Origin: Luminiphilus sp.
GTDB lineage: Bacteria; Planctomycetota; UBA1135; UBA2386
Length of the DNA: 40,327 bases
Assembly (NCBI GenBank): GCA_041236755.1
Contig: JBERSB010000309.1
Span: 1-40,327, forward strand
Direction of reading: 5' to 3'
Shown: piece after piece, positions 1 through 40,327 of the stretch
How the letters are laid out: the number at the start of each line of letters is the position of its first letter
Numbering within the stretch: position 1 is the first letter of the stretch
Translations under genes and position numbers: made by a program
Notes under the pieces: model-generated
Seen by the model: the letters and a program-made list of their open reading frames with translations, nothing else
What the model was told of the DNA's origin: nothing
The model's database searches: none

Positions 1-41
1 GACGAGGCCCTCTCCTCCCGCGGCCGCGCCACCCATGCAAC

Positions 42-80
42 GCGGCCCGCGACACCGGTGTGACGCGGGCCGCTCGTTTG
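42..80. terminator. GC-rich hairpin, candidate (bidirectional) terminator
   Basis: Perfect 10-bp arms gcggcccgcg (42-51) and cgcgggccgc (64-73), with inner acacc/ggtgt pairing, followed by tcgttt on the + strand. It lies about 60 nt downstream of the stop of the minus-strand CDS ending at 132. There is no strong U-tract. Confidence 0.4.
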
Positions 81-107
81 GCCACCACGGTTTCGTGGGG
101 CCCGTAA

Positions 108-137
108 CTCCGCAGATCAGCGCTCCGCAGATCAGCG
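108..137. repeat. 15-nt perfect tandem duplication (x2) that includes the stop codon of CDS 132..1658
   Basis: ctccgcagatcagcg occurs at 108-122 and again at 123-137. The second copy contains the tca (TGA on the minus strand) at 132-134 and the last Arg codon. The first copy supplies an in-frame second TGA 5 codons downstream. Confidence 0.9.
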
Positions 138-1658
138 CACCAGGCGCGAGTAGCGGTAGTAGGCCTCGAGCGTCAGCACAAGGATGGCCGTCGAGTAGAC
201 GCGGCCGCCGTCCTCACCCCAGGCGCCGATCGGGTCCCAGGAGCCGAGCAGGTTCTTCTGGGTGGCTTCGCGGTGCTGGTGCTTCACCACGGACGTCTCG
301 AGCTTCTTCTTCCAGTCGTTCCAGTGGGCACCGCCGTACTGGAACAGCGCGTAGGTCGCGTAGTACCAGTAGTAGTGGTCGATCGAGCCGCTCTTCTCGT
401 CCCAGACGGGCGGCTTGCTGCGCAGCAGATCCGCCGACGCCTTCATGATCGGCGTCTCCTTGGGGTCCTGGTTCATGAAGAACCGGCAGAACAGGCCGAC
501 CGCGGTCAGCGCCTCGCCCTTCTCGATCGGGAACTTGGTGCCGTGGTCGCCCGGCTTGCGGGAGCTCTTCTCGCCCTGCTTGGTGTAGCCGTGCGCGCCG
601 GTCGGGTCCGAGACCTGGTCGAGGAAGGTCGCGCACAGGTCGAGCGCCGACTTGTTGATCTGCAGTTCGAAGAACTCGCCCGACTCGTAGGCCATGATGC
701 ACCAGCCCGTGACCGAGATGTCGTTGTCGTTGTCACGCGGCTGGTAGCGCCACACCGAGTAGGGGTTGCGGTGCGACTCGAGGTAGTTGATGCCTTTCTG
801 GGCGGCCTTCTTGAGCAGGCGGTACTTCGACAAGCCGTAGGCCTCGCACATCGCATAGGCGGCGATGGCGTGGTCGTAGACGAAGTCGTGCGACGCGTTG
901 GTGCCGAACAGGCCGTTCTCCTGCTGCTGCTTACGCAGCCAGTTGACGCCCTTCTTGATGTTCTCCTGGTAGGGGCCCTGTCGCATCGTGCTGCCGTCGC
1001 CCAGGAAGGCCAGCAGCGCGAGGCCGGTGACGCCCACGTCGTGGACCGGGTTGCCGGGGCCGTCGCAGATTTCGCTGGTCGCGTCATCGTGCTTCATGAA
1101 CCCGTCGCAGTCCCACTTGCCGTCCTCGTCCTGGTGGTTGGCGAGCCACTTCAGGCCGGCGTCGATCGCCGCCGCGTAGGACTTGCCGCCGCCCTTGCCG
1201 CCGCGGCCGCCGCGGCCGCCGTAGCGCCCGCCGGCGCCGCCGCCGAGGCCGACCGCCGAGTTCCACTGGTTCGAGTCGAAGGCGGACTCCTTGGAGATCT
1301 CCTCGTTCTCGGTGTCGAACGCCTCTTCGGTCTCGGTGACGGTCGTCTCGGTGACGACCACCTCCTCGGTGACCTCCTCGGTCTTGGTCTCCGGCGGGGG
1401 CGGCGGAGGCGGCTCGACGACCTCCTCCTGGTCCTTGAGGTCCATCTCGACGACGGCCTTGGGTCCCTTCGCCTTCTCCGCGGGGATCAGCACGATGATG
1501 AGCAGCGCGATCACGGCGTGGATCGCCGCCGAGAGGATGAGCCACGGCGCCTGGCGCAGGCGCTCGGCCATCATGTCCTGGAAGGTCGCGCTCTCCTGCT
1601 CCCAGATGGGAACAGCGTTGGACTGGACTTGGATCTTGGTGGGGTCGACGTGGACCAT
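132..1658 (-). CDS. Membrane-anchored prenyltransferase/squalene-oxidase-repeat (terpene-cyclase-like alpha/alpha toroid) protein
   Basis: 508-aa ORF with an N-terminal TM helix (WLILSAAIHAVIALLIIVLIP). It then has a Pro/Glu/Thr-rich linker (PPPPPPPETKTEEVTEEV), a Gly/Arg tract (GGGAGGRYGGRGGRGGKGGG) and repeated motifs of the type HQDEDGKWD, QQQENGLFG, YSVWRY and LLGSWDP, as in prenyltransferase-like repeat proteins. Confidence 0.75.
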   Translation of the reverse strand: MVHVDPTKIQVQSNAVPIWEQESATFQDMMAERLRQAPWLILSAAIHAVIALLIIVLIPAEKAKGPKAVVEMDLKDQEEVVEPPPPPPPETKTEEVTEEVVVTETTVTETEEAFDTENEEISKESAFDSNQWNSAVGLGGGAGGRYGGRGGRGGKGGGKSYAAAIDAGLKWLANHQDEDGKWDCDGFMKHDDATSEICDGPGNPVHDVGVTGLALLAFLGDGSTMRQGPYQENIKKGVNWLRKQQQENGLFGTNASHDFVYDHAIAAYAMCEAYGLSKYRLLKKAAQKGINYLESHRNPYSVWRYQPRDNDNDISVTGWCIMAYESGEFFELQINKSALDLCATFLDQVSDPTGAHGYTKQGEKSSRKPGDHGTKFPIEKGEALTAVGLFCRFFMNQDPKETPIMKASADLLRSKPPVWDEKSGSIDHYYWYYATYALFQYGGAHWNDWKKKLETSVVKHQHREATQKNLLGSWDPIGAWGEDGGRVYSTAILVLTLEAYYRYSRLVR

Positions 1659-1866
1659 GTTTGGGGACCTTTTGCTTGGCTGGGCGCTGCAGGCGCCCTG
1701 GCCGATGGGCCCGCGAGACCGCAGTGGTCTGTTGGGTCCGAGTGGCCTGTGAGACGAACGTGCACCGGATGGTGCGTTGCTTCCTAACGGGCCGCGCTCG
1801 GTTCGGGTTCAGAGAGGGGGCAGAAAGTAGACCGACCCAGCCGCTTCCTCGCAACCGCAGCGCGGG

Positions 1867-1891
1867 TCCCGGCGCGCTCCGCGAGCCGGGA
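1867..1891 (-). terminator. GC-rich hairpin downstream of the SurA-like gene (candidate terminator)
   Basis: tcccggcgcg (1867-1876) pairs with cgcg-a-gccggga (1880-1891), with a 3-nt loop and one bulged A. It lies about 36 nt after the stop at 1927 and has no U-tract. Confidence 0.3.
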
Positions 1892-1926
1892 TCGAACCGT
1901 AACATCCTTCGGATTCGACGTTTGCG

Positions 1927-2949
1927 CTACCTCATCGGGACGCGCCGCCCGTTCTGGTAGATCCAGACTTCGGTGCGCTCGCTGGCCCGCGCGAGCGCGC
2001 TCTCGCGGAACTCGCGGAAGACGATCTCGTTGGCGATGCTGCGGACTTCGGCCTGCACCTCGGGGTCTTCGACGCGGCCGTCGCGCGCGGGCGCGAACCC
2101 CATGATCTTGACGACGTCGACCAGTCCGTTGCCGCGCGGGATCGGCGGTGAGACGTGGCCGAGCGGCCCCGCCAGCGCGAACGCGCGCAGCTTGGGCTGC
2201 AGCGACCTCGCCCGCATCGAGAGCAGCGGCGTCGAGCCGGGGAAACGGTCGGCGACCTCGCGCGCGGTCAGCACCTTGTCTGCCCACAGGTCCGAGGCCT
2301 CAGCGGCTGTCGTCGCGGCGTTGCTCCCGCGGAAGGTGACCATCGCCACCTGCGCCATGGCGGTGCGCACGAAGCGCTGCTTGTTCTGCTCGTAGGTCTC
2401 ACGCAGCATCCGCGGCGTGAGGTAGAGGTTGGACTGCTTGCGGAACCGCTCGTAGATCGAGAACTGCTCGGCGAGCATCTGCAGCTTCTCGATGCGCTGC
2501 CCGTCGGCGTAGGTCTGCCACGTCTGCCCCGTGCGCTCGAGCTCGGCGCTCAGCTCGCCGTAGCTGCCGAGATCGCGCCGACGGTCTTCCTTGTCCTGCT
2601 CCAGCTGCATCTCGAGGATCGCGTCGAACCTGTCCGGCGGGATGTTGCCGAACGAGCGCGCGGACTGCGCCATCTGGTAGTTGCTGATCACCGAGCGCAG
2701 GTCGCGCTGCGTCATCTGCGCGATCTCGCTGAGCGTCAGCGGCCGGCCGACCTCGGCCTCGGCGCCCAGGATCGTGCCCGAGACCGTCGCGAACAGGCGG
2801 CTCTGCAGGATCGCGCTGTCGTTGACGCTGGCGACGACGCTGTCGACGAACAGGCGCTTGGGCGCCTGCGCGCCCGGCGGGGGCGTCGTGCCCTGCGCTG
2901 CCAGTCCGGTCGCTCCATAGAGCACGAGTCCCAGAGCCGCCGTCCGCAT
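1927..2949 (-). CDS. Periplasmic SurA-like chaperone / peptidyl-prolyl isomerase family protein
   Basis: I start at the internal ATG at 2949 (MRTAALGLVLYGATGLAAQ, a signal peptide). The upstream part of the 401-aa ORF is Arg-rich junk. The SurA N-domain-like motif FVDSVVASVNDSAILQSRL is present, and the C-terminal GHVSPPIPRGNGLVDVVKI is parvulin-like. Confidence 0.7.
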   Translation of the reverse strand: MRTAALGLVLYGATGLAAQGTTPPPGAQAPKRLFVDSVVASVNDSAILQSRLFATVSGTILGAEAEVGRPLTLSEIAQMTQRDLRSVISNYQMAQSARSFGNIPPDRFDAILEMQLEQDKEDRRRDLGSYGELSAELERTGQTWQTYADGQRIEKLQMLAEQFSIYERFRKQSNLYLTPRMLRETYEQNKQRFVRTAMAQVAMVTFRGSNAATTAAEASDLWADKVLTAREVADRFPGSTPLLSMRARSLQPKLRAFALAGPLGHVSPPIPRGNGLVDVVKIMGFAPARDGRVEDPEVQAEVRSIANEIVFREFRESALARASERTEVWIYQNGRRVPMR

Positions 2950-3050
2950 GGCGTGGATGATGCGCGCACCGGGCGGCGTCGGCAAGGGCGGCGCGACGCG
3001 ATCCCCCGGTCCCGGTTGCAATCGCCGTCGGCGCGTCGTCTCCTCTCCGC

Positions 3051-3803
3051 GTGATGAGCCCCTGCACTGGCACGTGCGTCGTGGTCGGCGCCTCCTCGGG
3101 AATCGGCCTCGCGGTCGCGCGCCGGCTCGCACGGGCGGGCCGCGACGTGGTCCTGGTGGCGCGGCGCGAGGCCGAGCTGTCGGCCCAGGTCGCGCTGATC
3201 AACGAGGCCGTCGGCCAGCCGCGGGCTTCCGCGGTCGTGCACGACGCGCGGGACGTCGACGCAGCAGAGGAGCTGCTCGCCGGCATCGAGCGAGAGCGGG
3301 GAGAGGTCGACGAGCTGCACTTCGTCGCCGGCGTCATGCCCGAGGTCGACCCGGACGAGTTCGACCTCGACAAGGACCGGCTGCAGGTCCAGGTGAACTT
3401 CCTCGGCGCGATCGCGTGGTGCAACGCGGCCGCGCGGCGCTTCCTCTCGCGCAAGCGGGGCTGCATCGTCGGCGTCACCTCGGTCGCGCAGGACCGCGGC
3501 CGGATCGGGCGGCCGGTCTACAACGCCAGCAAGGCCGGCATGGACACCTACCTCGAGGCGCTGCGCAACCGCCTCTGGCGCCACGGGGTGCAGGTCACCA
3601 CGATCCGGCCGGGCTTCGTCGAGACGCCGATGACAGCAGGGCTTGCCCTCAAGGGCGCGATCCCTGCCGATAAGGCGGCTGCGCTGATCCTGAAGGCGCG
3701 AGACGGCAGCAAGGCGGTCGCCTACGTGCCGGGGAAGTGGCGCTGGATCATGCTCGTGATCCGCTGCATCCCCTCGGCGCTGTTCCGCAAGCTGTCGATC
3801 TGA
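3051..3803 (+). CDS. Short-chain dehydrogenase/reductase, DprE2-like (decaprenylphospho-2'-keto-ribose reductase family)
   Basis: The Rossmann motif VVVGASSGIGLAV and the catalytic YNASK are present. The C-terminal tail KAVAYVPGKWRWIMLVIRCIPSALFRKLSI closely parallels the remembered M. tuberculosis DprE2 tail [29 protein letters not shown]. Start is GTG at 3051 or ATG at 3054. Confidence 0.85.
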   Translation: MMSPCTGTCVVVGASSGIGLAVARRLARAGRDVVLVARREAELSAQVALINEAVGQPRASAVVHDARDVDAAEELLAGIERERGEVDELHFVAGVMPEVDPDEFDLDKDRLQVQVNFLGAIAWCNAAARRFLSRKRGCIVGVTSVAQDRGRIGRPVYNASKAGMDTYLEALRNRLWRHGVQVTTIRPGFVETPMTAGLALKGAIPADKAAALILKARDGSKAVAYVPGKWRWIMLVIRCIPSALFRKLSI

Positions 3804-3838
3804 AACACGACCGACGACCGCTGCGTTCCGACCTCGCC

Positions 3839-5287
3839 ATGACCACCACGAGCCACGACCCCGTCGCTGCGTCCGCGCCGCGCTGGGCCGACGAGCAGGT
3901 GTCCGGCTTCGGCATGTCGGTGGGCGGGCCGGCGAAGGTCTTCCGGCCGACGCGCGCCGAGCAGATCCACGACGCGTTCCGAGACGTGCAGCGGCAGGGC
4001 AGCACCGTCGCGCTGCGCGGCGCGGGCTGCAGCTACGGCGACGCTTCGACCAACGACCGCGCCCACGTGCTCGACCTGACGAGCATGAACCGGATCCTCT
4101 CGTTCGACCCGCAGACGGGCGTCGCGGTCTGCGAACCCGGCGTGACGATCCGCGACCTCTGGCGCCGCGCGATCGGCTACGGCTACTGGCCGCGGGTGGT
4201 CAGCGGCACGATGAAGGTGTCCATCGGCGGCGCGGCCGCGATGAACATCCACGGCAAGAACAACTACCGCCTGGGCTCGTTCGGCGAGGGCGTGCGCGCG
4301 TTCGAGTTGATGACGCCGGGCGGCGAGCTGGTGCAGTGCTCCCGTGAGCAGAACCAGGAGCTGTTCCACGCCGCGATCGGCGGGTTCGGCATGCTCGGCT
4401 GCTTCACCAAGATCGAGGTCGAGACCAAGCGCGTGCACTCGGGCCGCATGCGCGTGTGGGGGATCGTCGCCAAGGACCTCGACCACAACTTCGAGCTGCT
4501 GGAGTCGATGCACGAGGACGCCGACTACCTCGTCGGCTGGATCGACGCCCACGCCAAGGGTGCTGAGCTGGGCCGCGGCCTCATGCACCGCGCCGACCAG
4601 CTCGCGCCGGGCGAAGACCCCGACGGCCTGTTGATGTACGACGCGTCGCTGCAGGACGTGCCGTCGACGCTGTTCGGCGTCGTGCCCAAGGGCTGGCTGT
4701 GGCCGGGCATGTGGTGCGCGGTGAAGTCCAAGCAGGTCGGGCTGGTCAACTGGCTGAAGTTCCGGGCAGGGTTCAAGGAAGAGCGCGGCTCCCCGTACAT
4801 GCAGACGCACGGCGCGTTCCACTTCCTGCTCGACTACGTGCCGCGCTGGCAGTGGATGACCAAGCCGGGCGGGCTCGTGCAGTTCCAGCCGTTCCTGCCC
4901 AAGGACGTGGCGCCGCGCGTGCTGCGGCAGCTGATCGAGCTGTGCCAGCAGAAGGGACACGTGCCCTACCTAGGCGTGCTCAAGAAGCACCGGCCCGACC
5001 CGTTCTTGATGACGCACGCGGTCGACGGCTACTCGATGGCGATGGACATCTGCGTGAGCCGCAACCGCGCCCGGCGCGAGGCGCTCTGGCGGCACTGCCA
5101 GGAGATGGCCGAGATCGTGCTCGAGGCCGGCGGGCGGTTCTACTACGCCAAGGACGCCATGCTGCTGGCCTCGTCGTTCCCCCGCGTGCACGGCGAAGAC
5201 GCCGTCGCGCAGTTCCGCGCGCTCAAACAGCGCTGGGATCCCGACGGCCTGTTCCAGACCGACCTGTCCCGGCGGATGGGCGTCTAG
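3839..5287 (+). CDS. FAD-dependent oxidoreductase, DprE1-like (decaprenylphospho-ribose 2'-oxidase family)
   Basis: Start chosen at ATG 3839 (MTTTSHD), after the SDR stop. LRGAGCSYGDAS, VSGTMKVSIGGAAAMNIHGKNNYRLGSFGEGV, LFHAAIGGFGMLG and GGRFYYAKD...WDPDGLFQTDLSRRMGV align with the remembered DprE1 motifs GLGRSYGDNA, VTVGGAIACDIHGKNHH, LFWATVGGNGLTG and GGRLYTAKD. Confidence 0.88.
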   Translation: MTTTSHDPVAASAPRWADEQVSGFGMSVGGPAKVFRPTRAEQIHDAFRDVQRQGSTVALRGAGCSYGDASTNDRAHVLDLTSMNRILSFDPQTGVAVCEPGVTIRDLWRRAIGYGYWPRVVSGTMKVSIGGAAAMNIHGKNNYRLGSFGEGVRAFELMTPGGELVQCSREQNQELFHAAIGGFGMLGCFTKIEVETKRVHSGRMRVWGIVAKDLDHNFELLESMHEDADYLVGWIDAHAKGAELGRGLMHRADQLAPGEDPDGLLMYDASLQDVPSTLFGVVPKGWLWPGMWCAVKSKQVGLVNWLKFRAGFKEERGSPYMQTHGAFHFLLDYVPRWQWMTKPGGLVQFQPFLPKDVAPRVLRQLIELCQQKGHVPYLGVLKKHRPDPFLMTHAVDGYSMAMDICVSRNRARREALWRHCQEMAEIVLEAGGRFYYAKDAMLLASSFPRVHGEDAVAQFRALKQRWDPDGLFQTDLSRRMGV

Positions 5288-5622
5288 CAGCCAGCGCGCG
5301 GTCCTGCGCCTTGTGGCCGGGCGGTCCACGGGCTATCCTACTTGCCGACGGTGCGTGCGAGGACGTGCGCGCCTGGCGTCGGGAAGCTGCCGCCGGAACG
5401 GATTCCGGTCTCAAGTCGAGGCAGCCAACGGCCGATGCCATCGAGTGGTCGTGCAGATAATCGACAGTCGTCGAGCGCGGCCCGAGGCGACGAGAAGACT
5501 GTCCGGCGGGTGGCGACCAGGTGGGTCGACCAGGGTCCGGACGAGATCGCTTCGACCAGAAGACCAGAATCCCATCGCAGCCCAGCGCCCCATACGGCCC
5601 GCTGCCACCAACTGAACGACCC
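5288..5622 (+). promoter_or_regulatory. Long non-coding leader / promoter region upstream of the DEAD-box helicase gene
   Basis: A roughly 335-nt gap with no convincing ORF and locally lower GC (gtgcagataatcgacagtcg). It contains a small hairpin, ccggaa-cgga-ttccgg, at 5395-5410. Long structured 5' UTRs are typical of cold-responsive DEAD-box helicase genes. Confidence 0.3.
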
Positions 5623-6843
5623 GTGAGTTTTGATTCCCTCGGGCTGAAGAAGCCCATCCTCAAGGGCGTGCGCGAAGCCGGCTACGAACAGCCGACCGAG
5701 ATCCAGGCGCACGCCATCCCCAAGGTCCTCGCCGGCGACGAGCTCATCGGGCTCGGCCAGACCGGCAGCGGCAAGACCGCCGCGTTCGGCCTGCCGATGC
5801 TCGACCGTCTCTGCGGCGGCGAGCCCGGCCTGCGCGGCCTCATCATCGTGCCGACCCGCGAACTCTGCGTGCAGGTCGCCGAGAACCTCCGCATCTACGC
5901 CCAGCACGCCGGCCTGCACGTGTGCACGGCGTTCGGCGGCATCGACCTGTCGATCCAAGAGAGCGCGTTCAAGCGCGGCCTCGACGTGCTGGTCGCCTGC
6001 CCCGGTCGTCTGATCGACCACCTCGAACGGCGCAACATCACGCTTGAGAAGGTCGAGATGGTCGTGCTCGACGAAGCGGACCGGATGCTCGACATGGGCT
6101 TCATGCCGCAGATCCGGCGCATCTTCCTGCGGATGCCCGACGAGCGGCAGAACCTGCTGTTCTCGGCGACCCTGCCTCTGGAGGTGGAGTCGCTCGTCGA
6201 GGACTTCCTGCCGGGCGCCGAGCGGGTGCAGATCGGTCGACGCAGCGAGTCGGCGAGCACGATCACGCACCGCTTCGCCGCGGTCAACGTCACCGACAAG
6301 CCCAGCGCGCTCGAGCGCCTGCTGCGCAAGGAGCACGGCAAGGTGCTCGTGTTCTGCAACAAGAAGATCGGCTGCGAGAAGCTCGGCAACATGCTGAAGC
6401 GCGCGGGCCTGCCCGCCGACTCGATCCACGGCGACAAGAGCGCCGAGGCGCGCCACGCCTGCCTCGGCGCGTTCTCGCGCGGCCGCACGCGGTTCCTGGT
6501 CGCGACGGACGTCGCCGGCCGCGGCATCGACGTCGACGACGTCGAGCTGGTCGTCAACTACGACTTCCCGCTCGCGCTCGAGGACTACGTGCACCGCTCG
6601 GGCCGCACCGGCCGCGCCGGCAAGACCGGGCGCGCGGTCTCGTTTGTCGCGCCCTCGGAGAAGCGGCTCTACGAGGCGGTGAAGGCCCACCTCGCGGGCA
6701 AAGAGGTCAAGAGCGCGCCGAGCGCGCCGGGCCGGGGCTACGGCATGCCCAAGGGCCGCGGCGGCAAAAAGGGCGGCAAGCGCGCGGACGGTGGCAAGCC
6801 GCGCCGCGGCGGCGGCAGGCGCACGGCCGCGGGCGCGCTCTGA
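5623..6843 (+). CDS. DEAD-box ATP-dependent RNA helicase (RhlE-like) with a C-terminal Gly/Arg/Lys-rich tail
   Basis: Q-motif region FDSLGL...PTEIQ, motif I GQTGSGKT, DEAD, SAT and motif VI HRSGRTGRAG are all present. The tail is GRGYGMPKGRGGKKGGKRADGGKPRRGGGRR. The likely start is the in-frame GTG at 5623 (VSFDSLGL); the ORF track begins at 5521. Confidence 0.92.
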   Translation: MSFDSLGLKKPILKGVREAGYEQPTEIQAHAIPKVLAGDELIGLGQTGSGKTAAFGLPMLDRLCGGEPGLRGLIIVPTRELCVQVAENLRIYAQHAGLHVCTAFGGIDLSIQESAFKRGLDVLVACPGRLIDHLERRNITLEKVEMVVLDEADRMLDMGFMPQIRRIFLRMPDERQNLLFSATLPLEVESLVEDFLPGAERVQIGRRSESASTITHRFAAVNVTDKPSALERLLRKEHGKVLVFCNKKIGCEKLGNMLKRAGLPADSIHGDKSAEARHACLGAFSRGRTRFLVATDVAGRGIDVDDVELVVNYDFPLALEDYVHRSGRTGRAGKTGRAVSFVAPSEKRLYEAVKAHLAGKEVKSAPSAPGRGYGMPKGRGGKKGGKRADGGKPRRGGGRRTAAGAL

Positions 6844-6852
6844 GGGATCGTC

Positions 6853-6872
6853 CCGGCGCCCCGAACGGCGCC
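6853..6872 (+). terminator. Small hairpin after the helicase stop (weak terminator candidate)
   Basis: cggcgcc (6853-6859) and ggcgccg (6866-6872) form a 7-bp stem with a 6-nt loop, 10 nt after the stop at 6843. There is no U-tract. A second hairpin, cggctg-cct-cagccg (6890-6904), spans the stop of the convergent ABC gene. Confidence 0.25.
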
Positions 6873-6897
6873 GCTGGACGGACCGCTCTCGGCTGCC

Positions 6898-7656
6898 TCA
6901 GCCGAGGATCGCCTTCGCGGCAGCGGCTGGGTCGCTCGCGCGCACCAGCGACCGGAAGACCTGGTCGAGGTGCTCGTCGGCGCCCGCGCCGGCCTGGCTG
7001 CGCAGCTCTGCAGCCGTCCCGGCCGCCAGCAGCTCGCCGCGATCGAGCACTGCGATGCGGTGCGCGGTGTTCTCGACGACGTCGAGCATGTGGCTGCAGT
7101 GCAGCACCGCGCCACCGCGCTCGGCGAACTCCCGCATCAGCTGCTTGACGATCAGCGCCGTGGTGACGTCGAGGCCCGAGAGGGGCTCGTCGAACACCAG
7201 CAGCTTCGGCTCGGTGAGCAGCGCCGCCGAGATCGAGACCTTCTGCAGCATGCCCTTGCTGAACGCGACCATCGGCTCGTCGCGACGGTCGAGGATGCCG
7301 AACCCGTCGAGCAACCGCTCGGCGCGCTCGCGGACGACCGTGTCGTCGAGGTCGAACAGCCGGCCCTTGAGCAGCAGGAACTCGAACGGCGTCAGCGTCT
7401 CGTGGAGGCGCGCGACCTCCGGCAGGTAGCCGATCAGGCTCCGGGTCGAGGCGTCGTGGAGCGCGTCCCGGCCGGCCACCGTGACCGCGCCCGAGTCGGG
7501 TCGCAGCAGCCCGACGAGGCACTTCACCGTGGTGGACTTGCCGGCACCGTTGGGCCCCAAGAGCGCCAGGATCTCGCCCGCTTCGACCTCGAGGTCGAGG
7601 CCCTGCAGCGCGATGAGCGCGCCGTAGGTCTTGCGCAGGCCCGAGATCGACAGCAT
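6898..7656 (-). CDS. ABC transporter ATP-binding protein (no permease gene adjacent)
   Basis: Start at ATG 7656 (MLSISGLRKTYG). Walker A GPNGAGKST, signature-like SKGMLQK, Walker B LLVFDEP and H-loop CSHML are present. Confidence 0.9.
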   Translation of the reverse strand: MLSISGLRKTYGALIALQGLDLEVEAGEILALLGPNGAGKSTTVKCLVGLLRPDSGAVTVAGRDALHDASTRSLIGYLPEVARLHETLTPFEFLLLKGRLFDLDDTVVRERAERLLDGFGILDRRDEPMVAFSKGMLQKVSISAALLTEPKLLVFDEPLSGLDVTTALIVKQLMREFAERGGAVLHCSHMLDVVENTAHRIAVLDRGELLAAGTAAELRSQAGAGADEHLDQVFRSLVRASDPAAAAKAILG

Positions 7657-7794
7657 CGGGGCATCTTGTCGGAGGCAGGCGGGTTGCGCCAGCCCGGGAT
7701 CGGTCGCTGCGCGCGGCCCCGCGACATTCTCCGCCCCTGAACCGCGACCCGTCGGGTATCGTTGTGCCGCCTGACCGTGCGCGCCTCCTCCCTG

Positions 7795-8481
7795 ATGGCT
7801 TCGATCGCCCTGCACGGCGCCGCCTTGGCGGCGCTGGGGGGTGCCGTATTCGCGCACCGCGAGAGCCGCGCGCCCGTGGCCCGCGTCGAGATCCGCAACC
7901 AGCCGCCCAGCGCGCCCGCGCGCGCGCAGGTCTGGCCGGCCCCCGACGTCGAGCCCGAGGCTGCCCAGGACGCCAACCCGCTCGCCGAAGTCGACGTCGT
8001 CCTGCCCGAGCCGCCGGAGCCGGCGCGCGTGCTCTACGGGGACCCGCTGCCGCCGCCCCCGTCCGCCGTGCTGGACCGCATCGCCTCGGAGCGCGTCCGG
8101 CGCGCCGAGCCCGAGCCGTCGGTCGAGCCGCCGCCCGAAACTCCGGCCGATCTACCGGAGGACGAGACGTCCCAGCAGCAGGAGTCCGAGTTCGCCTACA
8201 CCTCTGCGAGCCGCTCGGATCGCGGCGGGCCTCCGGTCTACCCCGACAAGGAGCGCCGCCTCGGTCGCGAAGGCACAGTCGTGCTGCGCGTCTTCGTCGA
8301 GGCTGACGGCTCCGTCGCCGACGTCACGCTCCAGACGCCGTCGCGCTACGCAGGCTTCAACCGCGCGGCGCTGCGCGCGGCGCGCGGCTGGCAGTTCGAC
8401 CCCGCCACCCGAGGCGGCGTCGCGGTGGCCGGGGCGATCGACGTCGAGGTCGAGTTCCGCCTGACGGACGCCGTTCGGTAG
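7795..8481 (+). CDS. TonB-family protein (N-terminal anchor, Pro-rich spacer, TonB C-terminal domain)
   Basis: MASIALHGAALAALGGAVFA forms the anchor. A Pro/Glu-rich region follows, then a C-terminal YPDKERRLGREGTVVLRVFVEADGSVADVTLQTPSRYAGFNRAALRAARGWQFDPA. The ORF track starts at TTG 7762; ATG 7795 is preferred. Confidence 0.85.
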   Translation: MASIALHGAALAALGGAVFAHRESRAPVARVEIRNQPPSAPARAQVWPAPDVEPEAAQDANPLAEVDVVLPEPPEPARVLYGDPLPPPPSAVLDRIASERVRRAEPEPSVEPPPETPADLPEDETSQQQESEFAYTSASRSDRGGPPVYPDKERRLGREGTVVLRVFVEADGSVADVTLQTPSRYAGFNRAALRAARGWQFDPATRGGVAVAGAIDVEVEFRLTDAVR

Positions 8482-8541
8482 CCGGGCGCGCGCCGCGGGG
8501 CGCAGCATGAGGCAGGGCGGCGAGTAGGCGCGCCACAGCAT

Positions 8542-9744
8542 TCACGGCTGGGGGAACGACACGCCCAGCTCTGCGAGGATCCGGGCGAAGCGCTCGTACA
8601 TGCGCTCCCAGCGCCACGTCTCCCGCACCCACGACGCCGCAGCGGCGCCGGCGGCGCGGGCGGCGGCCGGATCGTCGAACCAGCGCGCGACGCCCTCGAT
8701 GGTCGCGTCCGCGCCGTCGGCGACGCACACGCAGGCCTCCGGAACGTCGCCGAGGCCCTGCGAGGCCTGCGGGGACGCGACCGTTGGCAACGCCATGCTC
8801 ATCGCCTCGAGCACCTTGTTCTGCACGCCGCGCGCCAGCCGCAACGGCGCGATCGCGACCGCGGCGCGGTCGAAGTAAGGGGGTGTGGTCTCGACCCGGC
8901 CCGTGACCGTGACGCCGTCGCGGCCGTGCAGCGCTTGCACGCGCGGCGCGGGCTTGCTGCCGACGACGAGCAGCTGCGCCGCGGGGAAGCGGCGACGCAG
9001 GGTGGGCCAGCAGGACTCGACGAACCAGCAGACGCCGTCGACGTTAGGCTCGTAGTCCATCACGCCGGTGAACACCGCGGTGTGCGGGTCCCTCGCGTCG
9101 TCGCCGGCCGACGCGAAGTGCGCGACGTCCACGCCGTTGGGCAGCACGTCGGGCACGACGCCTGCGATGCGCTGTTCGAACAGCTCCTTCTCCACCTCGC
9201 TGACGACCAGAGACCGGTCGAAGGCGCGCGCGACGCGGTCTTCGAACGCGAGCAGGCGCTCGGCCTCGCGCGCGTAGATCCAGCGCCCGAGCGGTCCGGC
9301 GACCTCCGCGTACTGACGCCACTTGTCGGAGTCGAGCTCGGCGAACTGCATGACCTTCGCGCCGCCTGCGTGGTCGAGGGCGTACTGCGCCATCGACGAC
9401 GAGTAGACGTAGACGTGGTCCGGCGGCGTCGCGCACCCGCGCGACATCGCGGCCTGCACACGACTGTGCCGGAAGAACGGCAGCGTCAGCGGTTCGCCGG
9501 TCGCGAGGCCGCGCATGCTGGTGATCTTCCTGAGCCCGCGCGAGAGCGTCGGCGCGACGACCTCCGCACATCTGCTGTCCAGAAACCCGACAGCGTCGGC
9601 GTCCCTCGCCTCCTCCTGGAAGCAACCGACGTAGACCTCGGCACCGCGCTCCAGGATGTGTTGCAGGAAGTGCCAGGTCGTGATGCGGTCGCCGCGATCG
9701 GGTGGCCACGGCACGCGCTGGCACAGGAAGACGACGCGGGGCAT
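8542..9744 (-). CDS. Glycosyltransferase, GT4/GT-B family (resembles the PEP-CTERM/EpsH1-associated sugar transferase type)
   Basis: The N-terminus MPRVVFLCQRVPWPPDRGDRITTWHFLQHILERG and the C-terminal GVQNKVLEAMSMALPTVASPQA are typical of GT-B group 1 enzymes. ATG 9744 is preferred over GTG 9762. Confidence 0.8.
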   Translation of the reverse strand: MPRVVFLCQRVPWPPDRGDRITTWHFLQHILERGAEVYVGCFQEEARDADAVGFLDSRCAEVVAPTLSRGLRKITSMRGLATGEPLTLPFFRHSRVQAAMSRGCATPPDHVYVYSSSMAQYALDHAGGAKVMQFAELDSDKWRQYAEVAGPLGRWIYAREAERLLAFEDRVARAFDRSLVVSEVEKELFEQRIAGVVPDVLPNGVDVAHFASAGDDARDPHTAVFTGVMDYEPNVDGVCWFVESCWPTLRRRFPAAQLLVVGSKPAPRVQALHGRDGVTVTGRVETTPPYFDRAAVAIAPLRLARGVQNKVLEAMSMALPTVASPQASQGLGDVPEACVCVADGADATIEGVARWFDDPAAARAAGAAAASWVRETWRWERMYERFARILAELGVSFPQP

Positions 9745-9820
9745 GGGCGGGCTTTCGGGCACGGAACGCGGTCAAGGTCGCGCGCGGAACGCCCCGATAC
9801 AAGGGCTGGAGCGCAACCAC

Positions 9821-10693
9821 ATGGCAGAGAGCACGAGTTCATCGACGAACATCTTGGCCTTGGTCAACAGCACGATCGACCTGCCGACGATGCCAGAGGT
9901 GCTGGTCAAGCTGAACACGGTGATGACCGACCCGGAGACCTCGGCCGAGGACGTCGCCAAGATCGTCTCGGTCGACCCTGCGGTCGCGACCAACATCCTG
10001 CGCATCGTGAACTCGGCCTACTACGGCCTGCAGGTGCGCGTCTCCTCGGTGAGCCTCGCGATCTCCGTGATGGGCTTCAGCATGACCAAGAAGGTCGCGC
10101 TGAAGGCAGCCGTCTTCTCGGCGCTCGGCAAGCGTCGGCAGAAGGTCGCGCACTTCGACCCGTCGTCGTTCTGGAAGCACGCCGTGTTCGTCGGCGTCGC
10201 GGCGCGCGTGCTCGCAGATGCCTCGGGTCGCTTCGACGACATGCACCCCGAGGACGCCTACATCGCGGGGCTGCTGCACGACATCGGCAAGATCATCCTG
10301 ATGGAGAAGGCCGAGGACCGCTACGGCAAGGCGCTGCGCAAGTCTGTCGAGCAGGGCCGGCCCGAGGTCGAGGTCGAGTTCGAGGAGCTGGGCTTCACGC
10401 ACGCCGACGTCGGCTCGGTGCTGGCGATCAAGTGGTCGCTGCCCGAGGACCTCGCCATCGCGATCCGCTACCACCACGCGCCGGGGCGCGATCCGTACCA
10501 CCGCTCGCTGAGCTCGCTCATCCACCTCGCCGACCAGCTGGCGTGGCGCGCGCAGACGCCTTCGACGGTGGGCACCACGCCCGCGTCGCTGGACCACGAC
10601 GTCTACGAGGCGGTCGGCCTGTCGCCCGAGCAGGTCGAAGAGCTGTTGCCGCAGATCCACCAGCAGTTCAGCGACTCCGAGCTGCCCTGGTAG
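9821..10693 (+). CDS. HDOD domain-containing signalling protein
   Basis: Start ATG 9821 (MAESTSSS). LPTMPEVLVKLNTVMTDPETSAEDVAKIVSVDPAVATNILRIVNSAYYGL and the HD motif LLHDIGKIIL are present. Confidence 0.88.
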   Translation: MAESTSSSTNILALVNSTIDLPTMPEVLVKLNTVMTDPETSAEDVAKIVSVDPAVATNILRIVNSAYYGLQVRVSSVSLAISVMGFSMTKKVALKAAVFSALGKRRQKVAHFDPSSFWKHAVFVGVAARVLADASGRFDDMHPEDAYIAGLLHDIGKIILMEKAEDRYGKALRKSVEQGRPEVEVEFEELGFTHADVGSVLAIKWSLPEDLAIAIRYHHAPGRDPYHRSLSSLIHLADQLAWRAQTPSTVGTTPASLDHDVYEAVGLSPEQVEELLPQIHQQFSDSELPW

Positions 10694-10799
10694 CGGAGCA
10701 TCGCCCGGCGCAGCAGGCCTGCTCGCGGGCCGAGGATGCAGGCCGCGGCGGCGTCGCTGTTGAGACAGTGGGCGGTTCCGGCTAGGAACGTCGACGACC

Positions 10800-11588
10800 A
10801 TGAGCACGACGCGACCACTGCTGGGAGTCATCCACCTCGGCGCCTCGCCCTCGGCGGCGCGCCACCGCTCCGTGCGCGAGGTCATGAGCACGGCGCTGGC
10901 CGACGCCGAGGCCTTCGCGAGCGCGGGCTTCGACGGGTTGGTCGTCGAGAACTTCGGCGACGCGCCGTTCCACCGCGGCACATACGACGACCCGGTGCCG
11001 CCCGACGTCGTCGCGAGCGTCGCGGTGGCGGCCGACCGCGTGGCGCGCGCCACCGGGCTGCCGATCGGCGTCAACTGCCTGCGCAACGACGGCGTCGCAG
11101 CGTTCGGCGTCGCCGCCGTCACTTCGGCGCGCTGGGTGCGCGTCAACGTGTTGACCGGCGCCTACGTGACCGACCAAGGCGTCATCGCGGGCGAGGCGGC
11201 GCGCCTCGCGGCCTACCGGCGGCAGCTGCGCACCGACGCGCTGTTGCTCGCCGACCTGTTGGTCAAGCACGCAGCGCCGCTCGCGGCGTTCGACCTCGCG
11301 ACCGGCGCCAAGGATCTCGCCGAGCGCTCGGGCGCCGACGGCGTGGTGCTGTCGGGCGCCAGGACCGGCCGGCCCGTGGACGTCGCGCAGCTGGACGCGG
11401 TCCGGGACGCCGTAGGGGCGTTCCCGATCTGGATCGGCTCGGGCCTCGACGCGGACAACGCAGCGGAGCTGTGGCCGCGCTGCGACGGGGCGATCGTCGG
11501 CACCTGGTGCAAGGAGGACGGCGACGCGGCCCGGCCCGTGGACGTCGAGCGCGCGCGGCGGCTGCGGGCGGCGTGTCCGCCGGAGTAA
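10800..11588 (+). CDS. BtpA/SgcQ family TIM-barrel protein
   Basis: LLGVIHLGASP...DAEAFASAGFDGLVVENFGDAPF, GVNCLRND and WIGSGL match the remembered BtpA family pattern. Confidence 0.8.
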   Translation: MSTTRPLLGVIHLGASPSAARHRSVREVMSTALADAEAFASAGFDGLVVENFGDAPFHRGTYDDPVPPDVVASVAVAADRVARATGLPIGVNCLRNDGVAAFGVAAVTSARWVRVNVLTGAYVTDQGVIAGEAARLAAYRRQLRTDALLLADLLVKHAAPLAAFDLATGAKDLAERSGADGVVLSGARTGRPVDVAQLDAVRDAVGAFPIWIGSGLDADNAAELWPRCDGAIVGTWCKEDGDAARPVDVERARRLRAACPPE

Positions 11589-11621
11589 GGGCGCGGGCGG
11601 CCACGGGCCGATAACAGAGGC

Positions 11622-12635
11622 GTGAAGGTCCTGTTCCTGACTCCCGCGCCGACGAAGCTGCACATGGGCGGCTTTGCGACCGTCGCGCGCTACCGCGACG
11701 GCCTGCAGCAGCTGGGCCACGTCTGCGAGCTCTACGGACCTTCGGGCGAAGGCGGACACGAGCAGCCGCTGGCCGCTGCGATCGGCCGGTTCCAGCCGGA
11801 CATCGTGCACGCGCACGACGCCAGGCGCTGCGGCGTGCAGCTGCTCGGCTCTCGCACGCCGTGGGTGATCTCGATCGCCGGCGAGGACCTGCACCAGGAC
11901 GTGCTCGACAGCAAGCACGGCCCGATCGTCTGCGAGGTCATGCGACGCGCGCACCGCGTGCTCGTCCCGAGCGAGCACGCCGCGAGCCTCGTCGCGGAGC
12001 GCGTGCCCGGCGCGGCCGACAAGGTCGACGTCGTCGCGCGCGCCGCCACCGCGCTGCCGACCGACGGCACGGACCTGCGCCGGTCGCTCGGCATCCAGCG
12101 CCAGCGCTTCCTGGTGTTCTTGCCGGGCGGCATCCGGCCCGTGAAGGGGCAGCACCGCGCGATCTCGGCGATCCCGAAGCTGCGCGCAGCCGGCGTCGAC
12201 ATCGAGATGATCATCGCCGGCGCCTCGCAGGACGAGGCCTACGCCGCGCGCGTGCGGGCCGAGGCCGACGACACGCCCGGCGTGCGCGTGATGCCCTCGC
12301 TGGCGCGCGAGCGCATGGGCGCTGCCTACGCGGACTCCGACGTCGTGCTCAACACCTCGCTCTCCGAGGGTGCCGCGCCGACGATCCTGGAGGCCGGCAT
12401 GCTCGGCCGGCCGGTGATCGCGTCGGACATCCCGGGCAACCGCGCGCTCATCCGGCACAACGAGACGGGGCTGCTGTTCGCCGACGAAAAGAGCATGGCC
12501 AAGCAGATCCTGGCCCTCTACCGCAACCGCACGGCCGCGGGCACGCTGGGCGTGCGCGTGCGGGAGGACTTCATGCGCCGCTTCAGCGCGGACCGTGAGG
12601 TCGCGGGGCTGCTGTCGTCCTACGCCGCCGCCTGA
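11622..12635 (+). CDS. Glycosyltransferase family 1 (GT-B)
   Basis: GTG start preceded by the agagg SD at 11616-11620. MKVLFLTPAP...GGFATV is at the N-terminus, and the C-terminal motif is SLSEGAAPTILEAGMLGRPVIASDIPGNRALIRHNETGLLF. Confidence 0.85.
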   Translation: MKVLFLTPAPTKLHMGGFATVARYRDGLQQLGHVCELYGPSGEGGHEQPLAAAIGRFQPDIVHAHDARRCGVQLLGSRTPWVISIAGEDLHQDVLDSKHGPIVCEVMRRAHRVLVPSEHAASLVAERVPGAADKVDVVARAATALPTDGTDLRRSLGIQRQRFLVFLPGGIRPVKGQHRAISAIPKLRAAGVDIEMIIAGASQDEAYAARVRAEADDTPGVRVMPSLARERMGAAYADSDVVLNTSLSEGAAPTILEAGMLGRPVIASDIPGNRALIRHNETGLLFADEKSMAKQILALYRNRTAAGTLGVRVREDFMRRFSADREVAGLLSSYAAA

Positions 12636-12638
12636 GGT

Positions 12639-14243
12639 CTACCCGGGCAGCTGCTGCGGCGCGTCCGGCTCGGCGTCCTGCCGTCCGCTTTCTTGCCGTC
12701 CGGTTTCCTGGCGATCAGCCTCCGCGTCTGCTTGGCGGGCTGCCTCCCGGTCTTCTTCCGTGCAGAACGCGTCGTAAAGCGCGTAGAGCCGCTCCGCCTG
12801 CCACTTCAGGGCCTCGGTTACCTGCGCGGTGATCTTGTCGCGCGTCGTGGACCGGACGCGCGGAGCGCGCGCCTTGTGCACGAGTTCGTAGCGCGCGTCG
12901 CCGTCGAGGGCCTCGAGCTCGCGACCGGACGGATCCCCGAGCAGGAGCGCGGAGACCTCGGTGAGGTCGTCGTAGCGAGACAGCTCGGGGTCGAACACGC
13001 CGGACTCGAACAGCGCCCGCATGTCGAGCACGTCCTGGCCCAGCAGCATGCGCACGGCGCCTTTCTCGTCGGGGAGGGAGTCGAGCAGGCCGCGGAGGTC
13101 GCGCAGGTGCGCCTCGTCCCAGACGAGTGCGGTGCCGCCCATCTCGAGGTGGCGCGACAGCCCCCGCACGAACGCGCCGCGCGGGTCGTCGCGGTCGACC
13201 TGTGCGAACGACTTGGACTCGACGCGGCCGTCCTCGTGCACGGTCTTGACCGCCCACGCGTACGGCGTGCGCTGCCAGGGCTTTTGTAGGTCGAAGCGCG
13301 GCAGCGGGTCGGTGACGGACGTCATCGCGACGAAGTGCAGCGGGCGGTCGCATTCGGCGAGGTCCTCGGAGACGAAGTCCTCGACGATGCGCTCGCCGCG
13401 CTCGTGGCACTGCAGCGTGCGCCGCTGGCGGAACGTCAGGCCCTCGTGGTCGAGCGGCACGTCGGACAGCTCTTGGAACCCCGCAGCGACCAGCTCGGTC
13501 TCCTGGGCGCGCGAGATCTCGGGCAGCTGGTGGAGCGGCCGCTCCGGCGCGCCCTCGGCGCACGCGGCCATGTGCGGGCACGCGAACGGGCTCTGGCAGA
13601 ACGTGCCCATCGTGACCTCGGGCGCTGTGTCTCTCGCGGCTGCCTTCCGCGACAGGCCCAGCTTGCGCACGACGTTGGGCAGCTGCTTCTGCACCTTCTG
13701 TGTGACGTCGGAGCTGCGCATCAGCTCCATCGGCGGGTAGTCCTCGCCGGCGGTGTGCGCGTAGTTCGGGTTCACGTGCAGCAGGTAGGCGCGCTGCATC
13801 TCGAGACCTTCGTGGGCGAGCACGGTCGCCTGCAGCGCGAGGTCGTTGACGTAGCGGTGCTTCACCTTGGTGCCCGACTTGATCTCGAACAGGTCGACGC
13901 GCTTGTCCTTGTGCACGACGAGGATGTCGCAGCGGACCTCGACGCCGTCGGCGACGAACGCCGCGTCGAACAGCACCGGCGCGCCGTCGGCCATCGCCTT
14001 GGCGGTCTCCTCGGCAGCGGCCGTGATGTTGTCGGCTGCGATGGTGACGGCCATCGGGAACGCCGTCCGTGCCAGCGCGCGCAGCTCGTCGCCGACGCGC
14101 GACATCTCCTGCCGGCGGGCGGTGCTCGGCTCGGGCCCGGGCTGGTGGTAGTCGAGCCAGAGGCGCTTCGGGCACTGCTGGCCGGCCTCGAAGAGGTGCT
14201 TGTCCAGGTTGCGCTGCGCCTTCGGCTTTGCGGACTTCTTCAA
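12639..14243 (-). CDS. DUF2779-like protein: PD-(D/E)XK-type nuclease N-terminal half with a Cys cluster
   Basis: 534 aa. It has QQCPKRLWLDY near the N-terminus, a D...E-x-K motif (VDLFEIKSGTK), and FCQSPFACPHMAAC (C-x5-C-x5-C). The C-terminal half is conserved-looking but unassigned. The acidic tail carries a 5-aa repeat, DRQET-GRQES-GRQDA. Confidence 0.7.
   Translation of the reverse strand: MKKSAKPKAQRNLDKHLFEAGQQCPKRLWLDYHQPGPEPSTARRQEMSRVGDELRALARTAFPMAVTIAADNITAAAEETAKAMADGAPVLFDAAFVADGVEVRCDILVVHKDKRVDLFEIKSGTKVKHRYVNDLALQATVLAHEGLEMQRAYLLHVNPNYAHTAGEDYPPMELMRSSDVTQKVQKQLPNVVRKLGLSRKAAARDTAPEVTMGTFCQSPFACPHMAACAEGAPERPLHQLPEISRAQETELVAAGFQELSDVPLDHEGLTFRQRRTLQCHERGERIVEDFVSEDLAECDRPLHFVAMTSVTDPLPRFDLQKPWQRTPYAWAVKTVHEDGRVESKSFAQVDRDDPRGAFVRGLSRHLEMGGTALVWDEAHLRDLRGLLDSLPDEKGAVRMLLGQDVLDMRALFESGVFDPELSRYDDLTEVSALLLGDPSGRELEALDGDARYELVHKARAPRVRSTTRDKITAQVTEALKWQAERLYALYDAFCTEEDREAARQADAEADRQETGRQESGRQDAEPDAPQQLPG
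12678..12707. repeat. 15-nt tandem repeat inside the 3' end of the DUF2779-like CDS
   Basis: ctgccgtccgctttc (12678-12692) and ttgccgtccggtttc (12693-12707), with 13/15 identity. They encode ETGRQ/ESGRQ on the minus strand, about 40 nt from the stop at 12639. Confidence 0.8.
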
Positions 14244-14304
14244 AATGTTGGTCGGCCCCTCCCTGGAGCGGCTCCGCCCAAGTCTACCGTCGGCCCGCTG
14301 CGGC

Positions 14305-15072
14305 TCAACGGCGCACGCGGGTGTGTCGGTAGAGCAGGACCAAGATCAGGCCGACGATTCCGCCGACCAGGATCGGGGTCCAGAGCCGCTCCCCGAGCGA
14401 CTGCGGCGGCTCGGCCACCCGCGCGAACGTCAGGGTCGAGAGCCAGCGGTCGAACTCGGGCCGCCACCGCGAGAAGTCGTCGGGAGCGGCCGCGAACGAC
14501 AGCGTGATCTGCTGCTTGGCGGTGGGGGCGTGCACGTCCAGGCTGACCCTGGTGGCGGCGGGCGCTCTGGGCGTGGTCGTGCGCGTTGCCACGATGCACT
14601 CCACGCCCTGGGTCCCGAGGCGCTCGAGGTGGACGTCGGTCAGCTCGTGCGAGGCGTCGTTCTGTTCGCCGTGCTCGCGCCAGAGCTGCCGGAGGGTGTC
14701 CGCGTAGTCGTCGCCGACGTGCCACTCGTCCCGCTGCTCGAACACGTAGAGCCACGGTCCGGAGAAGTCGCCCTGGAGCCACTGGTCGACCGGCCCGACA
14801 CCGTAGTAGCCGCGCGGCGAGGCCAGGAGCAGCACCGGCGGCGCGTCCGGGTGGTCGGCGAGCCGCGCCGCCTCGCCAGGCGCGATCTGCCGCCAGCCCG
14901 CGGGCAGGTCGAGCTGGAACGTGCGGTTGTAGTTGCGGAACGTCGCCGTCGGCGCGTCCGCGGAGCTCGCGGCGGGAGCCTCGCGCACGGCGGCGGGCGA
15001 GGTCTGGGCGCGCGGCGCGGTCGTCGTCAGGAGCGCGGCCGCGGCGAGCGCGGCGAGGAGGCGTTCACGCAT
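14305..15072 (-). CDS. Hypothetical exported protein with a C-terminal membrane anchor
   Basis: This is the in-frame ATG at 15072 within the spurious 951-aa ORF. MRERLLAALAAAALLTTTAPRAQT is a signal peptide, and the C-terminal TM is LWTPILVGGIVGLILVLLY followed by RHTRVRR. Codon usage matches neighbouring genes, and no family was recognised. Confidence 0.65.
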   Translation of the reverse strand: MRERLLAALAAAALLTTTAPRAQTSPAAVREAPAASSADAPTATFRNYNRTFQLDLPAGWRQIAPGEAARLADHPDAPPVLLLASPRGYYGVGPVDQWLQGDFSGPWLYVFEQRDEWHVGDDYADTLRQLWREHGEQNDASHELTDVHLERLGTQGVECIVATRTTTPRAPAATRVSLDVHAPTAKQQITLSFAAAPDDFSRWRPEFDRWLSTLTFARVAEPPQSLGERLWTPILVGGIVGLILVLLYRHTRVRR

Positions 15073-15131
15073 CGGGGCATCATCGCGACACCCCGCGCTT
15101 CGGCGCAACCGTGCTCTCGTTGCCGCGCGAG

Positions 15132-16997
15132 CTACTCCTCGGTCGAGATCGGCACGGGGCACTCCCACAGCTCGGCCAGCGCGCGGATCAGGTCGACCTC
15201 GTCCGGGTCGAGGTGGCCGTCGTGCGCGGCGACCTCGGCGCAGGCGTGGATCAGGTTGCGCTTGCCGAACGGCGAGACGCGCTCGAGGCCGTCGATCGCG
15301 TGGTCGAGCTCCTGCGGCGTCGCGCGGTCGGCTTCGACGAGGTCGGCTGCGGGCATGCTCAGCACGGCGCAGCCGCGCGCGAACGCGGCGCGGGCCTCGT
15401 CCGCGTCGCCGCCCGCACCCGCGTGCGCGATCACCGACAGCACCAGCGCGGCGTCGTCGGTGTGGTCCATCATCGCCTCGGGCCGCCCGCGCCGCCGCGG
15501 CGACCGCTCGACGTCGGGCACGTGGCGCTCGAGGGTCTTGAGCAGCGCGAACTCGAACGGCGACAGGTGGTCGTCGGCCAGCGCCAGCGCGCGCGCGCGT
15601 CGGCGCAGCGCGCGGCGGTCCTCTCGGCTCAGGCGGCGCAGCGCGGGCATGGCCAGCTCCATCAGCGGCAGCCGCATCGTGCGCGGCAGCGCTGCGACGT
15701 CGCGGTAGAACGCCTGCGCGTCGTGCTGCAGGACGCCGTCCGTGCCGTCGAGCAGCTGGAGCTGCCGCTGACGCTCGGCCGGGTCGGCGTCGAGCAGCAG
15801 CGCGTAGACCAGCGCTGCTGCGCGCTGCGGCTCGTGGGCCGCGACGCTGAGGTCGAGCGGGAGCTCGGCGAGCAGGGCGCGGGCCGCGGCGACGTGGCGC
15901 GGCTGCGGATCCCCGACCGACCTGGTCAGGCCCGCGGGCGTCGCGCCGGCGAAGCCTGCAGCGCCCGCGGCGAGCTGCGGCGCGGGCGTGGCTTCGACCG
16001 CCTGCGTCAGCGACTCGCTGCGCGCCGCGTTCTTCAAGAAGCCCGGGAGCACGCGCTCGACCCGCTGCTCGATGGGGGGGTGGGTCGCCATCGCGCCGCT
16101 CGCCCCCGCCATCGCGGACGCGAACATCAGGTGCCCGGCCTCTTCGGCGTGGGGGCTCTCGAGCTTGCCCGTGAGGCCGCCGATCTTGGCGAGCGCCATG
16201 CCGATCCCCTTGGGGTTGCGCGTGTATTGGACCGCGCTGGCGTCGGCGAGGAACTCGCGCTGGCGCGAGACCGCGGACTGGATGAGCCGCGCGAACAGCA
16301 CGCCGACGTAGCCGACCACGATCAGCACGATGCCGAACAGCGCGACCTGCCCGCCCTCGCGGCGGTTGCGGCCGCCGGTGTGCGCCAGCACGCGGCCGAC
16401 GACCGCGATGCACATGATGCCGAACAGCGTGCCCATCAGGCGGATGTTGAGCCGCATGTCGCCGTGGAAGACGTGGCTGAACTCGTGCGCGATCACGCCC
16501 TGCAGCTCGTCGCGGCTGAACGACTCGAGGCTGCCGCGCGTGACGGCGACGGCGGCGTCCTTGGTCGACCAGCCCGCGGCGAACGCGTTGATCCCGTGCT
16601 CGCGGTCGAGGACGTAGACGTCGGGGACCGGCACGCCGGACGCGATCGCCATCTCCTCGACGACGTTCATCAGCATCCGCTCCTGGTCGTCGTCGGTGTG
16701 CGGGTCGACGCGTCGGCCGCCCATCATCTCGGCGACCGCTGCGCCGCCGCCCCGCAGCTGCGCCGTCTTGAAGAGCATGGCGCCGCTGACGACCGCGCTC
16801 ACGCCGACGGCGACGACGCCCAGCACGGGCCAGTCGACCACGTCCGGTTGCCCGGTCTTCGAGACCAGCAGCAGCGCTTTCGCGGCCGCGTAGATCAGCA
16901 GGATGATGCAGACGACCGCGGCGACGAACAGCCACACGAGGCGGCCCGACGCCTTGCGCGCCTGCTCCTGGTGCCCGAAGAAGTCCATGCCGCTCAC
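15132..16997 (-). CDS. M48-family (HtpX-like) zinc metallopeptidase with a long cytoplasmic C-terminal TerB-like region
   Basis: Two N-terminal TM helices, HEFSH (HExxH), and two further TM segments. The C-terminal ~320 aa carries two TerB/DjlA-N-like segments (ALADDHLSPFEFALLKTL and EVAAHDGHLDPDEVDLIRALAEL). The GTG start at 16997 overlaps the upstream stop (GTGA); an alternative ATG is at 16988. Confidence 0.85.
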   Translation of the reverse strand: MSGMDFFGHQEQARKASGRLVWLFVAAVVCIILLIYAAAKALLLVSKTGQPDVVDWPVLGVVAVGVSAVVSGAMLFKTAQLRGGGAAVAEMMGGRRVDPHTDDDQERMLMNVVEEMAIASGVPVPDVYVLDREHGINAFAAGWSTKDAAVAVTRGSLESFSRDELQGVIAHEFSHVFHGDMRLNIRLMGTLFGIMCIAVVGRVLAHTGGRNRREGGQVALFGIVLIVVGYVGVLFARLIQSAVSRQREFLADASAVQYTRNPKGIGMALAKIGGLTGKLESPHAEEAGHLMFASAMAGASGAMATHPPIEQRVERVLPGFLKNAARSESLTQAVEATPAPQLAAGAAGFAGATPAGLTRSVGDPQPRHVAAARALLAELPLDLSVAAHEPQRAAALVYALLLDADPAERQRQLQLLDGTDGVLQHDAQAFYRDVAALPRTMRLPLMELAMPALRRLSREDRRALRRRARALALADDHLSPFEFALLKTLERHVPDVERSPRRRGRPEAMMDHTDDAALVLSVIAHAGAGGDADEARAAFARGCAVLSMPAADLVEADRATPQELDHAIDGLERVSPFGKRNLIHACAEVAAHDGHLDPDEVDLIRALAELWECPVPISTEE

Positions 16998-17629
16998 GCG
17001 CCCTCCAGCTCGAACAGCGAGACGCCGGCGCGGCGCGCGCAGAAGACCCCGCCGCCGCAGTCCTGGAAGTGCTCGCGCAGCCGCCGGCGGTAGAACGAGG
17101 CGGTGCGGAGGTGCACGTCTCCGTCGGTGACCGACTGGTCGCAGTTCTCGTCCCAGTCACGCTGCGTCAGCGCCTCGAGGTAGAGCGCCCCGTCGGTCCA
17201 TTCGGCGAGGTTGCGCAGCGCCTTGGCCGCGTCCTTGTTGCTGAGGTACTGCAGCACCCCCTGGCACACGACGAGGTCGAAGGACGCGCGCCCCAGCTCA
17301 CGTTCCGGGTCCAGCTCTGTCACCGAGCCGCGGTGCCAGCCGTACTCCTCGCACAAGTAGTAGCTGTACTCGACGCCGTAGTAGCGGGCCTTGGGCCACA
17401 GCCGCGCGCTCGCCTGCTGCCAGTGGCCGACCCCGCAGCCGATGTCGAGCACCGAGCGCACGGGCACTTCCAGGTAGTCGAGGTAGCCCTTGACGAACGT
17501 CGCGAGCCGGTCGATCTCGCGCTGGTCGCTGACCCTCGTGGCCGCTGCGCCGTAGTAGCGCGGGTAGTAGGAGGAGTCGAACGGCCCGTCGTCGTCGGGG
17601 TGGCGCTGGTCTGCGTCTCGCGTGCTCAT
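16994..17629 (-). CDS. Class I SAM-dependent methyltransferase
   Basis: Start ATG 17629 (MSTRDADQ). Motif I is VLDIGCGVGHW, with a later DLVVCQGVLQYL. The stop overlaps the start of the M48 peptidase gene. Confidence 0.85.
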   Translation of the reverse strand: MSTRDADQRHPDDDGPFDSSYYPRYYGAAATRVSDQREIDRLATFVKGYLDYLEVPVRSVLDIGCGVGHWQQASARLWPKARYYGVEYSYYLCEEYGWHRGSVTELDPERELGRASFDLVVCQGVLQYLSNKDAAKALRNLAEWTDGALYLEALTQRDWDENCDQSVTDGDVHLRTASFYRRRLREHFQDCGGGVFCARRAGVSLFELEGA

Positions 17630-17734
17630 GGTGCGGCGCGGCGATCGTCGCCGACGCGCGCCCTCGACGCCACGCGAAACGCGCGCGGCGGCAGCGTGGC
17701 AGCGGCGCACGCAGCCGCTACGATCGCGGCGCAG

Positions 17735-18226
17735 ATGACCGAGATCCGCAGAGCCCGCCCAGGCGACGAGCCGCACATCGCGCGGTTCATCCGCGACCTC
17801 GCGCGCTACGAGAAGCTCGAACACGAGCTCGACCTGAGCGAGGAGCGGCTGCACGAGCACCTGTTCGGCGATAGCCCGGTCTGCGCGGCCTTCCTCGCCG
17901 AGGACAGAGACCAGCCGATCGGCTTCGCGCTCTACTACGTCAGCTACTCGACGTTCTGGTGCAGGCCCTACCTCTACCTGGAAGACCTCTACGTCGACCC
18001 GCCGCACCGCGGCCGCGGCTGTGGCCTCGCGCTGCTCAAGCGCCTCGCCCAGGAGGCCGTCGAGCGCGGCTACCCGCGGATGGACTGGAACGTGCTCGAC
18101 TGGAACCAGCTGGCGATCGACTTCTACGAGCGCCAGGGGGCCAGGCTGCTGCCCGACTGGCGGACCTGCCGGCTCGAGGGCGACGCGCTGCGCGCGATGG
18201 CGGACGGTCAGTTGCCGGCGGTCTGA
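17735..18226 (+). CDS. GNAT family N-acetyltransferase (diamine/spermidine acetyltransferase-like)
   Basis: Start ATG 17735 (MTEIRRARPGDE). The acetyl-CoA motif is VDPPHRGRGCGLALLKRLAQEA, with C-terminal AIDFYERQGA. Confidence 0.88.
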   Translation: MTEIRRARPGDEPHIARFIRDLARYEKLEHELDLSEERLHEHLFGDSPVCAAFLAEDRDQPIGFALYYVSYSTFWCRPYLYLEDLYVDPPHRGRGCGLALLKRLAQEAVERGYPRMDWNVLDWNQLAIDFYERQGARLLPDWRTCRLEGDALRAMADGQLPAV

Positions 18227-19455
18227 TTGAGCCAGTCGAGCCAGGGCTCCTCAAGGCGCTCGATCGGCGTCCCCATGTGCCGATCGAAGGCGGTGCTGCT
18301 GTCACCGAGCCGGTCGCCGAGCGAGGCGCGCACGTAGTCGAGGAAGCGCGGCCGCGTCCCGAGCGGGTTGTCGGCGTCGAGCAGCCACGCCGTGAACATC
18401 GTCGCGGCGGCCCAGTTGGTCTGCGTCGCGGTGTTGTCCGTCAGGTAGAAGCCGCCGTACATCGGCAGGTGCACGAGGTGGGTCAGCCGGTAGCCGCGAC
18501 CGAGCGCGCGAAGCGCGGTCAGGTCGTCGCCGCGGGGAGCGCCCGGTGCTGCGAACCCTGCCTCGCCCTGCATGACCCGCTGCATCTGCATGCCCAGGCC
18601 GACCTCGAGCCACGCGCACACGCGGTCGCGGTTGTTCTGCAGGTTGGCGTCGCCGATCAGCGTGCGGTAGAGCAGGCCCTGCGCGCCGACGAAGAACAGC
18701 CCCTCGGGCCGCAAAGGAGCAGCACCTGCGTAGAACGTGCGCGCCTCGTCCGCGTGCGGCGGCGGCTCGAAGTAGGGGCGCGGCCGGAAGCCCCACTTGG
18801 GGAACTCCGCGCCGCGTCGGTAGGCGCGCACGTCGATCGGCGCGAGCACCTCGCGCAGCTCGAGCTCGGCGCCGAGCTGCGCGAACCAGACGACGGCGAG
18901 GTGCTCGAGGTCGAACAGCGCGCGCACGTTGGCCAGGAGCCCCGCGTCGCACGTGAGCGTGAACCGCTCGCCCTGCAGCAGCAGCGGGCGGTCTTCGAGC
19001 GCGGCCTCGAGCTTCTCCCGCGTCAGCCACTTGCGCCCCGACGGCCACAGCCACTTGCCGTTGCGCAGCCGGTGGCCGAGCCGCTCGTGCATCGCCTCGT
19101 CGTCGTCGTCCAGCAGGACCAGCTCGAGCGCCTGCAGCTGCGCGAGGTGCTGCAGGTCGCGGTCGGTCGCCCAGTCGACGAGGTAGCGCAGCGCGCGACG
19201 CGAACGCCGGTGGCGCAGCCGCCGCTCGAAGAACCCCGCGACGTCTCCGGCCACCGTGCGCAGCTCGGCGACGTCCTCGCGCGCCACCCGCGTGCGCTTG
19301 CCGCCGGTCTGCACCAGCAGTTCGTCCTGGGCGTACGGCGTCGCCACCCGGCCGACGACGACCTGGCCGTTGTGCAGCGTGACCCGGTCGCGCACGTCGT
19401 CCTGCCCGGCGCACGTGGCCGCGAGCAGGATCGAGGTCGCGAGCGCGCGATTCAT
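18208..19455 (-). CDS. Hypothetical secreted protein
   Basis: Start ATG 19455 (MNRALATSILLAATCAGQ, signal-like). It is 415 aa with gene-like codon usage and no family recognised. Its 3' end overlaps the convergent GNAT gene by 19 nt. Confidence 0.6.
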   Translation of the reverse strand: MNRALATSILLAATCAGQDDVRDRVTLHNGQVVVGRVATPYAQDELLVQTGGKRTRVAREDVAELRTVAGDVAGFFERRLRHRRSRRALRYLVDWATDRDLQHLAQLQALELVLLDDDDEAMHERLGHRLRNGKWLWPSGRKWLTREKLEAALEDRPLLLQGERFTLTCDAGLLANVRALFDLEHLAVVWFAQLGAELELREVLAPIDVRAYRRGAEFPKWGFRPRPYFEPPPHADEARTFYAGAAPLRPEGLFFVGAQGLLYRTLIGDANLQNNRDRVCAWLEVGLGMQMQRVMQGEAGFAAPGAPRGDDLTALRALGRGYRLTHLVHLPMYGGFYLTDNTATQTNWAAATMFTAWLLDADNPLGTRPRFLDYVRASLGDRLGDSSTAFDRHMGTPIERLEEPWLDWLNQTAGN

Positions 19456-19492
19456 GAAAGGATTGTAGCGCGCCGGGCGTTGCATCCCCGAG

Positions 19493-20173
19493 ATGCTGCA
19501 GATGCGCTGGCAAGACCTGCTGTTCCTGCACTGGCCCGTGGAGCCTGCCGCGGTGCGCCCGCACCTTCCTGAGGGCCTGACGCTCGACACCTTCGACGGC
19601 CGGGCGTGGCTCGGCGTCGTGCCGTTCACGATGGCGTCGACCCGCTTCCGCTGGTTGCCGCCGATGCCGACCGCGCGCTGCTTCCCCGAGTGCAACCTGC
19701 GCACCTACGTGCGCTGCGGCGACCGCGCGGGCGTGTGGTTCTTCAGCCTGGACGCGCACAGCCGCCTCGCGGTCGAAGGCGCGCGGATCGGCTTCGGGCT
19801 GCCCTACTTCGTGGCCGACATGGCGAGCCAGAGAGACGGCGACCGCATCGTCTACCGCAGCCGCCGCGTCGACCGCCGGGGACCGCCCGCGACCTTCGAG
19901 GGCAGCTGGCGTGCCGCAGGGGCGTGGCGCACCGCCGCGCCGGGGTCGCTCGAGCACTTCCTCGTCGAGCGCTACAGCCTGTTCGCGCTGCGCCGCGGCC
20001 GCCTCGTGCGCGGCGACGTGGCGCACCCGCCGTGGCAGCTCGCAGCAGCGGACGTCGAGCTCCAGCGCTGCGACATGGCGCGCCTGCTGGACCTGCAGCT
20101 CCGAGGTCCGCCGGTCTCGGCGCTCGCGACGCAGCCGATCGACGTCGAGGCGGCGAGGCCGTTGCCGGTGTAG
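19493..20173 (+). CDS. DUF2071 (YqjF-like) family protein
   Basis: WQDLLFLHWPVEPAAVRPHLPEGLTLDTFDGRAWLGVVPFTM and CNLRTYV match the remembered DUF2071/YqjF N-terminal signature. Confidence 0.75.
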   Translation: MLQMRWQDLLFLHWPVEPAAVRPHLPEGLTLDTFDGRAWLGVVPFTMASTRFRWLPPMPTARCFPECNLRTYVRCGDRAGVWFFSLDAHSRLAVEGARIGFGLPYFVADMASQRDGDRIVYRSRRVDRRGPPATFEGSWRAAGAWRTAAPGSLEHFLVERYSLFALRRGRLVRGDVAHPPWQLAAADVELQRCDMARLLDLQLRGPPVSALATQPIDVEAARPLPV

Positions 20174-20286
20174 TTCGCTGCACGCTCGCGGCGGCTTGCT
20201 TCCCCTCTGGGACTTCGGTAGCGTCCGGCGCATGTCGCGACGGGCCGTGGTCGGGGGCCGCAGAGGCCCGGGACGACGAGGACGTC

Positions 20287-20306
20287 GTCACGTCGCGACA
20301 CGTGAC
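20287..20306. promoter_or_regulatory. Inverted repeat (candidate operator) 21 nt upstream of the carrier-protein gene
   Basis: gtcacgt (20287-20293) and acgtgac (20300-20306) are perfect 7-bp arms with a 6-nt spacer. A second palindromic element, gacgac..gtcgtc, is immediately upstream at about 20271-20289. Confidence 0.3.
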
Positions 20307-20326
20307 CCGCAGCGCGCAGGGCTTCG

Positions 20327-20581
20327 ATGAGCGCAGACGAAGTGCGACAGGACCTGCTGGCCTGGATCGTCGCGAACGCCACGCAGCCGTGCGCGATCGA
20401 GGACATCCACTCCGACGTGAGCATGTGCGACGCGGGCTACATCGACTCGATCCGCGGCGCGGACCTGCTCGCGCACATCGAGCGCCGCTACGCGGTGCGG
20501 GTCGAGGAGGTCGAGCTGGTCGGCAGGCTCCAGACGCTGGACGAGCTGGTGGCGCACGTCGCAGGAGGCAGTCATGAGTGA
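20327..20581 (+). CDS. Acyl/peptidyl carrier protein, DltC-like
   Basis: 84 aa. The candidate phosphopantetheine Ser41 lies in DAGYIDSIRGADLLAHIERRY (codon 20447-20449), similar to the DltC LLDSMGTV helix-2 context. The stop overlaps the next start by 8 nt. Confidence 0.8.
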   Translation: MSADEVRQDLLAWIVANATQPCAIEDIHSDVSMCDAGYIDSIRGADLLAHIERRYAVRVEEVELVGRLQTLDELVAHVAGGSHE

Positions 20582-21593
20582 ACTCGCGAAGCACGCGTTC
20601 GAGGTCGGGATGCCTCACATGGTCACCGACCAGCTCTCCGAAGTGGAGCTGCTGAAGCTCGTCGGCGACTTCCAGTGGCGGCAGATCGCGGCCTCGCTGG
20701 GCCGCTCGACCAAGGACCTGCAGAACAGCGCGGGCGACCGCCTCTACGCGTCGTTCATCAACATCGAGCTAGACTTCGGCTCGGGTGACGGCGCGGACAT
20801 CGGGCGCTTCGAGGAAGGGGACCGCGTCGAGGTCGCCGGGACCACCCGCTTCTACGGCCGCCAGTTCGTCGAGGGCTGGAGCGTGCTCGACCGCGCGGCG
20901 CTGGACGAAGACAGGGTCCGCACCGTGTCCTCGCGCGCGGACCTGGACGGCGTCGGCCGGCCTTGGGTCTACATGACCAACGCGTTCGTCGGCCGCGTCT
21001 CGGGCAACCTCCGCCTCAAGACCTACGCGCCCGACGGCGTGCAGGACGGCGCGGTCGCCACCACCGACGACAAGCCCGCAGGCATCACGGCGCACGAAGA
21101 CGCGCTGCAGCGCGGCCTGCAGCTGCCCGCGGGCGCGCGCCCGCTGCCGTGCACCGACGACGGGCCCGTGCTCTACCAGGTGCTCCCCGAGAGCGACCTG
21201 AACGGCGCCGGCCTGCTCTACTTCGCGCGCTACGTCGCGATGATGAACTACGCCGAGCGCGTGCAGAGCCTGGACCGCATGGCGCCGCCCATGTCGGCGC
21301 AGCTGAGCCGGCACCTCGCGACCAGGCGCCGCAGCCTCTACTACTTCGCCAACGCGCCGGCGAACGAGCGCGTGCGCGTGTTCTGCACGCCCGCGTTCGT
21401 GCCCGCAGGCAGCGCGGGCTCGGACCCGCTGTCCACGGACTTCGGCAGCGTCGTGCATCGCCACGAGCTCTACCGGGACTCGGACGGCGCTCTGATGGCG
21501 ATGTCGCTCGTCGAGAAGGCGCTGCGCGTCCCCAACCGCCTGAAGGGCACGCTCGCCGAGGTGCGGCGCATGCTGGCGCGGCTCGGCTGCTGA
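20574..21593 (+). CDS. Double hot-dog-like protein, LnmK / Pnap_2097-type putative acyltransferase-decarboxylase (assignment by recollection)
   Basis: 339 aa with an AGGAGG SD at 20563-20568. The N-terminal half is GMPHMVTDQLSEVELLKLVGDFQWRQIA. The C-terminal half, YQVLPESDLNGAGLLYFARYVAMMNYAERV, is a classic hot-dog thioesterase-type D-x-N-x-x-G...Y motif. Confidence 0.6.
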   Translation: MSELAKHAFEVGMPHMVTDQLSEVELLKLVGDFQWRQIAASLGRSTKDLQNSAGDRLYASFINIELDFGSGDGADIGRFEEGDRVEVAGTTRFYGRQFVEGWSVLDRAALDEDRVRTVSSRADLDGVGRPWVYMTNAFVGRVSGNLRLKTYAPDGVQDGAVATTDDKPAGITAHEDALQRGLQLPAGARPLPCTDDGPVLYQVLPESDLNGAGLLYFARYVAMMNYAERVQSLDRMAPPMSAQLSRHLATRRRSLYYFANAPANERVRVFCTPAFVPAGSAGSDPLSTDFGSVVHRHELYRDSDGALMAMSLVEKALRVPNRLKGTLAEVRRMLARLGC

Positions 21594-21681
21594 GGGGCTC
21601 GGGCGCCGGCGACTGCGCGGTTGGCCGCCGAATGCGCTGGAGTCGCCCGCGCGGCGCCGCAGAATGGCGGCTGCCTGAGGG

Positions 21682-23088
21682 ATGCTGTTCTCCGAGCCAC
21701 TCTTCCTGTTCGGCTTCTTGCCGCTGGTGCTCTGCGTCTACTACGCCGCACCCGCGCGCGCGCGCATCGGGCTGCTCGCCGCCGCGAGCTACACGTTCTA
21801 CGGCTGGTGGGACTGGCGCTTCCTGCTGCTGATCGCGTTCACGACTGCAGTCGACTTCAGCTGCGCGCGCCTGATGGCCGGCCGCGAGCGCAAGCAGCGA
21901 CGGCCGCTCCTGCTGGTCTCGCTGGTCTCGAACCTGTCGCTGCTCGGCTTCTTCAAGTACTTCGGCCTGGGCGTCGAGACCGCGGACCACGTGGCGCGTT
22001 GGTTCGGCGGCGGCCTCGACCAGGGCCTGCTCGACTTCGAGGTCGTGCTGCCGGTCGGCATCTCGTTCTTCGTCTTCCAGAGCCTCTCCTACACGGTCGA
22101 CGTCTACCGGGACGCGGTGCAGCCGAGTCGGTCGCTGTTGGTCTACGCCTGCTACGTGTCGCTGTTCCCGCAGCTCGTCGCCGGGCCGATCGTGCGCTAC
22201 CGGCAGCTCGAGCAGGACCTGCGCGCGCCGGTGCTGACCGACGAGAAGCGCTACGCGGGCATCCAGCTGTTCTTGTTCGGGCTCGCCAAGAAGGTCGTCT
22301 TCGCGGACTCGCTCGCGCTGTTCGCCGAGGCGGTGTTCGACGCGCCCGAGATCGCGTCGCTGCCCGCCCCGCTCGTACTGGTCGGCGTGCTCGCCTACAC
22401 GTTCCAGATCTACTTCGACTTCTCGGGCTACTCGGACATGGCCGCCGGCATCGGCCACATGCTCGGCTTCCGCTTCCCGAAGAACTTCGACTCGCCCTAC
22501 AAGTCGGCGTCGATCACCGAGTTCTGGCAGCGCTGGCACATCTCGCTGTCGACGTGGCTGCGTGACTACCTGTTCCTGTCGCTCGGCGGCAACGCCCGGG
22601 GCGTGGCGCGAGCCTGCGCCAACGTCTTCGTGACGATGCTGCTCGGCGGGCTCTGGCACGGTGCCGGGTGGAACTTCGTGCTCTGGGGCGGCTATCACGG
22701 CGCGCTGCTCGCGATCGAGCGTGCGCTCGGCGCGCGCAACCCGCTGCTGCGGTTGCCCAAGGCCGCGCAGCGCGCGGTGTGCTTCCTGCTCGTCGCGTTC
22801 GGGCTGGTGTTCTTCCGCGCGGCGACGCTCGCCGACGGGGCAGCCGTGCTGTCGGCGTTGGGCAACTGGGACGTCGTCGGCCACGTGCCGCTGCTGCACG
22901 GGGTCTTCGGCCTCGAACACCTGGTCTTCGGCGCGAGCGCCTTGGTGGTCTTCTTCTGCAGGAACAGCTGGCAGGTCTCGACGCGGCCGTCGGTCGGCAA
23001 GACCGCAGGCCTGCTGCTGCTGCTCTTGGTGACGCTCGGCTTCCTGCTCGGCTCCACGAACCACCCGTTCCTCTACTTCCAGTTCTGA
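21682..23088 (+). CDS. Membrane-bound O-acyltransferase (MBOAT), DltB/AlgI family
   Basis: 468 aa and multi-TM. The N-terminus is MLFSEPLFLFGFLPLVL, with the signature ITEFWQRWHISLSTWLRDYLF and the conserved His region GGLWHGAGWNFVLWGGYHG. Confidence 0.92.
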   Translation: MLFSEPLFLFGFLPLVLCVYYAAPARARIGLLAAASYTFYGWWDWRFLLLIAFTTAVDFSCARLMAGRERKQRRPLLLVSLVSNLSLLGFFKYFGLGVETADHVARWFGGGLDQGLLDFEVVLPVGISFFVFQSLSYTVDVYRDAVQPSRSLLVYACYVSLFPQLVAGPIVRYRQLEQDLRAPVLTDEKRYAGIQLFLFGLAKKVVFADSLALFAEAVFDAPEIASLPAPLVLVGVLAYTFQIYFDFSGYSDMAAGIGHMLGFRFPKNFDSPYKSASITEFWQRWHISLSTWLRDYLFLSLGGNARGVARACANVFVTMLLGGLWHGAGWNFVLWGGYHGALLAIERALGARNPLLRLPKAAQRAVCFLLVAFGLVFFRAATLADGAAVLSALGNWDVVGHVPLLHGVFGLEHLVFGASALVVFFCRNSWQVSTRPSVGKTAGLLLLLLVTLGFLLGSTNHPFLYFQF

Positions 23089-24350
23089 TGAGCACGAACG
23101 ACCAGCACGACCCGCTGCACCGTCGCCACGTCCGGATCTTCGCCGGGGTGTGGCTCGTGCTGGTCGTGCTGTGGCTGTTGCCCGAGCCGGCTGCGTGGAG
23201 CGCGCCGCACCGCGGCTGGGAGACGGCCCTGGTCAGCGGCGTCGTCGACAAGCGGCGCGAGGTCGAGGTGCGCACGGCGCCGTTCGCGGCGCGCTCCAGC
23301 TGGGAGGGCACGGCGACCGGCGACCTCAGCTACCTGTTCGACCTGCCGCACCTCGACATGCCGCGGGCGCAGACGTTCCACACCGACGAGTACGGGTTCC
23401 GCAACCCGCCCGGAACGTCGGCGAGCAACCGCGACGTGGTCGTGGTGGGCAACTCGTGCGCGGTCGGCTCGTCGGTGCGGGACGAGGAGACCCTCTCCGG
23501 TCGGCTGCGCGCGCTCGGCGTCGCGGCGACGGACTCCGGCGGCTTCGGCCTGCAGGCGTTCCTCCAGGACCCGCGGTGGCAGCAGCCGCCGCCGAAGAGG
23601 GTCGTGCACTACGTCGACGAAGCGTCGCTGCTGCCCCCGCTGCTGCGCGAGGACCTGCCCGCGCTCGACCTGCCCGCGTTCGAGACCCGCGAGGAATACG
23701 AGGCTTGGATCCGTCGCGAGGTCGCGTCGCTCGACCGGACCGAGGAAGGGGTCGGCAGCGACGACCTGCCGTCGTGGCTCCGCTGGTTGCCGTCCAACGA
23801 CGCGCAGCAGCGGCTCAAGGCGGACCTCGCCGCGCGGCAGACCCTGATCGCAGGCGTGTTCGCGTACCTCGTGCCGCGCGCCGCGCACGCGCTCGGCTTG
23901 CCCACGTTCTTCGACGCGGCGCTCCTGCACGTCGACGAGCCGTCGGGGCAGGTCTTCTACCGGCCCTCGGCTGCGCGCTACCTGGATCCCGCGCAGCTGC
24001 AGCAGGCGCTGCAGAGCGTGGATCTGCTGGCCGGGACGTTCCAGGCCGCTGCCCAGCTGCTCGAGGCGCGCGGCACGCGGCTGATCGTGCTGGTGTGCCC
24101 CAACAAGGAGCTGGTCTACCGCGACCTGATCCCAGCGCTCGCCGACGTCGACACCGGCGCCGTGCTGACCCGGCTGGACGAGCGCTTGACCGCGCTCGGC
24201 GTGCCGCACGTCGACGCGTGGGCCGTGTGCCGGCGCGCGCGGCAGGAGCAGCCCGACGCGCCGCTGTTCTTCGGCGACGACACGCACCCGACGCCGCGCT
24301 TGCAGGACCTGCTGGCGCAGCAGGTGGCGGAGATCGTAGCCGGTAGGTAG
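23088..24350 (+). CDS. DltD-like membrane-anchored SGNH/GDSL-fold protein (extracytoplasmic acyl-transfer partner of the MBOAT)
   Basis: The ATG overlaps the MBOAT TGA (TGATG at 23086-23090). It has an N-terminal TM (IFAGVWLVLVVLWLL), a block-I-like VVVVGNSCAVGS, LIVLVCPNKELVYRD, and a C-terminal DxxH (FFGDDTHPTP). Confidence 0.7.
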   Translation: MSTNDQHDPLHRRHVRIFAGVWLVLVVLWLLPEPAAWSAPHRGWETALVSGVVDKRREVEVRTAPFAARSSWEGTATGDLSYLFDLPHLDMPRAQTFHTDEYGFRNPPGTSASNRDVVVVGNSCAVGSSVRDEETLSGRLRALGVAATDSGGFGLQAFLQDPRWQQPPPKRVVHYVDEASLLPPLLREDLPALDLPAFETREEYEAWIRREVASLDRTEEGVGSDDLPSWLRWLPSNDAQQRLKADLAARQTLIAGVFAYLVPRAAHALGLPTFFDAALLHVDEPSGQVFYRPSAARYLDPAQLQQALQSVDLLAGTFQAAAQLLEARGTRLIVLVCPNKELVYRDLIPALADVDTGAVLTRLDERLTALGVPHVDAWAVCRRARQEQPDAPLFFGDDTHPTPRLQDLLAQQVAEIVAGR

Positions 24351-24353
24351 CGC

Positions 24354-24381
24354 TGCCGCTGTGCGCGTGGCCGCTGCGCGC
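24354..24381. repeat. Imperfect ~15-nt tandem repeat filling the 30-nt convergent spacer
   Basis: tgccgctgtgcgcg (24354-24367) and tggccgctgcgcgc (24368-24381). The core gccgctg recurs with period 15. The second copy abuts or overlaps the xth stop (cta at 24381-24383). Confidence 0.5.
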
Positions 24382-25154
24382 TAGTCCTCGGCGTAGACCG
24401 CGGTGACCGGGACGTGGTCGCTCGGGCTCTTCTTGGTGCGCTCTTCTCTGTGCACGATCACGTCGGTGCACTTGGCCGCGGCGCTGGGTGACGAGAGAAC
24501 GTAGTCGATGCGCAGGCCGTCGTCCTTGACCGCAGCGCCTCGGGTGTAGTGCCACCACGTGTAGACGCCCGCGTCGTCGTGGTGCTGCCGGAAGCTGTCC
24601 TGCAGGCCGAACGCCATCACGTTGCGCATCGCCGCGCGCTCTTCGTCGGAGCACAGGATGCGGCCGCGCCACCAGTCGGGGTCGTGCACGTCCCGGTCCT
24701 CGAGGGCGACGTTGAAGTCCCCGACGACGACGACGTCGTCCTGCGCCGAGAAGCTGCTGTCGAGGTAGGTGCGCAGGCGGCGCATCCAGTCGAGCTTGTA
24801 GGCGTACTTCTCGCTGCCGACCTCCTGGCCGTTGACGACGTAGAGGTCGAGCACGCGGAACCCGTTGACGGTGGCGGCCAGAACGCGCTTGTCGGCGTCG
24901 GGCGGGTCGTCGGGCATGCCCTTCTTCACGTCTGCGAGCTCGTGGGCTGCCAGGATTGCGGTGCCGTTGTAGCCCTTCTGGCCGTCGAAGCAGACCTCGT
25001 AGCCCTCGTCCTCCAGCGCGTCGACGGGGAAGAGCTCGTCGACGACCTTGGTCTCCTGCAGGCATAGCACGTCCGGCTCGTGCTCGCGGAGGAAGTCGAC
25101 GACGTGGGTCAGGCGGGCGCGGATGCCGTTGACGTTCCAGGTGGTGATCTTCAT
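24381..25154 (-). CDS. xthA: Exodeoxyribonuclease III
   Basis: MKITTWNVNGIRAR, VLCLQETK, GDFNVA and the C-terminal SDHVPV are present. Length is 257 aa. Confidence 0.93.
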   Translation of the reverse strand: MKITTWNVNGIRARLTHVVDFLREHEPDVLCLQETKVVDELFPVDALEDEGYEVCFDGQKGYNGTAILAAHELADVKKGMPDDPPDADKRVLAATVNGFRVLDLYVVNGQEVGSEKYAYKLDWMRRLRTYLDSSFSAQDDVVVVGDFNVALEDRDVHDPDWWRGRILCSDEERAAMRNVMAFGLQDSFRQHHDDAGVYTWWHYTRGAAVKDDGLRIDYVLSSPSAAAKCTDVIVHREERTKKSPSDHVPVTAVYAED

Positions 25155-25296
25155 GCCGTCCCCGTCGATTCAACGGGCTCTGCCGCCCGGTTGGAAGATC
25201 GGTCGGGCGGATTCGCGGCGTGTGGTCGGCGAGGCAGCGGCGCGGCCGACTGGGCTCTTGCGCTGACTTGCCCGCGGCCTAGTCAGGCAGTCAGAT

Positions 25297-26547
25297 ATGT
25301 CGATGCGTTCGTTCGTGTTGTTCGTTCTCCTCGGCCTGCTCGGCGCCTGCGCGAGCACGGGCGGCTCGCGGATCATGGCGCCGGGATCCGGCCAGGCGAC
25401 CTCGGTCGACGCGGTCGCGGCTGCGATCGTCGACGCGGACCTCGTCGCGCTCGGCGAGCTGCACCAGACCCCTGGCGTGCACCAGACGCACCACGCGCTG
25501 CTGCGTGCGATGCATCGACGGCGGCCGAACATGGTGATCGCGATGGAGATGTTCGAGCGGGACGTGCAGACCGTGCTGCTGCAGTACCTCAACGGCCTGA
25601 TCGACGAGGACGAGTTCCGCGCCAGGTCGCGGCCGTGGCCGAACTACGCGCGCGACTACCGGCCGGTGATCGAGTTCGCCAAGGCCAACAACCTGATCGT
25701 GCTCGCCGCCAACGCGCCGCGCCCGCTCGCGAGCAAGGCGGCCAAGGAAGGGGTCGACGCCGTCAGGGGCGACAAGCACCTCGCGCGCGAGACCAGCGCG
25801 CCCAAGGACGGCTACTGGGACTCGTTCCAGAAGATGATGGCGGGACACGGCGGCATGCTCGGCGAGGACGGCATGGAGCGCTTCTACGCCGCGCAGTGCC
25901 TCAAGGACGACACCATGGCCGAGTCCATCGCGGACCACCTCAAGGAGATGGCGCCCGAGAACCGGCCGCTCGCCGTGTTGATCTGCGGCCGCGCCCACAG
26001 CGACTACGGTTGGGGCACGGTGCAGCGGGTGGTCGAGCGCATGCCGGGAATCGAGGTGCGCGTGCTCTCGGCAGAGACGGTCGACGACCCGGTGACGATG
26101 ATCGCCGAGGCCTCGAGCGAGGTCGCGGACTACGTCGTCGTCGCCGAGGCGCCGCAGCGTGAGCCGATGGCGATGCCGATCGCCGCGGCGCGCAAGCCGA
26201 AGGACGACGCGGCCGCCTCAGAGGGCGCCGAAGAAGATGGCGCCGAGCCGGCACCGACCGAGAACCCCGAAGGCCTGCGTCCTGCGTTCGGCTTCATGCC
26301 GGAGTACAGCAGCGAGGGCGACGGCGTGCTGGTCGGCCAGGTGTTCGAGGGGCGCCCGGCCTTCGAGGCGGGCATCGAGCAGGGCGACCGCATCATGGCG
26401 ATCGGCGGCAAGCCGACGCTCGACCTCGAAGAGTACACCGAGGTGCTCGACGCGCTGATCATCGGGCGGACCGTGACCGTCCGCGTGCGGCGCGAGGCGG
26501 CCGAGGTCGACCTCCAGGTCAAGGTCGGCAGCCGCGCTGCGCGCTGA
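25297..26547 (+). CDS. ChaN-family (haem-binding/Tiki-like) lipoprotein fused to a C-terminal PDZ domain
   Basis: The lipobox is LLGLLGAC. ChaN-like motifs are DLVALGELHQTP, VIAMEMFERDVQ, AQCLKDDTMAESI and ICGRAHSDYGWG. An Ala/Glu/Pro linker follows, then the PDZ-like GVLVGQVFEGRPAFEAGIEQGDRIMAIGGKP. Confidence 0.8.
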   Translation: MSMRSFVLFVLLGLLGACASTGGSRIMAPGSGQATSVDAVAAAIVDADLVALGELHQTPGVHQTHHALLRAMHRRRPNMVIAMEMFERDVQTVLLQYLNGLIDEDEFRARSRPWPNYARDYRPVIEFAKANNLIVLAANAPRPLASKAAKEGVDAVRGDKHLARETSAPKDGYWDSFQKMMAGHGGMLGEDGMERFYAAQCLKDDTMAESIADHLKEMAPENRPLAVLICGRAHSDYGWGTVQRVVERMPGIEVRVLSAETVDDPVTMIAEASSEVADYVVVAEAPQREPMAMPIAAARKPKDDAAASEGAEEDGAEPAPTENPEGLRPAFGFMPEYSSEGDGVLVGQVFEGRPAFEAGIEQGDRIMAIGGKPTLDLEEYTEVLDALIIGRTVTVRVRREAAEVDLQVKVGSRAAR

Positions 26548-26659
26548 TCTCCAGACTTCTCCAAGGTTTACGGTTGGGGTGCACGTGCCCGTCCATCTCA
26601 GTGGCGTCACCGGCGCTGCCCGCTATCCTATTTCGCCCTGATCGCGCGGCGCAGCCGCG

Positions 26660-27739
26660 GTGAATGCTTTGAGCGACACCCTGCAAATCACGGAGATCCC
26701 GGTCGAAGGCTACGAGCGAGTCGTTCGTGGCGTCGATCCAAACAGCGGACTGCACGCGATCATCGCGGTGCACGACACGACGCTCGGGCCTGCGCTGGGC
26801 GGCCTTCGGATGTGGAACTACGCCTCGGAGCAAGAGGCGCTGTTCGACGTCGAGCGGCTGGCCAAGGGCATGAGCTACAAGTCGGCGGTGGCGCGCACCG
26901 GTCTCGGCGGCGGCAAGGCTGTGATCATCGGCGACGCCAAGACGATCAAGTCCGAGGCGCTCTACCTCGGCATGGGGCGCCTCGTGGATTCGCTCGACGG
27001 GCTCTACACGACGGCCGAGGACGTCAACACGACGATCCAAGACCTCGAGATCGTGCGCCGCACGACCCGGCACGTGAGCGGCCTCGCGCGTGAGGACGGC
27101 GGCAGCGGCAACCCGTCGCCGTACACCGCCTACGGCGTCTACCTCGGCGTGCGCGCGGCGCTCGGCTGGGCCTTCGACAACGACGATCCCAGGGGTCGGA
27201 AGATCGCCGTCCAGGGTGTCGGCGCCGTCGGTGGCCCGCTCGCCCAGCGCCTCGCCGACGCTGGCGCAGAGGTCTATGCCTACGACCGCAACCAGAAGCG
27301 CCTCGACCAGCTGGCTGCCGACCACGGCGTCCGGATCGTCGGCGAAGACGAGATCATGCGGATGGAGTGCGACCTGTTCGCGCCGTGCGCGCTCGGCGGC
27401 GTGCTCAACGACGAGACCATCCCGGCGCTCAACACCAAGATCGTCGCGGGTGCTGCCAACAACGTGCTGCTGAAGCCCGAGCACGGCGAGCGGCTCGCCG
27501 AGCGCGGCATCCTCTACGCGCCGGACTACGTCATCAACGCGGGCGGCATCGTCAACGTCTCGGTGGAGTTCCACGAGGGCGGCTACGACGAGCAGGTCGC
27601 GCTGCAGAAGATCGAGCGGATCCCTCAGGCGCTGAAGGAGCTCTGGACGATCGCGCGCGACGAGGACGTGCCGCCGTGCTTCGCAGCCGACCGGCTGGCG
27701 CAGCGCCTCCTGGCCGACGGGACGGCCGCCAAGGCCTGA
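26660..27739 (+). CDS. Leucine (Leu/Phe/Val) dehydrogenase
   Basis: GTG start. AIIAVHDTTLGPALGGLRMW, GLGGGKAVIIGD, SGNPSPYTAYGVY, IAVQGVGAVG, APCALGG and AGAANN are nearly co-linear with the remembered Bacillus leucine dehydrogenase. Confidence 0.92.
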   Translation: MNALSDTLQITEIPVEGYERVVRGVDPNSGLHAIIAVHDTTLGPALGGLRMWNYASEQEALFDVERLAKGMSYKSAVARTGLGGGKAVIIGDAKTIKSEALYLGMGRLVDSLDGLYTTAEDVNTTIQDLEIVRRTTRHVSGLAREDGGSGNPSPYTAYGVYLGVRAALGWAFDNDDPRGRKIAVQGVGAVGGPLAQRLADAGAEVYAYDRNQKRLDQLAADHGVRIVGEDEIMRMECDLFAPCALGGVLNDETIPALNTKIVAGAANNVLLKPEHGERLAERGILYAPDYVINAGGIVNVSVEFHEGGYDEQVALQKIERIPQALKELWTIARDEDVPPCFAADRLAQRLLADGTAAKA

Positions 27740-27754
27740 GCCGCCAAGGCCTGA
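27725..27754. repeat. 15-nt perfect tandem duplication (x2) of the last four codons plus the stop of the leucine dehydrogenase gene
   Basis: gccgccaaggcctga occurs at 27725-27739 (A-A-K-A-stop) and identically at 27740-27754. Confidence 0.92.
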
Positions 27755-27795
27755 TCGGTGGCGGCCGCACGCGCCGCGCTACGGTCCGCCTGCCG

Positions 27796-28698
27796 CTAGT
27801 CTGGCACCCGGGTGATGACCTCGGGGCCGTCCTCGCCGATGAAGATCGTGTTCTCGAACTGCGCGACCCGCACGCCCTGGCGCTCGACCAGCGGCGGGTA
27901 GTCCTCGATCAGCTTCTTCTTCAACAGCACCTTCAGCGCGTCTTCGCAGCGCGCCTCGTCGCCGAGCCAGCGGACCAGGTCGCGGCGGGCGAACGGCAGC
28001 CGCTCGCTCGCCTGCATCGCCTCGAACACGTCCTTGGGGAGGTTGTCCTTGGGCTTGACGGGCTTTCGGAGCATGAAGACCTCGGCCTTGCCCTCGACGT
28101 CGATGGCGCCCTGGCCGTCGCAGGCGAACGGCTCGCACGCGATGGTCTGGCCGGCGCGCAGCTTGGCGGCCTTGGGGTCGTGGTAGTTGGGCACCGACGG
28201 CGCGCAGTGGATCGTGTAGCGCGCGACGCCGTGGCCGCAGAGGTTGCGCACCGGCTGGAACCCGAGCTGCGTGATGGTCGCCTCGACGGTGCGCCCAATC
28301 TCGGAGAGCGACACGCCGGGCCCCATCAGCGCGATGGCGTTCTCTAGCGCCATCTTGCTCGCAGAGCAGAGGAGCGAGCCCTCGCCGTCGCGCAGGTCCA
28401 CGGTGGTCGCGTTGTCGGTCACCCAGCCGTCGACGTGCGTGCCGCAGTCGAGCTTGATGATGTCGCCGGGCTGCGCCACGGTCGGGTCACCAGGCGGCGA
28501 GCAGTAGTGCGCGGCGATGTGGTTGCGCGAGACCTGGGCGGGGAACGACGGCTCGCCGCCGAGCTCGCGGATCTTGGCCTCGACCGCGAGCTGGACCTCC
28601 TCGATCCGCACGCCTGGCTCGATCATCGCGCGGCCGTGCGCGAGCGCGGTCGCGCTGATGCGGCCGGACTTGCGCAGCTTCTCGAGGTCGGTCCTCAC
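27796..28698 (-). CDS. map: Methionine aminopeptidase, type II (archaeal-type, ~300 aa)
   Basis: The GTG start at 28698 overlaps the kbl stop (GTGA). The sequence is co-linear with the remembered Pyrococcus MetAP: [62 protein letters not shown] and VAQFENTI. It includes the inserted helical subdomain [13 protein letters not shown]. Confidence 0.85.
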
Positions 28699-29882
28699 TG
28701 GATGACGCCCATCTCCTTGCCGACCTTCGTGAACGCGGCGATCGCGGTCTCGAGGTGCGCGCGCGTGTGCGCGGCGCTGATCTGCACCCGGATGCGGGCC
28801 TTGCCCTTGGGCACGACCGGGTAGTTGAAGCCGATCACGTAGACGCCTTCGTCCATCATGCGCGCGGCCATGTCGACGGCGAGCTTGGCGTCGCCCAGCA
28901 TGATCGGCGTGATCGGGTGGTCGCCGGGCACGATGTCGAAGCCGGCGGCGGTCATCTGCTCGCGGAAGAACCTGGTGTTCTCCTCGAGCTTGTCGCGCAG
29001 CGCCGTCGTCGCGGTCAGCTTGTCGATGCAGGCGATGGTCGCGCCGACGATCGCGGGCGCGAGCGTGTTGGAGAACAAGTAGGGGCGCGCGCGGTTGCGC
29101 AGCAGGTCGACGACCTCCTTGGGGCCGGCGGTGAAGCCGCCGGACGCGCCGCCGAGCGCCTTGCCGAAGGTCGAGTTGACGATGTCGACGCGGTCCTGGA
29201 CGCCGTAATACTCGGGCGTGCCGCGGCCCGTAGGCCCGAAGAAGCCGGTCGCGTGGCTGTCGTCGACCACGACGATCGCCCTGTACTTGTCCGCGAGCTC
29301 GCAGATCGCGGGCAGGTTCGCGATGTAGCCGTCCATCGAGAACACGCCGTCGGTGACGATCATGCGTGTGCGGCAGTCCTGCGAGTCCTTCAGGTGCTGC
29401 TCGAGCTCCTGCATGTCGTTGTTGGCGTAGCGCAGGCGGCGCGACTTGGTCAGCCGGATGCCGTCGATGATCGAGGCGTGGTTGAGCGCGTCGCTGATGA
29501 TCGCGTCGTCTTTGCCCATCAAGATCTCGAACAGGCCGCCGTTGGCGTCCCAGCACGACGAGTAGAGGATCGTGTCCTCGAGACCGAGGAACGTGCTGAT
29601 CTTCTGTTCGAGCGTCTTGTGCGGCGCCTGCGTGCCGCAGATGAAGCGCACGCTCGCCATGCCCAGCCCGTTCTCGTCGATCGCGCTCCTGGCTGCCTGC
29701 GTCAACTCGGCGTCGTTGGCGAGGCCGAGGTAGTTGTTGGCGCACAGGCAGAGCACGTCCTTGCCGTTGGCCGTGATCTCGGCGCCCTGCGGGCTCTGCA
29801 GGACCCGCTCCTCCTTCCAGAGGCCGGCCTCGCGGATGTCGTTCAGCTCGTGCTGCAGACGCTCTCGGACGTTGTCGAACAT
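28695..29882 (-). CDS. kbl: Glycine C-acetyltransferase (2-amino-3-ketobutyrate CoA ligase)
   Basis: Start ATG 29882 (MFDNVRERL). Motifs are [37 protein letters not shown] and the PLP-lysine context [13 protein letters not shown]. Length is 395 aa. Confidence 0.92.
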
Positions 29883-29925
29883 GGGGCAGAAACAGGTACC
29901 CGTTAGGACCGTTCGGCGCCAGGGA

Positions 29926-30618
29926 CTAGGGCCGCTTCCCGCGCTCGTCGCTGCGCGCCGGTGCCAACTTGTACGGCGAGCGGTAGTGCTCGCGCAGCTG
30001 CTCCCAGCGCTCGCGCCACTCGGGCGGTCGGTCGTCGGACGCGACGCTCCGCTCGACCTCGTAGAAGTAGCTCTTGAAGGTCGTCGGCACGACGCCCGCC
30101 TGCTGCATCCGGCGGAGCGCAGGGCCGACGTTGGGCTCGTTGGAGAACACGCAGTCCTCCAGCAGGAACACCTCGAACCCCATCTCGAGCAGGCCCAGGC
30201 ACGACTGCAGCACACAGACATCGGTCTCCGCTCCGGCGACCACCAGCTGGTCGACGCCCATCTCGCGCAGCGCGGTGCGGATCGCCGGTTCGCGGCAGCA
30301 GTCGAAGGTTCGCTTCAGGTGGCGGACGCCGTGCTGCGGCCAGACGGCCTCGAGCCGCGCCGGCAGTTCGCCGTTGCGCTCCGTCGGCACCTCGAAGGTC
30401 GCGAGCACCGGCGCGCCGGTGATGCTCGCGTGCACCAACAGCTGCTCGAGGCGCTGCAGGACCGGCTCGGAGTCGCCGTGCATCATCGCGACGAAGCTCG
30501 GTTGCGCGTCGATGAGGACGACGCCTACGCGGCCGTGCTCCACGCGGAGCGGGCCGGGCGCTCTTGTGTGGCAGGCCGCGAGCGATGCCAGCAGCAGCGC
30601 GAGGATCGAGGTTCGCAT
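29926..30618 (-). CDS. Isochorismatase-family cysteine hydrolase with a lipoprotein signal peptide
   Basis: The lipobox is [26 protein letters not shown] and the catalytic-Cys context [14 protein letters not shown] are present. Confidence 0.8.
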
Positions 30619-30722
30619 CGGCCCGATCCTCGTCGCGGCGCAGCGGCGTGCAAGCGAGCGCTGCGATTTGGCCGCGCCGCGCGCTAAGCTGCGCAGAGCC
30701 TTCTGAGAGGCTCCGTAGCCAG

Positions 30723-31793
30723 ATGAACCGCACCTGCATCGTCCCCGTCTTCGCGGCGCTCGCCGCGCTCGCTGCGTCCCCCGCGCTCCTTTCGCAGCAG
30801 CTGCCGGACCCCGACGGCAAGCCCGCCGACATGAGCAAGCCGGTCCAGGTCTTCGTGATCATGGGCCAGTCCAACACGCTCGAGATGGGCAAGGTCAAGG
30901 GCGCTGACGGCTCGCTCGAGCACGCGGTCAAGGAGGAGGGGCTCTACCCCTTCATGGTCGACGACGCGGGCGCGTGGACGACGCGCCAGGACGTGCGCAA
31001 CGTGCACGTGATGGGCAGCGGCGGCCCCGGCAAGACACGCCAGATGCGCAACGACTGGCTCACGGTCTCTGGCAGGAAGGTCGGCATCGAGCAGGGCATC
31101 GGCCACCAGCTCGGCGCGGCGCTCGACGCGCCCGTATTGATCCTCAAGAGCTCGATCGGCAACCGCAGCCTCGGCTGGGACATCCTGCCGCCGGGCTCGG
31201 AGTCGTACGAGTTCACCGACCCCAAGGACGGTAAGACCTACGTCTACGCCGGCTTCGGCGAGAGCCCGGATCGGTGGGAGAAGGGCACCGAACCGAAGCC
31301 GATCGGTTGGTCGGCGGGCCTGCAATACAAGGGAGACGTCGCGCGCGCCAAGGCCGTGCTGAAGGACCTTGGCAAGTACTACCCCGGCGCGACCAAGTTC
31401 GAGGTCAAGGGCTTCCTGTGGTGGCAGGGCGACAAGGACCGCTACAACGCCGGCCACGCCCAGAAGTACGGCGAAAACCTCGGGCGGCTGGTGGCGGCGC
31501 TGCGCAAGGAGTTCGACGCGCCCGACGCCAAGTTCGTCTGCGCGACGCTCGGACAGACCGACAAGGACGCGGCCAAGGGCAACGAGAAGGCGATCCTCGA
31601 GGGCATGATGGCGCTCAGCGACGCCGCGCAGAACCCGGCGCTGAAGGGCTCGGTCGCGACGGTCTACACGCACCCGCTGAGCATGGGCTCGGCCTCCAAC
31701 GCCCACTACGGCGGCAACGCCAAGACCTACATGAACGTCGGCCTCGCCATGGGCGCGGCGATGGTCGAGCTGCTCCAGAAGGCGGGCCGCTAG
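30723..31793 (+). CDS. Secreted sialate O-acetylesterase-like carbohydrate esterase (DUF303/SGNH-like)
   Basis: Start ATG 30723 with a signal peptide (MNRTCIVPVFAALAALAASPA). Motifs are VFVIMGQSNTLEMG, ILKSSIGNRSL and FLWWQGDKD. Its stop overlaps the stop of the convergent sulfatase gene (CTAG at 31790-31793). Confidence 0.75.
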   Translation: MNRTCIVPVFAALAALAASPALLSQQLPDPDGKPADMSKPVQVFVIMGQSNTLEMGKVKGADGSLEHAVKEEGLYPFMVDDAGAWTTRQDVRNVHVMGSGGPGKTRQMRNDWLTVSGRKVGIEQGIGHQLGAALDAPVLILKSSIGNRSLGWDILPPGSESYEFTDPKDGKTYVYAGFGESPDRWEKGTEPKPIGWSAGLQYKGDVARAKAVLKDLGKYYPGATKFEVKGFLWWQGDKDRYNAGHAQKYGENLGRLVAALRKEFDAPDAKFVCATLGQTDKDAAKGNEKAILEGMMALSDAAQNPALKGSVATVYTHPLSMGSASNAHYGGNAKTYMNVGLAMGAAMVELLQKAGR

Positions 31794-33205
31794 CGACCGC
31801 TGGCGGCGCGGGTCCGCGGCATCAGCTCGGGAGCGCGCTTCAGCCACGCCTGGAGCAGACGCTCCATTCGGGCCTTCTGCTCCGGCTCGCGTGCGGCGAG
31901 GTCGACGTGCTCGCCGGCGTCGCTCGCGAGGTCGTAGAGCTGAGACGTGCGCGTCTCGTGGTCGTAGACGAGCTTGAGCGATCCCTGGCGCAGCGCGCTG
32001 GTCGGCTTGCGCTCGAACGCGCCGTCGTGGAACCGCGCGTAGTCCGGAGCGTGCCAGCAGAGCGCGCGGTCGCGATCCAGGTCGCCGCCGGTCAGCAGCG
32101 GGGTCAGGTCGAGACCGTCCAGACCGCTCGGCGCGCGCGCGCCGGCGGCCTCGCAAGCGGTCGGGAACAGGTCCAGCAGCGAGACCGGCGCGTCGTGGAC
32201 CGCGCCCGCGCGCGTTACTCCCGGCCAGCGGATGACCATCGGCACGCGGATGCCGCCCTCGTAGATGGACCCCTTGCTGCCTCGAAGTCCGTTGTTGCCG
32301 CGTTCGCGCGCGCCGCCGTTGTCCGACGCGAAGATCACGACGGTGTCGTCTTCGAGGCTGCGCGCTCGCAGGTCTTTGAGCAGCGCGCCGACGGCCGCGT
32401 CGAGATCGGCGCACATGGCTGCGTGGATTGCGTCGCGACCCTCCAGTCCGCGAGCCTCTGCGGCGCGCAGCGACGCCGCCTTCGCTTCGCGCGGGCCGTG
32501 CACGCTGAAGTAGGGCAGGTAGAGGAAGAACGGACGGCCGTCGTCGCGGTCCAGGAACGCCTGCGCCTGTTGGGTGACGAAGTCTGACAGGTGCGTGCCG
32601 TCCGAGACCGGCACCGACGGCACCGTCGAGAAGTCGGGGTAGAAGTAGCGCTTGTCGCCGCTCGGGCTCCGCGTCTGGATCGCCTCCTCGAAGCCGCGCG
32701 CGCGCGGGTGCCACTGGGACACGCGGTTGCCGTCGTGGCCGAGGTGCCACTTGCCGAAGCAGCCGGTCCGGTAGCCTGCGTCCCGCAGGATCTCGGCGAG
32801 CGTCGGCAGCGAAGAGACCAGGCGTCGGCGGTTGGCGGGCGGGTCCAGCAGCCGCGCGCTGGCGTGGCGCAGCTCGGGGTCGTTGACGCAGTGGATGCCG
32901 TGTGCGAGCACGTCGCGGCCGGTCAGCAGGCTCGCCCGTGAGGGCGCGCAGAGCGCGGCGGCGGCGTAGGCCTCGGTGAAGCGCGCCCCCGACGCCGACA
33001 GCGCGTCGATCGCAGGCGTCAGGTGGTCCTCGTTGCCGTAGCAGCCGAGGTCCGTCCAGCCCAGGTCGTCGGCGACGATCAGGACGACGTTCGGCGGTCC
33101 GTGCTGCGTCTCGGAGGTCTGCGTGAAGACCCCTGAAGCCGTCAGGAAGAACGTAGCGGTTGCGAGGGCCGCGGCGAGGCGGAGTATGAAGCGTGGCGAG
33201 CGCAT
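31790..33205 (-). CDS. Sulfatase (formylglycine-dependent arylsulfatase family), secreted
   Basis: It has a signal peptide, VVLIVADDLGWTDLGCYG, and the formylglycine motif CAPSRASLLTGR. Confidence 0.92.
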   Translation of the reverse strand: MRSPRFILRLAAALATATFFLTASGVFTQTSETQHGPPNVVLIVADDLGWTDLGCYGNEDHLTPAIDALSASGARFTEAYAAAALCAPSRASLLTGRDVLAHGIHCVNDPELRHASARLLDPPANRRRLVSSLPTLAEILRDAGYRTGCFGKWHLGHDGNRVSQWHPRARGFEEAIQTRSPSGDKRYFYPDFSTVPSVPVSDGTHLSDFVTQQAQAFLDRDDGRPFFLYLPYFSVHGPREAKAASLRAAEARGLEGRDAIHAAMCADLDAAVGALLKDLRARSLEDDTVVIFASDNGGARERGNNGLRGSKGSIYEGGIRVPMVIRWPGVTRAGAVHDAPVSLLDLFPTACEAAGARAPSGLDGLDLTPLLTGGDLDRDRALCWHAPDYARFHDGAFERKPTSALRQGSLKLVYDHETRTSQLYDLASDAGEHVDLAAREPEQKARMERLLQAWLKRAPELMPRTRAASGR

Positions 33206-33285
33206 CCATGGGCAGTTTGCCAGCTGGCGCCGCCGCGCGTACGATTTGACGCCGCACTCGTCCCGATCAGGAGGATTTCCACACC

Positions 33286-33909
33286 ATGCAGGTCCGCAGT
33301 AACAGCATCCAACCCGACGCGCCGATCGGCGCCGCGTTCGCGTTCGGCCGCCCCGACCCCGAGACCCACATCGCGCTGTCCGACAACCGTAGCCCGCACC
33401 TCGCTTGGACCGGCGCGCCCGACGGGACCCAGAGCTTCGCGGTGTTGTGCATCGACCCCGACGTCCCGACGGTCGGCGACGACGTCAACCAGGAGGGCCG
33501 CGTCGTACCGGCGAGCCTGCCGCGGACGGACTTCGAGCACTGGGTGCTGGTCGACGTCGCGCCTTCTTGCACCGAGCTCGCCGAAGGGTCGTGTGGCGAT
33601 GGCGTCGTGGCGCGCGGCAAGCAGGAGCCGCCGGGCCCAGAGGGCTCGCGGCAGGGCGTCAACGATTACACCGCCTGGTTCGCGGGCGACGCCGACATGT
33701 CCGGCACCTACAAGGGCTACGACGGACCGTGCCCGCCGTGGAACGACGAGCTCGTGCACCACTACACCTTCACCGTCTACGCGCTCGACGTGCCGAGGCT
33801 GGAAGTGTCCGGCGACTTCACCGCCGCCGACGTGAAGGCCGCGATGGAGGGGCACGTGCTCGCGAGCGCCGCGATCACGGGGACCTACACCAACAACCCG
33901 GACCGGTAG
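33286..33909 (+). CDS. YbhB/YbcL family Raf-kinase-inhibitor-like (PEBP) protein
   Basis: An AGGAGGA SD lies upstream. Motifs are SPHLAWTGAPDGTQSFAVLCIDPDVP, FEHWVLVD, GYDGPCPP and HHYTFTVYALD. Confidence 0.88.
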   Translation: MQVRSNSIQPDAPIGAAFAFGRPDPETHIALSDNRSPHLAWTGAPDGTQSFAVLCIDPDVPTVGDDVNQEGRVVPASLPRTDFEHWVLVDVAPSCTELAEGSCGDGVVARGKQEPPGPEGSRQGVNDYTAWFAGDADMSGTYKGYDGPCPPWNDELVHHYTFTVYALDVPRLEVSGDFTAADVKAAMEGHVLASAAITGTYTNNPDR

Positions 33910-33914
33910 TAGCA

Positions 33915-33959
33915 GGCCCCGTCTCAGCTGGCCCGGTCTCAGCTGGCCCGGTCTCAGCC
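33915..33959. repeat. 15-nt tandem repeat x3 in a convergent intergenic spacer
   Basis: ggccccgtctcagct (33915-33929), ggcccggtctcagct (33930-33944) and ggcccggtctcagcc (33945-33959). They lie between the PEBP stop (33909) and the histidine kinase stop (33971). Confidence 0.9.
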
Positions 33960-33970
33960 AATACCGCGGC

Positions 33971-35557
33971 CTAGTCCGCGTCGCCGCAGCCGGCCAGGAC
34001 CTCGCGCGCGGTCTCGGCGAGGTCGGCGAGCGTGAAGGGCTTGGTCAGCACCTTCGCGTAGCCGCGGCCGATGACCTCGCTCATGTTCGGCGCGAACTCC
34101 CCGCTCACGAAGACAGTGCGAGGCACGAGGTGGGGGCGCTGCTCCTGCAGGAACGAGAACACCGCCGGGCCGCCGCCGCCCGGCATGCGCACGTCCAAGA
34201 ACAGCAGGTCGAATTCCTGGTCGCCGAGCCGGTCGATTGCGCTCGTCGCGTCCGCGCAGACCGCGATGTCGGCGCCGTTGCGCTTGGCGAGCCGCTCGAA
34301 GACCTTGCGGATCGCCGCCTCGTCGTCGGCGATCAATAGGCGGCGGCCGCGCAGCACCGAGAGCGGCGTGGCGTCGCGCGCGGCCTCGCCGTCGGCGGGG
34401 GCCTCGGCCACTGCGGCCTGGATCGGCAGCGTCAGGACGAACGTCGCACCGCCGCCGGGCGTGTCCTCGAGCTCGACGCGTCCGCCGTGCCCCGACGCGA
34501 TCGACTGCACCACGGTCAGCCCCAGGCCGGTCCCTTCGGCCGCGGGCTTGGTCGAGTAGAACGGCTCGAACAGCTTGGTGCGAAGCTTGGCGGGCACGCC
34601 CGGGCCGCGGTCGGCGACCGCGAGCAGCACGACGTCGCGCGCGTGCCGTGCGCGGACCGTGATCCGGCGCCGCTCGGCGGGCAGGCCGCCGACGGCGTCC
34701 TCGGCGTTGCGGATGAGGTTGAGCAGCGCCTGCAGCAGCTGGGTGGTGTTGCCCTGGACGGCGGGCACCGACTCCGGCACGTCGATCTCCAGGTCCCGCT
34801 CGTCGGTGCCGGTGCGGGTGTAGCGCGTCAGTCGCCGCGCGGACTGCACGAGCTTGCCGACGTCGACCTGGGCGTTCATGTTCTCGTGGTTGCGGGCGTA
34901 CCCCTTGATGTCGCCGACGATCTGCGCCGAGCGGTGCAGCTCGGTCAGCGCGGTCGTGATCAGCTCCGGCTGCTCGGACTGTGCTGCGTTGCGGAGCAGC
35001 TCGAGGCAGCCGATGGCGCCGGCGAGCGAGTTGTTGAGCTCGTGGGCGACGACCGATGCGATCAGGCCCATGGAGGCCATGCGTTCGGTGTGCAGCAGCT
35101 GCGGCCGCAGGGCCTTCTCGCCGGAGAGGTCGCGCAGCACGCACACCGCGAAGCTGCGGTCCTCGCTCGGCGCGACGCTGAACCCGGTTGTGATCTCCGC
35201 GCCGCGGGGGCGTCGGAACCGCAGCTCCTGTCGGTCCGGTCGGTCCCCTGCCGCAGCGGCGTCGAGCATCCGCTGGAGCGCCGACTGGTCGAGCGGGTGG
35301 GCGAGCAGGGGCAGCGAGGCGCCGACCAAGGCCTCTTCGCTCCTCGCGAAGAGCGAGAGCCCAGAAGGGTTTACGAACCGGATGGCGCCCGACGTGTCGA
35401 CGGTGAGGATGGCCAGCGGAGAGGCCATCCACGCTTGCCGGGTGATGTTGTCGTCGACGTCCAAAGCGGGCGGCGACGGGGGCGTCGCCGAGTGGGTGCA
35501 TATGCAAACCCCGGCAGAAGGATACCCCGCCAAGGAGGGGGGCGGACATACGCACAA
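33971..35557 (-). CDS. Hybrid sensor histidine kinase / response regulator (PAS-HisKA-HATPase-REC)
   Basis: PAS-like SPLAILTVDTSGAIRFVNPSG, H-box VVAHELNNSLAG, N-box LLNLIRNAEDA, G-boxes VADRGPGV and GTGLGL, and receiver LLIADDEAAIRKV...LLFLDVRMPG. The start is uncertain: TTG at 35557 in the ORF track, another in-frame TTG at 35464, and the first in-frame ATG is M44. Confidence 0.85.
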   Translation of the reverse strand: MCVCPPPSLAGYPSAGVCICTHSATPPSPPALDVDDNITRQAWMASPLAILTVDTSGAIRFVNPSGLSLFARSEEALVGASLPLLAHPLDQSALQRMLDAAAAGDRPDRQELRFRRPRGAEITTGFSVAPSEDRSFAVCVLRDLSGEKALRPQLLHTERMASMGLIASVVAHELNNSLAGAIGCLELLRNAAQSEQPELITTALTELHRSAQIVGDIKGYARNHENMNAQVDVGKLVQSARRLTRYTRTGTDERDLEIDVPESVPAVQGNTTQLLQALLNLIRNAEDAVGGLPAERRRITVRARHARDVVLLAVADRGPGVPAKLRTKLFEPFYSTKPAAEGTGLGLTVVQSIASGHGGRVELEDTPGGGATFVLTLPIQAAVAEAPADGEAARDATPLSVLRGRRLLIADDEAAIRKVFERLAKRNGADIAVCADATSAIDRLGDQEFDLLFLDVRMPGGGGPAVFSFLQEQRPHLVPRTVFVSGEFAPNMSEVIGRGYAKVLTKPFTLADLAETAREVLAGCGDAD

Positions 35558-35615
35558 GGGCTGAGTTCGGCAGTTCGGTGGCGGCCGGCGGCGGGCCGAT
35601 GGCTAGCCTGCGCGC

Positions 35616-36188
35616 ATGTATTCGAGCAACGAGCTGAAGAAGGGCGTGATCGTCGACGTCGACGGGGCGCCGCACATCGTCGAGAACACGCAGGCCGCTT
35701 CGGGCGGCGCGCGCGGCGGGACCACGACCTACCACGTCCGCTGCCGCAACCTGAAGACGGGGCAGCGCGTCGAGAAGTCCTGGCGCGCCGGCGAGATGGT
35801 GCCGGCAGCGGACGTCGAGAAGCGGCCGGTGCAGTACCTCTACGACGAGCCTGGCATGTGCCACTTCATGGACAGCGAGTCGTTCGAGCAGTTCGCGCTC
35901 TCGCACGACGACCTCGAGTGGGAGCGCAAGTTCCTCAAGGACGGCCTCGAGGAGCTGCGCGCGCTCTACTACAACGGCGCGCCGATCGCGCTGGAGCTGC
36001 CGGCCACCGTGACGCTGGAGATCACCGAGACGATGCCGGCCGTCAAGGGCAACTCGGCGACGTCTCGCAGCAAGCCCGCGACGCTCGAGACCGGCTACGT
36101 CGTGCACGTCCCCGAGAACGTCGAGCAGGGCCTCAAGGTCAACGTCGACACGCGCACCGGCGAGTACCTCGGCCGCGCCAAGGGCTGA
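35616..36188 (+). CDS. yeiP: Elongation factor P-like protein, YeiP/EfpL subfamily
   Basis: The sequence is co-linear with the remembered E. coli YeiP. The loop AASGGARGGTTTYHVRCRNLKTG matches [21 protein letters not shown], and ALELPATVTLEITETMPAVKGNSATSRSKPATLETGYVVHVPE matches [43 protein letters not shown]. Confidence 0.85.
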   Translation: MYSSNELKKGVIVDVDGAPHIVENTQAASGGARGGTTTYHVRCRNLKTGQRVEKSWRAGEMVPAADVEKRPVQYLYDEPGMCHFMDSESFEQFALSHDDLEWERKFLKDGLEELRALYYNGAPIALELPATVTLEITETMPAVKGNSATSRSKPATLETGYVVHVPENVEQGLKVNVDTRTGEYLGRAKG

Positions 36189-36242
36189 GGCTGCGCGCGC
36201 GCGGCAGCCGCTGGCGAGGGCAGCGCCAACCGGGTCATGAGG

Positions 36243-36306
36243 CCAGCCCAGTCAGGAGCCAGCCCAGTCAGGATCCAGCCCAGTCAGGATCCAGCCGGCT
36301 CAGGTG
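36243..36306. repeat. 16-nt tandem repeat (3 near-perfect copies plus 1 diverged copy that contains the tdh stop codon)
   Basis: ccagcccagtcaggag (36243-58), ccagcccagtcaggat (36259-74), ccagcccagtcaggat (36275-90) and ccagccggctcaggtg (36291-306). tca recurs at 36252, 36268, 36284 and 36300, and the last is the real tdh stop. Confidence 0.92.
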
Positions 36307-37370
36307 CCGTGCGGGTAGAGCACGACCTTCTGCTCGAGGCCTTCGCCGAAGCGCAGCATGCCGGTCCCGAACTGCTCCAACGTCATCTCTGCGGTGACCA
36401 GGTGCGTTACGTCGAGGCCCTGCTCGAGCAGTTGGAGCATCCGGTCCCAGGTCCGGAACATCTCGCGGCCGATCACGGCGTGCATGGTCAGCCCCTTGAA
36501 GATGTAGTTCTTCGAGAAGCCGTCGATCGAGATCGCGTCGCCCTTGGGCAGGCCGAGGTTGACCACGTGTCCGGCCGGACGGGTCATCTGGATCGCGTTG
36601 TTGATGCCGACCGGGTGTCCGGAGATCTCCCGCGCCACGGCGACGCCGCCCTTGCTCGCGTCGACGATCGCCTGCACCGGCCGCTCGCGGCCGTCGACGA
36701 CGGTGACGCGGTCGGTCAGTCCGCGGCGGATCACCCACGCGCGCGCGCGCGCCAGCGCCTTGTCGGCCACGTCGACGACGAAGACGTGCGCGGCGCCCAC
36801 GAACGTCGCGATCTCGCCGCACATCGCCCCGATGGGGCCGAAGCCGACGATCGAGACCGTCTTGTTCTCGACCGGGACCTTGAGCGTGGTGTGCACCGCG
36901 TTGCCGAGCGGGTCGAGGATGGCCGCCACCTGCATCGGCAGGTCCTCGGGGAGCTTGACCACGTTGCCCGCGGTCACGACGACGTACTCGGCGAACGCGC
37001 CGTCGAGGTTGATCCCGCGGATGCGCGCCGTCGCGCACGCGTGGAAGGCCTCGCTGACGCAGGCCGGACACTCGCCGCACACCTCGTGCATCTCCGCGCT
37101 GACGTAGGCGCCGAGCGGGTACTCGGCCTCGTCGACGCCGTCGCCGAGCTTGTCGATGTGTCCGCAGAACTCGTGGCCCAGCGTCACCGGCGGCGCGATC
37201 AGCGCGTCCATCGACGGGTCGCCGCTGCAGATGTGCACGTCGGTGCCACAGATGCCGGCGGCGGCGACCTTGATGCGGACCTCACCGGGCTGTGGCTCCG
37301 GTAGGGTCAGATCCGAGCGCAGCCGGTACTGACCGGGGGAGGAGAGTTGGACTCCTTTCATCGACGTCAT
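36300..37370 (-). CDS. tdh: L-threonine 3-dehydrogenase (Zn-dependent MDR family)
   Basis: AGICGTDVHI, GHEFCG, CGECPACV, AAILDPLGNAVHTTL and IFKGLTMHAVIGREMFRTWDRMLQLLEQGLD are co-linear with the remembered E. coli Tdh. Start is ATG 37370 (MTSMKG) or ATG 37361 (MKGVQL); the ORF track begins at 37430. Confidence 0.9.
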   Translation of the reverse strand: MTSMKGVQLSSPGQYRLRSDLTLPEPQPGEVRIKVAAAGICGTDVHICSGDPSMDALIAPPVTLGHEFCGHIDKLGDGVDEAEYPLGAYVSAEMHEVCGECPACVSEAFHACATARIRGINLDGAFAEYVVVTAGNVVKLPEDLPMQVAAILDPLGNAVHTTLKVPVENKTVSIVGFGPIGAMCGEIATFVGAAHVFVVDVADKALARARAWVIRRGLTDRVTVVDGRERPVQAIVDASKGGVAVAREISGHPVGINNAIQMTRPAGHVVNLGLPKGDAISIDGFSKNYIFKGLTMHAVIGREMFRTWDRMLQLLEQGLDVTHLVTAEMTLEQFGTGMLRFGEGLEQKVVLYPHGT

Positions 37371-37440
37371 AGCGAAGGGCCCGCCCTTGGCGGGCGGCGT
37401 ATTCTGCGTATACAACGCAGTTCGCGCCACCTAGGAGATC

Positions 37441-37845
37441 GTGATCGTCGCCCCGAAACACAGCTTGCTCTGGTTGACCTTGGCCATGATGGTCGGGTGC
37501 GAGACCGTGGAGCCCGCTCCGCCGGAGTACCGGCCGCGCGCGGTGGTCGAGGTGGCGCGCTGGTGGGTCCGCGCGGCCGGCCAGGGTCTGGGTGAGCTGG
37601 TCCAGTTCGAGATCCAGGATCCGAGCGGCGCGATCCGCTTCTACCGCGTCGTCGACGACAGCGGACGGTGGCTGGGCCACGCCGACGCGAACGGCCGCTT
37701 CTCGCGGCGGGTACCGTTCGAGGAGGAGGAACAGGACCTCGGGCTGCAGTCGCTGGCGCGGGGCTGCGAGCTGCTGTTCGAGAGCCGCGCGCCGGTCACG
37801 CTGACCGCGAAGGCCGTCGAGGCCGCGTTCGACGGCGGGCGCTGA
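37441..37845 (+). CDS. Small hypothetical lipoprotein
   Basis: GTG start, with the lipobox LTLAMMVGC. It is 134 aa and no family was recognised. Confidence 0.6.
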   Translation: MIVAPKHSLLWLTLAMMVGCETVEPAPPEYRPRAVVEVARWWVRAAGQGLGELVQFEIQDPSGAIRFYRVVDDSGRWLGHADANGRFSRRVPFEEEEQDLGLQSLARGCELLFESRAPVTLTAKAVEAAFDGGR

Positions 37846-37890
37846 CGTTCTCCCTTGGCCGCGGGCGGCTGCGGCCTACAGTCGCCGACG

Positions 37891-38367
37891 ATGACCGAAC
37901 GCCGCAAGCGCCCTGTCCAAGCCAGCCGCGTCGAGATGACGGAGATCGTCATGCCCAACGACGCCAACCCGCTCGGCAACGCCATGGGCGGCCGCGTCAT
38001 GCACTGGATCGACGTCTGCGCGGCCGTCTGCGCGGGCAGGCACGCGCGCACGCCGGTGGTCACGGCCAGCGTCGACAACGTCGACTTTCTCAACCCGGTG
38101 CCCGTGGGCAGCGTGATCGTGCTGCTCGCCTCGGTGAACTTCACCGGCAGGACCTCGATGGAGGTCGGGGTCAAGGTCTGGCAGGAGGAGCGGCCGACCG
38201 GCCACCGCAACCACGTCGCATCGGCCTACCTGACGTTCGTGTCGCTGGATCCCGAGACGCGCAAGCCGCGCGTCGTGCCGATCGTGGAGCCCGAGACCGA
38301 AGAAGAGCAGCGGCGCTTCCGTGAAGGCGACGCGCGGCGAAAGGCGCGGATCTCGCAGCGGGGGTGA
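37891..38367 (+). CDS. Acyl-CoA thioesterase (hot-dog fold, YciA/Acot-like)
   Basis: Start ATG 37891 (MTERRKRP). Motifs are EIVMPNDANPLGNAMGGRVMHWID, ASVDNVDFLNPVPVG and GRTSMEVGVKVW. Confidence 0.88.
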   Translation: MTERRKRPVQASRVEMTEIVMPNDANPLGNAMGGRVMHWIDVCAAVCAGRHARTPVVTASVDNVDFLNPVPVGSVIVLLASVNFTGRTSMEVGVKVWQEERPTGHRNHVASAYLTFVSLDPETRKPRVVPIVEPETEEEQRRFREGDARRKARISQRG

Positions 38368-38393
38368 ACGCGGCCGGCGCCGTCTGCAGCGCC

Positions 38394-38463
38394 CGGCCAG
38401 CAACGTTCGGCCAGCAGAATCCGGCCAGCAGAATCTGGCCAGCTGAATCCGGTCAGCAGCGCC
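38394..38463. repeat. 14-nt tandem repeat, 5 copies (2 perfect, 3 diverged) in a convergent spacer
   Basis: cggccagcaacgtt (38394), cggccagcagaatc (38408), cggccagcagaatc (38422), tggccagctgaatc (38436) and cggtcagcagcgcc (38450). The real stop context of the minus-strand Clp_N gene (ggggtcagaacc at 38481-38492) resembles the unit. Confidence 0.88.
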
Positions 38464-38484
38464 CGTGCCGGAGCGGCCGCGGGG

Positions 38485-38937
38485 TCAGAACCACTCGGGG
38501 ACCTGCTCGGGGTCCATGCCCATCGCCTGCATGATCAGCTGCTGCACGTAGGAGGGCTCGATCGAGAACTCCTTGAGCGTCTCGTAGCAGGAGCCCGCCT
38601 TGATCGAGAGCACGGCCAGCGCCATGTGCTCGGGCCGCACGGCCTTGCTGCCGAGCTCCTGCGCTGCGTCGCGGGCGCGCTCGAACACGGTCACGCAGTG
38701 GCGGTTCCAGGGCCCGTTGGGGACCTCGGGCTCGCGCGGCAGGTCCTTCACGTAGCCCGAGAACATGTCCGGGTCGACGTTGAGGTCGAGGAAGATGTGG
38801 TGCAGGCAGACGCTCTGGTCGACGGTCAGTCCGTAGATCAGGTGCCCGGTCGCAACCGACTCGTCTTCGAGCTGCTCGGCCAGCGCTTTGGCCTTCTCGG
38901 TGGCCAGGACGGTCTTGGGGTCGAAGTCCTCGAACAT
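38485..38937 (-). CDS. Stand-alone Clp N-terminal (ClpA/ClpB R-domain) repeat protein
   Basis: This is the C-terminal part of the 588-aa shadow-extended ORF. MFEDFDPKTVLATEKAKALAEQLEDESVATGHLIYGLT and a second repeat RHCVTVFERARDAAQELGSKAVRPEHMALAVL are present. Start is ATG 38937, or alternatively ATG 38970. Confidence 0.75.
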   Translation of the reverse strand: MFEDFDPKTVLATEKAKALAEQLEDESVATGHLIYGLTVDQSVCLHHIFLDLNVDPDMFSGYVKDLPREPEVPNGPWNRHCVTVFERARDAAQELGSKAVRPEHMALAVLSIKAGSCYETLKEFSIEPSYVQQLIMQAMGMDPEQVPEWF

Positions 38938-39075
38938 AGGGGCGCGGAACCATATCCAGGACGTCCCCATGGCGCCACCGCCGCGGCCCTGCGGGCCCGA
39001 ATCCGCCCCAAATCGTGCCGGCTGCGAGGTCCGGGCCGCTCGGCCCCGCCCGCTGCGCCCCGCTATGATCCCGCC

Positions 39076-40314
39076 GTGCCCGCCGAACGCACGATCCTGC
39101 ACGCCGACATGGACGCGTTCTACGCGGCGGTCGAGCAGCGCGACCGGCCGGAGCTGCGCGGCCGGCCCGTGATCGTTGGGGGAGCCGGGGCGCGGCAAGT
39201 GGTGAGCACCGCGAGCTACGAGGCTCGGCGGTTCGGCGTGCGCTCGGCGATGCCCGGCCGCCGGGCCCGGCAGCTGTGCCCCGACGGCGTGTTCGTGGTC
39301 CCGCGGATGTCGCACTACGCGCGCATCTCGGCCCAGATCCACGAGGTCTTCGAGCAGTTCACGCCGGAGGTCGAGCCGCTCTCGCTCGACGAAGCGTTCC
39401 TCGACGTGACCGGCAGCCGCGCCCTGTTCGGCGACGGCCGCGCGATCGCCGAGCGCATCCGGCGCGAGATCTACGAGCGCACGCAGCTGCGCGTCTCGGT
39501 CGGCGTGGCGACCTCCAAGTACGTCGCGAAGGTCGCGAGCGACGTCGACAAGCCCGACGGCCTGGTCGTGGTCGCGCCGGGCGAGGAGCGGGCGTTCCTC
39601 GCCGAGCTGCCGTTGTCGCGGCTGTGGGGCGTCGGCCCGGCGACGCGCGAGACGCTCGAGCGCGCCGGGCTGCGGTCGATCCGCGACGTGCAGTCGCGCT
39701 CCCGGGCCGAGCTGGTCGAGGCGTTCGGCGACAAGCTCGGCGCGCACCTGTTCGTGCTCGCCAACGGCCTCGACGCACGCCCGGTCGTCAAGGACCGCGC
39801 CGCGAAGTCCATCGGCCACGAGATGACGTTCTCCGACGACCTCTGTCGTGACGGCGAGGTCAAGGAGGTGCTCCTGCAGCTGTGCGAGATGGTCGGGCGG
39901 CGGCTGCGCCGCGCGGAGCAGCGCGCGGGCGTCGTCCGGCTCAAGCTGCGGCGGCCGCCGTTCGAGACGTCGCAGCGCCAGCGCAAGGTGCCGCCGACCG
40001 ACGACGACCTCGAGCTGTTCCGCGTCGCGGGCGAGCTGCTCGAGTCGGTCCGGCAGAGCGGTGAGCCGGTGCGCCTGCTCGGCGTCACCGGCGCCGACCT
40101 CGTCGCGGCCGGCGCTGCGCCGCGCCCGGTGCAGCGCGCGCTCTTCGAGCAGGACGCGGCGGCCGCGCCCGCCGAGCAGGCCCAGCGCAGCAAGCTGCTG
40201 CAGGCGATGGACGCGATCCGCGACCGCCACGGCGAAGGCGCCGTGCGGCACGGCGGCGGCCGGCGGGCGACCAACCCGTGGGGGCCGGACGGCCCGAAGC
40301 GAGAGGGCCGCTAG
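39076..40314 (+). CDS. dinB: DNA polymerase IV (Y-family translesion polymerase)
   Basis: GTG start at 39076 (VPAERTILHADMDAFYAAVEQRD). Motifs are SYEARRFGVRSAMP, LSLDEAFLDVTG, SVGVATSKYVAKVASD and LWGVGP. Confidence 0.92.
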   Translation: MPAERTILHADMDAFYAAVEQRDRPELRGRPVIVGGAGARQVVSTASYEARRFGVRSAMPGRRARQLCPDGVFVVPRMSHYARISAQIHEVFEQFTPEVEPLSLDEAFLDVTGSRALFGDGRAIAERIRREIYERTQLRVSVGVATSKYVAKVASDVDKPDGLVVVAPGEERAFLAELPLSRLWGVGPATRETLERAGLRSIRDVQSRSRAELVEAFGDKLGAHLFVLANGLDARPVVKDRAAKSIGHEMTFSDDLCRDGEVKEVLLQLCEMVGRRLRRAEQRAGVVRLKLRRPPFETSQRQRKVPPTDDDLELFRVAGELLESVRQSGEPVRLLGVTGADLVAAGAAPRPVQRALFEQDAAAAPAEQAQRSKLLQAMDAIRDRHGEGAVRHGGGRRATNPWGPDGPKREGR

Positions 40315-40327
40315 CGCTGCGGTTGCG

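Follow-up and report, generated by a model that had tools for sequence, protein, structure and literature searches.

The window, i.e., the whole 40,327-nucleotide stretch of DNA that was analyzed, contains four co-directional genes which, according to the ORF list, fill positions 20327-24350 of the plus strand:

20327..20581, plus strand: dedicated acyl carrier protein, 84 aa (PF00550, E 6.6e-8)
20574..21593, plus strand: LnmK-family double hot-dog protein (the loader), 339 aa, predicted acyl-CoA:ACP acyltransferase/decarboxylase (TIGR04098)
21682..23088, plus strand: PatA/AlgI-type MBOAT, 468 aa (PF03062, E 2.3e-26)
23088..24350, plus strand: predicted membrane-anchored extracytoplasmic SGNH-like acyltransferase, 420 aa, beginning at an ATG within a longer frame, 22668-24350 (PF16822 ALGX)

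The carrier and hot-dog genes share ATGAGTGA, an 8-nt overlap, and AGGAGG is located 5 nt upstream of the hot-dog ATG. The MBOAT gene follows after 88 nt, with its start set 16 codons earlier in one public annotation, and overlaps the SGNH-like gene by 1 nt in a common TGATG. When the sequence was re-examined, the ORFs, junctions, overlaps, AGGAGG and 88-nt gap were all as described in the original prediction, and the motifs quoted there were all found: GYIDSIR with Ser41, RWHISLS with His286, VVGNS with Ser123, and DDTH at 397-400.

The MBOAT matches the DltB structures 6bug and 8jem (E 3e-29) with the His of RWHxSLS aligned, which is the catalytic His286 (codon 22537-22539). The protein ends with the shuttle motif FLYFQF (F463-L-Y465-F-Q-F468; Tyr codon 23074-23076). 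The FxYxxF acyl-shuttle motif and its role have been described for PatA/AlgI-type MBOATs, while the motif is absent from DltB, and PatA relays acetyl through the same His and Tyr motif residues (PMC12148441). FxYxxF forms the C-terminal end of 19/19 complete cassette MBOATs, and the WHxSLS His motif is found in all of these except L023, where the motif search gave no match. The protein had been predicted to be of a “DltB/AlgI-type”; judged by its motifs, it is PatA/AlgI-type with a fused FxYxxF, and not DltB-type.

The SGNH-like protein has a TM helix at about residues 9-29, a block I with Ser123 within V-G-N-S, and P338-x-K340 together with D397-D398-T-H400, which represent the AlgJ signature and block V. 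Ser123, D398 and H400 are invariant in the family. PF16822 ALGX is matched with 53.5 bits (cut-off 26.5) over residues 317-418 only, and the family profile matches AlgJ (4o8v, E 6e-10), AlgX and PatB1 in the last ~100 residues only. Its AF2 model is moderately reliable (pLDDT 71), and the fold matches are weak (best E 5.5e-3), the top 48 all being of the SGNH/GDSL fold, PatB included. G-[SDN]-S and D-x-x-H occur in the TM-anchored partner encoded by every cassette, again except L023, in which the motifs look degenerate. Of the DltD/SGNH layout suggested earlier, the anchor at the N-terminus and the placement of Ser first are retained; the DltD part is not, as sequence comparison groups the fourth protein with AlgJ, AlgX and PatB1. 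On this basis it is AlgJ/AlgX-related rather than DltD.

Ser41 of the carrier (codon 20447-20449) provides the phosphopantetheine site and lies within D-x-G-Y-I-D-S, and profile search gave only weak, sub-threshold matches to the DltC and AcpP models. Lack of conservation of this Ser had been named as a finding that would refute the proposed system, but the residue is conserved in 56/56 carriers adjoining LnmK-like genes. The carrier gene adjoins the loader in 53 of the 69 close-subfamily loci, and the two form a single fused protein in L034, L027 and other distant members.

Absence of the four genes together in other genomes would likewise have been refuting. The complete set occurs in no fewer than seven diderm phyla (Vicinamibacteria, Myxococcota, Planctomycetota, Gemmatimonadota, Thermodesulfobacteriota, Acidobacteriota, Verrucomicrobiota) with differing gene order; ACP-LnmK-MBOAT-SGNH, MBOAT-SGNH-ACP-LnmK and SGNH-MBOAT-ACP(-)-LnmK are among the arrangements seen. 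The close relatives are all from uncultured MAGs or metagenomes. Because the gene set recurs across phyla, the four-gene arrangement is not due to chance. Among the close-subfamily loci, 15 have 4 kb or more of flanking sequence on each side, and seven of these carry an MBOAT or SGNH-like gene; MBOAT-linked members are spread over the whole clade. About half of the long-flank carrier-loader pairs show no MBOAT up to 8 kb away, and one 44%-identical member (L127) adjoins two carriers, a ketosynthase and a type I PKS. Therefore, the loader module is not exclusive to an envelope pathway and clearly has other consumers too.

These unlinked pairs also lend support to a different reading of the locus, namely two independent neighboring modules, in which a PatAB/AlgIJ-like system O-acetylates from acetyl-CoA while the carrier and loader prime an unrelated lipid or polyketide pathway. 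PatA takes acetyl-CoA directly using the same His/Tyr motifs (PMC12148441), so that a carrier is not chemically required, and in addition to the L127 pair beside KS and PKS genes, the L051 pair lies beside a B12/radical-SAM gene. However, the genes lie side by side in no fewer than seven phyla, in rearranged order and with tight or overlapping spacing, and the linkage in seven of the 15 long-flank loci compares with <<1% expected for a gene family with a few copies per genome (a rough estimate, not computed). Linkage also extends throughout the clade. Additionally, no KS, HCS or PKS gene or other acyl-ACP consumer is found in the window. We consider two unrelated modules unlikely.

The loader had been interpreted as a double hot-dog protein resembling LnmK. 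It scores 128.9 bits on the curated HMM TIGR04098 LnmK_bifunc (curated cut-off 100) and matches the LnmK structure 4hzo in a sequence search against PDB (E 4e-4). In the 4hzo alignment, the LnmK nucleophile Tyr62 aligns with loader Tyr58 (codon 20745-20747), a putative nucleophile located in an RLYAS motif that is invariant in the family alignment. The second-half motif DLNGAGLLYFARY begins at residue 208, and a DxNGxGLLYFAxY motif is also invariant among the loader family. The AF2 model (pLDDT 89) has LnmK as its best fold match (TM 0.73/0.82, identity only ~20%), followed at a distance by FatA-type acyl-ACP thioesterases (probability 1.0, TM about 0.5/0.65). The HMM, PDB alignment, predicted fold and retained Tyr all agree with the earlier interpretation and, by prediction, place the 20574-21593 product among the double hot-dog proteins of the LnmK family.

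The FatA-type matches might instead point to a hydrolase, i.e., an acyl-ACP thioesterase or editing enzyme, with the carrier loaded by a DltA-like ligase, an acyl-ACP synthetase or FabD encoded elsewhere, and the available sequence covers just 40 kb of the genome. However, TIGR04098 is matched above its curated cut-off, LnmK leads the structural matches by a clear margin, and neither the nucleophile Tyr nor the DxNGxGLLYFAxY motif varies. Moreover, carrier-loader fusions occur, and no AMP-binding/DltA-type gene is found in the 40-kb window or in any annotated cassette neighborhood. A hydrolase is thus improbable. The absence of an adenylation enzyme noted in the original prediction is confirmed only locally, and a ligase encoded elsewhere cannot be excluded since only a 40-kb contig of the genome is visible.

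Collectively, we propose, with a probability of roughly 0.6, that the four-gene operon encodes a system that O-acylates an extracytoplasmic envelope polymer by way of a carrier protein. There is no experimental support of any kind; every step is inferred from sequence and models, and none has been shown. The carrier to MBOAT to SGNH logic put forward earlier is supported, though only computationally, and is refined with respect to the MBOAT and SGNH types. The LnmK-family enzyme would take a carboxylated short acyl-CoA, methylmalonyl-CoA or malonyl-CoA, and decarboxylate it, forming an acyl-O-Tyr58 intermediate, and would pass propionyl or acetyl to the phosphopantetheine arm on carrier Ser41. 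LnmK itself uses Tyr62 as nucleophile and methylmalonyl-CoA as specific substrate, and its decarboxylation comes before acyl transfer, yielding the Tyr phenolate that performs the transfer (reviewed in PMC11350588). Export of malonyl or methylmalonyl without decarboxylation, as an anionic ester decoration made by the same pathway, is very doubtful. The ~20% identity to LnmK and a sequence that does not separate acyl transfer from decarboxylation leave room for it, but LnmK decarboxylates first, and the loader family shows no variation in the matching Tyr region.

In the decarboxylative pathway, propionyl is only weakly favored over acetyl: in Verrucomicrobia, a carrier-loader fusion is followed by methylmalonyl-CoA mutase (two subunits) and MeaB, a link confined to a clade that shares only about 30% identity with the window protein. 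The acyl-S-carrier might dock on the cytoplasmic MBOAT face by analogy with DltC on DltB (no docking model), after which His286 would catalyze acyl transfer to Tyr465 of the MBOAT’s own FLYFQF at the outer face, as in PatA. Ser123 of the SGNH-like protein would then take over the acyl group, as part of a putative triad with Asp397/398 and His400 whose geometry was not inspected, and the protein would esterify a hydroxyl of an envelope glycan, which may be exopolysaccharide, LPS/O-antigen or peptidoglycan. One cassette (L126) adjoins Wzz/GNVR, Bac_transf and Wzy_C genes and another (L001) adjoins Poly_export. No polysaccharide cluster is adjacent to the cassette in the window, and the acceptor here is therefore unidentified.

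The Dlt pathway (DltA, DltC, DltB, DltX, DltD), which D-alanylates teichoic acids, resembles the cassette in having a thioester donor on a small dedicated carrier, the MBOAT catalytic His, an acyl-Tyr shuttle to a membrane-anchored SGNH-type Ser transferase, and envelope esterification (PMC12148441). In contrast to Dlt, the cassette has no adenylating ligase but a cofactor-free LnmK-type loader inferred to use acyl-CoA, the predicted cargo is a short fatty acyl group and not an amino acid, and the MBOAT itself bears the shuttle motif, which in Dlt sits on the DltX microprotein. Furthermore, the carrier and SGNH partner fail to reach the DltC/DltD models, and the hosts are diderm phyla.

The PatA/PatB, AlgI/AlgJ/AlgF/AlgX and WssH/WssI systems share with the cassette an MBOAT with C-terminal FxYxxF and catalytic His, and a partner with the AlgJ signature P-x-K ... 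D-x-H, in agreement with the structure matches above. Some cassettes also lie beside EPS loci, as in these systems. However, these systems have no carrier protein, while the cassette encodes both carrier and loader, and Ser precedes D-x-H in the cassette partner, whereas a circular permutation in AlgJ/AlgX places H ahead of S. An AlgF-like gene was not noticed in annotated cassette neighborhoods, although no dedicated search was made.

LnmK-LnmL of leinamycin biosynthesis, with homologues in myxovirescin, largimycin and fogacin, shares family, fold and conserved Tyr nucleophile with the cassette loader. LnmK also has a paired dedicated carrier, and the cassette carrier is expected to be loaded likewise by decarboxylative acyl transfer. 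In the polyketide pathways, propionyl-S-ACP is passed on to a beta-branching enzyme of the HMG-CoA-synthase type, whereas in the cassette the carrier and loader are accompanied by an MBOAT and an SGNH-like transferase. The hot-dog malonyl-ACP decarboxylases MadA/MadB provide acetyl-ACP to GlmU as donor for envelope biosynthesis (PMC8666670), so there, too, a short acyl-ACP from a hot-dog decarboxylase serves as envelope acyl donor. Unlike the cassette loader, MadA/MadB form dimers of single hot-dog proteins (PF09500), and their substrate is the housekeeping ACP in its malonyl form; they have no acyltransferase step, and their consumer is cytoplasmic.

In the literature searched, no description of a carrier, LnmK-type loader, MBOAT and SGNH combination was found, consistent with the earlier view that no system of this composition had been characterized. 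To our knowledge, the LnmK-type loader enzyme has so far been known only from antibiotic (polyketide) synthesis, and acyl handover by a carrier protein with such a loader would be unlike every envelope-acylation system studied.

The original prediction read four genes as an envelope-acylation pathway, in which a loader charges a carrier protein with an acyl group that an MBOAT and an SGNH-like partner pass on to an envelope glycan. That interpretation is supported as far as sequence analysis reaches, and we put the probability of the full mechanism at about 60%. All four ORFs are present with the expected coordinates and lengths (84, 339, 468 and 420 aa), and by codon position their GC content matches that of genuine genes on this 70% GC contig. 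The tight packing was also found: the carrier and loader genes overlap by ATGAGTGA, with AGGAGG 5 nt 5' of the loader ATG, 88 nt separate the loader gene from the MBOAT gene, and the MBOAT and partner genes have TGATG in common. The four are flanked by a DUF2071/ADC-like gene on the upstream side and by a convergent gene for exonuclease III on the downstream side, which makes the cassette a compact unit. A promoter and terminator scan of the cassette DNA was uninformative at 70% GC.

Cassette genes and selected neighbors in the window
8542-9762, minus strand, GT4 glycosyltransferase, 8-12 kb upstream of the cassette
11622-12635, plus strand, GT4 glycosyltransferase, 8-12 kb upstream of the cassette
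18208-19704, minus strand, ORF of 498 aa without Pfam match
19493-20173, plus strand, DUF2071 protein (PF09844, E 1e-72; weak acetoacetate-decarboxylase fold match)
20327-20581, plus strand, carrier gene, 84 aa
20574-21593, plus strand, loader gene, 339 aa
21682-23088, plus strand, MBOAT gene, 468 aa
23088-24350, plus strand, SGNH-like partner gene, 420 aa
30564-31793, plus strand, SASA-type carbohydrate O-acetylesterase, 6 kb downstream of the cassette

Two neighbors were considered as further components and rejected. The DUF2071/ADC-like gene lies 154 nt upstream of the carrier gene, a position kept only in 84-87%-identical relatives (loci L054-L056) and not in cassettes of other phyla; whether a decarboxylase-fold gene next to a presumably decarboxylating loader is a coincidence can be argued either way. 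In the same relatives, the counterpart of the 498-aa ORF is called as 415-425 aa and lies between a GNAT acetyltransferase gene and the DUF2071 gene. SAM methyltransferase genes occur near the cassette in the window and in loci L001, L126 and L015, but they are not orthologous, as only those of L001 and L126 are related to each other (65-70% identity).

Several results assign the loader to the LnmK family, as originally proposed. Over residues 10-310 it scores 128.9 bits on the NCBIfam model TIGR04098 ("LnmK family bifunctional acyltransferase/decarboxylase"; cut-off 100), whereas its 83.8 bits on the sister model TIGR04099 stay below that model's cut-off of 125. The Pfam search gave no match for this protein. 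Its sequence matches LnmK chains in the PDB at E 4e-4. The AF2 model built from a 27-sequence alignment (pLDDT 89, pTM 0.88) predicts the anticipated double hot-dog fold, and its seven best PDB matches are all LnmK (E 1e-16; TM 0.71-0.73 by query and 0.79-0.82 by target), followed by plant and bacterial acyl-ACP thioesterases (TM about 0.5/0.65). In LnmK, methylmalonyl-CoA is decarboxylated and the resulting enolate deprotonates Tyr62, which accepts the propionyl group and hands it to the carrier LnmL (PMC11350588). Pairwise alignment places Tyr62 on loader Tyr58, within a motif, R56-L57-Y58-A59-S60, that is invariant across 27 loader homologues and also kept in distant fused members and in members only 25-30% identical. 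The loader is thus a genuine member of the LnmK family located outside polyketide synthesis. Decarboxylative acyl transfer from CoA to an ACP is inferred for it, with only indirect support from the adjacent or fused carrier and from the mutase neighborhood discussed below. The family is small: among 1.84 billion clusters at 50% identity, 453 match with E<=1e-3 and 29 with E<=1e-30.

The carrier belongs to PF00550 (E 6.6e-8). No specific ACP or DltC model was reached in the NCBIfam and Pfam profile searches, the DltC models scoring 14-16 bits against cut-offs of 52-68. The Ser of the proposed attachment site, Ser41, is kept in 56/56 carrier sequences within the motif D-x-G-Y-[ILV]-[DN]-S. Several distant members encode both as a single protein, with the carrier at the N-terminal end of the loader.

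Recurrence of the four genes was assessed in 48 loci from a one-genome-per-species scan and 68 from a metagenome scan, and linkage was counted by searching six-frame ORFs with HMMs built for the present analysis. Within the close subfamily (at least 38% identity), the carrier adjoins the loader in 53 of the 69 loci and an MBOAT and/or SGNH-like gene is present in 25, many of the contigs being just 1-5 kb. Among the 15 loci with at least 4 kb on both sides, the corresponding counts are 10 and 7. The expectation that the genes co-occur elsewhere was met, as full cassettes are found in several phyla with varied gene order.

Gene order in other cassette loci
L001 (Vicinamibacteria) and L126 (unlabelled, closely similar): MBOAT-ALGX-ACP-LnmK
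L125/L007 (unclassified bacterium) and L015 (Planctomycetota): SGNH-MBOAT-ACP(-)-LnmK
L012 (Myxococcota), L021 (Gemmatimonadota) and L025 (Planctomycetales): MBOAT-SGNH-ACP-LnmK
L013 (Thermodesulfobacteriota) and L091 (metagenome): ACP-LnmK, then MBOAT(-) and SGNH(+)

An LnmK-like gene is linked to an MBOAT also in more distant Acidobacteriota and Verrucomicrobiota loci, and loaders with a linked MBOAT occur throughout the clade in a neighbor-joining tree. All complete MBOATs of these loci adjoin a protein that has a TM anchor and the motifs G-[SDN]-S and D-x-x-H, except for a degenerate-looking partner in L023. Pfam gave almost no matches for these MBOAT-adjacent proteins, and their SGNH nature is based on the motif alignment and on an hhalign probability of 89%, which relates two divergent partner subfamilies via their C-terminal half.

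Several loci show unusual arrangements. Of two Verrucomicrobia loci, in a Verrucomicrobiaceae MAG (L034, 5236-16705) and a Prosthecobacter MAG (L027), one holds an MBOAT, an SGNH-like gene, a fused carrier-LnmK-like gene, methylmalonyl-CoA mutase beta and alpha, and MeaB; beyond these lie another MBOAT and genes for an ALGX-like protein and an AT3 acyltransferase, and two MBOAT-SGNH pairs may share a single carrier-loader there. In L117 (6237-8933) and L108 (1299-3995), an 898-aa ORF, whose start codon is possibly over-extended, has a large extra N-terminal region ahead of its carrier and LnmK-like domains. One Myxococcales MAG encodes two LnmK-like paralogues (L004 and L020), of which one adjoins an MBOAT and an SGNH-like gene and the other lies with a carrier, without an MBOAT, on a 7-kb contig.

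Several observations weaken the acylation reading. In about half of the long-flank carrier-loader pairs, an MBOAT is missing from the surrounding 8 kb. A 44%-identical loader (L127, 9312-12324) is accompanied by two carriers and a stand-alone ketosynthase without an MBOAT, and this gene group adjoins a 1667-aa type I PKS; another loader adjoins a B12/radical-SAM gene. It seems that members of the same subfamily prime polyketide or lipid synthesis as well, and these neighborhoods suggest that the carrier-loader is a portable short-acyl-ACP module with the MBOAT pathway as one of its users. Acylation through the MBOAT remains our preferred reading for the cassette itself.

For the MBOAT (PF03062, 93.3 bits), DltB structures are found at E 3e-29, and the alignment places its catalytic His286 in RWHISLS on the DltB His motif. 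It had been described as DltB/AlgI-type; its features are those of the PatA/AlgI type, and it is not a DltB equivalog (TIGR04091, 168 bits against a cut-off of 375). A study of PatA by Walker and Clarke showed that a C-terminal FxYxxF motif bears the acetyl-Tyr intermediate, and that this motif is found in bacterial MBOATs except DltB, for which the microprotein DltX provides it in Dlt (PMC12148441). The cassette MBOAT ends in F-L-Y465-F-Q-F, i.e., a fused shuttle motif. FxYxxF ends 19/19 complete cassette MBOATs, and every one of them except that of L023 shows the catalytic-His motif.

In the SGNH-like partner, basic residues precede an N-terminal helix. Invariant positions in its family are Ser123 in V-G-[ND]-S, P338-x-K340 and D397-D398-x-H400 (P338-N-K340 and D398-T-H400 in the window protein). 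PF16822 (ALGX) is matched with 53.5 bits (cut-off 26.5) over residues 317-418 only, and the family profile finds AlgJ (4o8v, E 6e-10), AlgX and B. cereus PatB1 in the PDB, pairing the last ~100 residues of the partner with the first ~100 of those proteins. AlgJ and AlgX share the signature P-x-K ... D-x-H in a circularly permuted SGNH-like arrangement, with D-x-H before the Ser (PMC4148444). The partner does not have this order, as Ser123 is N-terminal and the chain stops 20 residues past His400; with its Ser first, it therefore combines an AlgJ signature with the canonical S...H order. Seen from AlgJ, AlgX and PatB1, it is circularly permuted back to the canonical order, and a long low-confidence helical insertion (about residues 189-274) separates the Ser part from the C-terminal part. 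The predicted DltD/SGNH layout was thus right in its N-terminal anchor and Ser-first order and wrong in its DltD membership; DltD gave no Pfam match to the partner at E<=0.1 and none in the PDB profile search. Homologue searches by word index returned only 6 and 14 matches, which left 11 sequences as the basis of the structure model (pLDDT 71). Its top 48 fold matches are all SGNH/GDSL-fold, PatB included, but weak (best E 5.5e-3), and neither AlgJ/AlgX nor DltD is among the top 50. The profile search against the PDB gave more on this protein than the fold search.

The gene content bears on an alternative, the carrier-free pathway of PatA/AlgI-type systems. MBOAT/SGNH pathways other than Dlt are described as having no carrier protein and using acyl-CoA instead, which a PatA-type MBOAT can take directly (PMC12148441). 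The cassette resembles PatAB and AlgIJ in its parts; however, its SGNH-like partner is not permuted, its operon encodes a carrier and a loader that recur together with the MBOAT, and its gene content does not fit a carrier-free route. The actual biochemical donor is only inferred. With Dlt, in which the carrier is loaded by an ATP-dependent ligase and DltX takes part (PMC12148441), the cassette shares the inferred order of carrier-bound donor, MBOAT, Tyr shuttle, SGNH Ser and polymer, but it has no ligase, DltB equivalog, DltX, or DltC/DltD family match. The claimed lack of an adenylating enzyme was borne out, as no AMP-binding domain occurs in the 40-kb window or in five annotated cassette neighborhoods, although the rest of the genome could still encode a ligase.

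For the inferred carrier-bound pathway, a clue to the cargo comes from the two Verrucomicrobia loci (L034 and L027), where both methylmalonyl-CoA mutase subunits are encoded after the fused carrier-loader, as is MeaB in the longer locus. This neighborhood points to methylmalonyl-CoA as the substrate and hence to propionyl as the cargo; methylmalonyl-CoA is also LnmK's own specificity. A tblastn search for the mutase near close-subfamily cassettes found only these two loci. The link was not seen in the window's clade, and therefore acetyl from malonyl-CoA or a non-decarboxylated cargo remains possible. The acceptor is likely a surface glycan but is not identified. Cassettes adjoin Wzz/GNVR, a tyrosine-kinase-like ATPase, Bac_transf and Wzy_C in L126, and lie near Poly_export in L001 and near Ddl, DapB and UDPGP in L125. 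The SASA esterase and the two GT4 glycosyltransferases are the window's sole glycan-related genes.

Within the library searched, no paper was found linking LnmK/TIGR04098 to MBOATs or envelope acylation, and no prior description of carrier proteins with MBOAT/SGNH or of hot-dog proteins with MBOATs. The close relatives of the cassette all come from uncultured organisms. We tentatively suggest, with rather less confidence than for the mechanism itself, a third design of bacterial MBOAT-SGNH acylation confined to diderm environmental phyla, in which an acyl-S-carrier donor made from methylmalonyl-CoA by a decarboxylating LnmK-type transferase serves as a dedicated supply for O-propionylation or other non-acetyl short acylation of surface glycans and brings the LnmK family into envelope biology. 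If true, this would break the current split of MBOAT-SGNH pathways into Dlt with a carrier and a carrier-free rest, since the cassette joins a PatA/AlgI-type MBOAT with a fused shuttle motif to a carrier-bound donor. Its loader would be ATP-independent, driven by decarboxylation and taken from polyketide chemistry. The compact four-gene system could then be used to probe what decides whether an MBOAT takes its acyl group from CoA or from a carrier, and it would be a genetic marker for non-acetyl surface acylation in Planctomycetota, Myxococcota, Acidobacteriota, Gemmatimonadota and Verrucomicrobiota. The LnmK family, hitherto seen as a speciality of polyketide beta-branching, would gain a wider biology that includes the cell envelope.

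Follow-up and report, generated by a model that had tools for sequence, protein, structure and literature searches.

LnmK of leinamycin biosynthesis (PDB 4HZN/4HZO/4HZP, 6X7L-P) is a bifunctional methylmalonyl-CoA:ACP acyltransferase/decarboxylase with a double hot-dog fold: it decarboxylates (2R)-methylmalonyl-CoA and passes propionyl to a dedicated carrier, LnmL, whose gene accompanies its own. Its Tyr62 is the nucleophile that forms the acyl-O-enzyme intermediate, its Phe65 stabilises the enolate, and the published roles of LnmK-type acyltransferase/decarboxylases all belong to polyketide biosynthesis (PMC11350588). Polyketide context is a trait of the characterised LnmK pathway, not of the HMM-defined family TIGR04098. 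Membrane transfer of small acyl groups has been described in two other kinds of system. In the Dlt pathway (DltA-DltC-DltB-DltX-DltD), which D-alanylates teichoic acids, the carrier is loaded by the adenylating ligase DltA, and the MBOAT DltB is without a C-terminal shuttle and works with the separate microprotein DltX. In PatA/AlgI-type MBOAT-SGNH systems, acetyl-CoA is described as the direct donor, with no carrier taking part, and the C-terminal FxYxxF of the MBOAT is the acyl shuttle (PMC12148441).

The locus analysed here lies in a contig of 40,327 bp, which we call the window, and has features of all three systems. Like LnmK, its central protein is a double hot dog above the TIGR04098 cutoff with the Tyr and the D-x-N-G...Y-F core, and a carrier is encoded beside it; it differs from LnmK in several ways, as identity is only ~20%, the score puts it at the family's margin, the contig encodes neither an HMG-CoA synthase nor a KS or PKS, and its downstream consumer is apparently an MBOAT instead of a condensing enzyme. 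As in Dlt, the carrier resembles DltC/PCP-type carriers, and alignment of the MBOAT with DltB pairs their catalytic His residues. However, the predicted loader is a hot-dog acyltransferase/decarboxylase, the MBOAT has its own FxYxxF, which makes a DltX microprotein unnecessary, the place of DltD is taken by an AlgX-type SGNH partner, and the hosts are diderm phyla. With PatA/PatB, AlgI/AlgJ/AlgX and WssH/WssI the locus shares the MBOAT catalytic His, the fused C-terminal FxYxxF and a predicted SGNH partner of the AlgX family immediately downstream, but here a carrier and its predicted loader are in the same operon. The AlgI/PatA papers that our literature search returned make no mention of an acyl carrier protein, and searches for LnmK with MBOAT, TIGR04098, MBOAT with ACP and SGNH, and AlgI with ACP found no earlier description of such a locus.

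Layout of the four-gene operon

Table 1. Genes and sequence features of the operon (positions in the window)
Feature	Position	Strand	Basis
Stand-alone carrier protein, 84 aa	20327..20581	+	Pfam PP-binding E 6.6e-8
Shine-Dalgarno AGGAGG of the LnmK-like gene	20563..20568	+	Direct sequence reading
LnmK-family double hot-dog protein, 339 aa	20574..21593	+	TIGR04098, LnmK PDB match, model, Foldseek
Active-site strand R56-L57-Y58-A59-S60-F61	20739..20756	+	Pairwise alignment with LnmK
D208-L-N210-G211-A-G-L-L-Y216-F217	21195..21224	+	Cap (N-terminal) of second hot-dog helix
MBOAT, 468 aa, PatA/AlgI type	21682..23088	+	Pfam MBOAT E 2.3e-26
Predicted catalytic His326 in L-W-H-G	22651-22662	+	DltB alignment
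C-terminal acyl-shuttle motif F-L-Y-F-Q-F, residues 463-468	23068-23085	+	FxYxxF match
Membrane-anchored AlgX-type SGNH protein, 420 aa	23088..24350	+	Pfam ALGX 53.5 bits vs cutoff 26.5
Candidate triad Ser in VVGNSC, Ser123	23442-23459	+	Invariance in 7 homologs
Candidate triad D397-D398-T399-H400	24276-24287	+	Invariance in 7 homologs

The operon spans 20327..24350 in the order carrier protein, LnmK-like protein, MBOAT and AlgX-type SGNH protein (Table 1). The LnmK-like ORF starts with ATG and has a GC3 of 0.94, and a search of 5.8 billion proteins returned 367 homologs (best E 3e-223), which indicates that it is a real gene. The carrier gene runs, stop codon included, 8 nt into the start of the LnmK-like gene. 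The sequence AGGAGG, separated by 5 nt from the ATG of the latter, is located inside the carrier gene's 3' end, indicating translational coupling of the carrier and LnmK-like genes. Moreover, the MBOAT stop and the start of the SGNH protein overlap by 1 nt.

The carrier would bear its phosphopantetheine on Ser41 (codon 20447-20449), within AGYIDSIRG, and carriers from 18 related loci keep a G-Y-[IVL]-D-S motif. The PDB sequences nearest to this protein are stand-alone PCP-type carriers and DltC carriers.

An earlier note on this DNA had stated that the only partners of the hot-dog protein are a carrier and membrane acyl-transfer proteins, with no PKS, KS or HMG-CoA-synthase gene nearby. Annotation bears this out: the partners are a PP-binding protein, an MBOAT and an extracytoplasmic AlgX-type SGNH protein, and across all 40,327 bp of the contig Pfam detected neither a ketosynthase, PKS or HMG-CoA synthase nor an adenylating (AMP-binding) enzyme. 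A hidden PKS context in the window is ruled out by this annotation of the entire contig.

The double hot-dog protein

The NCBIfam model TIGR04098 matched residues 10-310 of the LnmK-like protein with 128.9 bits (cutoff 100, E 2.1e-37). Clade-mates scored 107-126 bits and actinomycete LnmK types 245-299 bits; being far below the latter, the window protein and its clade-mates form a peripheral TIGR04098 subfamily. LnmK was the sole meaningful match among PDB sequences (E 4e-4). The AlphaFold model is confident (pLDDT 90.4, pTM 0.89), and its first seven Foldseek matches were all LnmK structures (E 1e-17 to 3e-15, TMq 0.73-0.75, TMt 0.81-0.83). Hence the LnmK-like double hot dog proposed in the earlier note agrees with family model, sequence, fold and the conserved Tyr, and the superposition on LnmK that it recommended gave TM 0.75/0.83 with Tyr58 equivalent to Tyr62 by alignment. 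The family assignment, which the note had left open, can now be given as this peripheral subfamily. The Pnap_2097 family (TIGR04099) was rejected as an assignment (83.8 bits vs cutoff 125).

Two segments, VGMPHMVTDQLSEVELLKLVGDFQW (residues 11-35) and ESDLNGAGLLYFARYVAMMNY (residues 206-226), had been read as the halves of a fused hot-dog dimer, and the model agrees. Each spans the cap and the beginning of one long central helix (H23-41 and H217-235) packed against a beta-sheet, and as modelled these helix segments are the two hot-dog halves.

Tyr58 (codon 20745-20747) is aligned opposite the nucleophile Tyr62 of LnmK, and R56, L57, Y58, A59 and S60 are invariant in 30/30 aligned clade members. 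Phe61 is aligned opposite Phe65, and clade members have Phe or Val at that site. The D-x-N-G...Y-F motif is conserved 100% in five of the five groups compared, as well as in LnmK (D213, N215, G216, Y221 and F222 in 4hzo chain numbering), which on these alignments makes it the core that the whole LnmK superfamily shares. At conserved positions near the active-site strand, however, the clade differs from LnmK by R56-L57 for P-T, E81 for F, E100-G101 for L-T and R219 for S; R229 departs from the actinomycete consensus, at a site outside the recovered LnmK fragment. Judging from the alignment, these clade-specific substitutions may mean that the substrate, or even the decarboxylase step, differs from that of LnmK.

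FatA/FatB thioesterases share the double hot dog and act on carrier-bound acyl groups, and acyl-ACP thioesterases were the second-ranked fold class. However, their superposition is far weaker (TM 0.5-0.67, rmsd 6-7 A), and no thioesterase family HMM matched. FatA/B-type thioesterases have their catalytic His in a DxNxH motif; the site of this His is Ala212 here and Val in LnmK. A plain thioesterase or dehydratase was rejected, as HMM, sequence and fold all match LnmK best, the Tyr is kept and thioesterase matches are far weaker; the earlier note had named such a simple enzyme as the outcome that would speak against its proposal, and neither structure nor HMM points there.

Another kind of enzyme has to be weighed here. 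The carrier could be loaded by another enzyme (FabD or an unlinked ligase), and the hot-dog protein could just turn malonyl-carrier into acetyl-carrier in the manner of MadA/YiiD or, in an editing variant, hydrolyse mis-loaded carrier as a type II thioesterase would. Hot-dog decarboxylases of ACP-bound substrates are indeed known (MadA/YiiD, PMC8666670; AmcE). The second place of acyl-ACP thioesterases among the fold classes fits such a role, and so does a relative (P0184) that is fused to a thioesterase domain. In addition, the position of Tyr58 is kept throughout the superfamily except in the PKS-fused group, where it is Leu, and hence the family evidently can lose the acyl-transfer residue. 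Within the clade, by contrast, the invariance of R-L-Y-A-S in 30 members would be surprising in an enzyme that could do without the acyl-Tyr step, TM values are 0.75-0.83 for LnmK against 0.5-0.67 for thioesterases, Ala212 occupies the site of the thioesterase His, and neither the operon nor the contig holds a loader gene. We regard a decarboxylase-only or editing enzyme as unlikely.

Membrane partners and related loci

The MBOAT aligns to DltB (6bug_C, E 2.7e-29) with H326 opposite DltB H336, and it scores 168 bits with the DltB model TIGR04091, whose cutoff is 375. The C-terminal FxYxxF is present in 12/12 MBOATs of cassettes of this kind, and also in the MBOAT of L134 (that of L136 is not included in these counts). 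We further found 80 metagenomic MBOATs, 35-47% identical to that of the window, none of which has an LnmK-like gene at a distance of up to 7 kb, and the closest relatives of cassette MBOATs were often non-cassette MBOATs. A dedicated, carrier-specific MBOAT subfamily was rejected on account of these 80 proteins, among which the cassette MBOATs are interleaved. Since cassette MBOATs form no distinct lineage, MBOAT sequence alone gives no signal of carrier use.

The fourth protein has an N-terminal helix (residues 9-29), and G121, S123, D397, D398, T399 and H400 are invariant in an alignment of only 7 homologs. Its model has a pLDDT of 64.6 overall and 80-96 across residues 280-420. With this model of moderate confidence, Foldseek returned nothing at E <= 1e-3; the best matches were nearly all SGNH/GDSL esterases, at non-significant E of 0.02-0.06. 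Support for the predicted SGNH fold comes from Pfam only. A three-seed HMM of this partner failed to generalise to other loci, and the ORFs adjacent to other MBOATs have weak or absent Pfam SGNH matches, with G-[NS]-S and DxxH motifs in most of them.

Neighbours of the hot-dog gene were surveyed by six-frame HMM searches of related loci, whose DNA is high in GC. The set comprises 30 loci from at least 5 phyla, 26 of the close clade and 4 of an intermediate clade (27-31% identity). Of these 30 loci, 25 have a carrier that is either adjacent or fused, and an adjacent carrier gene is found in 21/26 close-clade loci. Fusion of a PP-binding domain to the LnmK-like protein occurs in 8/10 extended relatives as well as in L032, L025 and L024, and some fusions of the extended relatives also carry hexapeptide/LbH or GNAT acyltransferase domains. 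In 13/30 loci (11/26 close-clade and 2/4 intermediate-clade) an MBOAT is encoded no more than 8 kb away, in at least 6 gene arrangements, and the phyla with this linkage are Planctomycetota, Acidobacteriota, Myxococcota, Thermodesulfobacteriota and Verrucomicrobiota. In unbiased neighbour clustering, MBOAT ranked first among recurring neighbours. The clustering recovered only MBOAT, carrier, KS-III and lineage-specific synteny, and gave no support for a methyltransferase, DUF2071 or sulfatase as conserved partner. The cassettes of L136 and L001 adjoin Wzz/Wzc-like and Wza genes, which points to a polysaccharide acceptor.

The linkage could still be a coincidence of neighbourhood, in which the MBOAT and SGNH protein perform ordinary acetyl-CoA O-acetylation and the pair of carrier and LnmK-like protein serves an unrelated pathway. 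In line with this, neither similarity nor the C-terminal motif sets cassette MBOATs apart from common carrier-free ones, and the published view has these MBOATs draw on acyl-CoA, with no carrier required (PMC12148441). By our rough guess, which was not computed, an MBOAT would be expected at a distance of <=8 kb from a random gene in ~1% of cases or less, against the 13/30 found. Moreover, the linkage recurs in at least 6 arrangements, at least 5 phyla and two clades that are 27-31% identical, and the genes of the window, L001, L136 and L032 are closely packed, their junctions being short or overlapping. A chance neighbourhood is therefore very unlikely in our judgement.

MBOATs are nearby in fewer than half of the related loci, and some loci carry the pair alone. 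In four of the 26 close-clade loci (L003, L010, L016 and L021) a FabH-type KS-III is directly beside the pair (NF006829 268 bits vs cutoff 249), and in L135, whose LnmK-like protein shares 42% identity with that of the window, the neighbours of the pair include a KS and a type I PKS. In actinomycetes, relatives are either parts of giant fused ORFs or have KS-III downstream. The earlier note had placed LnmK-type enzymes in polyketide beta-branching cassettes; they are not confined there, as clade-mates beside KS-III (4 loci) and in a PKS locus (L135) show. These neighbours, together with the exclusively polyketide roles published for the family, suggest a starter-unit module, in which the pair would make an acetyl- or propionyl-carrier primer for a KS-III or PKS elsewhere in the genome, and the MBOAT and SGNH protein would attach a longer acyl product or be functionally unrelated. 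However, no KS of any type is present on the 40-kb contig, the KS-III loci L010 and L016 have no other PKS/FAS genes, an MBOAT neighbour is almost three times as frequent as KS-III (11 vs 4 of 26), and the LbH and GNAT fusions point toward acyl transfer and away from condensation. Hence we consider a starter-unit function unlikely.

A possible acylation relay

We propose that 20327..24350 is one operon for a carrier-dependent acylation relay across the inner membrane, running from loading through the MBOAT to the SGNH protein, a reading that we judge evenly poised between right and wrong. It is based on computed evidence, namely families, folds, conservation of catalytic residues, operon structure, recurrent linkage and carrier fusions. 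Following the homology to LnmK, the double hot-dog enzyme would bind and decarboxylate a carboxylated acyl-CoA, with malonyl- and methylmalonyl-CoA as the likeliest candidates; the resulting acetyl or propionyl group would pass to Tyr58 and from there to the thiol of the carrier's phosphopantetheine at Ser41. From the gene linkage and the precedent of DltC and DltB, the acyl-carrier may then dock at the cytoplasmic face of the MBOAT, where His326 would catalyse transfer through the tunnel to the Tyr of FLYFQF. By analogy with the PatA/PatB mechanism, this shuttle would pass its acyl load on to Ser123 of the SGNH protein, which is anchored in the membrane and would esterify an extracytoplasmic polymer, probably a polysaccharide. 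Both transfers have precedents, from DltC to DltB and from PatA Tyr to PatB Ser (PMC12148441). The LbH and GNAT consumers found in fusion proteins likewise are group-transfer acyltransferases.

Several observations were counted against the relay: cassette MBOATs are no lineage of their own and such MBOATs normally use acetyl-CoA (PMC12148441), under half of the loci have an MBOAT, there are substitutions near the active-site strand, and for the SGNH fold of the fourth protein only Pfam gives support.

The four-gene operon suggests an undescribed bacterial route by which small acyl groups reach a cell-surface polymer. More specifically, it may represent a third class of MBOAT-SGNH envelope acylation, in which a PatA/AlgI-type MBOAT is fed not by acyl-CoA but by a carrier that an LnmK-family enzyme charges decarboxylatively from malonyl- or methylmalonyl-CoA; we advance this class tentatively, at slightly less than an even prospect. 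If it exists, two rules would be broken, that LnmK types are polyketide-only and that MBOAT-SGNH acylation outside Dlt is carrier-free and driven by acyl-CoA, and a protein-bound thioester would be able to feed the phosphopantetheine tunnel of PatA/AlgI-type MBOATs. The product would be a specific, possibly non-acetyl (e.g. propionyl) ester on a surface polysaccharide, and the decarboxylation-driven variant would offer a route to irreversible, chemically selective acylation. Unusual O-acyl decorations of the envelope would then be predicted in Planctomycetota, Acidobacteriota, Myxococcota and Verrucomicrobiota. Concomitantly, carrier and hot-dog protein would make up a portable 'short-acyl-carrier generator' for MBOAT, LbH, GNAT, KS-III and PKS consumers.

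The LnmK superfamily comprises ~450 clusters. It would on this proposal have a second, non-polyketide function, which is now masked by the annotation name 'LnmK family bifunctional acyltransferase/decarboxylase'.

Identity of the LnmK-like protein

The ORF that an earlier note had singled out as a double hot-dog protein lies exactly at 20574..21593 of the forward strand and starts with ATG. Its GC3 is 0.94, in a complete 40,327-bp NCBI metagenome-assembled contig of ~70% GC. Its assignment as LnmK-like held: it scored 128.9 bits on the NCBIfam model for LnmK family bifunctional acyltransferase/decarboxylases (TIGR04098; curated cutoff 100), and LnmK was the sole meaningful match in a PDB sequence search (E 4e-4). 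A Pfam search of the protein returned no matching model. An AlphaFold2 model computed with 30 homologs as input (pLDDT 90.4, pTM 0.89) contains the two fused hot-dog halves that had been proposed, with long helices at residues 23-41 and 217-235 and a beta-sheet round each. Both peptides quoted in that note are present (residues 11-35 and 206-226) and form the cap and first turns of these helices, one peptide per helix. In the structural comparison, the best seven Foldseek matches were all LnmK (E 1e-17 to 3e-15, TMq 0.73-0.75, TMt 0.81-0.83), and the next class was acyl-ACP thioesterases (TM 0.5-0.67, rmsd 6-7 A). The Pnap_2097 family (TIGR04099) was rejected at 83.8 bits against a cutoff of 125.

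LnmK decarboxylates (2R)-methylmalonyl-CoA; an enolate stabilised by Phe65 deprotonates Tyr62, which becomes propionylated and then hands propionyl to the carrier LnmL (PMC11350588, a 2024 review). In pairwise sequence alignment the catalytic Tyr position is retained, with Tyr62 on Tyr58 and Phe65 on Phe61 of the window protein. R56-L57-Y58-A59-S60 is unchanged in 30 clade members, and W35, Y58, N136, N145, L148, P153, D208-x-N210-G211, G213-L214, Y216-F217, Y220 and N260 form a core conserved in all collected LnmK-like sequences. Since the TIGR04098, PDB and Foldseek matches and the Tyr conservation all point to LnmK, a plain thioesterase or dehydratase, which would have overturned the original proposal, is rejected.

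The superfamily is small, with 453 clusters (50% identity, E <= 1e-3) among 1.84 billion representatives and 29 at E <= 1e-30. Within the family the window protein is peripheral: its clade reaches 107-129 bits on TIGR04098, against 245-299 for actinomycete LnmK types. Several residues that never vary in the clade differ from those of LnmK: Q34 replaces T, R56-L57 replaces P-T, E81 replaces F, F98 replaces S, E100-G101 replaces L-T and R219 replaces S. R229, which the recovered LnmK fragment does not cover, stands where the actinomycete consensus has Leu. Judged from the alignments, the charged substitutions caution against taking methylmalonyl-CoA for granted as substrate. In five of five Saccharopolyspora and Streptomyces loci (L027-L031, about 7300-14400) the catalytic Tyr position is Leu, which suggests that this subgroup has lost the acyl-Tyr step. 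In these loci a giant ORF of ~2,000 aa, presumably a PKS, begins with the LnmK-like domain; the domain of L027 reaches 121.6 bits with the Pnap_2097 model, slightly below cutoff.

The operon and its recurrence

As the earlier note had stated, the partners in the same unit are a carrier and membrane acyl-transfer proteins (MBOAT and AlgX-type SGNH). No terminator is predicted in the 88-nt gap between the LnmK-like and MBOAT genes, and a convergent exonuclease gene ends the unit. The absence of polyketide context was also borne out: Pfam searches of every substantial contig ORF found no KS, PKS or HMG-CoA synthase, nor any AMP-binding enzyme. The genes on either side of the cassette are unrelated to it, with housekeeping and carbohydrate-active functions.

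Features of the cassette and of the remaining contig
Feature	Position	Strand	Remarks
GT4 glycosyltransferases (two) and BtpA-family protein	8542..9771; 10764..11588; 11589..12635	-; +; +	8-12 kb upstream of cassette
DUF2071 protein	19493..20173	+	E 1e-72; weaker acetoacetate-decarboxylase-family match; 153 nt upstream of carrier gene
Carrier, 84 aa	20327..20581	+	Ser41 in GYIDS; stop overlaps LnmK-like ATG by 8 nt
AGGAGG	5 nt upstream of LnmK-like ATG	+	inside carrier 3' end
LnmK-like, 339 aa	20574..21593	+	TIGR04098, PDB and Foldseek matches
MBOAT, 468 aa	21682..23088	+	begins after 88-nt gap
AlgX-type SGNH, 420 aa	23088..24350	+	ATG and MBOAT stop have one base in common; Pfam ALGX 53.5 bits
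SASA-family carbohydrate O-acetylesterase	30516..31793	+	~6-9 kb downstream of cassette, with sulfatase
Sulfatase	31790..33484	-	
4HBT-family thioesterase	37846..38367	+	separate single hot dog; E 6.5e-19; near contig end, unlinked to cassette

The GT4 and BtpA-family region holds the sole glycan-synthesis genes, and the contig has no complete polysaccharide locus. The esterase, which removes O-acyl groups, may or may not be related to the cassette's polymer. A decarboxylase-fold DUF2071 neighbour beside a decarboxylating system is curious, though unconserved; it is kept in two near-identical contigs (L052, L053) and in no other related locus.

Relatives were drawn from species-representative genomes and annotated contigs, and neighbours were sought in all six-frame ORFs by HMMs seeded on database gene calls. 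Among 26 distinct close-clade loci (33-55% identity), 21 have an adjacent carrier gene and 11 an MBOAT within 8 kb of the LnmK-like gene. Of the five that lack a confident adjacent carrier, four make up a Myxococcota synteny group; the fifth, L134, gives only a weak 32-bit carrier match. The second clade (27-31% identical) gives the same picture: L032 (Verrucomicrobiaceae) has a compact operon of MBOAT, SGNH-like protein and carrier~LnmK-like fusion, L025 has such a fusion preceded by an SGNH homolog at the contig edge, and in L026 the LnmK-like gene is accompanied by a small carrier ORF and by an MBOAT in convergent orientation. L032 carries two MBOAT genes (5236-6657 and 12821-14236), ~6 kb apart on either side of the fusion. 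Overall, MBOAT linkage occurs in 13/30 loci, in at least six arrangements and in Planctomycetota, Acidobacteriota, Myxococcota, Thermodesulfobacteriota and Verrucomicrobiota, and MBOAT was the top recurrent family in unbiased clustering of all neighbours. A random gene would be expected to have an MBOAT as near as 8 kb in ~1% of cases or fewer, a rough guess rather than a calculation. A coincidental gene neighbourhood is very improbable.

A polysaccharide acceptor is hinted at by L136 and L001, where Wzz/Wzc-like and Wza polysaccharide export genes lie next to the cassette. In both loci (L001 1555-5123, an annotated Vicinamibacteria MAG; L136 6910-10694) a ~1,000-aa Hydrolase_3 (HAD) protein and a small class I methyltransferase flank the cassette.

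A putative acyl relay and known systems

According to our model, the LnmK-like enzyme would decarboxylate malonyl- or methylmalonyl-CoA and pass acetyl or propionyl through Tyr58 to the phosphopantetheine on carrier Ser41, as family membership and conserved residues suggest. Gene linkage and the DltC-DltB precedent suggest that the acyl-carrier would then serve MBOAT His326 and the Tyr of FLYFQF; by analogy with PatA/PatB, SGNH Ser123 would receive the group from this shuttle Tyr and deliver it to an extracytoplasmic polymer.

In Dlt systems, DltA loads DltC, and DltB is without a C-terminal motif; the microprotein DltX provides the FxYxxF Tyr shuttle to DltD. All other MBOAT-SGNH systems (PatA/PatB, AlgI/J/X, WssH/I) depend on acetyl-CoA and 'lack a similar carrier protein', and their FxYxxF is fused at the MBOAT C-terminus (PMC12148441, 2025). 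The window MBOAT aligns His326 on the catalytic His336 of DltB and itself ends in FLYFQF. Therefore the putative relay is of PatA/AlgI type in its membrane half and Dlt-like by its carrier, and its loader (LnmK-like, not DltA) belongs to a third kind. An FxYxxF ending occurs in 12/12 cassette MBOATs of the first locus set and in that of L134. In the SGNH partner a helix spans residues 9-29 at the N-terminus, and Ser123 and D397-D398-T399-H400 are invariant; its model is of moderate confidence only, and a fold search gave SGNH/GDSL esterases at non-significant E 0.02-0.06. These features are consistent with an SGNH transferase but do not prove it.

A reciprocal set, gathered with the MBOAT as starting point, comprised 80 metagenomic loci whose MBOATs share 35-47% identity with that of the window. 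An LnmK-like gene is absent within 7 kb in all 80, and only a single locus gives a weak carrier match; 75 of these MBOATs end in FxYxx[FYW]. Cassette MBOATs show 31-45% identity to the window MBOAT, an overlapping range, and their nearest relatives are often from the reciprocal set. Because of the missing LnmK-like neighbours, the overlapping identities and the intermixed relatives, the carrier/LnmK-like pair is an accessory module, present with a minority of MBOAT-SGNH pairs that are ordinary in other respects. Carrier use is compatible with this, since acyl-CoA and acyl-carrier offer the same phosphopantetheine arm, but the MBOAT sequence gives no positive sign of such use. A special MBOAT lineage marked by the pair is rejected on the 0/80 and the intermixed relatives.

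Each half of the system is already a known kind. Databases already list the protein under 'LnmK family', which means that this assignment is not new in itself. No description of the two halves combined was found in the searchable literature, and the 2025 mechanistic paper, the most recent one, has non-Dlt systems lacking carriers. The new element is the proposed LnmK-like role outside polyketides, linked to MBOAT.

Fusions and other contexts

Ten mid-distance relatives with extra length were scanned; in eight of them the LnmK-like domain is joined to a PP-binding domain in a fusion protein. Two (P0189, P0216) have an extra N-terminal hexapeptide-repeat (LbH) acyltransferase domain, in the order hexapeptide(LbH)~PP-binding~LnmK-like, and P0154 likewise but below the Pfam cutoff; P0248 is GNAT~PP-binding~LnmK-like, and P0184 is LnmK-like~PP-binding~thioesterase. 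As domain architectures, these fusions are independent evidence that the double hot dog acts on a cognate carrier, and show that the acyl-carrier can go to group-transfer acyltransferases as well as condensing enzymes. That the LnmK-like protein decarboxylates only, or edits, is quite unlikely.

The pair could instead be a primer module for a KS-III or PKS. An adjacent FabH-family KS-III is found in 4/26 close-clade loci (L003 2570-4141; L010 6492-7571, confirmed by NCBIfam; L016 1-744; L021 about 6643-7578), and one of the 26 (L135, 1-10324) places the LnmK-like gene among carriers, a KS and a type I PKS. We consider this explanation unlikely for the window. In L135, P0059 (close clade, 42% identical) has two PP-binding genes on one side and a 406-aa ketosynthase on the other, and the neighbouring PKS is of at least 1,667 aa; therefore the close clade serves polyketide-type pathways too. 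In L010 and L016, KS-III, carrier and LnmK-like genes form a compact unit with no further PKS/FAS genes nearby, and L003 has both KS-III and the MBOAT-ALGX pair. In the Myxococcota synteny group (L005, L008, L017, L050) the LnmK-like gene, without an adjacent carrier, neighbours an MMPL transporter, a TP_0789/DUF1329-like protein, a TonB-dependent receptor and a P450, a setting that may be lipid export.
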